NCBI GenBank assembly: GCA_047495785.1
Contig: JBLDXI010000019.1
Span: 434,001 to 498,000 of the forward strand
Direction of reading: 5' to 3'
Source of the DNA: Lepidodermella squamata
Taxonomy: Eukaryota > Animalia > Gastrotricha
Length of the DNA stretch: 64,000 nt
In this document: one piece after another, positions 1 through 64,000 of the stretch
How the letters are laid out: each line of letters begins with the position of its first letter
Position numbering within the stretch: the first letter of the stretch is position 1
The notes under the pieces: model-generated
What the model was told of the DNA's origin: nothing
Databases searched by the model: none
Seen by the model: the letters and a program-made list of their open reading frames with translations, nothing else
Translations under genes and position numbers: made by a program

Positions 1-103
1 ATTGAGGAACTGGATCATTCTTGTCATTAGATACCTGTGCCATTTCTTGCTGATCTGGGCCAGGCTGGTCATAAGTTTGATAAGTAGGATTTGTGTAGCT
101 CAT
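1..103 (-). CDS. 5' part of a dispanin/CD225-like membrane protein gene (runs off window start)
   Basis: Reverse strand reads MSYTNPTYQTYDQPGPDQQEMAQVSNDKNDPVPQ from ATG at 103, closely similar to the N-terminus of the 4354-4917 protein (MSYTNPAYQTYGQPAAYQQEMTQVSYAKNEPVPQ). Confidence 0.75.
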   Translation of the reverse strand, partial: MSYTNPTYQTYDQPGPDQQEMAQVSNDKNDPVPQ

Positions 104-1270
104 AATTAAAAGCTGAAAATTGTTGGATGATTGAAAAAAGGAAACGGATGATTGAATGAATGGGTGAAAGGACGTTGAAAACTTTTGGAGCGTGAAAGGA
201 GTAAATGCGCTAAGTTAAAATTAGCCCATTTGTCTGTTAGAATGCAAGTACCTCTGTGAAAGCGTTCATTATTCGCCAGCATCTTTTGACCCGCTATTTA
301 ACCCCTCAGTTTGACCTTTTGCCCATTTTGATTAGACCCCAATATTGCTATAATAAACTTGAAAGGCTTCGAATCTGAGTTGATGTCTGGCAAAAGGGAA
401 TGCTCCATTTGTTGACACTGAAACTTTTGAACACCTTCGCAGCACCTTTCAGATAATCGACGCCTGTTTTAGTTTTCATCACCATCAGCTTTGAATTTAC
501 TGAGTTAGTTTGGCGGCTTGGATTATGGCGACTCGGAAGTTATATTCATCTTTCACCTGTAGCATGTTTCTGACAGCCCAAAAGCAAGTAACAAATCGTT
601 CGTGGCGCGGAAGAACCAGCACTTTAGGCAAAAAAACTCGTGTACACAGGAGTACAGTATTTTTATTCTGTAGAAATTTGTACAGTTTTGCCGGCCGTAA
701 ATGTCAGTACGGCTCACTCGGCTGTAGAATGAGTACAGTTGTCCAGGCTGTATATGAGATGTACAGTTTTTTATTCCTGTAGCATGGGGTACAGCTAAAT
801 GAGCCGTACGCCCAAGTACAGTCGAATGCAACGTACATGCTGAGTACAGGAGTGGCAGCCGTAGTGACTGCGTACGGTTCGTCCAAACCGTACACGAGAG
901 TACAGGAGATTCATTTTTATAACGTAGTTGATGGGAGTTACTACGCAAACCCACGCAGAATCATATTGACGATTTTGGCGAAAGAGCGAAAGTCGGACCG
1001 ATATGCAGGTAATTAATTATTCGACGCGACGTCCATGGCTCACATAAGAGACTTGGCAAACGATTTCGGCCCTAACTCTATCTTCTCAGTCAAATGAAAA
1101 TTGGGCGTTGAGCAATAACGATTATAAATGGCGACGATGAATTAACCAAGACTATTTTCTTCTACACAGCCTCGTAGTCGATACTACCATTTCAAGCCAT
1201 CGCAAACCTTTTTCACGTTTTTATATTCTTCCGGAATTTTAGGTAATTTCCTGTATTGGCTGATTCCATA

Positions 1271-1440
1271 CAGGATGGCCAAGAAATTGGGCAGAAGGTG
1301 AATTCGATGCGTATCAATTTAATGAGGAGTTTAAAGAAGTTGAAAAATTTCCAAAGCATTATTTTGCCAATAGAACTCCTCAATTTCTTGAAACTCCTCA
1401 ATGGTTGATGCGCATCGAATTCGCCTTCTGCCCAATTTTT
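1271..1440. mobile_element. Tc1/mariner-like MITE fragment (palindromic)
   Basis: Starts TA|CAGGATGGCC; internal inverted repeat TTGGGCAGAAGG.GAATTCGATGCG; same family as the copy starting at 47785. Confidence 0.5.
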
Positions 1441-2428
1441 TGAAAAGTTACTTTCGGCGAGTCAAATAACATTAAATAATAACATGCCGAATAACATTAA
1501 AATGAACTGTTCTGCGGAGAGTCCTTTGGTGTTTTTTTAAACGAAAATATATTCCGTTTTTTCCAAACTTTTTTAACGCCGATGACTACGGCCTTTTTTG
1601 GCATGACGGAGATCATTCTGTCATCATTGATGACGATGATAACCTCGTGCATGCGTTTCAATTAAATCCGGGTCCTCTGCATGTATCAGTCTTTTTTGGG
1701 CGCTATCTCGAGGATCTAATGGCATTGAAACCGTCCTTGTCCCATAAGGTCGAGAACTTCACAAGAATTATTTCAGGTATTTATGAATAATATTTTTCAT
1801 CAAATGGATTTTCATCAAATCATCAAATCTCTTCTGATTTTCTAATTTTATGCTCGAAAGGAGATCGTTTTCAGTTTTCAGGAAGATCTTATTGCTTCCT
1901 AGTACTGTTAGGTTAAATGTTAGCTAAATTGCTGAAAAAAATCGCAAATTTATCGCAGTTCAACACCCGCCGAATAACTACTGTAGCTACTGCCTTCCAC
2001 CTGTGAATACAGGCGTGAAGAGTTTGTTCAAGTGGATTAAGGTGGATAAAGAACGATTAGTGCACTTAATGACGAAAAATCTCAACAAATAATCGGAATT
2101 TAAAAGTGAGTAAAAATTTGAATCGAAAATCATTGGTAGCATCCGCTAAAAAGTCTAAGCCCCTTACTGCAGTGATCATTAATAACTAAGTACGTATATC
2201 TGAAAACTGGAATCATGATCAAGATAAATGAACAGTACCAAAGAATACGGCACGCACCATATACATGTTTCGGCTTGGTTCGCAACATGTTTCGGCTTGG
2301 TTCGGCCAACGTTTTAATCGGCATTTTTTCATTTTAATGAACTTCGCGAAAGCTCCTGAAACTCCCAAAATTCCCAATCTATTACCTTGATTTAGGTATT
2401 CACTGATCAATTAGATCTTGTGATATCG

Positions 2429-3330
2429 CCGGCGCCAAAAGTAAAGCCCGAAAAGGCTTGTTTGCTTTAAAGCTGGCTGCAAAATTTGTTGACAGGAGGA
2501 CGGCGATAATGATGGCGAATGGCTTGGTGTTCAGCCATTTGAACTACCACGATATTACACTAGGCCAGGCTGTGCCAACAACGCTTAGCAGACTTCAGTC
2601 GACCCAGGACAAAGCGGTGAAGATTATTTGTGGTGCCAACCAACTCGCGGATCCTGAACCGCTTCGGCATCGCCTCGGATGGGTAACGGTGCACCAAAAG
2701 CACGCGATTCATCTGGCGACTTTCGTCTGGAAATGTGTTAACGGACAAGCGCCAACAGCGATGCAGGCAATATTCAAACTGAACGAACCGACCCAATACG
2801 ACATGCGCAACTTCGAACCAATGTTCAAACCGACTTACGATTCTCTGCGCGGTACTTTGAGTCTAAGTTATCGAGGACCCAATTTATGGAACCAACTTCC
2901 TCTTGAGGCACAGCAATCTGAAACGGCCGAGAATTTTCGCGAGGTAGTTTACCAGTACTACTACGGAATGAATGCCGCTAAATTATCCCAGTGATCATCA
3001 TTTTTGTTCTGATTTAATTTTGATACACTTTGTTGTGATTTATATACTTTAATTCCTGATACTGAAATGGACCTGATTGAATACACTTTATTTTTATACT
3101 GCTGAAATGCCGAAATTGTTGCGATTTTTACTATTACCTATCACTATTATATATACACATTGACGTGTATTTCTAATCCTAATTCTATAACTTTGTTTCT
3201 TCTACAACACCTTTCCTGTCCTAAATGTGATCCTGTCCTGCTATTATATGTTGTTTTCCTTATACTTTGTCAAGCTTCCCTCTTTGGGTGTAATAGCTTC
3301 TAAATAAATAAATAAATAAATAAAATAAAT
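2429..3330 (+). mobile_element. 5'-truncated LINE (CR1/L2/Crack-group RT C-terminal region plus 3' UTR)
   Basis: ORF 2458-2994 resembles the post-RT region of CR1/L2-type ORF2; (TAAA)n tail at 3301-3330; candidate TSD ATATCG at 2423-2428 and 3329-3334. Confidence 0.75.
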
Positions 3331-4353
3331 ATCGTATAGCACTCTCAGTATCTATCCAATGCAAATGTGGTTCCCAAAATTATTCACAAAAAAGTAGTTG
3401 AGGAGGAATCGTCATCGTATATCATAAGCGGAGGTGGCAGTTGATCATCCAAGCTTAGCAACACCAAAGTTTACGCCTCGGAAAAACTGGGTTCCAAACA
3501 CTTTGAAAATGACGAAAAACGAGGGAAAACGGTCTAAACCGGACTTTTTAACCTTCCCACGTCTAAAATCGCTCCGAATTAGGAAAATTCCGGTTTACAG
3601 AGTCCGGTTTAGACGACAAATCTATAATGTAAAGTGCACACTTTCTGCAAGAGCCACTGAAATCCGTCCGGTTCAGAGGAATTCCGGTTTAGACGACTCC
3701 GGTTTACGCAACTTTTACTGTACTGTACTTAAAGTACAGCATCGTCTTCTGTATATCGCAGGTACAGTAACTTCTCTCCTGTACTTCAAATACAGCATCT
3801 CTCCTGTACCATAAGTACAGTAATTGAACCGTACGCATGTGTACAGCCCGAGCTCTACAGTACTCAGCAGTACGGTCAAGCGTTCTGTACTGGGGTCTAC
3901 AGCTAATTTCAGTTGTACAGCGAGTACAGGGCACCGGCCGTACTTGATTTTACAGTCCGTTTGAGCAGTACTGCTGTTTTACAGAGCCATGGAGTGTACA
4001 TTTCAGTACTGCTGAACAAAAAAAATAAGCAAAGTGCTGGTTCTTCCGCGACACGAACGAAATGCAAAATTGAAGTTCTTCGCTAAAGCAATTCAAGGTT
4101 AGCCGCGCAAAGGGTCAGAGAAATATCTCGCGAAATTTTCGGAAAATGATTATTTATGTCGCTCACTTATGAATAAAAATAAAAACCATTCATTTCAAAG
4201 ATCACGTTTATTAGGAAAAATGTAAGTGATCGGTGATCGATCAATCTTGCGCAATCAGATTACTGTACTTAATAAAAGGTCTATAATCTGGAGTACGTCT
4301 TTCATGAGAATTGGTTGGTGTGGAACGTGAGTTTCGGTGGAATTTTCGTGTGA

Positions 4354-4917
4354 TCACCCGTAATAGCTGCCGTAGCTGCCGTAGCCGTAGCTGCTGTACA
4401 AAGTCCTCGCGCCTCCCGTGAAGATCACAATGACAGCAATAATGACAGCAATACCAATCGCTAATGCAATTGTCCCCAAAATGTAGCCGACCGTGTGAAA
4501 TTTACGCGGCTCAGCAACCTTGCAGCAGTCGGGGGTCGCCGCGCAAACCAGAGCGATCATACTGCAATACATGGGACCAAACAACACTGCGAATACCGAA
4601 ATAGCAATGCTACAACCACGGTAGCATTGCGTTGGATGGGCTTGGGATTCGTCGACAATAAAAGTCACGACATTGGACGGCGCTGGTTGGTTGACGGCAG
4701 CCATCATAGGTCGCGGCTGTTGATCTCTTACTTCATAAGCGCTGCTTCTCGCCGTTGGAGTCAGGTAAGAATTATGGGCCGATGGAGTGGGTGGAGCGAC
4801 AGGTGTGTATTGAGGGACAGGTTCATTTTTAGCATAGGATACCTGTGTCATTTCCTGCTGATATGCAGCAGGCTGGCCATACGTTTGATAAGCAGGATTT
4901 GTGTAGCTCATTTTCAC
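4354..4917 (-). CDS. Dispanin/CD225-like small membrane protein
   Basis: P/Q/Y-rich N-terminus; two C-terminal hydrophobic segments joined by TPDCCKVAEPRKF; single exon. Confidence 0.75.
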   Translation of the reverse strand: MKMSYTNPAYQTYGQPAAYQQEMTQVSYAKNEPVPQYTPVAPPTPSAHNSYLTPTARSSAYEVRDQQPRPMMAAVNQPAPSNVVTFIVDESQAHPTQCYRGCSIAISVFAVLFGPMYCSMIALVCAATPDCCKVAEPRKFHTVGYILGTIALAIGIAVIIAVIVIFTGGARTLYSSYGYGSYGSYYG

Positions 4918-5099
4918 CGAGATGTAAAAAATGCGCGAGTGATTATTACCTCGCCCCTCGCCCTTTGAGAAGAGGACACTGCTCCTCTTTTTAGCGGATT
5001 GAATAGGCTCAATGGGTCTCGCTATTTCGAGTGAAATTGTCGGTTAAATGTGAAACAAAGTCCTGTTATTATCACCTACTTAATTTATTGCCGATAACC

Positions 5100-5705
5100 T
5101 TACAAAGAATTGGTCGTTATATTACTATTTTTACAAATATCAGGCAAAAGTTTATAATTGCGATTACATAAGTATTCAGGATATCTAGTAACATAATTCA
5201 CAGCTTCAGCGACGAAAACAGCAACGATTATGATAGCAGCAAGTCCTATAGCTAATCCTATCGTCCCAACAATGTAGGATACTGTGTAGAATCTCCTAGG
5301 TTCAGCAACCTTGCAGCAATCGGGCGTCGCAACGCAGAAAACAGCTAAAAGTCCGCAATAAACGGGCCCTAGAATTAGCGAAAAAATCGCAATTGCTATC
5401 GAACAGCCCTTGTAGCAAGGAGTCGGGTTGGCTTGTTTAGGATCCACCGTAAACGTGATTGTTTCATCGTTGCTATGTCCTGTTTGCGGCTGGTTGACAT
5501 TGTGAAGAAGATTTGATTTCGGCTGAGTGGTGACAAGATCTTCATCCGAGTTCCTCAGGTGGTAAATTGAACTGCGATTAGCTGGGGCGTGGTAGCTGCT
5601 GTAGTAAATGCTTGGATTCGCCACATAGACATTCGACTTGGCTCGAATGCTCGATAGAGCCAAATCTGGCGCTGAAGGTTGAAATCCGTGATTGTCAGCA
5701 CTCAT
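5100..5705 (-). CDS. Dispanin/CD225-like small membrane protein
   Basis: Paralogue of 4354-4917 with TPDCCKVAEPRRF between hydrophobic segments. Confidence 0.75.
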   Translation of the reverse strand: MSADNHGFQPSAPDLALSSIRAKSNVYVANPSIYYSSYHAPANRSSIYHLRNSDEDLVTTQPKSNLLHNVNQPQTGHSNDETITFTVDPKQANPTPCYKGCSIAIAIFSLILGPVYCGLLAVFCVATPDCCKVAEPRRFYTVSYIVGTIGLAIGLAAIIIVAVFVAEAVNYVTRYPEYLCNRNYKLLPDICKNSNITTNSL

Positions 5706-6572
5706 CCTTTTTCTCAGCAGACGAAAAAACTTATCAACTGAGGATTTTTTTAGCTCAATTGGTTTTCGATGAATACGACTGGCTGGCTATTGACAAGCCC
5801 ATTGAATCGTTAAAAGAATGCGCGCTTGGCTCTCATAAAATGTTAATTATTTTCTTCGCACTTGTTTGTTTTTCTGAAAGAAGTAAAACGATTATTATTT
5901 GGAAGTTTGCACTAAATGCGCTTTAATAGGTGTATTAAATGTGACTTTAAACAATGTATTAATACAAATATTAAGGTGGCACTAACAACATTTTTTCAAC
6001 TCATTTGCTGTATTAAAATTCATGTGATTCCCCATCGATTGAATAATATTGGTGTGTGCGTAAGTTTTGTCATCGATTTTTTTCAGGCGCGAATCCTATA
6101 TTCAATCAAGATGGAATTTCATTTAGATACAAACAACTTCAGATCATTCGAAACTAGCCATTTGAAATCCCCAATAGCTTCGAAATTTCAAAATTTGCGT
6201 GCGCCTATGTGTCCCACTTTCGAAGAGTGGGTCAGCGAAATAAGCGCTCATTTTTTAAGGGTCAAAAATTTAACGATGTAATAATGTAATGAAAGCCGGT
6301 TTTGATGAAATATTGCTCACCATGCTTGAAAAATACCTAAATGTTGCATTTGTCAATAAAAGGCATTGACAAAATGCCGTTTATTAACTCTCGAAACTTA
6401 ACTCTCAATAGGGTGTCTAGCTGAACATAATTTATAGCATGTCAATTTTGAAAGACCGCCAATAATGAATGATGTCTGCTGGTATATTTCTCAAAATTAA
6501 ACCACTCGAGATTTTTAAACAGAACATCAGCTTTGCCACGCGAACACATCACAGCCGTCTCGTCGCTATTTC

Positions 6573-7295
6573 ATGAGAAACAATTTTAATTACAGCTATC
6601 AATTACATAAAAATCAAGAGTCTGAAAATTTAAGGTGGCAACCAACGCAGAATTACAACGCTTCGTCCTTTTCGCCGATTTACGCGCCTCGAAATGGCAA
6701 TCATACGCTGGATCAGCGGCCCAAGTCAACATATGACCTTCGCCCTATAACAAACGGCCTTCTCGCTTATCAAACGCCGAAATTGGATGACGTAATATGG
6801 GTGCCGTATACGAAACCTCCGAAGCCACTCCCGCCACCCCCTGTGCCACAACAACAAACCAAAAAATTGGAAAGTAACCCGCCGAAACAGGATGAAAACT
6901 CGAAGACGCCGAAACCTACAGCAGATCAGGAGAAAAAGGACGGGAAGGCTAAGGCGAAGACAGTGACGGACAAAATCTCGCCGAAACACGTCGATGCTAC
7001 AATTCATTTCGTTGAAATTCGAGCGCCTAAATACTGCCAAATAATGTCGATTATCCTATCGGTTTTCGCAATTTTTCTCGGCCCGTTTTGCATCAGTATT
7101 CCGGCTGTAGTCATTTCGATGACGCCTGGTTGCTGTAAAGTCTACGAGCCGAAAAAATTCTACCGAGTTTCAATGATTCTAGCTGGAGCGGCCTTGATAG
7201 TCGGCGTGCCGTTGTTCATTTTGGCGGTATCAAAACGGGCGCAAATTTTGCAGTTCTTACTCGACAACCTTGAAAGCCACTCGGAGAATCCCTAA
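6573..7295 (+). CDS. Dispanin/CD225-like small membrane protein
   Basis: Pro/Lys-rich N-terminus, hydrophobic hairpin, TPGCCKVYEPKKF, TM helix; AATAAA at about 7367. Confidence 0.75.
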   Translation: MRNNFNYSYQLHKNQESENLRWQPTQNYNASSFSPIYAPRNGNHTLDQRPKSTYDLRPITNGLLAYQTPKLDDVIWVPYTKPPKPLPPPPVPQQQTKKLESNPPKQDENSKTPKPTADQEKKDGKAKAKTVTDKISPKHVDATIHFVEIRAPKYCQIMSIILSVFAIFLGPFCISIPAVVISMTPGCCKVYEPKKFYRVSMILAGAALIVGVPLFILAVSKRAQILQFLLDNLESHSENP

Positions 7296-8680
7296 ATATT
7301 TCATGATTTTGATTTTCCATTTTTGTGAAAAATGGGGTTTTTATCACGGTGAGATTTTATTGAGCGAATAAAATGATGCGCTAATTTTCCGCGTGATTTA
7401 TTTCGTCGGTGCATCGTTATTTTTTTCGTCTCATAACCGGCTGAAGTGCGACATAATAGTCATCGACAATAAGTGCGATACTAGTCAACTTTTTCATGCC
7501 AGTCAAGAGGTAAATGCGATACCTAAGCGCGGTTTTTTTACCATCATCAGTCGTCTCGCGCGCACAGAGGTATACTGATGTATAGAGTGTGTTGTAAAAC
7601 ATCGATGACAGCGCAATTCAAGTGTTGGTTTTACGCGCTTGTTGTAGCATTATTACGCCGGTATCGTTTTTTTGCATGCCATCATGCTGTGCATACTATA
7701 TACTATAACTACTACTCTCGGCTCAAAAGAGGCGCGCTGTTCTATTAGCAAATGCTGTGCGCCACTTTAGCCCGACACATTTTTCAGTCACCGGTGCTCA
7801 CAGTAGGCAGGAGAAAGAGCTTCATCAGAGGGCTTATATTACCGAATGAAACATAAAATGTCAAACCGTTTGCGCTTGGCCGCCGCCGCTGCTTTTGATG
7901 TTGAGTCTGTGGCGCATTGCATAAAAAATGCTCATGTTTTCCCGCCGTATAATTTGGTACTCGAAACAACAACGACACGCTCTTTGTTGTCGCCGTTTCT
8001 ACCGAGAAAACCGAGTTCCCATGGTTAATCATTCGTGAAGGGCTGAGGCGGCATAAAATCTCCATGTTTTACCCTATTATATAGATATTTTTTACGTTGT
8101 CATATGGCAGAAATAGGTGGCAGAATACAAAAACTGGCAACAACAAGGGTCGAATGAAAAAATGTATGTTTTTTCTTTGACGGAATACTCGAGAAGAAAT
8201 TCGTGCCTGGTTGTTTATGGGCTGGTGTGGTGACTGAAACGAGCTCACGAATATGGCAAAGTACCACGTTTCTTCTAGCAGAATGCAGGAACTTCGAAAG
8301 TTAGCTCTTACGTTTTTTTCTCGTAAAAAATCTTCATTACTACTATATAGCTAGTGTTATATAAAATCAATATAGGAAAAGGAAATACAACATGCACGAA
8401 ATTCTATACAATTTATTCTTTCAATTCCTTCCTTTCAATTCCGTTCCTTTCAATTTTCAAATAATCGCTATTTTTTGTAAAAGAAAACAGCGATTATTTA
8501 GTTAAAAGTTGGCTCAGAAATTTGGGTTCCTAATGTCTGCACTAGAAAAACGTTTGCAATTTAGACGCTAATTAAACACATTTTACTCGGGTATTTAGGT
8601 CCCTGATGGTAGCCTCATATTTAGGCTAAAAATGTAAATTGAAGCTTCTAATTACCAAAAAATGAAAGTGTACTCCTGTT

Positions 8681-8936
8681 GGTTCTATGCCAATTGAGCA
8701 AACGAAAATAGAGCAAACGAAATTAAAGCAAAATGACTTTTGAGCAAAACGACACTAGAGCAAATTTAATAATTAATTGCAGCTGTCATTTATTGTAAAT
8801 CAAATTTGCTCTAATCTCGTTTTGCTCAAAAGTCGTTTTGCTCTAATTTCGTTTGCTCTAATATCGTTGCTCAAATATATTAGAGCTTGCTCTATTTTCG
8901 TTGCTCAATTTTCGTTTGCTCAATTGGCATAGAACC
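8681..8936. mobile_element. Foldback-type MITE (Merlin/MULE-like)
   Basis: TIR GGTTCTATGCCAATTGAGCAAACGAAAAT; internal inverted arrays of roughly 15-bp units; 8-bp TSD CTCCTGTT (8673-8680, 8937-8944). Confidence 0.85.
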
Positions 8937-9510
8937 CTCCTGTTAGCGAAACCAAATTTTAGACTTTTCTAGTGGCCTGAAATCGGTTTTCGGATATTTA
9001 TTGCATGTCAAGATTGGCCACAATGATTCTAGAAAATTCACTAGTGAATTCCGCGCAACATTCTCTATCAGACGGTGTGTTCAATTCAGAATTCATGCTT
9101 AGCCTAAAATTCGTATAAATATAAAAAAAATGACTCTTGGAATATTTCGACTTTGGTTCCGCTAAAAGAAATTCCAGAATTCGAGGCGATAAATATTAAG
9201 TTTTTGGGTAAAATGTATAAAAAGGCCGGTTATCTCAGTCAACTATTTTTGAACACCCTGAACCACATTTTACCCTATGTTACTCAGGATAAATAACCTT
9301 CGATTATTCCAAATAGTTTTCTGGTATTAAGCGATTCGGAATAATTTTTATTCTAAATAACCGGCCGTGCGAAATACCAAGTGATAAATTGCGAACTTTA
9401 TTTTACAGTGTACTTGATTTTTTCACATTTTTCTCGACGACAATTTCTTCATCATCTTGGCCTTGGAATCTCTTCGATTTTCGTGTAATTGAATCTTATT
9501 GCTTTCTAGA

Positions 9511-10461
9511 ATGAATAGTACCAACTCGAGTCGGCTGAGTTTATCGTTTCAGCCTACAGTCGAGAGTGACTATCGTCAAGAATCGTGGTCTGACATCCAT
9601 CGGCCGTCAAACTATGCTCAAAGCGACATTTTCCCCGCAAGCTCGCATCAACATCTAAACAGTATGACCCCTTACAATCGGGGTTCAGTATATTCCGTCA
9701 CAAATAGCCAGCAATTATACGCGACTAATCAACAGCCCGAACCGCAAGTATACGCGTTTCAAATAGCGGGACAGTCAAATTATGTCTCACCGTCTGATTA
9801 TTCTGGCTCAAGAACATCCCTGGCTTCCACTCAAGTATCCTTTCAACCTGCTGATAACATTTTGTAAGTTGAATAAATTATTCTGCCTTAATCGTAAAAT
9901 TATGATTTCTTTCATAGAAATACACCTTATTTCTCGACCCAAGTTCAGCAGCCAATTCCGTACCAGCCTTACGCTCCTATTCTTCGCCAGACTTCTCAAT
10001 TCCACAACGAAGTGATTCCCGAGCATGAACAACAGCAAGTTGGAAATTACTACCAACATCACAATCAAACTCCTGATTTCGAGCGGAGGGTCAGTTTCTT
10101 CCCGGAGACATCGCCGGAATCAGCCTACCCGAGTTATTACGGTCAAAAGGTGCCGCCGCAACAAAACCAACCTATCTACGCATTGAATATCCAACAAAAC
10201 AAGTCAGCAAGTGATGAGTGGCTCGTCACTGAGACTCAATTTAAGCGGTGCCACTTTGCCGCTATGGCGCTATCAATTTTTTCGCTCTTCTCCGGCGCCT
10301 GGTGCTGCGCGATTCCTGCTTTTGTGTTGGCGATGAAGCGGCCGGAAACGCGGCGTAGCGTCGACTCGTACTGCAGCGCCATCGCCTTGTCCTGTGTTGC
10401 CATTGTCATCGGTTTCGTGTCGATCGGCTGCGTTATTGCCTACTTCCTAGGCCGGCTTTGA
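9511..10461 (+). CDS. Dispanin/CD225-like membrane protein, 2 exons (9511-9863, 9918-10461)
   Basis: GT-AG intron 9864-9917 joins ORFs in frame; C-terminal LSIFSLFSGAWCCAIPAFVLA...AIALSCVAIVIGF is CD225-like. Confidence 0.75.
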
Positions 10462-10869
10462 TTGCTTTCCAGTATATTATGCATTTTTTGCTATTGTTAT
10501 TAATGATATCGTCGACTACGCAATAAAATAATCGGGATTTTTAAATTCTTCACCTTCAGAAAAAAGGGTAAATTGCGATTTACAGTTGAAATTTTCGCGA
10601 AAATGAGCAAGGGGAAAAATGGACACGCCTCGATAAATGTAATGTCACAGCGATTCGTTGTCTCATCCGTCGAATTCCCGGCAGCGGTAATTTAACAGCT
10701 GGAAACATTAGGGAAATGCCAGATGACTAGTTTTTAGTTCATACAATAGAAAAACAGGGTTTCGAAAACATAGCCAATTTTTCCCGCATGAAAATCGCTA
10801 TTGGGGAAGTGCAAGGGCCTAAAAATCGAACTTTGTAGAAACTCGGAACTTGCTTTAAAGATGATGCTC

Positions 10870-11430
10870 AACTATGTGCTCAACTATAAAGACTTGGGTC
10901 TTCTTATCGATGAAAAGCTAGAATTCAAAGCCCATATTAATTCGATTGTTTCTAAAGCCTACCTACGTGCAAACCTGATACTACGTGCTCTGAAAGGTCA
11001 GTCTCCTGAGACCTTAGTGCGTGCCTACTGTACATATGCTCGCCCGTTGCTAGAGTATTATTGCACTTGCATCTGGTCACCTTGATTTAAAAATGAAATT
11101 GACAAATTAGAAAAATTGCAATCTTAGTTTACTCGCCGTGCTCTCAATTTATCACCCTACGATCCTTCGCGCCCGTCCTATTCCGAGCGTCTTAAAAAAT
11201 TTCGGCTAGTGTCTCTCGAAGAACGGCGCATTATCTACGATCTTTGCTTCCTTTTCAAAGTAATAAATGGGTCTGTTAAAACATCTATCTCTAATAACAT
11301 AAAATTGTTGTTGAATAATAATCGAGGTCATCGTTTTCGTTTCTCTGTTATAAATCCGAACATGAAGTGCAAAAATCCCACAAAACCTGTCTATAAGAAC
11401 TATTTCTTGAACCGTACTGTAAACACTTTT
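10870..11430 (+). mobile_element. Degenerate CR1-type LINE fragment
   Basis: KDLGLLIDEKLEF..HI, ARPLLEY...WSP, SYSERL...SLEERR are typical CR1 ORF2 C-terminal motifs, with in-frame stops. Confidence 0.8.
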
Positions 11431-11699
11431 TTGTCATATATAAATATGTATGAAACAACACTTCGTTTTTTACACTTGAACGAATCACCTATACTCTTGG
11501 CCGTCCTCCTCGCTTGCGTCAAATGACCTGTTGCCGGCGAATTTTGAGATGCGGTCAGATTATTGACCAGGTAAAAAAACTGAGTTATAAACTATAGATT
11601 TCTCTAAATCGATTTTGGATGGAGATAGGACTTTTCGCCGGACGCCGATTCACATATGGGACGGCGATGGGATGATTCACATACAAATATTCCGGTTTT

Positions 11700-12141
11700 C
11701 TTTTGCCCGTAGATAACTAATAAATGACTAATACATGACGCAGTGGAAACCTTTTTTTGCACGGGTTCAGAACTTGGCACACACGTATAAAAGTATTGAA
11801 CAAATTTACACCAGGAGCAAAGACGCTGGAGCATAACATTTTCATTTCCTATTTTACAGATCAACATGGAAAAATCTGCCATCTACCAAATATCGAGGTG
11901 CCTTTTAAATGTGCAATCTGGCAACGTGATCAATCAGAAGGACAGCAGGCGCCACTAGCAACTAGCAACTAAATATTCCCTTGCTAGATATGTGTCGATT
12001 CAACAGCAACCGACAAGATGTGTCCAGGCAAACACAAAAATAGTCCGGGAAGTGCGGGAATCCTGTTGTGACAAGTATGTTGAAAGTTTTTTGAATCTTG
12101 TTCAGTGTTAATTTCATCTTTCCAAGACATGGATGCGCTAT
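11700..12141. repeat. Direct repeat copy 1 (paralogue at 14510-15159)
   Basis: Shared blocks such as CAGATCAACATGGAAAA..TGCCATCTACCAAATATCGAGGTGC and CAACCGACAAGATGTGTCCAGGCAAACACA. Confidence 0.8.
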
Positions 12142-12842
12142 AGCGGCTATTGTGACATTTTCTATTTTTATTGTCGGTATTGGACTTTTGTGCGCGATTC
12201 TCGCATTTGTAACTCGGAATCATTAATAAAACTAAATTTGTTCCCAATTTATTCGGAAAAAATGAATAACTGCGAATTTTTGTAAAATTGCAATACAATT
12301 TATTGGCGTGTAGTGATAAAGGAAACAAATATCGCTATTCACTCTAATTTAAATTTTGAGCAGTTTTTACCACTTACCTTTACTCCTTTGAATGATTTGA
12401 ATGAAACCAAGCGAAATCAGAAGTTCAGTTACATACTTTTCGAATGAAATGGAGCCGTCTAGGAGCTTGCCGTTGCGCACTTTCAAAAACAACGGACTAG
12501 AACGCACACACCTGGGCTGAGCGAAGACTGGCGGCGGCTTTAATTGCTGAATTTTCTTCGAGCTGAGTCTCTAAAAGCATATATGCGCTCGCTCAATTAT
12601 TTCTCAGGTTCGCCGTCAGAAATGAAGCAATTTTTTGTTTGGACACGGATATACAGCAGTATAAAACATAATAATGATAAGCAATTTCCCTGGAGAAGTA
12701 ACCAGATATTTTATTAAAGATCTGCAGATAACTTGATGTTGATCAAATATTTGGTGCGCAAAACTTACAGAAGAAAAAACTTTGTCCTTCAATTTAATTT
12801 CCTCAGCCGAAATCTGAGTTTTTCAGTTGAAAAAGTTTCATA

Positions 12843-13988
12843 ATGTTACTTAGTAGCGTCTCCTTTTGCTTCTTCATTGCTGCTGTGGTTGCCCTGAACG
12901 AGGCCTATTTTCCAGCTGTTGATCGACTGATAGAAAACTGCAACGTTCACAGGTCAATAAATTCGCCTAACGAAGTTGCAGAAATACCTACTTATCTATC
13001 CATCTTGGTGTTTATCGACCGATTTCTCGGCATCAATGACGTGGAAGAAACTTTTACGTTCAACGGTGCAATTCACCTTACTTGGTCAGTACCTTGCGTG
13101 GCGCATTTCGTCAGTAACACCTCGAACAATTGGCCGAAACACTTATATGGAGAAATGTTTGAAGTCCCAAACGAGAATATGTGGTTTCCACCCTTAACGC
13201 TACAAAACTCTTACGGACAAACTGCGTTAGATGCGGCTGATGACAATGCGTTCCGAGGCTTGACTTTGAAACCTGCAACTGGTTGGTTTCTAGGCAGTTA
13301 CACTGGAACTTTTACTACAACATGCGACTTGGAGCTGTTTCGATTCCCGTTCGACAGTCAAACCTGCCACCTCGACATTTTATCTCGCGTACCTCAGCGC
13401 CATATTAACATCTATGAGGCCAATTTCGCGATTGGCCCAGGAGCATCAGACACTTTCATGCCCTCGAATTCCAACTGGGAAATTTTGCAAAACCAATCGT
13501 CTCTAGGCACCGTATTCGTTTCACCGTTTGGTGACTTCTCATTTGCAAGGATTTCGATCACTTTGAAGCGGAAATCTCAATTCATTGTCATCGGCATTAT
13601 AGCGCCCAGTGCCATATTAAACGGCCTTATTTTTGCTGCCTTCGCAATTCCTGCAACCGAACCCGACCGGCCAGCTTTTGCCTGTTCAGTCATGCTGTCA
13701 ATCGTGGTTATGCAAGGCCAGTTGGGTTCAACTGTCCCAGCCACCCCGAGACCTATGGTCACTGGAGTCTACTTAGTGGGCGTGGTCGTGTTCTCTGCAT
13801 TCGTTGCCATGTACTCAGCCTTCATGTGTGGTTTCACGAAGCTGTGGCCTGAGAAAGCTGGACGAATAGTTCGAATGTACAACTCAGACATGCGACTGTT
13901 CATACTCATCGACATTATATCCGTTACTATGCATTTCGCCTTCATTATAATGTTCTATATCATAGTTTTCGCACTCTTACTGCTTTAG
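12843..13988 (+). CDS. Intronless Cys-loop (pentameric) ligand-gated ion channel subunit, divergent non-alpha type
   Basis: Signal peptide, W.PP motif, Cys-loop CDLELFRFPFDSQTC, ITLKRK before M1, four TM helices; no vicinal Cys in loop C. Confidence 0.9.
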   Translation: MLLSSVSFCFFIAAVVALNEAYFPAVDRLIENCNVHRSINSPNEVAEIPTYLSILVFIDRFLGINDVEETFTFNGAIHLTWSVPCVAHFVSNTSNNWPKHLYGEMFEVPNENMWFPPLTLQNSYGQTALDAADDNAFRGLTLKPATGWFLGSYTGTFTTTCDLELFRFPFDSQTCHLDILSRVPQRHINIYEANFAIGPGASDTFMPSNSNWEILQNQSSLGTVFVSPFGDFSFARISITLKRKSQFIVIGIIAPSAILNGLIFAAFAIPATEPDRPAFACSVMLSIVVMQGQLGSTVPATPRPMVTGVYLVGVVVFSAFVAMYSAFMCGFTKLWPEKAGRIVRMYNSDMRLFILIDIISVTMHFAFIIMFYIIVFALLLL

Positions 13989-14509
13989 TATGTATGTGCG
14001 GGCTTCAAATTTCAAGTTTCAAGCGTTTCATGATGACGAACCTGATCGACCAGCCTTTGCTTATGCTATTATGCTGACAATCATAATCATAAGTTATGCA
14101 AAGCTAATCTTAGGAGTTGCTGTTGTAGACGCGTTTTTACCGTTTTACGTGTGTGCTTAACAAAGCCCCGGCCGGAAAAAAGGTCCAGAATGGTCCGGAG
14201 AAAGGTTTCAAAATGAAGTTTCTGTCTCACTTTGAACTTCACCAAAAAGTGCATTTCTCATCTCATTCTCCCAGCTTATTCTTACCGATAATCACGGATC
14301 ATTGCTTCAGTAAACTGAAGTGGCAGTCATTTTGAAACTCACAGTTACTTTTCATCTCATTTCGAAGTGACAGGCACGTGAGACATCCCGATGATTCGAC
14401 CGACGAGACCAGCGTATTGTTGTGTATTTCGTCTAATCTTGTGTTTTATTACATTTCTTAATGATCCATTAAACCTAAGTTCCTATTAAATTCAGAGAAC
14501 AACTTTTTC

Positions 14510-15159
14510 ATTTCCCCGGTAATAACTAATAAACAGGGTGCGAAGTACAGGGGTGCTGGGGGTGTCGTGACACCCCATCTCCAGGACCCCAACCAGAGGA
14601 AGGCTGAAAAACCACAGGGGACCCTTTGGTTTTTTCCGCTGTGTCCTAGAAAACAAGTAGAGAGCACCTCGGCTACCGGATCCTACTTCGCACACTGCTA
14701 ATAAATGACTAATAAATGACGTCGTGGAATAACCTTTTCAGTAGCGCACAGGTTCAGATCTTGGCACACACGTAAAAATTAAACACAGTTACACCAGGAG
14801 CAAAAGACACTGGAGCATAAAATGTTCAGTTCCTATTACAGATCAACATGGAAAAACCTGCCATCTACCAAATATCGAGGTGCTTTTTAAATGTGCAGTG
14901 TTATCGAAAGTTCGTTAAATGTTTTACGCTTCAGGGATCGAAAGCATGTGGCTTCTTCCAATTGACAGCAAGGAGGACAGCATGCACAGCCAGTATATGC
15001 ATATGTGCCAATTGAACCGCAACCGACAAGATGTGTCCAGGCAAACACAGAAATAGTCTGGGAAAAACGGGAATCCAGCGGAGAAATATATGTTGAAAGT
15101 TTTTAAAAATGTTGCTAGCGTCAATTTCAATTTTCCAAGACAGACATGGATGCGCTATT
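14510..15159. repeat. Direct repeat copy 2 (paralogue of 11700-12141), interrupted by a MITE
   Basis: Colinear similarity with 11700-12141. Confidence 0.8.
14534..14697. mobile_element. hAT-type MITE (164 bp)
   Basis: TIR CAG(G/T)GTGCGAAGTA; 8-bp TSD CTAATAAA (14526-14533, 14698-14705); empty site present in the paralogous repeat near 11717. Confidence 0.85.
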
Positions 15160-15319
15160 ACTGCTGCGATGCTCACTCTTCTTGCAGTTTGTTGTCTTGC
15201 TTCTATTGGCGTTCCTATAGGATTGTTATGTAGTGGCATTGAAATATTACTAAAATTGTTCACATTTTATTTGGGTTAAAAATGAAAAACTGTTGTAAAA
15301 TTATTTGCAGTAAAACTTA

Positions 15320-16056
15320 CTGTCGAGGAGATCAAGGCACGCATAGCGAAAGCTGGCGGCTGCTTTGGTGCCCTCAATAAACTTATGTGTAATAGAAAAC
15401 ACGTGAGCTTAGCTACGAAATTGAAAGTCCTTAAATGCGTTGTTATTCCTACCGTCACCTATGCCTGCGAAACCTGGAACCTGACCACCCAACAAGAGCA
15501 AAGGTTAAATGTCACCTTTATGCGATGGCTTAGAACAATTATGGGTCTGTTTAGGACAGATTATATTCCTAATGTTGATATTAGACTGATCTGCGACGTA
15601 ATGGAATTGAGTAAATTGATTGAAAAATTTCGTCTGAAATATTTTGGCCATATAATTCGACAGGACGAATATGACCCTGAAAGTCTCACGAGTATTATGA
15701 ATTATTGGAAAGCAGTCGACCCGAGTTGGTGCTTGCCTCGCGGCAGGCCGCCAACCCGATGGTCTGACTGCCTCCGAAGAAGCCTTCTAAAAATCGGAAT
15801 TTTTTATATACATGAAAAACGTATCAGGGATCCTAATGAACCTAAAAAACGAGGGCGACCCCGTAAATCAACCTTATTGATGCGACGCATCGAAATTCAC
15901 AAAATTGCGGATTTAGAATTGGCGGAAGTAACAGCTAGAGACCGGGAAGAATGGCAGCTACTATGTAACAGTATAGAAAATTATGAATTCATGGGAAAAA
16001 GCAGATTGTTCGCGACGGTTCCTGAAGCTGATCTCTCGTCGTCAGCCGTCCCCTAA
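15320..16056 (+). mobile_element. 5'-truncated RTE-clade LINE fragment
   Basis: EIKARIAKA, TKLKVL..VV.PT.TYACETW, RLKYFGHI.R, RGRPPTRW and ARDREEW motifs. Confidence 0.85.
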
Positions 16057-16175
16057 ACCCTCACGGGTAAGGCTTGTATATATTTCCATCACATTTTTAC
16101 AGCCGAGGAGGACGAAAAATAAAACGTTTTCATTTGTTCATTTCATTTGTTCACTTGCTGGCGTGATGTGATTAA

Positions 16176-17335
16176 CACTTTAACTGCCAAAAATGGACTG
16201 CGAGATCGATATTTGGATCCAAATCCTGGGTCTGTCAAAATGTCTTTTATTTCGGGTCAACCATGCGTCGTAGGGCAAAAAGCCTGACGGCGGTATGTAG
16301 GTCATGGCCCGGCGGTTCTTTTGACACCAAATTTGGGTCCAATGACATCAAAGTTGCGTTTTTTTATGGTGTCCGAGAAGCTATTGTTCATCGCTGTGAT
16401 CAATATTTCGGACACCTCCGCAACACAGAACTAACAATCAAGTAATTAGGCTGGAGCTGTCCGAGTTGCGTTTTTTATGGTGTCCGAGAAGCTATTGTTC
16501 GTCGCTGTGATCAATATTTCGGACACCTCCGCAACACAGAACTAACAATCAAGTAATTAGGCTGGAGCTGTCCGACCTCGAGAGGCAAACAGTTAAGACT
16601 AATCACGCCCCGACTTGATTAGATTAAGCCTTGACAAATCGAGACATGGTTGTAATTAATTTACTCCATAGCGCCATCTGACCCTCGTTAATTTATGACG
16701 ACGTGCCATACGGTCAATTTTTAGCCAAACGTCGTGGGGAAGCATTTTTTATTTCGTTGGCACGATTCGCGAAAATCGAGAGAAATATTGATTTTTTTAA
16801 ATTTTTCGAAAATTACCGAAAATTCTCAATTTTAACTGTCAATTAGCGATTATTTTGAATCTAAACTTGTCAAAAAATCCGTAGTTCAATATTTCTGAAT
16901 TTAAAGTTTAACGATTGCTTTGAAAAGCATAAGCTAAGTTATGTGTGTCATCTGGTGTTGATTGATATAATTAGCCCGCGGACACCATAAAAAACGCAAC
17001 TCAGGGAACGCACAGAAATCAAACTTCAAAACACTGAAATTTCGATTGTTGCGCCATAATCTGGGTCTAACAATTAGGTCCAATTCTTGGGCCTGATTAT
17101 TAGCTTTAATCCAACATTTCGACGTTATTTCACTGTCATTTTCAAAGACCTGCTCAGACCTTGTGCCCCCAAATTCGGAGTCAAAAGAACCGCCAGGTCA
17201 TGGCCTACATTTTGCCGTCATGCATTTTGCCCGACGACGCATAGTTGACCCGAAAAAAGGACTTTTGACAGACCCAGGATTTGGATCCAAATATCGGATC
17301 TTGCAGTCTATTTTCTATTTTTGGCAGTTAAAGTG
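16176..17335. mobile_element. piggyBac-like non-autonomous element with long TIRs and a nested insertion
   Basis: Imperfect TIRs of about 160 bp starting TTAA|CACTTTAACTGCCAAAAA and ending TTTTTGGCAGTTAAAGTG; internal tandem duplication of about 110 bp (16353-16575); nested inverted ends GAGTTGCGTTTTTTATGGTGTCC (16463 and 17002). Confidence 0.7.
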
Positions 17336-17632
17336 TTTTGTGACATTCATTGCCAACATAATTGAGCATTTCCTTCTTCAAATGGCGGACTTGAACTAAG
17401 ATTCGATGCCTTTCAAGTTTATTTCCACATTGGCGGGTCAAAAGATGTTAGCGAATAATGAACGCTGTCACAGAGGATTTGCATTCTATCAGACAATATT
17501 GGTTAATTTTAGCTCAGCCCATTCAATCCATTCACTTTAGTTCTCCATTCACTCTTGATCTTCCTTTCATTCATTCAATCATTCGTTCTCTTTTTTCATT
17601 CAATCGTCCATTAATTTCTCAGCCTTCAAAGA

Positions 17633-18049
17633 ATGAGCTACATCAATCCAGCTTACGGCCAAGCTAACTACGAACAAGAGTTAGCTCAGTACTCCCATAT
17701 TGATCTAGCGGTTCAATTTCAGATTCAACCTCCCCTTGAAGCTGACAGAACCATTGTCACGTTTGAAGTCGATGATAGCGAGGCGCGATCGTCGACATTC
17801 TCCCGCTGCTGCAGCATTACAGTTTCAGTCCTTGCCTGCTTGGTTGGGCCCATGTATTGCAGCATGATCGCTCTGGTTTGCGCGGCGACCCCCGACTGCT
17901 GCAAGGTGGCTGAGCCGCGCAAGTTTCACCGCGTTGGCTTCATTATGGGGTCGATTTCAATTGTCATCGGTATGATTGTGATCACTGTAGCTGCTGCTGC
18001 ACTGTCGAGTAATGAGAAAAGTGGGCCGACTAATTACTTCTACCCATAA
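17633..18049 (+). CDS. Dispanin/CD225-like small membrane protein
   Basis: GPMYCSMIALVCAATPDCCKVAEPRKFH is identical to the 4354-4917 protein. Confidence 0.75.
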   Translation: MSYINPAYGQANYEQELAQYSHIDLAVQFQIQPPLEADRTIVTFEVDDSEARSSTFSRCCSITVSVLACLVGPMYCSMIALVCAATPDCCKVAEPRKFHRVGFIMGSISIVIGMIVITVAAAALSSNEKSGPTNYFYP

Positions 18050-18087
18050 ATTCTACACGTACCCATAAATTGACCTTGGCATTTTAA

Positions 18088-18484
18088 CCCTTAGCCGCCG
18101 GCGCAATGACGTGTAAACTCGAGCACCTTTCAGAAAATCCCAGAAAATCAAGAAGAGGCTAAAATCAAATTCTGAGTCGGCAGAAAGTCTTACATTTAGC
18201 CTTAGATTGAAAGCCGAACCTCTTTTTCAGAAATTTACCTGGTTTCCCGTTGCTATGACGTGTTAACGCGTTTTCATGACGTGTTAACAAGTCATTTAAA
18301 ACTTTTCTCACTATTTTCGACCTGGTCAGAATGGCTTTGAATTTGGATTTTCGGGGAGTGCTTGTTTCTTGCTATTGATTTATCGTAATTTATGACGCAA
18401 CAATGGCTTCAATAGCCCACATCCTCCGACTACGGTGAATTTTCTCCGGAATTAACGCGTGTACACGTCTTCGGCGGCTAAGGG
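18088..18484. mobile_element. piggyBac-type MITE (397 bp)
   Basis: TIR CCCTTAGCCGCCG with perfect TTAA TSDs (18084-18087, 18485-18488). Confidence 0.85.
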
Positions 18485-19112
18485 TTAAGTTGGCTAGCTG
18501 TTAATAGCAGCTTAGTGTGAACAACAGCTAATTATGTAATTATGAATCATCGCTGCATCTTTTGCATGGCGATGATTCATAATTTTTGCAAAAAAATCAC
18601 ACCAAGAGTGATGCATGATGCATTATGGGTAATCCTTGGTTGCTTTGTTTTTTGGTTTGAAAAGCAGACATAATTGTATGGCTATGATTATAACAAGTAA
18701 AAAAGAAAAGAGAAAACAGCATTCGTAGAGACATGGTAACTGAATTCATTATTGCTCATCAATCGATAATCACGGCTTATCAGATTAGACAGCCCGAGGA
18801 AACCTGTTGGGTATTGTAACTGCTTCATTATCAAGTAACATAATGCTTGTTTGTGATCAGAGGGAGCATTGAGACAGCGCCCTACTTCCCATCAAGCTAA
18901 AGTGATCATCTTGAATTTGTCTACCAGAAAGCAAACGAACAGCTACAAATTTGAATCCGATCCAGATAGTTCAAAGCCATGACAGGCTTGGTCTTAGAGA
19001 TTTGAATCAGAAAAATTATACTGTCAGCACTTGAGCACAGACAATTTTAAATTTTCCACAATTTTAAAGATGGATCTAATTGTCACTTTGTTTAAATCTG
19101 TAACATCTTTAA

Positions 19113-19243
19113 CATGGCCTACATTTTGCCGCCAGGCATTTTGCCCTACGACGCAGCATTGACCCGAAAAGAGGACTTTTTGACAGACCCAGGATTTGGG
19201 TCCAAATATCGGATCTCGCAGTCTATTTTTGGCAGTTAAAGTG
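19113..19243. mobile_element. Solo right-end TIR of the 16176-17335 family
   Basis: Near-identical to 17200-17335, ending GGCAGTTAAAGTG. Confidence 0.75.
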
Positions 19244-19573
19244 TCAAGGCCATTTGATTGACGACGACAACTCACTTATCGGTGTCCGGCCGTATAGCTG
19301 TTTTAATGAAATGATACTTTTTATTACCTTGAAATTGTTTATTGTTCAATCGCGAACTAATGTTAAGTTGTTAAGTAATGTGAAGACTAAACAGTTTTGA
19401 TTGAATGGTCGTTGCATTCGATTATTTTCCGACATCGGCCGTTGAAGGCGCATTTTCGCGTTTTCTCCAACAGCGTCATACATTTTTAAGGTGGAAATAT
19501 CCGATAAGACAACGCTCCATCCTGCCCCAGAGCTTGTTACTTGATAATTATTAGGCTCTGGGGTTTAACGCCG

Positions 19574-20078
19574 TCATCCGCCCCCGCTTTGTTGGACATA
19601 GACCACACCGCTTGGTTTCGGCTGGCTTCTAGCCTGTTGCTGGCCAGCCCCATGGCTAGCGCCCCTGTCTCGCAGCAATTTGGCAACGCTATTGTGGCCC
19701 TCGCGTTCCGCAAAGTACAGAGCATAGCCGCCATCGTATTTCTTAGAATTTATATCGGCACCATGGTCGAGCAGCAGCTGAACACAGCCCTTGTGGCCGT
19801 AGAAAGTAGCTTCGATAATCGCCGTTGCACCTTGGTGATTGCGAATCTCAGTATTAGCCCCAGCTTCAAGCAGCATTTCGACGATATCATAGTAACCAGC
19901 TGAAAAATTGCGAAAAATCATAACAAATTGAGAATTATTTAGGTTATTAACCTGCCGAGGCGTAGATTAAAGCGGTGAATCTCTGACCGTCTTGAGCGTT
20001 GACGTTGGCACCTTGTTGAAGCAGGCGCCTGACCATGCCAACATTTCCAGACCTAGCAGCGTCGATGAGTTGGGACAT
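19574..20078 (-). CDS. Small ankyrin-repeat protein, 2 exons (20078-19952, 19899-19574)
   Basis: MSQLIDAARSGNVGMVRRLLQQGANVNAQD...; GT-AG intron joins to the ORF with further ANK repeats. Confidence 0.85.
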
Positions 20079-20394
20079 TTACAACGTTACTTGAATAAAA
20101 ACCGAAAACCAAATATGGAACGCTGTAAGAAAGGACACTTGCTGAGAACACATTCTTTTTATCTATTACACTTTTATAGCCCCAATAAAAGAAAAAAACA
20201 AGGCATTATTCAACCTGGAATAATTTCTTGTGCCTGATAAGACATTGGTACATGTTGAATCACCGGGATGCTATTCAAGCAACCTTTCCTTAAAATTCTC
20301 GATTATCATTGGAAGATTATTCATCTTAAATAATCGAATTTTTAATCATTAAGATAATGCATATTTTATTAGTCTGATTATAAAATTCAAATCA

Positions 20395-21520
20395 TCAGCG
20401 TGTGTTCGACTTTTTAACCTGTCCAATAACTGAATCAACGATATAAGCATCAATCAAAGTTTCTTCGTGTTTCCGCAACGGATGTTCGATTACAACGGAG
20501 CCGGATCCTTTCGAAGCATGCCATTGCTCGAAAATATCAGCAAAAGCCTCCGCTTCATACGCCAGGGCCTGGGCATTAGTATAATTGAACTCCAGCCCAT
20601 CGCTCGGCGACTTCAGCCCAGGGTAGGTCTCATACACCTCGGTCGTGATCGAACCATCCTGACGGGTAAGTTCCAACACTTGCGGCGTCCAAAATGGCGC
20701 CTTGATTCTGGCGCAGACAAACTCAGAGCCAAATTCGAAAAATATCTTGGCGTCGCAAAGTTCAGGATGACCGGACCTAGCGTCGATTCGGAAAACTGCG
20801 TTTTTCCCGTTCTGATAATCGAGAGAAACAGTAGCAGCCATATCGACCCCGTGTTCGTTTGAAACACAACCCATTGACGTGATTTTGCTTGGTTTCGCGC
20901 CAAAAACCATAGTGGCGAGTTGGAAGCAATAAACACCGATATCAAGCATCGCCCCACCCCCTAATTCCGGCTTAACGACCCGCGGGTTGAATTTATTGAC
21001 CACTGTGAAGTTGCCCATTACAGCTGTTACATTGTGGGTGGCTAGAATTTCCCGTAGCCGAGCGTAGACTGGGTTGAAACGGCTCCACATACCCTCCATA
21101 ACTAAGACGTTATGCTCCTTCGCTTTGTCTAGCACTTTTTGGCTCTGCTCGAGGGACATGGTCATAGGTTTCTCGATCAACACGGCCTTACCAGCTCGAA
21201 TAGCTGCCAGGGCTACAGAGGCATGGTCTGGGTGCAATGTCCCAACGTAAACAGCATCTAACATAATTAAAAAAAATAAGAAACATTAATTAAAGAAATT
21301 CCTTACTTATTTCGGGATCAGTGATCAGCTCATCGTAGCTTCCATATGATTTCGGTATTTTAAATTTTTCGCAAAATCTTTTAGCCGAATCTAAAGAAGA
21401 TCGGGAGGCTGCGGCGACAAATTCATGACGCGGAGAGTTGAGTCGCGAAACGCTGAGAGCAAAATCGTGAGAAGCGGCTCCACAAGCCGCAAATCCCCAC
21501 TTTAATTTGACTCCGGACAT
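20395..21520 (-). CDS. DHDH: Trans-1,2-dihydrobenzene-1,2-diol dehydrogenase / D-xylose dehydrogenase (Gfo/Idh/MocA), 2 exons
   Basis: LKWG N-terminus, EKP motif, EGMWSRF.P and LGGGAMLDIGVY; intron 21258-21306. Confidence 0.85.
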
Positions 21521-21690
21521 CTATGAAATAAATAAAAAAAACTAATTTTTCTCGAAATTTTGGAATTTCGAAACGTTCGCGATTCCACTACTAATGGTAT
21601 TATGAGATGAAATGCGGGCGGGGCAGACAATTTATTCATTTTTCATTCAACTGGAAATTTACGACAGGGACAATTAAAATTATTTTGTTT

Positions 21691-22915
21691 TCACAGCAGT
21701 TCTTTCCACGATTTAGCTCCAGGTATGCGTTCGTACGCAACTCGTTCCGGCTTTCCGCTCAACCTCGACGCTTCAGCTGCGTCAGATATCAGCATTGAAT
21801 TCACAACATCACGGCCTAAAATGAAAGAACCAAGCTGTTTCTTAGCGGCCTCATCTCCGTCAAGATGAGCTTTGACTAGTCTCAGAAAATGTTCAATTGA
21901 AGCGCGGTAACTCTCGCCGTATCGTTGCGGAAAAGATGGGAAAATCGGCGAAGTCATCGTGCTTTGGTTCAAATTTTGTTGATTAGCTGCAACCGTGATA
22001 GAAAGACCGTTTTGCCGCTGATTTCGACTTTCAATCATTCCTTTCTCGCAAAAAGCTTCCACCCTCTGGTCGTAGCCGTAATTTGCCAGTCGCGATAAAT
22101 CAAGGCTGGCCATAAACGCGTTAGGGTGCGAAAATTTCATAGTGATAGCCAGGGTGTCTACATCGCCAATACTAGCAACGCCTGGGTCGTGACAGGTTGC
22201 CATAGTGAAAATTTCGTCAGGGAAACCGCCAGCCAACCAGCAAACCAAATCAAAATCGTGAATTCCAAAATCTTTCACCATGCCACCTGATGTCTTCAGA
22301 AACTCGACCGGAGGCAAAGGACAGTCTCTGGTGCACGAAAAACTTATGTAAAATATACAAGTGTTGCAGGGATCAACAGACCTTCCCACAGTTTTTATGA
22401 CCAAAGGCTGTCCAAGAGCTCCACTTTTCAGAGTTTTTCGCATCTCAGCTAACGTCGGGTCGAATCGCCGATTCATGCTGCAGAAAAGCGGGACATTTCG
22501 CTCCTCTGCCAAGCGATATAATTCGGCAGTCAGCTCGGCCGTAGTTGCTAGCGGTTTCTCACAAAACACACATTTTGACGCCAATAATCCAGCTTAAAAA
22601 AAATTGAATTTCACCTGATGTCTAATTTTGGTTTAATATCTCACCTCTAACAATTGCTTCATGCTCAGCTGTTGGCGTTGTCACGACTATCGCGTCGATT
22701 TCATCCGGGGCTAACTTCAACTGCAATTGATCTGGTGTGAAAAGCAGTTTGCGAGGCTCTTTTACGCCGATATCTGTGAGGTAGGTGATAGAAGCATCAT
22801 GAGCTGTGGCAATCTCAAAAATAGCGACAAGATCAGCTAGCGGGCTTCTCAGTAGATTGCCAACGTGAATCTTGCCAGCTCGGCCGAATCCACAAACTGC
22901 AACCTTGCAAGGCAT
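21691..22915 (-). CDS. myo-inositol 2-dehydrogenase-like oxidoreductase (IolG-like, Gfo/Idh/MocA), 3 exons
   Basis: GFGRAGKIH Rossmann motif, CEKPLA, NRRFDP, SGGMVKDFGIHDFD and YGYDQRVE; two short introns. Confidence 0.85.
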
Positions 22916-23222
22916 TGAAATCGTGGTTTTGTATAGCGCGCGATAAAATTTAGCAAATACAAATTTCGAGCGTGAAATTCCCCCTACAACGTTACGCATC
23001 ACCGGCTTTTACTACATTGTTGATACAGCAGGACGATTTTACCATATGATAATGAAAATGCAGGCTGATGGGGTTCATAATTAATACGAGTCTGATCCCA
23101 TGGTTCAATTTCGATGGATCGCAATTTTATTGCCAATAAATCGAAAAATCATCACAGTCAGAATTTCCCATGTTCAACAGAATTAAATCACAAATTCAGG
23201 TGTCAAAGCAGATTATTTCTCA

Positions 23223-26200
23223 TTATTTCGCTTTGATGCAGAATGTGCGAATTTGCATCGGCCTCATTAGAACAGCATTCCAGTCGTCGTGACCTGATTC
23301 TTCAGCAAGACGACGCAGGCCAAGTGGGTCAGCCCCGGCATTATTACTATCACCAGGCCATTGGAGTCGCGTCAAATCGCTGATTGGCATATTAGCGCCG
23401 AGAGCCAACTCGCTGATGTCAATATTCGCACTACCAGTCAAGGTTGTCGCGAAATTTAGAAGTGGGACTGATGTGTTTTGAGACAGCTGTTGATCCTCAC
23501 CAGCTTCGAACAAATGCTCCAATCTTAGTAGAAAATCACAACCGGCGAAATTTCTCTCCAGCGTCATAAGATGAATATTTTCAGGTAGGCTAACGTCAGA
23601 TTCTTGCAAAATTGGCTTCCCAGCTGAAGTCTGAAAAAAACAGATAAAGGAATTCTTGTAAATTTAAACGAATCGAGCTCTTTTACCGTTAAATGTAACC
23701 CGGCCTCAAGCCATTCGCCTCGGCTCGAAATCGACGAAAACGCAATCATTGGCTTATTCATCACCATCTGGCTCAATTTACGGTAATTTTTCGCCGCTGA
23801 ACCCGGAACATTCAAGGCCAGACGGACGTGCCCAGTCGCAACCAAGCCATGGCCATCTTCAGTCTCCATCAACGCCTCGGCAACTCCGAAATTGTCGTCT
23901 TTTGTCAGCCGCCGGTGGACCATTAGTTCGAGGGTCCCATCGCGGAAACCAGTCGCACCTTGAGCTCGATCGGTGATCGCTGTTAACTGAGCCTTCTTAT
24001 CACGAGTGCTGACTCTGGCTACGATTGGGTAGTAATTCTGCGAGACATTTTGGGTCGGAGCCAACTGCCAAGTCGATCTATTTTTGGCATAATGTCAAAT
24101 CATTGAATTTGACCTAGTTTTGGACAATTTAATTTTTCTTACCGGGTATCACGCTGCCGCCGTTGCATTTCCCTACCATTAGCATCGGTGAAGAATTCCC
24201 CATTATTGGCGATTGAAGACTCGAAAAATGACACAACCTCGCGTCCAACAGAAGGCTTTTCGACCGGAATCGGGCCAACAACCCACTGCGTATCAACATG
24301 AGCCTCGCCGTCATATAAACGATAGATGGACTTGGCCCAGCTCGAATGGTATCGGTGTATTTCAACAACTTGCTTGCCAGCCAAAGTCAACGTTTCGCCG
24401 TCTTCGAAATGATTCAAATTATTCGAATCCGGGTTGAATCGATACGCGCCAGAGGTAGGCTTCGGCGGCATTGCGGCCATGTAATAGGCCATTGTGTGCC
24501 GCAGCTTAACTTCGACCTTTTCGATTTTATTCTCCAATCGTTCGATTACACCCCGGTCGTTAAGATGGAGGCGTAAGACGCCGTTATCGAAAATTTGACC
24601 ATCCGATTTCCGTTGGACTGAAGCAAGCTCGAGTTGATTCGAGGGTTTGATGAAGTAAACAGAAGTCCCTAAAGCTGGCAGTTCAGCTCGGAAAATTAGT
24701 TCGTGGGTTGCGGTTGAATTTCCGCGGGTTGGAATCGAACCGATATCGCCGGGTAAAATCGGCATCAAGTCGCTGATAACTGGCTGGCCATTGGCGTCCG
24801 TCACTGCGAAACCGCCAACTTGTGTCACTTGAACCGGAACTCGAAGCCACGTGGTCGATTTTTGGGCAATAGGGTTGTAGATCAATACCGAGAATCCCTA
24901 ATTTGGTGAAACGGGCAATATTACAATTTTCCGAAATAATTTTAATTTTCGATAATTAAAACGTGGAAAAATTATCGAAGTTAATGAAAAATAAATTGCG
25001 AAAACTTCGAGTTTTATAAATTTTCAATCAGACTACCTGCGAAGATGCTTGTTCCGAGAATGGACAGTAAGATTCGTTTAGCAGCGGGCAGAAAGTTAGT
25101 TTAGGCGATTGGCAGTTTGAATCGTCCTTGCATAGCAGTTTCTCGAAGGCATTCGATGAAACATTTCGAGCAATCGAAATCGCCCGAGCGGCTCGCATGC
25201 GCGCATCATTAGTAACAGCCTGAAAAAAATGTCATCGAAATAGTAATGAAAATAATAAAATTGCGAAACTCAATGATAATTTTAAGGGGGCTTTTCAGAA
25301 TTTTAACGGGTTTCCCGTTAGCGCCCAGACCATGATCCCGCATCCTGACTCAAAAATGGATGCGATTTTCGGAATCTAGGCTAAAATAAATGGTATATTC
25401 CAAGCTCCCGGGAATTTTTCCAAGTTCCCCGACGAAGTTAGGGTATTACGTCATACCCTGTACTTTTCCCTATATTAATATTATCTCACTAATACACTAA
25501 CAACAATCTAAGTACTGGACAATCTAAGTAATCAACAAATTTTTGACAAGAATACCATTTTCAATTTGTTTCCGATCGCCTTAATCAATCGGCCTCGTGT
25601 GGGCCGTAATGAAATCGGAAAAAATCCGTCAAAAAAATGGGGGGTCGTGAGTCTTGTTTTGACGTGAATGTAATGTCCGATTGATCGAATTGGTATCGAT
25701 TTTCGAAGATGGGAATCCCACCCTGCTTAGGTAACAGTAGAGGCCACATGCCAAGCCATACATCAGTAGATAGCTGGGATTATGATCTACTTGAATTTGG
25801 CATAGTCCGGGAACTTGAAAACCTCCGCAGAGAAAGAGATAGATCCAAAAACCACGTTCCCAAAGGGGAACATACGGCGCTAACGGGTTTAAATAATTTC
25901 ATTGAGGTTCCAGCACCGAATTTCGAGCTTCCCAATTATATTATTACGATTTTTAGCGATATCAACCTGTTATTTTCTTGATCGTTATTGATGCTGCACA
26001 TGACCTGATGATTTCTAATCAAGCAACTGGGTACCATCGGCTAGTTGGAATTTTTTGAAATTTTGGCTGTCTAGAGTGATCGGAAAAATCACTGATTTGA
26101 GAAATCGATACTTTGAATCGATATCGGCTTGCAGGCTGAAGTGTAGCAAATAAAGTAAAATATCTTGTCGAATTTTGGGAATATTTGAGGTGTCCAATTG

Positions 26201-27950
26201 GCACACCCATTTTAAAGCTAATGCGTTGCGCCTTCGTCCTAGTTTTCTCGAATTAAAGGGAAAACTAACCTGTTTCGAAGTTCCAGAAACTGCGTCATGA
26301 TGGGTCAAAATTCCAACCGTGTCGCGAACAGCGTCCATCTTCGGGCCTTCAGATGTTGCCGGGCTCATCGCCAACAGTTGGCGAACAATCGTATACGCAT
26401 TGTTCAAATCACGAACAATCTTCTTCAAGCTCGGCCGAGACGTGAAATAACCCGTCCAAAACGAGGCGGCATTATCAGCATACGGGAAAAAGTCGTCCGA
26501 CTTGCGCGGCAACGGTCCCGGCGACTGTTTGTTCACCGCCCGCGTGTAGCAAGACGGCGATGAGTAGAAAGCGTGGAAAGTATCTGAATGATTGTTTATT
26601 TGCTTGATAAGGGCGTCGAGGTTGAGGAACCACGCCGAGGCTGATTGGTAATTGAAATCACAACCCATTGTAACAAAGATATTCGGAGTTTTATAGACGG
26701 CCTTCTGTAGAGACGCCCAGTTGAGGAACATGCCGATCCGCTCACCTACATTGAAGCCTTAACAAAATTGAGGCATAAAAAAAATTAAAATAATCAAAAA
26801 ATTATTAAAAAAAAATTAAAATTGAATTAATTAAAAATTTATTAAAAATCCTACCCTACCTTCCATATTAGGATCGTCCATAATCGGATCATCATTCGAG
26901 CCAACATCGAACCAAAATCCACTCGGCGGGCAGTACGTCGAATCAGGCAAAGCATGGGTGAAAATATTCAAGTCGAATTCAGGCGTCGAAGGTCTCAGCT
27001 TCCAAACTGATTCAAGCTCTTTCTTCGAAGCTCTAGTAGCTCGATCTTGGTAGTCCAATCTCGCGAAAAACAGCCCATTCATGCCGAATTCAGCCGAAAT
27101 GGACGCCATCTCCCTCGAATGGCCGAATGGGTCGACTTGCCAGGCGATTAATGGCGTGTAAAACGGGTCGATTTCGCGTCGAATAAAGTCGAACCCTAGC
27201 GTATGCGAGTCGATAATCGCCGAGTAGTCAGTTGTAGCTTCATCAGCCATCGCCCAACCCGCGCAGACAATCTCAAGCTGACCGTTGCGTAAAAGCCGGC
27301 GGAACAGCGTTTTCATCGTGTCGGATTGGCGACGCCACCACCGGGCTAGAAACGCCATTTCGACTTGAACGTATTTCCGGTTTGGGTCCATGGCTAACGC
27401 GCTGATAGCGCTGTCTATGATATAATTAACCCCAGCTGATTGAATGTCGTTATGGGCGCCGTAGAAATACTCGTCGACTGTCTTGAGCCAGCCGACGTCG
27501 TCATGAGAATGAGCAATGATGTGCAAATTTGTTTTGGTTGTCGATAAAGGCGGACAGTGCTTAAAAAAGTTTCAAATTATTTGAGAAATGGGATAAATTT
27601 TTTGAAAATAATACCTCGTCATGAAGGCCCTTATTGTAAGGCGAATCCTCAACATTGACTGCTTTCTCAGTCTTCGGGCCCTCCTGGTTATTCTGGTTAT
27701 CTGGGTCTTCGACAATCATTAATATAACGCCACTTTCATCGAGATCTGCCCTGTTTAGTTCTTGAGCTTGTTGCCATAAAGCCCTGGTAGTTTGAGCTCG
27801 TAGCCAATAGCTCGTGGACAAAGAGCCGAGGGCAAAAGCTGCGAAAATAAGGGCGACGGTTGACAGCCAGCGACATGAACGGGGTCGCCTTCGAGAGAAA
27901 TCAGCCGATTCCTCTTCAGCGATTAATAACCGCTTTTTAGAAAAATCCAT
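23223..27950 (-). CDS. MAN2B1: Lysosomal-type alpha-mannosidase (GH38), multi-exon
   Basis: HSHDDVGWLKT, WQVDPFGHS, FARLDYQD, TMGCDF, WTGYFTSRP, HHDAVSGT, FFTDANGRE, HRRLTKDD and LRLEHLFE; one intron of about 1 kb (about 25220-26270). Confidence 0.9.
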
Positions 27951-29478
27951 CCTAAAAATTAAGGCGTGCGCAATAATTATTTAAATCCTTGAAAATCCAG
28001 ATAAATTTGAATAAAAACAATCAACGCTAATAGCCAAGCTTTTAGATAGAATTTCAAACAATGCCAGGTAAATTTTAAAATAGAGGGAGAAAACCCAAGA
28101 CATTTTACGGCACCTACTACGCTGTAATGCTGAATGCAGCTCATTCGTAGTATTTTGCCAGTTAGAAATTATGAATGCACAAGCTTTTTCTCATGCGTGT
28201 GGTGTGTATGTGTGAGTGTGAGGGCAAAAAAGTAAATACGAACTGCGATCCAGGCACGTGCCACATGTGTGGATCGATGATGGCGAGATATAGCAGCTCA
28301 CTCATTTTATTAGCCTGTAGTGGGTGCGTGTCATTAGACAACATCGTAACCGCAAGACAAGGCGATATCGAAATTTATTAATTTCACGGCGGGCGAACAG
28401 AAATTTGTGAAGAAAATTATCGTTAAAATCGGATCAAAATAAAAAAAATCGTTGATGTTATTTCCAGGAATTATCAACGGTGAGCGGCATCTTGTCGAAG
28501 TTCCTTTTAAATTAAACGAGCCGTAAAAAGTTCAGCGGCAACGGGTCAGGTGAAACACGCGGGTTCAATTGTTATTAGGAGCTGAATTTCAGTGAAGCAT
28601 CGCTTTTTTATAAAAAAAAAAACAAATAGATGAGTTAAAACACACATTGCATTACAAACTGATGGTTTTCCCTTTTCCTGCTGTTTAATAGTAATTTTAC
28701 TACGAATTTTTATTTCTTTTTACGCATGTCAACGTCATTATTATTAGTTGCCTGTCCCTCTCGCTTATATTAGGAATAATGATTTTGTACTGCACGCGCG
28801 TTCAAAAAGCGAAGCACACCTAAATGAAGCCGCAACTCCCATGCCATAGTTATAACAGTAGTAGTAGTAGAGTGGCTAAAGTCCAATAATGACGCCGCAT
28901 TTTTCTTCATATATATACCTGTGTGCATTCTCCAATAATATATTTTCTGTAATATATTTATTGCTTTGTAGGCCCTCGACACGGCCGCCTAATGCAACGT
29001 AGAAATGTGTGCGGCTTTCACTCGAAACACTATTTACCTCTGCAGGTGGGGTGAATCTATTTGGCCGCAAGCACGACGCGTTTTTTGCATTTGCACCGGG
29101 CTCCGCCTTATAGTAGTAATAATACGCAGAGAGAGTATGACATCGTAAAAAATAGAAGAGCGGCTCACACACGCACGACAAACACGAGAATGCGCGGCTT
29201 GAAGCGATTATCCTTTCAATATTATCATATATACCTAGGTACTATACTGCGGTCATCAATGCCCATCATCCATTCTGATAGTGCATATCTATCGCGTATC
29301 TCATCAGGGAAATGCCGCATGGCGCCGCTAACCGCTGGTCACTATGCGTTAAAAACTTACCTGTAGCAATATTTTTCATTGTTTATTAAATGAGACAAAA
29401 TATTTCCTCGCTTCGGTGCTACGTCAAGAATTCAGTCAATTATGTTTGGTTTAGGTTTTTAATTATAACTCTTCAGCA

Positions 29479-30298
29479 ATGGCTCAAGTGCCTCCTTCAG
29501 AAACCCGGTAAATTATCCTGAGAATTCCTGATTTTTTTACCTACTGTGTTTTTTGTTTACAGAGAAAATCCAAGCATGAATCAACCATATTTACCAACGC
29601 CCTCAGGACCTGCAGTTCAGACGTACCAGTACCGCCCTAATCGACCACCTCAAGCTTACCAGCCCTATATGACAGCCAAGAGCCACCCAGCTTCAGTCCT
29701 TCAATACCAGCAGATCGTCAACCCTGTTCACCAGAGCAAAAAGTCCGAAGTTGCTCAGCAAATAAAACCAAATCCCTACCTACCACCTGTTGAACAGCAA
29801 AATGTCATTATTGCACTGCAGAACCCTAGTGAAGCTGACAAACAGAAAGAAAACTGTCGAGAAGCTGCCATCGGCTTATCGATTTTTTCGCTTTTCTTCG
29901 TCGTTTTCTGTTTCGCAATTCCTGCCTTCATGCTGTCAAGGCGAAGCTCAAAAAACGCGACAATTGCTAATTATAAACTCTCAATTATTCTGGCTTCTAT
30001 TGGCATTGTCGTCGGCATCATTTGGGTCATTATCGCCGTAGCCCTCGGAGCTCCATCTCACCTTATCGTCGCAATATCAGCCGTTGCAGCTTTCTCCGTA
30101 ACTTACATGCTAGCTTTCATTTTCACGAGCGCTGTTATTCACGGCAAAAAATGCTGGTACGTCGATTTGTGCGATTGTTGCAAAAACGAAGATGAAAAGC
30201 AGCCGGAGAAACAGCCGGTTGCCTTCCAGCAACCCGCCCCACCTCCGGCTCCAGTAGTTATCCAGCAGCAACCAGTCGACGATTCTGTGACACTTTGA
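29479..30298 (+). CDS. Dispanin/CD225-like membrane protein with an extra TM segment, 2 exons
   Basis: ATG at 29479, short intron to about 29560; LSIFSLFFVVFCFAIPAFMLS...NYKLSIILASIGIVVG. Confidence 0.7.
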
Positions 30299-30505
30299 AA
30301 TGACATTTTCTTCGCGTTGTGACTCAATTCTTTCTATAATATATGACCTCACTTTTTTACGACTTGCACCTCAATATTTTCTTTCGGGTGACAGCTACCT
30401 CTCAGATTTCGGGATTTATTTTGAATTATTATGCGAATTAAATATTAAGGAAGATTTTTGTTTTATTTTAGATGGCTTTTAGTTGGTTTTGAATCGTCGT
30501 CAAAA

Positions 30506-33077
30506 ATGGCTCAATATCACGTTGACGATCGATCATCAACTTCCCTTCAAAACCCCGAGTATGGCTTTATTTTCCCCGAAAAAATTCGCATTTTACTAAT
30601 TGATTTCATTTTAGGAATCTCGGACCACCCTCATTACAATTTTCGCAGAATCGAGGGTGGCACGTGGCTCGAAAGCCTCATCATACCTTCACCGACTTGA
30701 CCCCGCCGTTATCCGGTGAAATCAATGAGCCAAACAAGCCGATTCCTAATAACCAGCCACTGATTCAACCAGTCGTTTACCAATCGCCGCAAACGACCCC
30801 GGCTAACTACGCCATTCCCTACGAACAGCCTTTCCTGAACCCGGCAGTTGGCCAGCAAAACGTCCTGCCAAGTCCTTACACGTCTTCACAAGATGGCGAA
30901 GAACTTCGGCTGTCATTCACGCGGAATCTTGCGATATCGCCGGCCCAGCTAGCCGTCGAAGAGCAGCAACGGCAGAGTCGAGATTTATCGGCGCCAGTCG
31001 TCGCTCAAAAGTTGTTTATTTGCTTGCTTGTATCAGCCCATGTTGTAGCTAAATTTTTTTCCTTTTTGCTTTCTCACAATAAAAATAATAACAACCCTAC
31101 TACTGATGATGATGATTACGTCATTAGTAGTGGTTATAGGTACAGCCAACAGCAGCAAGAAATACCTGCTAGTAACAACACTACTCCAAAACCCGCAATT
31201 GCCGTTTTGCCAACCCTGCCAGCAGCTTACCGGCCAACCCATCCGCCCCTTTACGTGAACGATCACGTGATTGCCGCTGCATCCTACCAAAATGTTGAAA
31301 CTCAGCCTGAGAAAACGCCGCCAGCAAAACCTGGCCGATCGCCACAACCGCCGACCAGTTTAAGCAGCCAAATAATTGTGCCGAAACCGTGGCCTGGTTT
31401 CGGTAATAAACCAGTCGCATCATCTGGCGCCGCTCCTGCCGGCTATGTGAATGATAGAAATGTCCTACAGCCTACTGATGACGACGAGCCGATTCATGTG
31501 AAGCTGAGTGATTTGCAGAGTCGATTGCCGTCTGGGTTGTATCAGGATCCTACTATGCCTGGGGTTGCGACGTACAATTTCGAGCAGCCTCACAAACGTC
31601 GTGAAAATTTTCCACAACAGCAGCCGCAACAACAACAGCAACAGCAAGAACAGCCAAGGCCGCCGTCGGCTCACTATTTGGATCCACTTTCTGTTCCTCA
31701 GCCAATGTCAACAGGTAAATTCAGGAAAAATTGAGAAATTTTACGCAAAATTTGGTTTTGATAAACAAATCAAATCAAACAAAATTCTTTATGAATTTAG
31801 AGGTAGGGAAAAATTCTGAAAAACTCCAAATAATTTTGAAAAAAAATAAAAAATTCAAAATTATTTTTAGATATTTTCTAGATCGGAAATTTCTAATGAT
31901 CACTTTTCCCATTTACGCCATTATGTTGGAAAACCTTGCACTATCGTAGAATTTAGCGAATTAATTGAAATTTTAGGATCAATATTATATCTTCAATTTG
32001 GGACCAATCGAAGTAGGAAAATTGAAGCTCGATTTTATTTTGGCAATTTTGTTTTTAGCTTTTTCGAAATTTTTGAATTTGAAATGTTTTTAATTTTGTC
32101 CCAAAATAGTGTCAAGCCAAGCGAGACAGTCATCCGCGGTTTACCAGGACCCGGCGCATACACCATACCCTGCTGTTGCACCGCCACAACCGCCGGCCAT
32201 ATACGTTGACAGATCGTCGTTGGAAAAGGCCAAACAGGCGCCACTTGCCTTGCCAAGAACAAGCGTTACATTGAACCCAATTTTTGCGACAAGCGAATCG
32301 CCAGTAATTATGGCGCAGCCTGTAACATTCGCCCAGCCACAGCCTGCCCGGTCACATGTTGTGACATTCTCACAACCGCCACCGCCGCCGATTCAACCAC
32401 CATTACCGCAAATTACGGGAAAGACAGCTAATAACAGCGGAAGTAACAGGTATTTTAAACGTGGTTCAAACAACACGAGCAGTGCCAACTTGCCAAATGT
32501 CGAGCGAAAGGTTCAGCATCAAAAACGGCGCGAGCAATCTGCGTCGCCCGTGAGGTCACCTAAAAGTGACCTAGTTCCGGACACTCAGGTCAAACCTCGC
32601 TCTGCAAGCCTCGGACCTAGCACGCCAAGCTCAGAACGCGGCCCGGTTGAGTACGTTAAATACCAGCCGGTCGCCAAATCTGACCCTGTTATTAAAGGGC
32701 TGAATTATGTCCCAAGAAATCCGTCAGTTTTAGCGCCTGGCGCCTCGAAACAGCCGCGAGACGTCTACATAATAGAACAACCGCCGCCTGGCCCGGCGAA
32801 GAGTGCAGTTGACATGGCGAAATGGCGACTAAGGGCCATGATCATGTCGGTAATTGCCGTATTTGCCTTTTGCCCGCTGTCTATCGCCGCGTTATGCTGC
32901 GCTTTCAAGCCTCGCGCAACTTGGCGAAATTACAAAACTGCCATTTCAATTTCGATCACGTGCTACGTCCTCGCCGTTATTTGGATTGTGCTCGTTTGCA
33001 TTTACGTACCAAGCCGCGGTAATTTCAGCAACTGCTACCGCGATCGGTACACCGGCCGATGTCTATACGATAATTAA
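30506..33077 (+). CDS. Large Pro/Gln-rich (PRRT-like) protein with a C-terminal CD225-like domain, about 4 exons
   Basis: ORFs 30664-31734 and 32109-33077 are joined by GT-AG introns; C-terminal AMIMSVIAVFAFCPLSIAALCCAFK...YKTAISISITCYVLAVIWI. Confidence 0.7.
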
Positions 33078-33317
33078 AGACTATCTATTTTTCTCTTATC
33101 CGTCCGGTGGAAACAAATTCATTTTTTTGTCATCATTTTTTTAAAACAGGCAATATTTCTGAAAACAACCGGTATACCAACAAAAGCTGTCAATCGCTAT
33201 TACTCCATGTTTACAAACTTTCGAGAATTATCATTGCTGTTTATTTCTTGATGATTAAAACCCGATTTTTACCTCAAACTATTTTTGATGAAAATAAATT
33301 CTTGTTGCATGCTACTG

Positions 33318-33836
33318 TCATTCTTCGTTTTTGACCGTTCGAATGTTAATCGTCAATCCTCCATTATCATCCGAAACCCAGGTAGCTCGATAATTGGGGT
33401 AGGCGTTGTAAGCTGTAATGCCGAGCCATACGAAAAATGGAATGGTAATCAAAAGAGCGATGACAGCTAGCACGAAAGCTGTGCAATAGAACCGTCTTGG
33501 GTTCCGAACTCGGCAACAACTTGGTACCAGCGCGAGAACGCAAGCTGGGTAGGACAAACAGCAGCAGAGGCAGAGTAAAGTTGAAAGGCCTGATAGAAAA
33601 ATCGTAATGCATCGCCCATATATCGGGCAGTTATCTTCCTCTTCTAATCGATTTCGCAGGGTTGAGTATCGTTCCGGGTCTGAAGTTGGGAGGATTAAAA
33701 TTTGGTCGCCGAGAATGTGTTGCCGGGTAGGTGTTGATGGCTTTGAATCTTGGGAAGTTTCGACTTTATAGCTCCAGGCATTGTAATTGTTATAACGGTC
33801 GCCTTTCATGTTATTCTGCCACAAGTCTAATGTCAT
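33318..33836 (-). CDS. Dispanin/CD225-like small membrane protein
   Basis: LSTLLCLCCCLSYPACVLALVPSCCRVRNPRRF followed by a TM helix. Confidence 0.75.
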   Translation of the reverse strand: MTLDLWQNNMKGDRYNNYNAWSYKVETSQDSKPSTPTRQHILGDQILILPTSDPERYSTLRNRLEEEDNCPIYGRCITIFLSGLSTLLCLCCCLSYPACVLALVPSCCRVRNPRRFYCTAFVLAVIALLITIPFFVWLGITAYNAYPNYRATWVSDDNGGLTINIRTVKNEE

Positions 33837-35687
33837 TCCTATAGCATTAGCAGAAAAGAAATAAGAAATTTCGAACCAGTTCCAAGAATCTGGGCCTGAG
33901 AAAGGACGATCCTATTGTTTCAATGCGTTGCGGGGGATTCTAACTTCCTTTGTAAATTGCAAAAGAATCTGAAATTTGTTAGCGAACATTTTATGCGAAA
34001 ATTTGGCATTATTTGAAGCAAAGATGTAGAAGGTTATATCTGATTTTCTGGCAAATTTTGCGAATTTTCCTAATTTATCTGATTTTTTTTGCAATTTACA
34101 AAGGCGATTAATAGCGATTAATTTTGGATGCTTTACGGTATTACCTGTAATTTTTCCACCATTAGAGTTTGTAAGTAGCTGTGACCTATGATTATGTTCG
34201 AACCTGCTATGCTAGTAAAGCTTTGTTTGAAAAGCCGTTGGGACTAAAATAACAAAAATCAGGTCCAGGTTCAGCTAGACTTTTTTATGCCACCAGCTCA
34301 AGTTGTTCATGCAGAAACAATTAGTCCACCTTGATAAGCTGAATGCTTCATAATACGCGAGAAGGTCAGTTCGTGAAAAAAGTCTTTAACATTACCTGAA
34401 AGCTTCAAGGTTGGCTGAAAAATTAACAGAAAAGTTTCAATAGCCGCATGTATTCATTATCTCCGAGCATGTTTTTAGCTGTGATGAACTATCTACACGC
34501 CGGTGGAATCTCAGCCTTGTATCTTCACATTATAGGGTGACTCATGTGCCTTACGATGACTTCGCTGCGGTTAGGGTTGGAATATCTTCAGAGATTTCAC
34601 ACGATTAACTGATCCATTCATTCGTCAGAATTTCGGATTACTATACTTGAGATTAACTTGAGAAGAGTCAATGGTGAACATTTTTATTACCTACACACCA
34701 CGATACCAAAAAAGGTCCAGGTGTACTTCAATTATTTTATGAGCGTTTAAAGTGTTTGGCATCTGCGAAATCTCAGATGGAAGCCTGAATAAAGTTATAC
34801 TCGAAATTTATTCAGCTCGACCTATAGAACAAAAGCAGCTTCCCTCTATCGAAAACTATTTTCCAAGTCGAACCATACGTTTATGCAGTAGTAGGTATAG
34901 TTTTTGCCTCATCTCGCCATAATATTGTTGACAATATTTCGGTAGCTGTTTTAGATCATTTCTGCCATTAAAACTGCAAGCTGAATAAACAATTCCATTC
35001 AACAGGAATTTCACTTTACGACTTGAATTACTACAATATTTGGGTAGACATTTTTTAACATTGCCAAAAAATGACCAACTTGTCCAAAGCATGGGAAAAT
35101 ACAAAGCCACGGCAAGATAAGAGCCCAGATTCTTTTAAATTCCCATAGGTTTTGAACGTAATAGATTTCAAGAAAGCAGCTGTTTTTTCGCTTCCAAGAA
35201 CGCGCTCCGACTCTGGCTCAGTATCGCGATTATTTTCCCGGCAACTGGCTGGTTCATTTCAGGGCGTGGCAACGTCGATACAGGTATAATTTATGATTAT
35301 TTACCCTCCTTATGACCAGCATGAATAGCCATTGCAACAGCCCACGATACAACACCTAAAATACTGCATTTTTTCAAGTGTATATAGCAATATAAAAGAA
35401 TAATTGGCACGTGCGTTAAACACCCTACAATTAACTACAACATCTTCTATAAGATCTCAGCATGGAAGAAGAGTACTATCTGCCCGACGTTATGACATGG
35501 TTATTGTCGATTTATCTTCAGAGCTTCTCAATTTCATTCTGTTAAGCGAAATCTTACTTCGATTGAGCTTTTGTTTCCAATCTCTACTCCTATATAGCAT
35601 TCTTTGTGTCACAGTGCGAGAAATGACTCATTTTTCTCACTGATATTTTTTTGAAAATTTAGGCATCAAAAGGACGAATCGCGGACG

Positions 35688-36512
35688 ATGATAGATGACG
35701 AAAGCGTTTTCTACTGCTACAAAGTCGTTCTACTCGGCGATTCAGGAGCTGGAAAAACGGCATTGCTAACTCGATTTACCGAGGATACTTTCAATCCAAA
35801 ATTTTCATCCACGATTGGCGTTGATTTTAAGATGAAAACCGTTGACATAGATGGCCGGCTTATGAAACTTCAAGTAATTAAAAATATTTAATTTCGGGAT
35901 TATTTTTGTTTAATAATTTTTCATAGTTTTGGGATACTGCTGGTCAAGAAAGATTTCGAGCTGTTGTGACAAGGTGATCAAAGGAAAATTGATTTATTCG
36001 GGCTAATGACAATTTTCCTTTAAATAGCTATCACAGAAGCGTAAATGGTGTAATTTTAATTTATGACATAACCGATAGAAAAAGCTTCAACAGTATTGCG
36101 ACATGGAAACGAGTTGTTGAAGAGGTAAAAAATAAGATATTATTTTACAAGCCTAGCCTTAAATTGCTTTCCTATATAATTTTAGTACAACCCTAGAGAC
36201 GATTTCGCATTAGTGATTATTGGAAATAAATGCGAACTCGAAAATTTGAGAAAGGTCGCCACAAGTGAAGGTCAACAGGTGAGCTTGATATCGTAATTTA
36301 TTTTAATAAAAATTCCTATTTGATAGCTTGCCGATGATCACGGGGCATTCTTTTTCGAAGCTTCAGCGAAGGAAAATATCAACGTCAATGAGGCTTTTAT
36401 GGCAATAGCATCTGCCATCAAGCATAGCAACAGCAGTAAACTTCACCTGGGTGATTCTCATAAATTGAAAGACAGCGAACCGGAAAAATCGGGGCGTTGT
36501 AGCAAATGTTGA
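35688..36512 (+). CDS. Rab GTPase (Rab1/8/10/13-like, divergent), 5 exons
   Basis: [34 protein letters not shown]; ends GRCSKC*. Confidence 0.9.
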
Positions 36513-36942
36513 TTTCTTAACTCAATAATCACTTAATTGAGTTATAATGCTAGTCTGAAAAATTCAGAATTTTATTGCCGTTTTTTTATGTAAAAATAAA
36601 AAAATGTATAAAAAAATAAAAAATCCAAGAAACATAAAAAACTAGCAGTATCCTTACTCATCTTGGCTAGGTCATACGCAGGTTTCATCGTAATGCTAGC
36701 TATTCAGGTCACTTTGCCGAAAGATCCTGGTAAGCAAACAGTCACGGTTTTTTGCCATTCACGCGTGATGTAGTAACGAAAGACTTAAACATCAATTAGC
36801 GCTTAGTGCAGTTACGTTCTGTTCGAACTTTCTGTAACGAGCCTGTTAACGTCACTTCAGCCTACACTAGTCACGTTGTAAACAAACTTCTACCTATAAG
36901 AGCTGGGCAAAATCTGGGTGAAATTTGTCAAATAGACACAAA

Positions 36943-38920
36943 ATGAACTTGTTGAAATATTCTGCTATTCTCGCGATTTTTCCGGCGTTGGCTTCGGCGC
37001 AATGTGCTGGTTCTTATGGCCAATGCGGCGGCAGTGGTTGGTCAGGGCCGTCGTGCTGCAACGCTGGCTGGGAATGCGTTGCTTCTGATACGTACTACTC
37101 ACAATGCCGGCCGGCGACCGACTCGGCCTGTAGCAATGCTTTCTACGCCCAATGCGGGGGTAAAAACTGGTCTGGATCTACGTGTTGCGCAGTTGGAAGC
37201 ACCTGTATCAGCCAGAATGAGTATTACTCCCAATGCACACCTGACGATTCGAATCCGACCCCGGCGCCTACTTCATCGTCGTCAACACAGAAACCAACAT
37301 CTACGGCCCAATCGACCCCGGCTACAAAAAGCTCGACTTCAACCTCAAAGCCGACGTCTTCGACAACGAAGCAATCCTCAGCATCAGCATCTACTGCCAC
37401 TGCTACTAAATCAGCTTCGACTGCAACTAGTTCCACAGCCAAACCAGCTTCAACTGCAACGAGCACTACAGCTAAGCCAGCTTCGTCCTCAACTACTTCC
37501 AAGTCATCGGCAACAACTCAATCATCGCCTTCCGGCTTCAATTACGCCGAAGTCCTCGGCAAATCGCTGACCTTCTACTACGGCCAAATGTCTGGTAAGA
37601 TCTCCGGAACGTTCAACACCCTCGCATGGCGCGGGGACAGCGCGTTGAACGACGGATCCGATGTTGGGGTCGACCTAACTGGTGGCTACTACGACGCTGG
37701 GGATCACGTTAAATTCAACTTCCCACTCTCATTCTCGCTCTACACCCTAGCTTTGGGTGGGATCCACTACGAGGACGTCTATCGAGCGACTGGGGAAGAA
37801 TGGCAACGTCTGTTGAACGTCATGAAATGGGGCACGGATTACTTCATCAAATGCCACACTTCGACTTACGAATTTTACGGACAGGTTGGCCGTGGCGATC
37901 TGGATCACAGCTACTGGGGTCCGCCTGAGAAAATGACCATGCAAAGGCCGAGTTACAAAATTACAGCAGGTAGTCCTGGTAGTGATTTAGCTGGCTCAGT
38001 CGCCGCTACCTTCGCCCTGTCGTCGATTTTGTTTAAAAATGTTGATAAGACCTACTCGGATACTTTGTTGAGGCATGGCCGGGAGATGTGGGATTTCGCC
38101 ACCAAATACCAGGGTACCTATGTCAACTCGATTAGTGACGCTAGAAACTACTACAACAGCTTTTCTGGATACGCTGATGAGCAACTTCTCGGGGCTTTAG
38201 CTCTTTACTGGGCGACAAATGAGACAAAATACCGCGATTACGCTGTTTCCAACTCGAGGAATCTTGTTAAATCTTCCTTAACCTACGCGCATGGTTGGGA
38301 TGATGCATCGTAAGTTCATTTTTTCCACATATTTTTCGGGTACATTTTCAGCTTTTATTTTCAGGTATGCTAACGTCTACCTTCTCTGGAAGTTATTAGG
38401 CGACAGTGATGCTCAGAATGTTTTTGAAAATTACGCGAATAATTTCATGAACAACGTGAGGAAAACGCCTCAAGGAATGGTCTATCTCAGCGATTGGGGA
38501 TCAGCTAGATTCCCGGTCGCGACCAGCTTTTTACTCATGTGCTACGTCGATTCGAACCCCAATCTATCGACGACGAAAGCAGCGACCTATCAGGCATTTG
38601 CTTTGAAGCAGTTGAACTACCTGCTCGGCAATAACTCGAATGGGTTCAGCTATTTGGTAGGATTCGGTAGTAAATTCCCGCAGCACACGCATCATCGCGG
38701 CGCCCACGGCTCGACGACTAATAACATGTACGACCCGCCGACGAATAAAAACATCAATTACATGCTGGTTGGCGGGCCTGATGCTAACGACGGCTATGCT
38801 GATAGCATTTCGAATTACTCGCAGTCGGAGGGTGCCTGTGATATGCAGGCTAGTTTACCCGGCTTGGCTGCTGCTCTGGTTAAACGGTTCGGTGGACAGC
38901 CTCTAGTGAATTTTCCTTGA
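36943..38920 (+). CDS. Secreted endoglucanase: signal peptide - CBM1 - CBM1 - Ser/Thr linker - GH9; 2 exons (intron 38310-38364)
   Basis: Two YxQCGG..W.G..CC.......YYSQC modules; GH9 motifs DLTGGYYDAGDHVKF, HHRGAHGS and LVGGP..ND.Y.D....Y.QSE; TATA-like CTATAAG near 36894. Confidence 0.92.
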
Positions 38921-40386
38921 AGCGACTTGAAAGTGGACTTCAACAACAACAAATAATACTGACCAATGATAGAAATCCGTTTGAATATTTATATATTGAT
39001 TGAAAATGCAATGATTTTAATGAAAACCGACTTTTATGGTCTAAGCATCGTCAACATTTTGTAACAATTTTTTTCGAAACAGTGGATGATTCGTGTTTTG
39101 AATTTCACTCAAATTGGTACCGTTCAGTGAATGAGTGTTTTCCATGTGTTTTCATAATTCCGCTGGAATTGTGCTATTTTTTGAGGTTTTTGAGGTATAC
39201 TTCTGCCAAAAATGCATTTCCAAGAGGCGATCATATTTTAAGCCCTAAATCGCGACAGACGGCCAGAAATTCGCGAAATTCGCGGCATTTAGCTAAGTTT
39301 GATCTTATTTAGATGATCATTATTTTCTGAGAAATATCAAAAACAAAATTTGATACCGCAGCTGGACAACGTAGAGCGTACGTTGTAGCAGGGTGCAGCG
39401 ACAAAACAGCAAATTTTTTATTTCGCGACAAAACAGCGAAAACTTATTATGCCAAAGATGCAACGTGTTTCTGCTGTTATTCTCGCAAGTTGAAAAATTT
39501 GCTGTTTTGTCGCCTTTGCTGTTTTGGGCTTTTGCTGCTTGGCCGGTCATCCCGTTGAAGCTGTTGAATTTTTTTGAAACAACGGACATATTTTTTACCA
39601 CATTTTAAGCGAAAATCAGTACAAAATTGGTACATTGACACGGGTGGGTGAATTAAGCCGGAAATAAAGAAACACTTTCCCTGTATCAAATTTCAGAGGC
39701 TCAATGATTGGAGAATCAAACGATCATATTTCACCAAAAGTGATTGATTTTTATTGATTTTTTCGGCTTTTTTACATCGAAAGCGCCTGCGAGAATTCCT
39801 GCAAATACTGCTATTTTCGCCAAGAAAGGATCGTTTGAATCGTTTGAAAGTGGCTATAATTTTAACTATAATTGCCTCCAGTCCCTTTACTCGCTAGGAA
39901 TCGGCGTGTCTAAAAATCGGCTGTAACATAAGTCAGAAAAATTGAACGTTTGTTTTGCTCTGCTCCTCTAACATACTGGCGGTAATCTGATTGCAAACAA
40001 CTTTGGTAAAATAATCGAAAAAAATTCGAGGAAATTGAAATCGAAATTCCAAATCATCGAAATAGCTTAGCCCTAAAATCCTCAAAAAATTGGTCCCGTG
40101 GAAAATTAATGTTGGCGGTATAAGCGGATCTAGGCCAGGACCAAATGAAACAAATGAGAGTTGAAATGTCAAAGAATGTGAAATGTGAAATTGAGACCCG
40201 ATAATTATTACCACAGATTTTTATTCAAGAATTACCGTTTGTTTTTAAATGAATTTATTAAAGCAATGATATAATAATGTCTGACAGTGCTGGACTCTGC
40301 AGAAGGCATTCTCAATGTCGCGCACCAACAGGCAGCTCTGTAAAATAATGTTCCGATGAAATCTGGCAGTACTATCTGGCATTTGG

Positions 40387-41223
40387 TCATTGCGCCGTCG
40401 GCATTTGCTGAGGATCTGTCCCGCCATGACTGATGAGCAGTTCGATAACGCCCTCGTTCGCCTCGTTATAACGCGCCTTTGTCAACGCTGTCGCATCAAA
40501 TTGATTGCGCGCATTAACATCAACGCCTCGCTCAAGCAATAGCGCGACTATATCACGGTGGCAGTTGACGGCAGCCTGCATCAGTGGCGTGTCGCCGTCG
40601 TTGTTCGCAACATGAACATCAGCGCCGCGTTCTATCAGCAGCTCGACAATATTGCGATGGCCTCGATACGCTGCTTTCAATAGAGCAGTATCGCCGTTGT
40701 TATTCGCCGCGTTCACATCGACCCCCCGATCCAACAGCGCCTTGGCGTAGTCGAAATACCCACGCTCAGCAGTCATCATCAGCGTTGTAGTGCCGTCCTC
40801 TAGCGCTACAGTCACGTCAGCACCGGCAGAGAGCAGTAGGGCGAAACTTTCGTTCAAATTGTTGACAATAGCCAAAATCAACGCTGTGTAGCCCTCGAAG
40901 AATCTCGTATTCAAATCCGCGCCGTTGTCGATCAAAAAACGAGCTATTTCGATGTACTGCCGCTCTATCGCGATAACCAGCGGCGTTTTACTGGCTAAAT
41001 CTGTCGCTTGGGCGTTGACCTTAGCTCCTAGGGCGATCAATGTGCGAAGAGTGTCGATTTTGCCCTGATTGCACGCCATCATCAACGCCGTCCAGCCGTC
41101 GATGTGCCGCGGCTGGTTGATGTCGACGCCTTCTTTCGCCATCTCCTCGATTTTGTCCGTATCGCCCCAGAAAGCAGCTTCGAACAACGCATCGGGCTGT
41201 GTCGTAGTCTCGGATGAAGCCAT
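40387..41223 (-). CDS. Intronless ankyrin-repeat protein
   Basis: About 7-8 ANK repeats (G.TAL..A....G....V.LL...GADV). Confidence 0.9.
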   Translation of the reverse strand: MASSETTTQPDALFEAAFWGDTDKIEEMAKEGVDINQPRHIDGWTALMMACNQGKIDTLRTLIALGAKVNAQATDLASKTPLVIAIERQYIEIARFLIDNGADLNTRFFEGYTALILAIVNNLNESFALLLSAGADVTVALEDGTTTLMMTAERGYFDYAKALLDRGVDVNAANNNGDTALLKAAYRGHRNIVELLIERGADVHVANNDGDTPLMQAAVNCHRDIVALLLERGVDVNARNQFDATALTKARYNEANEGVIELLISHGGTDPQQMPTAQ

Positions 41224-41775
41224 AATTAAAAAAAATCTACCTTAAAAATAATTATGCGTTCTTGTTACGAAATTTCCTGTTTTGGATAAGAAAGATTCGT
41301 CTAGTCGTATTGCTGTATATGAGATGTTATTGCACTATTTTTTTTTTACGGCGCTCTTGCGCTCAGAGATCACATCATACGCACACATGGGCGCGGCTAT
41401 AAAGCATTATGACTGGCTAAAAGAAGTATTTAATTTTCACTGCGCGCTGACGTGAGTCTGACAACATGAGTGAGCAGCGCGCGTATAAGATCGCGCGACG
41501 AGAGTAGTATTAGGACGCGCGCGCGTGCGCTCGCTCGGTTTGTCATGTGCAGAGACTAAACTTGCTTGTGATGATGAACAAACCGCAGCAGTTCAGTCAG
41601 CGAGCGGCGGCGGTCAATAAAAGCGAACCTGCTAAGGAAATTGCGCGCGCGTCTGCGTCTGCGATATGATACGCGCAGCTGTGTAAAATCGCGAAAATTA
41701 TCCTGCTCTCTCTGTTTTGTTGCCGCAAGTACCTATAAAACATATTGAGGGCATATTTGTTACGAGCCGAAGGGT

Positions 41776-41805
41776 CTTATCGAAAAAATCTTATCACATC
41801 TTATC
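41776..41805. promoter_or_regulatory. Cluster of three GATA sites (CTTATC) between divergent ankyrin genes
   Basis: CTTATC at 41776, 41790 and 41800. Confidence 0.4.
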
Positions 41806-42831
41806 GGTGAAAAACTCGGCAAACCTCATTCCATAATAAAATATAAAATCGGACAAAAACAGGGTTCACGAGAGGTGAAAAAAATCTTTGTTTTACAGCA
41901 ACAATGGTATAGTTAACAAGCTCTAAGCTATGTGTCGATGAAATCTCGCACCTATACACCCCCGCGAAACATGACTGACTGGGCCTGAAACCGCGAATGA
42001 AGAATGTCTAATCATTTGCAAGTGATTGTAGGAACAGCATTTTGTTCACGTGATACGATGAGCAGTTTTTCATCATTCAGCCGACGTTTTAGCTATACAC
42101 TCACTTCAGCTTGAGAGGAGCAGAAAAACCGGCGTTAAATCGATATATCATACGATATAAAAACCGAACAAACGTAGCGGCTTTTCAATTATTGATCACC
42201 ATAATATAGACTAGGTCTATTTTTTGAGCGACGGTTTGGGCGTTAGACTTTCCGACGAAGGAAAAATCAATAAAAAATACCGCTGAATTCTCTCTGTGGC
42301 CGCAAGATTCGATTAGCCTGCTGTAGCCGTTGGGTATCTAAAAAAATTTAAATTCTGGGAATTCGAAGACCCAATTCTCTAACGCAGTTAAATTTGAATA
42401 ATTATTAAATAATTTAAAATTTTACATTAACCTAGAAACAAAATTATGGAGGGGATTTTTCGAAAAATAATTTTTGTTAAGGATTATTTCTTCAAAAGAA
42501 ATTTAATTACTCAACAGGTTGACTAATCGAAAGTGACTTGTCGTGTTGAAAGGTTGGCGATTCAATTACGCGGCGTTCTATACAGCGCATGTGTTTGTTT
42601 TCTCATCGGCGTGATTAAAAGCGCACGAGCGTGGCAGCTCGCCGCCTCGACTGTGATTGAGACACGCAGATACAACATATATATCTCTTATTTCGTTGAG
42701 ACTGCCACAGCAGCGTTTATCATCGATCGATATTGCACGTAAATTCATATGTACTGCCAGCATCAGGATAATGCTGATGGATTACCTGTAGCAATCTAGT
42801 TCAGATATTTTGAAAAGCGCATCTTTCAAAA

Positions 42832-43728
42832 ATGCCGCTCCAAATATCTCCGGCTGAAATTGAGAAATTTGTCGAACTCGCCGGGCTCGGGGATTTGGAT
42901 GAAGTGGAGCGACTTATAGTTAACGGTGTCGACGTCAATGTCCAACGCGGGAGTGACGGGAGGACGGCTTTAATTCACGCAGCAGACCGCGGGAAGGTCT
43001 ATATGGTTGAGCTACTCCTTAAACACTCTGCTGATCCTAATTTACGGGAGAAAAATCAAGGAAAAACCGCTCTAGTCTTAGCCGTTGAAATCTACTCAAA
43101 CGACGTCGCTAAACTACTACTGGACCATAAGGCCGATGTAAATATCCCATATCGAGACAGCAACAACGCCCTATTCGCAGCGTTTGAGGTCGACAACGAC
43201 GTTGGTTTCAGCTTAATATTAGAGGCAGGCGCCGATGTGAACGCAACGTTGTGGAACGGTAATACGATACTGATGTGTGCCGCCGAGCGGGATCGGTTTG
43301 ACCTCGTTAAAAAACTGGTCGATAAAGGCGCGGATATCCATGCGAAGAACAAAAGCGGCGAGTCTGTGCTGTACAAAGCCGTGTGTCCCGGCAATCTGGA
43401 AATGGTCGACTACTTTGTGCAGAAGGGCGCGAATTTGGCTGATATTGACGATGACGGCAATACGCTACTTATGACGGCGGCTCTTCTTCGCCACCTCAAT
43501 GTTGTGAGCTACCTCATAGAAAAAGGTGCTGATGTCAACGCGAGGAATCACGCTGGTGATTCGGCTCTTGCGATTGCGAGATACATGGATAATAACGACG
43601 ATGTTATCGAGTTCTTACTGGCGAAAGGTGCGGAAGACTCGGAGGTTGAAGATGAGGATGACGACGAGGACTATGAGGAGAATGCTGATCCTGCGGAAGT
43701 CGCTGATCATGAGCAACCGCTTGGATGA
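42832..43728 (+). CDS. Intronless ankyrin-repeat protein with acidic tail
   Basis: About 8 ANK repeats; D/E-rich C-terminus. Confidence 0.9.
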   Translation: MPLQISPAEIEKFVELAGLGDLDEVERLIVNGVDVNVQRGSDGRTALIHAADRGKVYMVELLLKHSADPNLREKNQGKTALVLAVEIYSNDVAKLLLDHKADVNIPYRDSNNALFAAFEVDNDVGFSLILEAGADVNATLWNGNTILMCAAERDRFDLVKKLVDKGADIHAKNKSGESVLYKAVCPGNLEMVDYFVQKGANLADIDDDGNTLLMTAALLRHLNVVSYLIEKGADVNARNHAGDSALAIARYMDNNDDVIEFLLAKGAEDSEVEDEDDDEDYEENADPAEVADHEQPLG

Positions 43729-43870
43729 GTTGTGAAATTCTGATCTCAATCATTGTTTAGTACATTCGATCAGTATTAATTGGAATAAAAAACACGAGTT
43801 AAAGAATGCCAAATTGTTTTATTTCTTAAATTTGATAACTAAACTTAAACAAGTCCTTTTTCTTGTTCAT

Positions 43871-45040
43871 TTACTTGGACAAGGCGAAGCCAAGGCGGTT
43901 CTGGCCGAAGTCGAATTCGGTGTAGAAGCGGCCGAGGAAAACATCGCCAAGGATCCACTGGGGTCCATCGGGAATGTCGAGGCTCATGAAGCCGCTGATG
44001 CATTCGGTCTGGGTGCCTTGGGTGTACTGAAGAATGTAGTCGTTGGGTTCCAGGGTGAAGCTACGGCCGCCGAGGACGATCTTGATGTTAGGCAGGCTGG
44101 AGATGGAGTCGCAGTCGACGACGTACTCGCCGCTTCCGTCATCCTGAGCTCCGATAGCTTGGTTCAAGGCGTCGACGTCCTGGCTGGGGCCGGTGATGAG
44201 GGAGGTGCCGGTATCAGCGATAGCCTCGCAACCACCGTTGCAGAAGGTCTGGGCGCCGGATCCTGAGCCGACAACAACAGCGTCCATCTTGAACTGCCAG
44301 TAGGTCTGGGCGTCGACGGGCAGGTAGGTGAACGAGCCGCTGTAGTGGTTAGGGTCAGATCCGCCGAGGATCAATTCACCACCAGCCTTGGCGCCCTCGG
44401 TACGGTCGAGCCAGAAGGAGAAAACTGGAGCAGCAACAGCGCCCTGGGAAACCATGACTTGAAAGACTGGAGTAACGCTGTCGACGGCAAGAGCTGGGTA
44501 GGCCATGCCCAAGATACCGTCGAAGGAGGCTGAGGCGAAGGGGATCGCCGGCTCGTGGGTCGATTCGGCGAAGGTGACACCGTGAGCGACAACTCCGGCA
44601 ATGCTGATGTCGTCCTTGCTGAGGACACCTTGCATGGAGCCTGAGCCGTAGGTGATCGAGAAGGAAGTTCCGTTAGCGACGTAGGTCGACGACTTGGTGT
44701 GGTCGTATCGGGCGTGCTTCTTGCAGGCGACGCCGTTGCAACGGGTCGATGGCACCCACAGGTTGGCGGATCCAGTGTCGAAGAGGACCTGGAAGTTCTG
44801 TGGCGGGTTACCCATGGTGATCGGGCCGTAGTAGGTGGTGTCCATGTAGTTGTTCAAGGGTTCCGGGTGGGGCTTGGGGCCCTTCGAGAACTTGTTCTGA
44901 AGGCGAGCTCGGACCATCTTTCCGAACTGCTTGCCCATAACCTCTCGGGCTGAAGGAGCCCGGGTGAGGGGGATGCGGCGCAGCTCCTCAGCGAGAGCCT
45001 GCCCGGCGAGCAAAACAACGATAGCCAAAGCGAATTTCAT
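43871..45040 (-). CDS. CTSD: Cathepsin D-like aspartic protease (intronless)
   Basis: Signal peptide and propeptide; catalytic FDTGSANLWVPS and ADTGTSLI; FDGILGMAYP; WILGDVFLG; TATA-like TATAAAA about 55 bp upstream. Confidence 0.93.
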   Translation of the reverse strand: MKFALAIVVLLAGQALAEELRRIPLTRAPSAREVMGKQFGKMVRARLQNKFSKGPKPHPEPLNNYMDTTYYGPITMGNPPQNFQVLFDTGSANLWVPSTRCNGVACKKHARYDHTKSSTYVANGTSFSITYGSGSMQGVLSKDDISIAGVVAHGVTFAESTHEPAIPFASASFDGILGMAYPALAVDSVTPVFQVMVSQGAVAAPVFSFWLDRTEGAKAGGELILGGSDPNHYSGSFTYLPVDAQTYWQFKMDAVVVGSGSGAQTFCNGGCEAIADTGTSLITGPSQDVDALNQAIGAQDDGSGEYVVDCDSISSLPNIKIVLGGRSFTLEPNDYILQYTQGTQTECISGFMSLDIPDGPQWILGDVFLGRFYTEFDFGQNRLGFALSK

Positions 45041-45420
45041 TTCTAGATGGATTCAACACTGCACTTGTTGAAAGTGGCGCAAAACCGCTGCGTTTTATAG
45101 CCTGTCGATTATTCACCAGTCATGTCTAAGCCAAACCGGCCGGTAAAAGTCAACACAACTTTTACTGATAAAGCTCGCAGTTTCTTCCGATTTGACCGAG
45201 ATGAGTAGTTGAGTAAACGAAATCCGGTACCCAGTGCAGGTCTTATCTGCCGTTGCACCGAGAAGTTTCGAGATGTCCAGCCGGACGATAAGTCCTGGGA
45301 AAATTAATGACGAGGCCTAACGCACTGATTTATTCAACTTCAATTATAACACGGAAATGATGCAGCTACATGAGCACACTTTGTGAAACATGAATAGTCA
45401 GTTCTAGATAATAAAGTAGG

Positions 45421-46254
45421 TCACTTTTGCTGAGGATCTTTAGCTCCCTTCTCGACCAACATCGTGACGATGTTTTCGTTATTAGAAGTGTAACGCGCCT
45501 TCGTAAGAGCCGTAGCGCCGTAGTAGTTGAGAACGCTATGGTCTGCGCCTTTCTCCAGCAAAAATTGAACCATGTCAGCTCGACCGTGAATGGCTGCTTG
45601 CATCAAAGCCGTTGAGCCGTCACTATCCGTCGCATTTAGATCCGCACCTTTACTTATGAGATACTCGGCAATGTCCTTCCGCCCGTAGCAGATCGCGATG
45701 AATAACGCTGTTTCACCGTTGTCGTTTTTCACATGGAGAGAGGCTCCTTTCTCTACTACCAACTTGACTTTTTCCAACTTACCACGTTCTGTTAAAGCCA
45801 TTAGAATTGTGTTGTTGTTGTAGTAGGTCTTGTTAACATCAGCCCCAGCGTCGACTAGGAAATGAAACGCCTCCTTATTCCCACCCTCCAGAGCCATAAA
45901 TAAGGCTGTATATCCATCGAGAAATGTAGCGTTGATATCGGCGCCGTTTTCGATCAAAACCCTAGCGATTTCGTTGTGCTTTTCCTCGACGGCAATTATC
46001 AACGCCGTTTTGCCGTCATTGTTCTTCGCGTTGACGTTAACTCTGTATTTTAGTAAAGCCGTAACTGACTGAATTTTGTTCGAAAAACAGGCGGCCATCA
46101 ACGGCGTGTTCCCGTCATTGCTTCGACCTTCATTCGGATTAGCCCCAGCTTTTATCAACTCATCGATGAGTTGGGTATTTCCTAGTCCAGAGGCTGTTAT
46201 CAACTTGTCGAGAATCGACTCCTCTGCATATGACATTGCACGATATCGAAGCAT
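45421..46254 (-). CDS. Intronless ankyrin-repeat protein
   Basis: About 8 ANK repeats; paralogue of 40387-41223 (shared ATALTKARY and DPQQ). Confidence 0.9.
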   Translation of the reverse strand: MLRYRAMSYAEESILDKLITASGLGNTQLIDELIKAGANPNEGRSNDGNTPLMAACFSNKIQSVTALLKYRVNVNAKNNDGKTALIIAVEEKHNEIARVLIENGADINATFLDGYTALFMALEGGNKEAFHFLVDAGADVNKTYYNNNTILMALTERGKLEKVKLVVEKGASLHVKNDNGETALFIAICYGRKDIAEYLISKGADLNATDSDGSTALMQAAIHGRADMVQFLLEKGADHSVLNYYGATALTKARYTSNNENIVTMLVEKGAKDPQQK

Positions 46255-46655
46255 AGTTTCAAAATATTAAAAAAATTAGCCTCGAATAACTAGTTTATTC
46301 TGTACGATTTGACAATTTCACATGAGCAGACGCAATTAATTCCCCCGTTTTTCTTCGATTTTTGTGTTGAGATTTTTAAATTGACCTGTCTGAAGATGAT
46401 ATGTGCTTGAATCAAAGAAAAACATCGTAAATTTAGTCCCATTTCTCCCTTTTCGTCGTCATGATGAGTCAGTGCATTATACTCAACAGCAATGAACCCG
46501 CAATGAGAAAAAAATCGCCAAGTGTGCGGGTGATGATTCATCGCTACGTCGCCATTACGCGGCCACTCGCGATTAATATACATCAACTTTAAACATGGAG
46601 AAATTAATATCTTCCTTATGTTATCCTCGAGAATCGTGCCCTATTTGTTGATACA

Positions 46656-47531
46656 ATGCCGGACTATGACTACTGCTTCAAAGTTCTTCTGATCGGCGAC
46701 ACGGGTGTCGGAAAAACCAGCCTTCTCCAGAGGTACGCCGACGACTTCTACACTGCACAATTCATTGAGACTATCGGTAATAAACCTGTTTGTTCGAGAA
46801 TTCATCCCAAAAATTCAAGTTAATTTCAAAAGGAGTGGACTACAAAATTCGAGAACTTCCAGTTGGTAACAAACGGGTGAGATTCCAGTTTTGGGATTCA
46901 GCCGGGCATGAGAGATTCCGATCAATTACTACATGGTAAGGCTATACCAATTATCTTCGGTCTCACTAAAATTGGTTAGTTACTCCAGTTATTTCCGGAG
47001 CTCAATTGGCGTTGTGATTGTCTACGACGTCACAAACGCGAACTCCTTTCACAATATCGCAGAATGGATGAAATACGTCAATGATGTGAGAAATTAAGCA
47101 AAATAATGCTTAAAAAGTCATCATCCTCGTTTTATTCAGTATTGCTCAGATGAGATGTTCAAATTCATTATCGGAAACAAAAGCGATTGCGCGAATGGCG
47201 ATCGGCAAGTTTCATTCGAGCAAGGAAAAAGCGTCAGTAGAGCGACCATTTTTTTTATTTTTTCTTATGGAAATTTCGTATATTTTTATAGCTCGCGGCT
47301 CAGTATGGTGCTTATTTCGCCGAAACATCCGCCCAGGCCGATATCAACGTGCGAGAAACGTTTCTCGACATGGCCAAGTCGTTGAAAGATCAAAGGGACG
47401 TATTGGACCCCGATAAAGGTTCCATTTCTCAGCCATCGGTCGCGATTGACTTCGACCACACCGCACCTAGCGAGAAAATTAGGAGTACCGTTAAAGACTT
47501 GGTCTTATGTTGTAAATTCTTCTGTTGTTAA
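46656..47531 (+). CDS. Rab GTPase paralogue B (Rab1/8-like, divergent), 5 exons
   Basis: [34 protein letters not shown]; C-terminal CC. Confidence 0.88.
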
Positions 47532-47784
47532 GCTTTCTGATCACTTCAAGCGTTAGGTTTCAGGCGTACCCGCGGGAACACAAGCAATTGAAACTCTGGC
47601 CTCCATTTTCTATTACTAATGTGAATAGACTGTGAGAAAGGCTCAATTTTTTATGGAATTATCTAGATATACCATGATTTTCTGAACTTTGCAGACATTT
47701 TTCTTACGCTCACGTTCAAATAAAGATGAAATATGAAATCTCAAAATAAAGGCTATGTTATCTACAAAATATCTGCAGCGAATA

Positions 47785-48545
47785 CAGGGTGGCCGAAAAA
47801 TTCTGCAGAAGGCTAATTCGATGCGCATCAATTTAATGAGTAACCGTAATTATTGAATTTAATTTCCCAAAATTTGATTACAACTTTTCCACATTTTATA
47901 TAAAAATTAATTAATTTCAATACTAATCGAGAATAATCTTGTTCAAAATGTAAAAAAACCCTACTCTTGATCTACTCTAGCTAAATATCGCGACATTATA
48001 AAGTATGCGCAAACATTTTTTTGCCTCGCTTTTTTCGAATAACTCCATAACCATGAGGAATTTTTCAATGCGGTTTTCGCCAGTCGATAGATCCAGTGTG
48101 GGGTAATCTTCCCTCAAACTTTCGGTAGAATGGGATTCGAGAGAGAAAATTGATGACCAACATGCAATTCGCGATTTTTTCAAAAATTCTTATTTTTGAA
48201 AAATTTCGGAGAGTCGTGAAATGTTTGCTTTGGGAATCAGTGACTTGGATCCACCAGAGACCATCTGTCAACAAAACCGAAGCCTCTGGCGAGAGATAAA
48301 ATCAACTCAGGCCACATCGGATGCAAAAATTTCATTTTTCAAAAATGAAAAAAGTATGAAAACTGGCGAAGCTCATTTCTCGCACAACTTTTTTGAGGTA
48401 CATCTTTTTGAAACAAGCTCTTAGGGAATAATCAGACCCCACCTGGGTCTTTAATTTTCTCAAAACCGCGTCTCCGCATCACTTACGGTTGAAAGTTATT
48501 CAAAAAAAAGCGAGGCAAAAAATGTTTGCGCACACTTTAGAAAAT
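47785..48545. mobile_element. Tc1/mariner-like MITE remnant
   Basis: TA|CAGGGTGGCC start shared with the 1271 copy; inverted repeat TGCGCAAACATTTTTTGCCTCGCTTTTTT at about 48006 and 48505-48532. Confidence 0.55.
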
Positions 48546-49140
48546 ATCACTATGATACACACACCCTAGCCTGAAGGCGATCACGATGAAATGGTTGAAA
48601 ACATAGATAATAGTTAAGATAGGACCCATACGATCCTGCCATAGTGTCTAAAGCTGAGGTTCCAATTGTCACTCGTGTGCAAAGCCACTTTTTTGTGCTT
48701 TATATTTGAGTTTTATTTGTATTGAGATTTCTTAATTGACCCGTCTGCTTGAATAAAAGAAAAACATCGTAACTTTGGTCTCATTTCTTCCTCTTCGTCG
48801 TCATGATGAGTCAGTGCATTATACTCAACAGCAATGAAGCCGCAACGATAAAAAAAATCGCCAAGTGCGCGCGCGATGATTCATCGCTACGTCGCCATTA
48901 CGCGGCCACTCGCGATATAAATATATAAATGGCAGAAAATGCCACAACAGCCGCATTATTGCAATACAATATAATATCGCTGCGAAAAAAATGCCGACGT
49001 TTGTGAACCCGCCGACCGGATCTGCAGCTGGTGTTGGTGTGAGTGCAATTAGCGGGCATTAATGCTCGGACTTCGTGTTCGGATAACTTTATATTTTCGT
49101 GATTTTTGTCCACCAGAATCGTGCGCTATTTGTTGATACT

Positions 49141-50005
49141 ATGCCAGACTATGAATACTGCTTTAAAGTCATTCTGATCGGCGACACGGGTGTCGGAAAA
49201 ACTAGCCTTCTCCACCGATTTGCCGACGACTTCTACACTGAAGAATTCATTGCGACAATTGGTAAAAATTAATTTCTTCCAATAATTTACCCCAATAATT
49301 CAAGTTTATTTCAAAAGGAGTGGACTTCAAAATTCGAGACCTTCCAGTTGGTAACAAACGGGTGAGAATCCAGTTTTGGGATACCGCCGGGCAGGAGAGA
49401 TTCCGATCCATTACTACATGGTAATATTTCTAAAATTGTCTAAAATTGGTTAAAATTGGTTAGTTATCCCAGTTACTTCCGGAGCGCGAATGGTGTTGTC
49501 ATTGTCTACGACGTCACAAATGCAAACTCGTTTCACAACATCGCAGAATGGATGAAATACGTCAACGATGTGAGAAATTTAGCCAAATTAAATAAAAACC
49601 TCATAATATTCGTCATTTTTCAGTTTTGCTCTGATACGGTCGTCAAATTTATCATCGGTAACAAAACTGACTGCACGAAAGGCGATCGGCAAGTTTCATT
49701 CGAACAAGGAAAAAACGTGAGTAAAATTACCAATTTTTGGAATTTTCTGTAATTTTCGATTTATTTTATAGCTTGCTGCTCAATACGGTGCTTATTTCGC
49801 CGAAACATCCGCTCAGGCCGATATCAATGTGCGAAAAACGTTTCTCGACATGGCCCAGTCGTTGACAGATCAAACCGATGTATCGGACCCTGATAAAAAT
49901 TTCGCTTCCCAACCATCGGTCGTGATCGACTTCGACTACACCGCACCTAGCAGGAAAAAGAAGACTACCGTGAAAGACTTGATGTCATGCTGTAAAATAC
50001 AGTGA
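49141..50005 (+). CDS. Rab GTPase paralogue C (recent duplicate of B), 5 exons
   Basis: [29 protein letters not shown]; ends SCCKIQ*; upstream 48735-48920 duplicates 46380-46580. Confidence 0.9.
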
Positions 50006-50172
50006 ACATAACATCTAAGATGAATCAATATTTTACGCTTTTTACGATATTCCATTTTTTGCGCTTATTTTTTATCGACGTCATTAAATATTGAGTATAC
50101 TGCTTGGTCACCTATAGTTGCGCATTCATTCATTGATGTTAATATATAAAACAGAATCTTCTGAAAAAGCTG

Positions 50173-51971
50173 ATGGCTGACGATTTTGTGTTCAAAATAA
50201 TTCTCGCAGGTGATGCGGGTGTTGGTAAGACAAGTCTGTTGCAAAGATTTGCCAATGATTCATTCAGCGAACAGTACTTGCCGACAATCGGTAATTCGCA
50301 GGAAATATCCATTAAAATTAAACCATTTTTCATGTCAAAAGGAGTGGATTTTGCTATCCAGCGTGTTACTATCGACGGCGTTTACAGTCAAATTACAGGC
50401 AAGAGTTGAAATAAAAACGAAGGAGCAGCTGGCTTAATTTTATTAAATGAAGATTTGGGACACTGCTGGGCAAGAGCGATTTCAAACGATAACTACATCG
50501 TAAGATTCTCGGTTAATTATAGGAATGAACGTTTTCAATTGGTGTATCCAGTTACTACAGAGGGGCTCATGCCGTAGTTGTTGTTTACGACGTGACTGAG
50601 GAAACCAGTTTCAACAACGTTGCAAAATGGTTTGGGATGGCAGGAGAAGTATATATTAAATTGCTCCCATATTTTGTTATTTTATGGGTCATTTTTATTT
50701 CTTATCACCAGCACGGCACGAATGAATTGTTGAAGTTCATCGTCGCAAGCAAATGTGATTTATCCCGTAAAGTGTCTACCCAACAGGGGCAACAGGTAGG
50801 AATCCACTGAAAAATATTTCCACTAGTAATCTTTTGGCTCACAGGCGGCAGAAAAATTCGGTGTGCCTTACTTCGAAACTTCAGCTAGAGAAAGTCGAAA
50901 TGTTAGCGAAGCTTTTGAGGACATAGCTAAGCGTATTCTCGCTGGAAAGAAATCCGGCGATGCGGTGATTCGCAATCCTCAGGCAAGTAGACCTGAAAAA
51001 ATCAGCAAACAGCCTGCTCGAAATAAAGTTTGTTTTTAAATGATGCCCATTTCAAACTCTGTTTTTATTCGAATTGCTCTTCAAGGTCGACGTGGTGGAT
51101 GAAGATCCCACTCCTGCTGTTGTTGCTGATGACGGGCCTTGTGTTAGGGTCGTTTTTCTAGGAGACAGCGGGGTTGGCAAGACGAGTTTTTGCATGGTTG
51201 CGGAGGGTAGTAGCTGCCCGGAGAAGCATGTTCCAACTAGCTGTATAAGCAAATAATTCATTTTTAACAGCTTTTTTGAAAATTAATACTTTTATTTGCA
51301 GTTTTTGATGTTAGATCGACCGATGTTTCGATAGGCAAAAAACGCTACGTCTGTTCAAAGGTCAACCAGGTCACTTTTTCCATGTGGGATCTAGGATCGG
51401 GACATAACATCCATCTGACAGCGAAGCAGTAATTTTTCCGCAATTTTTCATTTCGAAATTTCGATTTTTCTTGTCAGCTACGTTAATAATACAGACGCTG
51501 TATTTCTGTTCTACGACGTCACCAGCTCTGCCTCATTCGAAAATTTGAAACAATGGTTGAATGAAGTCGAACAGGTTGATTTTTTTTCTCTCTCGAAAAT
51601 CGATGTGCAATTTTGAATTCACAGAACAGTTCGAAAAGCGTCATCAGATATTTGATTGGCAACAAAAATGATTGCGCTGACTCAATGCGAGCTGTCTCAT
51701 TCGATGATGGCAAAAAAGTAGATTTCTTATTGAAATTACTTTTTAAAATGTTAAATTTTGTAATCAAATTTTATTGTTATAGTTTGCCGCCGAAAATGGT
51801 GCAATTTTTCACGAGATTTCAATAAAATCGAATTCGACGAAAGTTTTCGCTGTCATCACCGAGCTTTGCAGCAAATACCTGGAGACTGGAATTCTCAACA
51901 TCCCTAAAACGAAGAAAAACGTGAAAACTGTGTGCTCGTGTGGCCCTTTCCGGCTACAACACATCAGTTGA
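50173..51971 (+). CDS. Putative tandem two-domain Rab GTPase (Rab1-like domain plus divergent Rab-like domain); apparent +1 frameshift in exon 2
   Basis: Domain 1 [22 protein letters not shown]; 58-nt GT-AG intron 51028-51085 joins in frame to domain 2 [24 protein letters not shown]. Confidence 0.65.
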
Positions 51972-52341
51972 TTTTTAGCATCAGTCAATATAATAAATCC
52001 TGAGATTTTGTCGTATATTCAGTGCAAATTTACGTATGCGGTCTCATACGGCCGAAAAAATTGCTCTGACTATTGATTTCCTATTCATCCGTGTGCAGTA
52101 TGCGTCATATTAGGTATTTGTTTTCATGTAGCTAAAATTACTACTTTATAAAGCGGCCGAGCATGATGCGTGTCAAGGCATATCTGCCCTCAGCAAATAA
52201 GAGGCGATAATTCCTGTATATTAGGCTCACGCAACAAAAAACGAAAGTATCAACGCAGAGATAAATTTCGAAAGTTTACACAAGCCAGCCTTTTGTGCCC
52301 CTGGCGAGCATTCTGCAATCAATTTACGGCCTGATATTATT

Positions 52342-53242
52342 ATGACCGACTGCGACTTCACCTTCAAGCTTGTTCTCATCGGCGATTCTGGAGTCGGAAA
52401 GTCCAGCCTAGTCCGCAGATTTGCCGACAAAGATTTTTCAGAAGAATTTATTACAACTATAGGTAATAAAAAATATTAATTTCTTTGTTATCGTTTTAAT
52501 CATCTTAATTCAGGAGTTGAATTCAAAATTGTCTACGTCACAGTTGGGGAAAGAAGAGTCAGAATACAAGTAAAAACTCCAATTCACTTTTCAATTTGAT
52601 CACTTGAGATTTTTCGGACAGTTTTGGGACACCGCGGGCCAAGAAAAATTTCGATCTCTCACAAATTCGTGAGTATACATATTAAAGCAGATTATTCCAG
52701 CTTAATTTACTCATAATTTATAGGTATTTTCGAGGTTCAAATGCGGTGATTATTGTTTACGATGTCCGCAACCGAGCTAGTTTCGACAATGTTCCAGGTT
52801 GGATCGAATCCGCTCATGGTGTAAGGCCAATTTTCCATCTGTTTAATTCGTCTTATTCCTGATCTCTTCAGATTTGCTCTGAGGATATTCCGAAATTAAT
52901 ACTAGGGAACAAATGCGATTGTTCCGGATCCGAGCGAGTCGTCTCGATAGAAGAAGGCCAAGCAGTAATTTATATTATTTTTTAATTTGGACAACAAATT
53001 ATTCTCATCCGATCTAGTTCGCGGCTCAATGTGGTGCGATGTTCAGCGAAGTATCGGCCCAAGATGGAGCAAAAGTCTCCGAGTCATTGATGGACCTCGC
53101 CAAGCTTCTCACTGAAAAAGCGACCAAAATATCCTCGTTGAAAATATCGCCTCTGGCTCTGAGTGGTGTCGTTTTAGAAGCAGCGGCCGAGCCAAATGAA
53201 GTCACATCAAAGTTCTCATTCCCGTGCTGCAGAGTGCAGTGA
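52342..53242 (+). CDS. Rab GTPase paralogue E, 6 exons
   Basis: [34 protein letters not shown]; ends PCCRVQ*. Confidence 0.9.
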
Positions 53243-53665
53243 TTTAGGATTTAGGCCAATTTCTTTTTTAAATCACGAAATTGATGGATTAAAACCTCAG
53301 AAATAAACTGGACTTCTACTAAATGAAATTACCAAGTTGAGACTGGAATTATCAATATCCCAAAAACAGCAGAGAAAAACGTTCAAACTTTGTGCACGTG
53401 TGGCCAATGTGGGGCTGCAACACTTTTGTTGATTTTTCGCAACAGCTAATGCAATCTTGAATATATTGATGTCCTATATTCATGCCTGTGTTGCGCTGTT
53501 TCATATTAGATATAATATAGCGAATTAATACTATGTAAAGCAGCCAGGCGAGATTATGTTGCGTGACGTGGCAACAAAAGACTAGTGATAAATTCCTGAT
53601 GTTTACACAGGCTAACCTTTCCTCCGTGGTCGCAATTAGCAATCACTTTAGGTGTTAAGATAATT

Positions 53666-54492
53666 ATGAAGGATTACGACTTCTGCTTCAAGCTCATCGT
53701 TATCGGCGATACACGAGTTGGAAAGTCCAGCCTGGTTCGCAGATTTGCAGACAACTCCTTCTCTCAGGAATTTATTAACACAATAGGTAAAATAGTATCA
53801 CCTTTTTTAGCTGTAAGTTATTAAAAATGCGTGATTACAGGAGTTGAATTCAAAATTGTGTATGTCCCAGTTGGCGACAAAAGAATCAGGCTACAAGTAA
53901 ATACGTTCATCGGCTAATATTTTGAAACAATCTCCTCTGAACAGTTTGGGACACAGGTGGCCAAGAACAATTTCGATCTCACACCAATTCGTAAGTTGCA
54001 GCATACTTTATAGGTATATTACATTGTTATAATATGATAATTCAGGTTTTTTCGGGGTTCAAATGCCGTGATAATTGTTTATGATGTCCAAAATCGGGCT
54101 AGTTATGACAACGTTCCAGGTTGGATCGAATCCGCCCATGCAGTAAGATGAAATTTGATCACAGGAAAGTGTCTCATTTCTCACCACAGGTTTGCTCGGA
54201 GGATATTCCAAAATTAATTCTTGCAAACAAATGTGACTGTCCTGTGTCGAAGCGTGTCATTCCTCCCGGCGAGGCACGAGCTGTGAGCAATTCATTTTAC
54301 AATTTAACCTTTATGTTAATTTGAATTTAGTTGTCGGCTCAGTCCGGTGCGACGTTCGGCGAAGTATCAGCCCAAGATGGAACAAAAGTCTCCGAATCTT
54401 TAATGGACCTCGTCAAACTCCTCACCGAAAAAGCGACCGAACCAAATGAAGTCACACCAAACTTTTCATTCACACGCTGCAGAATGCAGTGA
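53666..54492 (+). CDS. Rab GTPase paralogue F (duplicate of E), 6 exons
   Basis: GDTRVGKS, TIGVEF, WDTGGQEQFR, ANKCD; ends TRCRMQ*. Confidence 0.85.
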
Positions 54493-55063
54493 CGTAGGCC
54501 GATTTCCTTATTTCACTTAGGAAATTAGTTGATATTTCATGTAATAAAACCTCAGAAGTAACGTGGATGACTACTGCCAAATGGAACTACATTTTGCCAA
54601 ATGCTGTAAATGATGGCTGTTTAAACACGCTGCCTCTGAGCGTGAGATATGAAGCATATTTCTTCGCACAGCAGTGAACAGCATAATAAGCAAGGCAGCA
54701 GCGAGCCAGAAAAAATTATCATGCAATTCATTAATGAAAGTATAAAACCACGTCATTTTTTGCATAACCTGGGGCGCAGTCTTTACCTTGTATTTTTACG
54801 GCTCATATACGTAGGCGGTTTTTGTCATTTTACTCTGCTTGTTTTTTGTTGCTGTCGCATTATAGCATCACAATTTCACGTGCTATGTATGTATAGTGCA
54901 TAGTGTGGTTTTGTTAAATTCAAGTCTCAACATTGAGCTCATGGTTGCTTCCGCAGCTATTTGAGCTGCTATTGCTATTCCTAACGTTCTGGTATAATTT
55001 TGGCCGTCAAGCCAACTCATTTTTATCAGACAGATTTTTGACAGATTTGGATCCTGTGATACA

Positions 55064-55498
55064 ATGGTTAGTAAAGCAGATGGAGATCTTGCGATTCAGT
55101 TCAATTCACCTCCCCAAAGGACGATAAGCGAGAACTCGGCCAGCAGCAGTATTTCAATCCCAGAATATCGCTACCTCAATGCAACTTGCTGGGATGAAGT
55201 CAGCCGGACAAGCTACAGCGAGGTTTTACATGACGATTATTGTGACGATATTGGCGTAAAACCTTCCCCCTGTGATATCTCATCGCTGACCCATTGGATC
55301 TACGGCCTATCAGCTTGTACCTTAATTCCACTTATTTGCGTTGGCGGAGCCATCAAGATGAGATCTGCAACTCTTATAGAAAGTGATGACACAAAACAGT
55401 ACATACATTCGTGTCTCCTTGCCTTAGCGTTGATCTGCAGTATCATTCTGCTGCTAACTCCTGTTATAATTTGGGTGATTATGGCGAATTTTTCATAG
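55064..55498 (+). CDS. Small protein with two C-terminal hydrophobic segments, unknown function
   Basis: 144-aa ORF with two TM-like stretches and AATAAA just downstream. Confidence 0.55.
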   Translation: MVSKADGDLAIQFNSPPQRTISENSASSSISIPEYRYLNATCWDEVSRTSYSEVLHDDYCDDIGVKPSPCDISSLTHWIYGLSACTLIPLICVGGAIKMRSATLIESDDTKQYIHSCLLALALICSIILLLTPVIIWVIMANFS

Positions 55499-55667
55499 AC
55501 ACTTGAAGATTGAAATAAACAACAGCATGTTGAACACGGAATTCCTATCGATCGGGGAGAGTGACGGAGGGATCAAATTTCTCCGCCTCACGTCCTATTA
55601 ATTGATGTCAATAGGCGAAATTCACCATCAACTTGTTTGACTTTTTCGAGCGAAACAGACTAAACAG

Positions 55668-57059
55668 ATGAGTTTTTTACTCGAAGGTTCCTCGCCTCCA
55701 TCTGATGCCTTATCCTCCAACGATGCCGAGATGATTAGCTGCCAAGTATGTGGAATTCTCACGACAAAGGTGAAACGCCACAAAGCATTCGTATGCGAGG
55801 CTTGCCGAGTAAGTTTCTTCCTTAATTCGATAATTTAATCTTACAGCCTTCTTCAGAGGTTTTTTCTGCGACAGCGCAACAACAAAGGCCAACTTGAGTG
55901 TGATAGGGGTGACTTCGCCTGTTTACTAGATGCTGCAAATGAATCGGCCATCCTATCTCTCACTGGAACCATAATCAGAGGGCTATGTAAAGCATGCCGT
56001 TTGAATAAATGCTTCGCCCTTAACATGCGATCCCCGTTTAAATTGAACGGGAAGAGGAGAAGAAAACCTGTGGAGCATCAACTGGGCTCTGCAGGACAAA
56101 ATTCTCCCAACTCTTCAATGGTCCCGTCGCCCATTACGGATGGGATGGCAAGCATCCGTGGAGAGGTGACTGATTGCATCACTAAACAATCGCTTGTTCT
56201 TGCGGATAAAATAGGCCACACTTGGATTCGGGAGCACAAATTCCTGGAACAGCCGACTATGCAAATGTTTTATGAAACCGTTAAAAACGACTGGAAAACT
56301 AGCGTCAACGGCGTTGTCGAATTTGTGAGGTCATTGCCCGGTGAGTAATATCGCATTTTCATCATTTTCGCTCTTGACAAATCAGGACATGAAGGTTATC
56401 AGGACTTGCAGCTGCAGGACAGATGTCGCTTGTTCATGTCAGCTTTCCCGAGGATAAACATTGCTGATTCATGCTCGAGAAGTCAACCCCTATATCTTTG
56501 CATGAACACGGAAAATTTCATGTCCAACTTAAAATTCATGCCTGAATTCGAGGTGAGCTAATTTTTTAGATTGGCCAATAATTTTTCCAGCTTATTTATT
56601 ACAGTACATTCCATATGAAACAACTCATTTGAATGCTATGTTCCGAGAATGGTCACCGACTACTGAGGAATTCAGTTTTATGCTAGCATTCCTATTCATC
56701 AACGACGGTATGAATATTCCTAATTGAGATTAGTTGATGAAACTTCTATTTTTTTGTTAGGATTCGACTTGGTATTTCTGGCTGAACATCTTGATCTTCT
56801 GCCACCGAATTTCCGTGCTTTATACGAGGCATATTACGCCTATCTGTATCGCTCAAGCCACGGCCCGGAGAGAGTTATGGAACGCTTGAATATGATGAAT
56901 AAGGCCATCAAGTTAGTAGCAGAGGCTGCTCAACGACGGAGTTTTGCCTATAAATGTCTCATAGATCGAACACATATGTCCGTCGATTATGACGCTGTTT
57001 TCAGAGAATTGTACCAGAAAGGAACCGATAAAAAGCTAGGAAATATGCATAGTCATTAA
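55668..57059 (+). CDS. Divergent nuclear hormone receptor 1 (C4 DBD + LBD), multi-exon
   Basis: CQVCG...CEACR|RFFLRQ...CKACRLNKC; LBD signature FVRSLPG..DL...DR..LF. Confidence 0.8.
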
Positions 57060-57611
57060 AGATTGCCATGTACAATGTTAACTTGTGTAATGTTAGTTCA
57101 TTTTGAATTTTGGAAGTAAATAAGATTACTGAAAATGGATGTTTGCTGTTTGCGATGAAAGTAAAACTTTGTTAGCGAGGGTCTTATTATAAGAAATTAG
57201 CAATTAGCTCTCTGCCTAGAGTGCTAAGAAGAATCCCTTGTTTTTCTATAGCATTTTGATCTATAAATACATCTGGAATCTCGAAATCTTACATTAAGTG
57301 CGCTTAGATTTCAGTATATTTCCTTCTACCTATACTTAGCAGCAACCGCTTTTAGGTTTGTTCAAAAAGCTGTCCTATATTCATATGCTTTATGAAGTAT
57401 GACAGCGAACTGTCCTAAGTGCCCTGATTTCTTCAAAGTTAGCATACATCGGGTGCAATCTAAGTGAATGACGCTCTGAAGTTTCAAAACTTCTCAAAAA
57501 GCAAAATTATCGATTTTTATGCCCTGTCAGAGAAGGAAGAACCACAGGCGCGCTATCACTTGATTAAAGACTTCATCAAACGAACTCAACAAGAGCTATC
57601 GCCCAACTAGA

Positions 57612-59024
57612 ATGACTGATAGGTTAATGGATTCTACTCCGGCATCTCCGGGTGATTGTGAAATGATCAACTGCCAGGTTTGTGGAGTTTTAACCAGCAA
57701 AGTTAAACGCCATCAAGCTTATGTCTGCGAGGCGTGTCGGGTAAGTTGCAATGTCTGACTCCAACTTGGAATTATTCTTGAATTTTCCTCCAGAGGTTCT
57801 TTCTTCGCCAAAGGCATAACAAGAGCAAACTCGAATGCGATAAAGGAGATTTTTCATGCCTGCTTGACGCTCCGAATCAAAGTGCCGTAATCTCCTATTC
57901 CGGGACAATAATTCGGGGTCTTTGCAAGGCCTGTCGCTTAAGGAAATGTTTCAGCCTTAAAATGCGTTCTCCAATCAAATCAAGCAGCAGTAGTAGTAAA
58001 TCTCAGCCGAAAATGAGAAGCCCTCCAGCAGAATCCCCCGTTATTCAGCATCATCAAGACTCTAATGGCATCGATTCCAGGGGATCCTCTGTGCCAGTTT
58101 CACCTGTGGCTGATGTGATGTCAGCTGTTCGCGGGGACGTTGTGGATTCCATCGCCAAACAATCAATTGTTCTAGCTGACAAAATGGAAAATCTTACTAT
58201 GCGGGGCGTTGATTACACAAATCTACCGTCTATTGCCGCCCTTTATGCTGTTTGCAAAAATGATTGGAAGGCCAACGTCTGCACAGCTGCTGAATTCGTC
58301 CGATTATTGCCAGGTCGGATATATCCGTTCTGACTTTACTGATCACTCTTTATTGAAAAATAGGTTACCGCGAGCTTGAAATTCCTGATAGATGCCGGAT
58401 GTTTGCGGCCGCCTTCCCGAAAATCGGAATAGCTGAGTCGTGCGTGAGGCCCCAACCTCGATACCTCAGCATGGATCAGGCAAATTTCTTGTCTAATCTT
58501 AAATTTATCCCAGAATTTAATGTAAGTCTACTTCCTCTTGGTTAAAATCATTTCAAGGAATCTTCATAGTATATACCCGCCGAAGCCAATTATTTGAACG
58601 CCATGTTCAGAGAATGGTCCCCTAGTCTTGAGGAATTTGGCTTTCTGCTGGCTTTCCTCTTTTTAAACGAAGGTAATTTCACCGTGCTATCATCGTCCGT
58701 TTTAAGTTCTAAGTGACTTTTTTAGATTCTGATTTGTTGGCGAAGCTAGCGAATCTCGATATCCTCTCTCCGCCTGCTCGAGTTTTGTACGAGGCATTTC
58801 TAAGCTTCTTGCATCAATCGTGCCGTGACTCGACGACAGCGAACACGCGTCTCCAGCTAATGGATAAGGCAATCAGACTCGTAACGGAAGCATCTCGACG
58901 CAGAGCACACGCCTACAAGTGCTTGATGGACCGAACTCATGTAACTGTTGACTATGACTTGATGTTTCGCGAGCTCTATCATCAACAACCCCCTGATAAG
59001 AAGTTGAAGGCTTATCACAGTTAG
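57612..59024 (+). CDS. Divergent nuclear hormone receptor 2, multi-exon
   Basis: CQVCG...CEACR|RFFLRQ...CKACRLRKC; FVRLLPGYRELEIPDRCRMF; same intron positions as receptor 1. Confidence 0.8.
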
Positions 59025-59222
59025 TGACGTGAACAAATTCCAATCGATACTTATCTTTTCAAAGAAAAATCTCAAATAAAGCGTCAGATTAATTATTTGT
59101 GATCAGAGTTTCGAGACAAAAATCGATTAGCTGTCAACTCGAAATTCGAAACGGCTAGTTCCAGCCATATACTAAAGCGATGAAATTATTGATTTAGGTT
59201 AGTTTGCGATTGAAATTCTCAA

Positions 59223-60699
59223 ATGGCGAAAGTTGCGAAAGCTCAGCTGATCAACTGCCAAGTAAGTGCAAGACGGCTTACTCTTTAACTTTCAATTTCT
59301 AGCCTCATTTCAGGTATGCGGGGTCACAACCACGAAATCTCGCCGACATCAAGCTTACGTCTGTGAAGCTTGTAGGGTGAGTTTCTTTATCACAAAATGG
59401 AATGCTTTTACCGACCCTTTATCACAGAGGTTTTACCTGCGACAAAGAGCGAATCTAGCAACGTTGGAATGCGATAGAGGTACTAACGATTGTGTCATAG
59501 GAAAGGAGAGCAATGCAGACTTGCCATCGAATGCTGGGCATATCATGAGGCGGATGTGCGCGGCATGTCGATTACGAAAGTGCTTAGCTCTGGGCATGAG
59601 ATCACCCGACAAACCCTCAGAATGGCTACAGCAGGGCCAACTCTCGTTGACCGATTCACTGTCTGATCAAAGTTCTCAGCGCGAGCAGATTTTGACGACA
59701 GTTGTCACTGGATCGCAACGGTTGGACGAATCAATGGCTTTGGTATGGGAATAAAGTGCTATTACATTTGACTTGACCAAATATTTCGTTTAGCTTCCTC
59801 TCCGGAATGTCGAACTAGATAACGTGGACAGTGTGGACGAATTCATGTATCTAACAAAATCCCAATTTCATACCTCAGTGAGTAACGTCTCATCGTTTGT
59901 GCGACAACTGCCCGGTAAGATCACATACCTACTAAATCGTGTAATTATACAAAGATGTTAATCTAATAGGCTACGACGACCTCGAACTGAACGAAAGATG
60001 CGCCATTTTCTCATCTGCTTTCTCGAAGCTTTCGGTAGCTGAGTCGTGTTGCTTTAAATCTGAACCTTACATCATTAACATGAAAGCGTCTAACTTTTAT
60101 AAAATGCTTCATTTCGGTCCTGAATTTTTGGTAAGAACTCTTTTCCCTAGAGTGAGCATTTTTCAAACTATTATCCACTTAGAAGAGTGATACCGAGGTT
60201 TGGAACTTGTGGCAACTTATCAATCACTGGCAGCCAACTTATGAGGAATACAGCTTTTTACTCGCATTTTTGTTCTTTGACCAAACAAGTAATTTCGATC
60301 CGATGATTACCTGAACTTTTATTTTTAAACTCCCTGTTTACAGACAAAAATAACAGGAAAGTCGCTGATGCATGTGAATCATCCATCCGCGGACTGCGGG
60401 AAGTGTACAACTCTTACTTATGGCAGCGATACAACGGGGATGTTTTCGCGCTAACGCAGAGAGCTCAATGGATGGCACGGATCATAGCTCGGATTTCACA
60501 GATCGCGGAATCGAGGGACGAGGCCTATAGACAATTTATCGAAAGAACGTCGCCATTTTTAGACTATGGTAATCTATTCAGACAGGTTTATCTGACGGCG
60601 TGCCAGAACAGAACTGAGAAAGATGTTATGCTCACCTCCCCCGGTTCTAGTTCTGTCAACTCTTATTCGGGGGAAAATTACGTCACAAAAGTGTTATAA
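59223..60699 (+). CDS. Divergent nuclear hormone receptor 3, multi-exon
   Basis: CQ|VCG...CEACR|RFYLRQ...CAACRLRKC; FVRQLPGYDDLELNERCAIF. Confidence 0.8.
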
Positions 60700-60741
60700 T
60701 ATCGATAACAATTTGACGGAAGTAAAACGGGTTTAAGACAG

Positions 60742-63450
60742 CTATTTTCTTTGTCTAATTGATTGTCTTGGAGATCGTTCGAGGAGCTGGTAAAAAAGAA
60801 TGAATGGCAGTAAGGATTATTAGGAAGGCAGTTGTAAGAACCTGGCGTTACCTTGACGACAAACTGCGACAGCGAGTTAGTCAAGCCGATCGCAATTGAG
60901 ACGGTAGAAAACGTGATCATGCTTTGATTTGAGTTGAGCTGAAAAATCGCACCACCGACGAGCACTGCAAACAGGACTAGGGATGCAACGTATATCAGCG
61001 AAAACGTGGATTGAACTACATCGGCTGATTTCAGCAATGAGTTTTTTCCGGCGCTTTTGTGAGCCTGTAAAAAAAAGAAAAAAATTCGAGGTACTCGTCA
61101 AATGATGGAAACCAATAATAGCGCACGGTTGATAGTGATCCACAGAGAAACATGCCGCGAATCAGCATTAAAACCTGGATCGAAGCAATTGTTAGTATCA
61201 AGATTTGTCCACTGTTCGAGTCTCCTGAAGCTTTGCATTTGCGAACAATTTCGACAAACTTTACGCTGATGTCGTAATCTGCTGTTTTAACCCTGACTGT
61301 CTCATCGACGGATTCATTGAGATCGATTATTTGCCAGGTAAGCACAGCGATGAGGGCGGCGCTTATCCATAGGAATTTGAGCCTTGAAAGTCTTTTCTTG
61401 CGTAACATCGATATCGCAGCCATCATTTCGACCCTCAGCACGATTGCAGTAGCTATGAGACACAAACCAAAAGCCATAAACGCCTGATTGATCGAGCAAG
61501 ATATAGCAAAGTTTTGATTAATGGATCCTGGAAGTGCTAATACGCTAGCGGTAAGTATTATCTGGCCTGCAATTAGCTTGTATTCCTCCTTGCGATTCTC
61601 CGACTTCCAAAATTGATACAAATTTGCAACAATTACTGAACCCGACAACACTGGAGAGGATACATTGAGTTCGGAATTCCTGATAGATTAACGGCTTACC
61701 TGTGAGAGTAATGTAGGTAGGTAAATTGATAACCGGCTCGATCACCGCCATACTTCTAATTGAGTCAAGCGGCGGCTCACCATCATAAGTCGCCCATTTG
61801 GCGAAACCGGTCGCAACAAGTGGCCCTTCCCCTCTAGCCACAAAAATGTTGACAGGTCGCCACCCGAAAGCGGCCGGCATTGGACCATCAAATTTCGAAT
61901 CTTGAACCTGGTAGACACTTCTCGGTAGAATTCCGAATCGATTTCCGCCGATCGATCTGTCAAGCATAAACTTCCCGCCAAGCGTTTCGAGTTTAAGTTG
62001 ATGTATCGCTTCTGTCATTATATTTCTTAGAAATTCGCCGTCATTTTGAAACTTTGTTCCCATAACCTTCCAGTTGCTTAGTGAATCATTTCCTTGAAAA
62101 AAAGAAGTGATTCATGATTCATGTCATTAAGCTGGATATGCATACTCAAGGTAACTAGATATGATTCAATGCGATCCAACCAGAACGCTGCCACGGTAAC
62201 CATGTCGTAGCAAACAAGACGCCAATATAGGAAAGGAGATGTCAGCTCTGGTGATTCAATTCGTTCGCTCAGATAAGCATGAAGTCCAGAACCGCTGTTT
62301 CCGACAGCGTCATGGTATTCTTCCGAGCTAGTATCAACTTGCGATGAAGTTCCGTAAAACAGCATACTCTGCCTCACCGAGCTCAGCATTTCAGGCGTGC
62401 ACCAACTGAATCGAAGAGGGTCATTAGGGAGGAAGTAGTTGAAGTTCAGGACAAGAAATGCGTAACCTGGGCCGTAAAGGTTGAACCGATACAGCATGCA
62501 GGCCAGTTTCGAGATGAAGTTCGTATTAACTAAAATGACTCGAGCATTCATATTTCTGATCTCCTCAACGGCTAATCCCATGTCGATTTCATTGGCAACC
62601 ACGCCTGGAGCTCTCGGGACTTTCGCTATCCCGATTACTGTTATGTTATTCATTGCCATCTCATGCTGGAGACTCGTTTCTCCCTAAGGGATAACATTTC
62701 AACCTTATGAGAAGAATTTTAAGAAATTCATACCGCATTCCACGAGCTTGTTCCTTCTGACAGAAAAGCTATTTTACTCCACCCAAGTTTCTTGCACGTT
62801 TCAACAATAAGCCCAGTGGCGTTGAATAGATTTGAGGTTAAAATATAAAGACCTCTGTAGCGCGTTCGTTCAAGGTAGACAGGCCAGCTACTTGCAGTAT
62901 ACGTCACCTTGAAATAAATAAAAATAGAAGAGACGAAATTTCAAAATTTAAGTTTAATACCCCGACGTAGTTGTAGTGCTGTAGTGTCATTCCAGTCTGA
63001 ACATGTCCAATACATGGGCTCATCAAAAACATCGGAAATCTGTCGGTCGGCGGATTGGCTATCGCATTCATGTATCGACGGACATGTAGAGGTTGAGAGC
63101 ACTAAATATGTAGCAAGTAAATACCATCAAGTACGGATTCAGAAGCTGATTCTTACTTCATCATCGATGACTTCTATCTCGATGTCATATTTCGGCAGTA
63201 AATCTGCCTTTCTGTTGATGCCATTCAAGGCGAATCTTATCGCCTCGGTGCAAACATGACTGACCGGGAAAAGGGATCCGCCGAGTGTCATCATGAAAGG
63301 AATGCTGAGCTTCGTTTTGTTACCATTGGCTGCATCGGCCCTAACTGTAACTGGCAAAGGACTGGTCAAGTTTAGCTTCCCGTTCGTTACTCCTTCCTGA
63401 AAGCATAAGAAGACTAGGCAGCTTAGTAAAGCGAGGTGAAAAGACATCAT
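60742..63450 (-). CDS. Class C GPCR, GABA-B receptor-like (Venus flytrap + 7TM), multi-exon
   Basis: Signal peptide; FALNGINRKADLLPKYDI, ARVILVN, LYGPGYAF and ATYDGEPPLD; TM helices follow with no cysteine-rich domain; last intron 60787-60851 gives a stop at 60742. Confidence 0.8.
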
Positions 63451-64000
63451 TTGCGAACTCGGTATAATTTACACCATGGCTACCCCTTATACAACTGATA
63501 TTTCAGCACAAATTAGCAAGGTCGTCTCATCTGCGTTCTCTGACGGATCTCTAATGATGATGTCAGTACATAGCACGTGGATCTAAGATTATGTCTGTAT
63601 TGCGAGAATAAGTTTCATTTTCCGTTAATTTCAGACGTGGTTTTCGTTATTGAATCCGAATTTACTAATTTTATCCCGGTTCAAAGCCATCACCAAAGTT
63701 TGAATATGAAGTAAAGCGTATATGGATTTTTATGCAGACAATTACGTGACTGAGCTCACGCTTTGTGCTGTCTTTGTTTTATCAGCTTACAGATAACTAA
63801 CACCGTTCATTTTCGCAATGCTTTATTCTTTATTCGCAATTTGACTATTTTTTTAAATGAGCAAAACCAGTGAAATGTCTCACCAGCAAGGAAAACTAGC
63901 CTGTCTGTACTTCATACGGTCAAGCCGGGATGACGCGACCGACCTAGCAGCACTGGCTCGACTCGAGCTCGACTGCGCTCAAGGCACGGATTTGAAATTC

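What the first reader, a model, noticed from the sequence alone, without database searches (positions are those of the whole stretch)
36943..38920. Chimeric cellulase: two fungal-type CBM1 modules fused to a bacterial-type GH9 in an animal genome, with a spliceosomal intron
Seen: signal peptide, two CBM1 repeats (QCGG..W.G..CC...YYSQC), an S/T linker, and a GH9 domain with intact catalytic DAGD and C-terminal Glu. A 55-nt GT-AG intron matches the neighbouring host genes. Established: CBM1 is chiefly a fungal/oomycete module, and animal GH9s usually have no CBM or a CBM2/CBM49-type module. From recall of family motifs, this catalytic domain looks like bacterial Cel9A/E4-type enzymes. It has YYNSFSGY, HHRGAHGS (animal GH9s typically HHR.SSCP), and a terminal FGGQPLVNFP resembling the GGTPLADFP linker that precedes CBM3c. 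Inference: horizontal acquisition plus cross-kingdom domain shuffling, now domesticated for digesting cellulosic (algal or plant) walls.
Basis: partly seen in the sequence, partly recalled or inferred. Interest (0 to 1): 0.82.

Follow-up and report, generated by a model that had tools for sequence, protein, structure and literature searches.

The report
Giant-virus-type cellulase gene in an animal
A small invertebrate carries an expressed, spliced gene for a secreted cellulose-digesting enzyme whose closest relatives are cellulase genes of giant viruses, not those of other animals, so it was very probably acquired by horizontal transfer from that viral gene pool.

Summary
Window 36943-38920 (+) is a two-exon gene for a 640-residue protein: signal peptide, two CBM1 modules, a Ser/Thr linker and a complete GH9 domain with the catalytic Asp pair and Glu. 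Contigs from two independent runs skip the 55-nt intron exactly, and one ends in poly(A). The neighbouring genes are ordinary animal genes.

The GH9 is not the inherited animal type: an AU test rejects that placement (p about 1e-82). It is the bacterial "theme B" (E4-like) type. However, its nearest relatives, at 50-55% identity, are GH9 genes on giant-virus (Nucleocytoviricota) contigs. The animal gene is nested among them (support 100/99, 100/98, 100/97), and an AU test rejects placing it outside (p 1e-7).

Several of the viral genes already carry a C-terminal CBM1 of the same six-cysteine kind. They also share an unusual catalytic-acid motif with the animal gene. The GH9-CBM1 pairing is therefore probably older than the transfer. 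The animal copy then lost CBM3c, has its CBM1s at the N-terminus and gained an intron.

Two unchecked first-reader notes describe 3xCBM1-GH9 genes on other pieces of this genome. The host species was not identified.

The parts
36943..36999 (+). Predicted signal peptide, residues 1-19 (MNLLKYSAILAIFPALASA, with cleavage expected before Gln20)
   Evidence: Read directly from the translation. No predictor was run.
37000..37107 (+). CBM1 module 1, residues 20-55. Six Cys, with aromatic residues Tyr25, Tyr51 and Tyr52
   Evidence: Pfam CBM_1, two stretches, E 3e-20. Module comparison.
37126..37236 (+). CBM1 module 2, residues 62-98. Six Cys. It is 53-57% identical to the C-terminal CBM1 of the viral GH9 proteins of L007 and L008 in BLASTP local matches
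   Evidence: Pfam best stretch 68-95. BLASTP against the viral proteins. Module comparison.
37237..37530 (+). Ser/Thr/Ala/Pro-rich linker, residues 99-196
   Evidence: Translation. No Pfam domain was found here.
37531..38309 (+). GH9 catalytic domain, first part (rest of exon 1). Includes the catalytic Asp pair DAGD, residues 251-254, at 37693-37704
   Evidence: Pfam Glyco_hydro_9 E 2.6e-84. Best PDB match 8u49 at E 5e-80.
38310..38364 (+). Spliceosomal intron, 55 nt, GT..AG, phase 2, lying inside the conserved WDDAS|YANVY segment
   Evidence: Exact joint 38309>38365 in contigs of X2 (195 nt on the short side) and X3. The homologues are uninterrupted here.
38365..38920 (+). GH9 catalytic domain, second part, plus the stop codon. 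HHRGAHGS is present, catalytic Glu611 is at 38828-38830, and the protein ends at ...KRFGGQPLVNFP
   Evidence: Pfam E 6e-40. PDB alignment to theme-B enzymes. Motif table.
38921..39044 (+). 3' UTR up to the poly(A) site
   Evidence: Loose end of 19 A's behind 39044 in an X2 contig.
35688..36512 (+). Context: upstream Rab GTPase gene on the same strand, with three short introns
   Evidence: ORF translation with the GDSGAGKT motif. GT..AG joints at 35873/35927, 36122/36184 and 36276/36325 in X3.

Best explanation
This is a resident, expressed gene of a small invertebrate. It encodes a secreted modular endo-beta-1,4-glucanase: signal peptide, two cellulose-binding CBM1 modules, a flexible, probably glycosylated Ser/Thr linker, and a GH9 catalytic domain.

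The catalytic domain descends from the GH9 genes carried by giant viruses (Nucleocytoviricota). Those genes are themselves of the bacterial theme-B kind (GH9 followed by CBM3c) and often end in a CBM1. After transfer into the animal lineage the gene lost CBM3c: the protein stops exactly at the GH9/CBM3c linker. It also came to carry its CBM1 modules at the N-terminus, gained a host-type 55-nt intron and a poly(A) site, and was duplicated (other copies are noted elsewhere in the genome).

Likely mechanism: the CBM1 pair docks the enzyme on crystalline cellulose of ingested algal or plant cell-wall material. The GH9 cleft then cuts the chains by inverting hydrolysis, with Asp251/Asp254 as base and Glu611 as acid. 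Without CBM3c it probably acts as a non-processive endoglucanase.

Shown: the gene model, splicing, polyadenylation, domain content, catalytic residues, the phylogenetic position and purifying selection on the GH9 domain. Inferred: direction and route of the transfer, secretion, substrate and digestive role.
For: Gene and expression.

Host context is animal:
- Cathepsin D at 43874-45040(-) is 53-58% identical to insect, mollusc and coral orthologues.
- The window also holds a lysosomal alpha-mannosidase, a Cys-loop receptor domain, a 7tm_3 hit and a Rab gene.
- DNA run X1 covers the gene and its flanks at similar depth.

Phylogeny:
- A careful ML tree of 72 GH9 domains puts the gene sister (100/99) to seven sequences. 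The next branches out are P0193 (100/98) and P0180 (100/97).
- The AU test rejects joining it to the 34 animal-type GH9s (delta lnL 195, p 1e-82).
- The AU test rejects holding the nine virus or virus-like rows together without it (delta lnL 107, p 1e-7).
- Each exon alone gives the same placement.

Viral nature of the relatives:
- L006 is an IMG/VR 'GVMAG' contig with XPG/FEN1 and patatin genes.
- L007 (244 kb) has an intronless Rpb2 and a ribonucleotide reductase small chain within 8 kb of its GH9-CBM1 gene.
- L008 (151 kb) has its GH9-CBM3-CBM1 gene near GH6, UvdE, RING and ankyrin genes.
- L013, which carries P0180, has a Capsid_NCLDV hit (E 8.5e-8), a fused topoisomerase II and ankyrin genes.

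Shared derived characters:
- The catalytic-acid motif is NEVAxDYNA, or a one-residue variant of it, in nearly all bacterial, animal and chytrid rows (and in P0180). It reads SQSEGACDMQA here and GQTE(C/G/S)C(M/N)D(M/T)(Q/N) in five of the seven sister rows.
- The six-Cys CBM1 subtype is shared with the viral genes.

Selection: variants between this window and the other runs are 10 synonymous to 2 non-synonymous in the GH9 domain.

No closer relative than about 55-60% identity exists in 1.84 billion representatives, the word search, IMG/VR or the JGI metagenomes.
Against: - The animal gene is sister to, not inside, the seven best-documented viral sequences. Its nesting depends on P0180 (a well-supported NCLDV contig) and P0193 (only a 3.9-kb virus-like contig).
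- The viral genes have CBM1 at the C-terminus and keep CBM3c, so at least one rearrangement is needed. The CBM1s could have been added in the host.
- CBM1 is too short to trace: it is 50-58% identical to fungal, viral and unknown modules alike.
- No other virus-derived gene was found beside it. The neighbouring ankyrin gene has no close viral relative.
- An unsampled cellular donor, such as the viruses' host, cannot be excluded.
- Viral assignment of the metagenomic contigs rests on marker genes and IMG/VR labels, not on isolates.
- Enzyme activity, secretion and tissue of expression are untested.
- The groups for the AU tests were fixed after the first tree had been seen.
Confidence: 0.68

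Rival explanations
1. One reading: the animal took a GH9 directly from a bacterium. Inside the animal genome it was then fused to CBM1 modules taken from a separately acquired fungal gene.
For: - The domain is of the bacterial theme-B type. Over exon 1 it is as similar to bacterial genes (up to 56%) as to viral ones.
- CBM1 sits at the opposite end from the viral proteins.
- Post-transfer replacement of a binding module is documented in anaerobic fungi (PMC11291939).
- A bdelloid rotifer GH45 carries a cellulose-binding module of the CBM1/CBM10 kind (PMC6509783).
Against: - Full-domain and per-exon trees place it within the virus group with high support, not with any bacterial clade.
- It shares the derived QxE..D(M/T)(Q/N) catalytic-acid motif with the viral genes only.
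- The viral relatives already carry the same six-Cys CBM1.
- There is no intron at the CBM1/linker/GH9 junction to suggest exon shuffling.
Confidence: 0.12
2. A common cellular donor: an unsampled protist, alga or early fungus owns this GH9(-CBM3c)-CBM1 lineage. The giant viruses that infect it and the animal that eats it each captured the gene independently.
For: - CBM1 is a eukaryotic module, so the viral genes must have met a eukaryotic genome at some point.
- The animal gene is sister to the main viral group, not inside it.
- Chytrids have GH9+CBM1, although in another GH9 clade.
Against: - No cellular member of the clade appeared in an exhaustive scan of 1.84 billion representatives or in the other collections. 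Every member with context sits among dense, intronless genes that are viral-marker-bearing or orphan.
- The group spans GC 31-48% and several unrelated viral contigs. This suggests long residence in viruses.
Confidence: 0.17
3. It is the ordinary, vertically inherited metazoan GH9 that has evolved fast.
For: - Animal GH9s appear among the word-search hits at 46-56% identity over exon 1.
- A cricket GH9 has an intron only 13 nt away from this one.
Against: - The AU test gives p 1e-82.
- The motifs are HHRGAHGS, not the animal HHRSSSCP, and the gene has the theme-B C-terminal linker.
- Exon 2 scores about 107-123 bits against bacterial theme-B structures but 70-84 against animal ones.
- The cricket intron differs in both position and phase, and the Clytia gene is intronless.
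Confidence: 0.01
4. Contaminant DNA or a chimeric assembly join.
For: - No single short-read contig spans from the Rab gene through the whole cellulase.
- The genome's proteins are absent from the protein collections.
Against: - The intron is of the host type: 55 nt, against 48-61 nt in the Rab gene next door. It is spliced in two runs and the mRNA is polyadenylated.
- The stretch is present in three separate studies.
- An X1 contig (36582-37041) runs from the intergenic DNA downstream of the Rab gene into the CDS. Depth is similar across the gene and its flanks.
- GC is 44.6%, against 36-53% (mostly about 42%) across the window.
Confidence: 0.02

Closest known systems
GH9-CBM3(c)-CBM1 cellulase genes on giant-virus (Nucleocytoviricota) metagenomic contigs: IMG/VR GVMAG-M-3300023179-119, UViG_3300034106_005797, UViG_3300042539_001336, and JGI contig Ga0654431_0000163
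   Same: - The catalytic domain is 50-55% identical.
- They fall in the same clade (support 100/99 to 100/97).
- The non-canonical catalytic-acid motif is shared with five of the seven sister rows.
- They share the KR(F/Y)GGxPLxNFP end of the domain.
- The CBM1 is of the same six-Cys subtype.
   Different: - The viral genes are intronless, keep CBM3c and carry a single CBM1 at the C-terminus. One of them, P0180, is fused to GH48.
- The animal gene has no CBM3c, has two N-terminal CBM1s, a signal peptide, an intron and a poly(A) site.
Bacterial theme-B GH9 processive endoglucanases (Thermobifida fusca Cel9A/E4, PDB 1JS4/4TF4; Clostridium cellulolyticum Cel9G, PDB 1G87)
   Same: - Same fold and catalytic residues (DAGD and Glu).
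- Same HHRxAHGS motif and same GGxPLxxFP linker.
   Different: - This gene has no CBM3c, which these enzymes need for processivity.
- The acid motif is SEGACDMQ instead of NEVAxDYNA.
- It has eukaryotic CBM1s in place of CBM2/CBM3.
- It falls in a separate clade.
Inherited metazoan GH9 endoglucanases (termite NtEG, PDB 1KS8; earthworm, PDB 3WC3; crab, krill, cricket and Clytia genes)
   Same: Same family and same reaction. These are also secreted digestive enzymes of invertebrates.
   Different: - They form a different, well-separated clade (AU p 1e-82).
- They typically read HHRSSSCP.
- They lack the theme-B linker.
- The introns are not shared.
Horizontally acquired cellulases of bdelloid rotifers (Adineta ricciae; Szydlowski et al. 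2015, Gene 566:125, known here only through its citation in PMC6509783)
   Same: A micro-invertebrate with foreign, intron-bearing, expressed cellulase genes. At least one of them (a GH45) carries a cellulose-binding module of the CBM1/CBM10 kind.
   Different: - That case involves a different enzyme family, and the donors were reported as fungal or prokaryotic.
- No giant-virus link has been reported.
- No rotifer orthologue of the present gene turned up in any search.
- The paper itself could not be read.
Chytrid GH9+2xCBM1 (Nowakowskiella sp. JEL0407, KAJ3123334.1)
   Same: GH9 joined to six-Cys-type CBM1 modules in a eukaryote.
   Different: - The CBM1s are C-terminal.
- The catalytic domain belongs to the chytrid/animal-type clade, far from this gene.

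Membership tests
Glycoside hydrolase family 9 (Pfam PF00759) | Sequence match to the family profile over the whole (alpha/alpha)6 domain | tested here: met
   Exon 1 scores 284 bits over profile 1-264 and exon 2 scores 138 bits over 300-443, against a cut-off of 27.7. Matches to solved GH9 structures reach E 5e-80.
Glycoside hydrolase family 9 (Pfam PF00759) | Catalytic residues: the Asp pair in DAGD (base) and the C-terminal Glu (acid) | tested here: met
   D251 and D254 lie in YYDAGDHVKF. E611 aligns with the catalytic Glu of 7unp, the position that the variant entry 7v0i carries as Gln. The motif around it is non-canonical.
Glycoside hydrolase family 9 (Pfam PF00759) | Hydrolysis of beta-1,4-glucan | not testable with these tools
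   Needs the recombinant enzyme on CMC, PASC or Avicel.
CBM1 (Pfam PF00734) | Module of about 36 residues with the conserved Cys pattern, the QCGG core and three surface aromatic residues | tested here: met
   Two stretches, 72 bits against a cut-off of 20.6. Both modules have QCGG and YYSQC plus Tyr25 or Tyr68, and six Cys each.
Theme-B GH9 (GH9 fused to CBM3c; Cel9A/E4 type) | A CBM3c module directly after the catalytic domain | tested here: not met
   The protein stops at ...GGQPLVNFP and the mRNA ends 124 nt later. There is no CBM_3 hit. The relatives P0001, P0021, P0056, P0122 and L008 do have CBM_3.
Theme-B GH9 (GH9 fused to CBM3c; Cel9A/E4 type) | The catalytic domain groups with theme-B enzymes, not with animal, plant or theme-D enzymes | tested here: met
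   Tree and motifs. The PDB ranking of exon 2 agrees.
Vertically inherited metazoan GH9 clade | Monophyly with animal GH9 sequences | tested here: not met
   The AU test rejects it: delta lnL 195, p 1e-82.
Vertically inherited metazoan GH9 clade | Shared intron positions | tested here: not met
   The cricket intron is phase 0, after WDDKSTGAS. This one is phase 2, in the Ser of WDDAS, 13 nt away. The Clytia gene is intronless. Only two animals were compared.
Giant-virus (NCLDV) GH9 lineage | Nested among GH9 genes that lie on contigs with NCLDV marker genes | tested here: met
   Tree. The AU test rejects exclusion at p 1e-7. Markers seen are Rpb2 and RNR, Capsid_NCLDV at 32.6 bits (just under the 34.8 cut-off) with topoisomerase II, and the GVMAG label.
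Giant-virus (NCLDV) GH9 lineage | Derived catalytic-acid motif Q(S/T)E...D(M/T)(Q/N) in place of NEVAxDYNA | tested here: met
   Motif table of 72 sequences. The motif is present here and in five of the seven sister rows; the P0021/P0056 pair and P0193 carry other non-canonical forms. The deepest viral row, P0180, keeps the canonical motif.

The most novel reading that the evidence does not exclude
An animal domesticated a cellulase gene taken directly from a giant virus (Nucleocytoviricota), and the gene has since expanded into a small family in the host. Another note on this genome reports a Trl1-type RNA ligase whose nearest relatives are also on giant-virus-like DNA. Together the two cases would point to giant viruses as a recurrent source of working genes for a metazoan. 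They would also point to an undescribed group of giant viruses armed with full cellulase sets (GH9-CBM3-CBM1, GH6, GH9-GH48).
Probability: 0.45. Interest if true: 0.78.

Novelty: new variant of a known kind. Interest (0 to 1): 0.62.

Why it matters
Foreign cellulase genes in micro-invertebrates are known, and animal GH9s are the textbook example of an inherited animal cellulase. This gene shows a second, independent GH9 lineage in an animal, and its source is the giant-virus gene pool, not a bacterium or fungus.

If that holds, three things follow:
- It adds giant viruses to the documented donors of functional metabolic genes to animals.
- It gives a dated series of domestication steps to study: module loss, module relocation, intron gain and duplication.
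- It draws attention to giant viruses that encode multi-enzyme cellulose-degrading sets, which the literature I could search barely mentions. A 2025 preprint calls a cellulase-like gene "potentially novel" for cultivated giant viruses (PMC12338748).

Tried and rejected
Host identification failed.
- A word search with the Cys-loop receptor ORF (12843-13988) gave nothing at E 1e-10 or better.
- An exact look-up of the cathepsin D found no record.
- Rfam and tRNA scans of the window were empty.
- The cathepsin D search showed only that the host is an animal with no close proteome in the collection.
- Run names are coded.
- Other agents' notes say 'probably a rotifer'. I did not verify this, and the roughly 42% GC is higher than I recall for published bdelloid genomes.

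Other tests that led nowhere or were negative.
- Shared intron with animal GH9: the cricket intron is near but is not the same site or phase.
- Co-transfer of neighbours: the adjacent ankyrin gene has no close relative in IMG/VR.
- The metagenome scan returned 80 loci, all GC-rich bacterial genes with the canonical motif. None was closer than 56% and none belonged to the clade.
- CBM1 origin: the modules are too short. Identities of 50-58% to fungal, viral and unknown modules do not discriminate.
- Green-algal GH9 'CBM1': the paper shows those modules are not CBM1.
- The Szydlowski 2015 paper is not held.

Not done.
- No structure prediction was run, because the full spliced protein has no reference and the family assignment is already secure.
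Full report
**1. What is there**

The sequence at 36943-38920 (+) reads as a two-exon gene.
- Exon 1 runs from the ATG at 36943 to 38309.
- A 55-nt GT..AG intron (38310-38364) splits a Ser codon.
- Exon 2 runs from 38365 to the TGA at 38918-38920.
- Joined, the CDS is 1923 nt and encodes 640 residues with no internal stop.

Pfam finds two CBM_1 modules (E 3e-20). It also finds Glyco_hydro_9 in both exons: 2.6e-84 over profile positions 1-264, and 6e-40 over 300-443.

The protein has five parts:
- a hydrophobic leader, MNLLKYSAILAIFPALASA (read by eye);
- CBM1 module 1, residues 20-55;
- CBM1 module 2, residues 62-98;
- a Ser/Thr/Ala/Pro linker, residues 99-196;
- the GH9 domain, residues 197-640.

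The catalytic Asp pair lies in YYDAGDHVKF (D251, D254). Glu611 aligns with the catalytic acid of solved GH9 enzymes. In the 7unp/7v0i pair this position is the Glu that the variant entry carries as Gln.

**2. It is an expressed gene of the host**

The stretch occurs in three studies. When their contigs are laid on 35300-41200, runs X2 and X3 join 38309 to 38365 exactly (GT..AG, 195 and 41 nt on the shorter side). X2 covers only the transcribed part and ends in a run of A's behind 39044. The RNA is therefore spliced and polyadenylated.

Splicing restores WDDAS|YANVYLLW, which is continuous in the intronless relatives.

X3 also splices three 48-61-nt introns of a Rab GTPase gene that ends about 430 nt upstream on the same strand. 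DNA run X1 covers the gene and its flanks at similar depth. One X1 contig (36582-37041) runs from the intergenic DNA into the CDS.

The window's other genes are of animal type:
- a cathepsin D that is 53-58% identical to insect, mollusc and coral orthologues;
- a lysosomal alpha-mannosidase, a Cys-loop receptor domain and a 7tm_3 hit.

Variants between the window and the other runs are 10 synonymous to 2 non-synonymous in the GH9 domain. In CBM1-2 and the linker they are 7 to 8, with the Cys and Tyr residues kept. X1 and X3 each hold two versions of 37125-37374 that differ at 20 of 250 sites; these may be alleles or a close paralogue.

**3. Where the catalytic domain comes from**

A word search with the exon-1 GH9 part returned a mixture of bacterial GH9-CBM3/CBM2 proteins and animal GH9s at 46-58% identity, with no self or near hit. 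An exhaustive HMMER scan of 1.84 billion representatives found nothing closer than 60%.

In a first tree of 232 domains the gene fell in a small group of unnamed metagenomic proteins. All named animal GH9s sat in a separate clade.

Scanning IMG/VR with an alignment of that group found four viral contigs that encode relatives. Over the full domain they are 50-54% identical. They and one further contig look like this:
- L006 is labelled a giant-virus MAG and carries XPG/FEN1 and patatin genes.
- L007 (244 kb) has an intronless Rpb2 and a ribonucleotide reductase small chain within 8 kb of its GH9-CBM1 gene.
- L008 (151 kb) has a GH9-CBM3-CBM1 gene near GH6, UvdE, RING and ankyrin genes.
- L013 carries P0180, a 1601-residue beta-helix-GH9-CBM3-GH48 protein. 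Its neighbours include a Capsid_NCLDV match (E 8.5e-8, just under Pfam's cut-off), a fused topoisomerase II and ankyrin genes.

The remaining members (P0001, P0021, P0056, P0122, P0193) lie on short contigs of dense, intronless, mostly orphan genes.

The careful ML tree (72 domains, LG+C20) gives this branching, from the outside in:
- P0180 branches first (100/97);
- then P0193 (100/98);
- then the animal gene, as sister (100/99) to P0001, P0021/P0056, L006, L007, L008 and P0122.

Animal-type and chytrid-type GH9s form a separate clade (99/98).

Two AU tests bear on this placement:
- The AU test rejects joining the gene to the 34 animal-type sequences (delta lnL 195, p 1e-82).
- The AU test rejects holding the nine virus or virus-like sequences together without it (delta lnL 107, p 1e-7).

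Trees made from each exon's columns alone give the same placement.

Motifs agree:
- The animal-type rows typically read HHRSSSCP, while this gene, the viral ones and many bacterial ones read HHRGAHGS.
- The catalytic-acid motif is NEVAxDYNA, or a one-residue variant of it, in nearly all bacterial, animal and chytrid rows, and also in P0180.
- In this gene the acid motif is SQSEGACDMQA. Five of the seven sister rows read GQTE(C/G/S)C(M/N)D(M/T)(Q/N). The P0021/P0056 pair and P0193 have other non-canonical forms.
- This is a derived character that does not depend on tree inference.

**4. Modules**

The protein ends at KRFGGQPLVNFP. In the viral and bacterial theme-B enzymes the same motif is the linker into CBM3c. 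The animal gene has no CBM3c and its mRNA ends 124 nt after the stop. Because the outgroups and the viral relatives keep CBM3c, its absence here is a loss. This also argues against the animal being the donor to the viruses.

GH9 joined to CBM1 is not unique to this animal:
- L007, L008/L009, P0122 and P0193 carry a C-terminal CBM1.
- L006 has a truncated one.
- A chytrid (Nowakowskiella sp., KAJ3123334.1) has GH9 plus two CBM1s, although its GH9 belongs to the other clade.

Both CBM1s of the animal gene have an extra N-terminal Cys and a CC doublet, as do the viral and chytrid GH9-attached modules. Module 2 is 53-57% identical to the viral ones in BLASTP local matches. Identities to unrelated fungal modules are similar, so the CBM1s cannot be traced. 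No intron marks the CBM1/linker/GH9 junction.

**5. Intron**

The cricket GH9 gene has a phase-0 intron after WDDKSTGAS. The intron here is phase 2, in the Ser of WDDAS, 13 nt away. The Clytia gene has no intron. The intron here matches the size and splice-site form of its neighbours' introns and interrupts a segment that is uninterrupted in the viral genes. It is best read as gained after the transfer.

**6. Interpretation**

The most likely history has four steps:
- A bacterial theme-B GH9 entered giant viruses.
- There, or in their hosts, it acquired a CBM1.
- One such gene entered this animal lineage.
- In the animal it lost CBM3c, came to carry two N-terminal CBM1s behind a signal peptide, gained an intron and was duplicated.

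Two first-reader notes (s1-398089, s1-395187) describe 3xCBM1-GH9 genes on other pieces of this genome. I did not check them.

The likely function is a secreted endoglucanase that is targeted by CBM1 to crystalline cellulose in food. Without CBM3c it is probably non-processive.

The main rivals are a common unsampled cellular donor (0.17) and direct bacterial transfer followed by in-host fusion (0.12). Vertical descent and contamination are excluded for practical purposes.

**7. Limits**

- The host species is unidentified.
- Viral assignment of the relatives rests on marker genes and database labels.
- The AU groups were fixed after a tree had been seen.
- Only two animal gene structures were compared.
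- Activity, secretion and tissue of expression are untested.
- I found no paper that describes GH9-CBM1 genes in giant viruses or their transfer to animals. The library lacks most subscription journals.

Noticed in passing
L013:8001-12806 (JGI contig Ga0654431_0000163) and L008:4095-12181: Giant-virus contigs encode whole cellulase sets. One is a 1601-residue protein with beta-helix, GH9, CBM3 and GH48 domains. Another has a GH9-CBM3-CBM1 gene about 4 kb from a GH6 gene. I found no description of such viral cellulase arsenals in the papers searched.
   Followed up: partly
window 39240-39633: High-copy repeat just downstream of the cellulase gene. Contig word depth in DNA run X1 is 3,600-10,000 here, against about 100 in the flanks, with many variant contigs and loose ends.
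   Followed up: no
window 43871-45040 (-), with 40387-41223 (-), 42832-43728 (+) and 45421-46254 (-): An intronless, ordinary metazoan cathepsin D gene sits in the most GC-rich stretch of the window (53%). It is flanked by three intronless ankyrin-repeat genes. The first ankyrin gene has no close relative in IMG/VR.
   Followed up: partly
window 20395-21264 (-) and 21691-22584 (-): Two tandem GFO/IDH/MocA-type oxidoreductase ORFs, a mostly bacterial family. They may be another foreign acquisition.
   Followed up: no
window 37125-37374: Runs X1 and X3 each contain two versions of this stretch (CBM1-2 and the linker) that differ at 20 of 250 positions, at similar depth. These are either highly diverged alleles or a near-identical second copy.
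   Followed up: partly
window 12843-13988 (+): A 381-residue ORF with a Cys-loop receptor ligand-binding domain (Pfam E 1e-10). The word-based protein search found no relative at E 1e-10 or better, so this is a very divergent receptor.
   Followed up: partly
window 38943: An X3 contig starts here behind a run of 22 T's. This suggests the poly(A) end of a minus-strand transcript that overlaps the cellulase gene's 3' UTR.
   Followed up: no
L012 (Gryllus longicercus JAZDUA010000102.1): The annotated cricket GH9 'gene' of 22.8 kb spans two tandem GH9 copies (exon sets at about 501-6795 and 16589-23292). Its stated product does not translate from a single copy.
   Followed up: partly
QUERY residues 608-618; viral rows: In the query/virus clade the near-universal GH9 motif NEVAxDYNA around the catalytic Glu is replaced (SQSEGACDMQA here, GQTECCMDMQV in the viral rows). 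The Tyr of DYNA is lost. The effect on activity or specificity is unknown.
   Followed up: no
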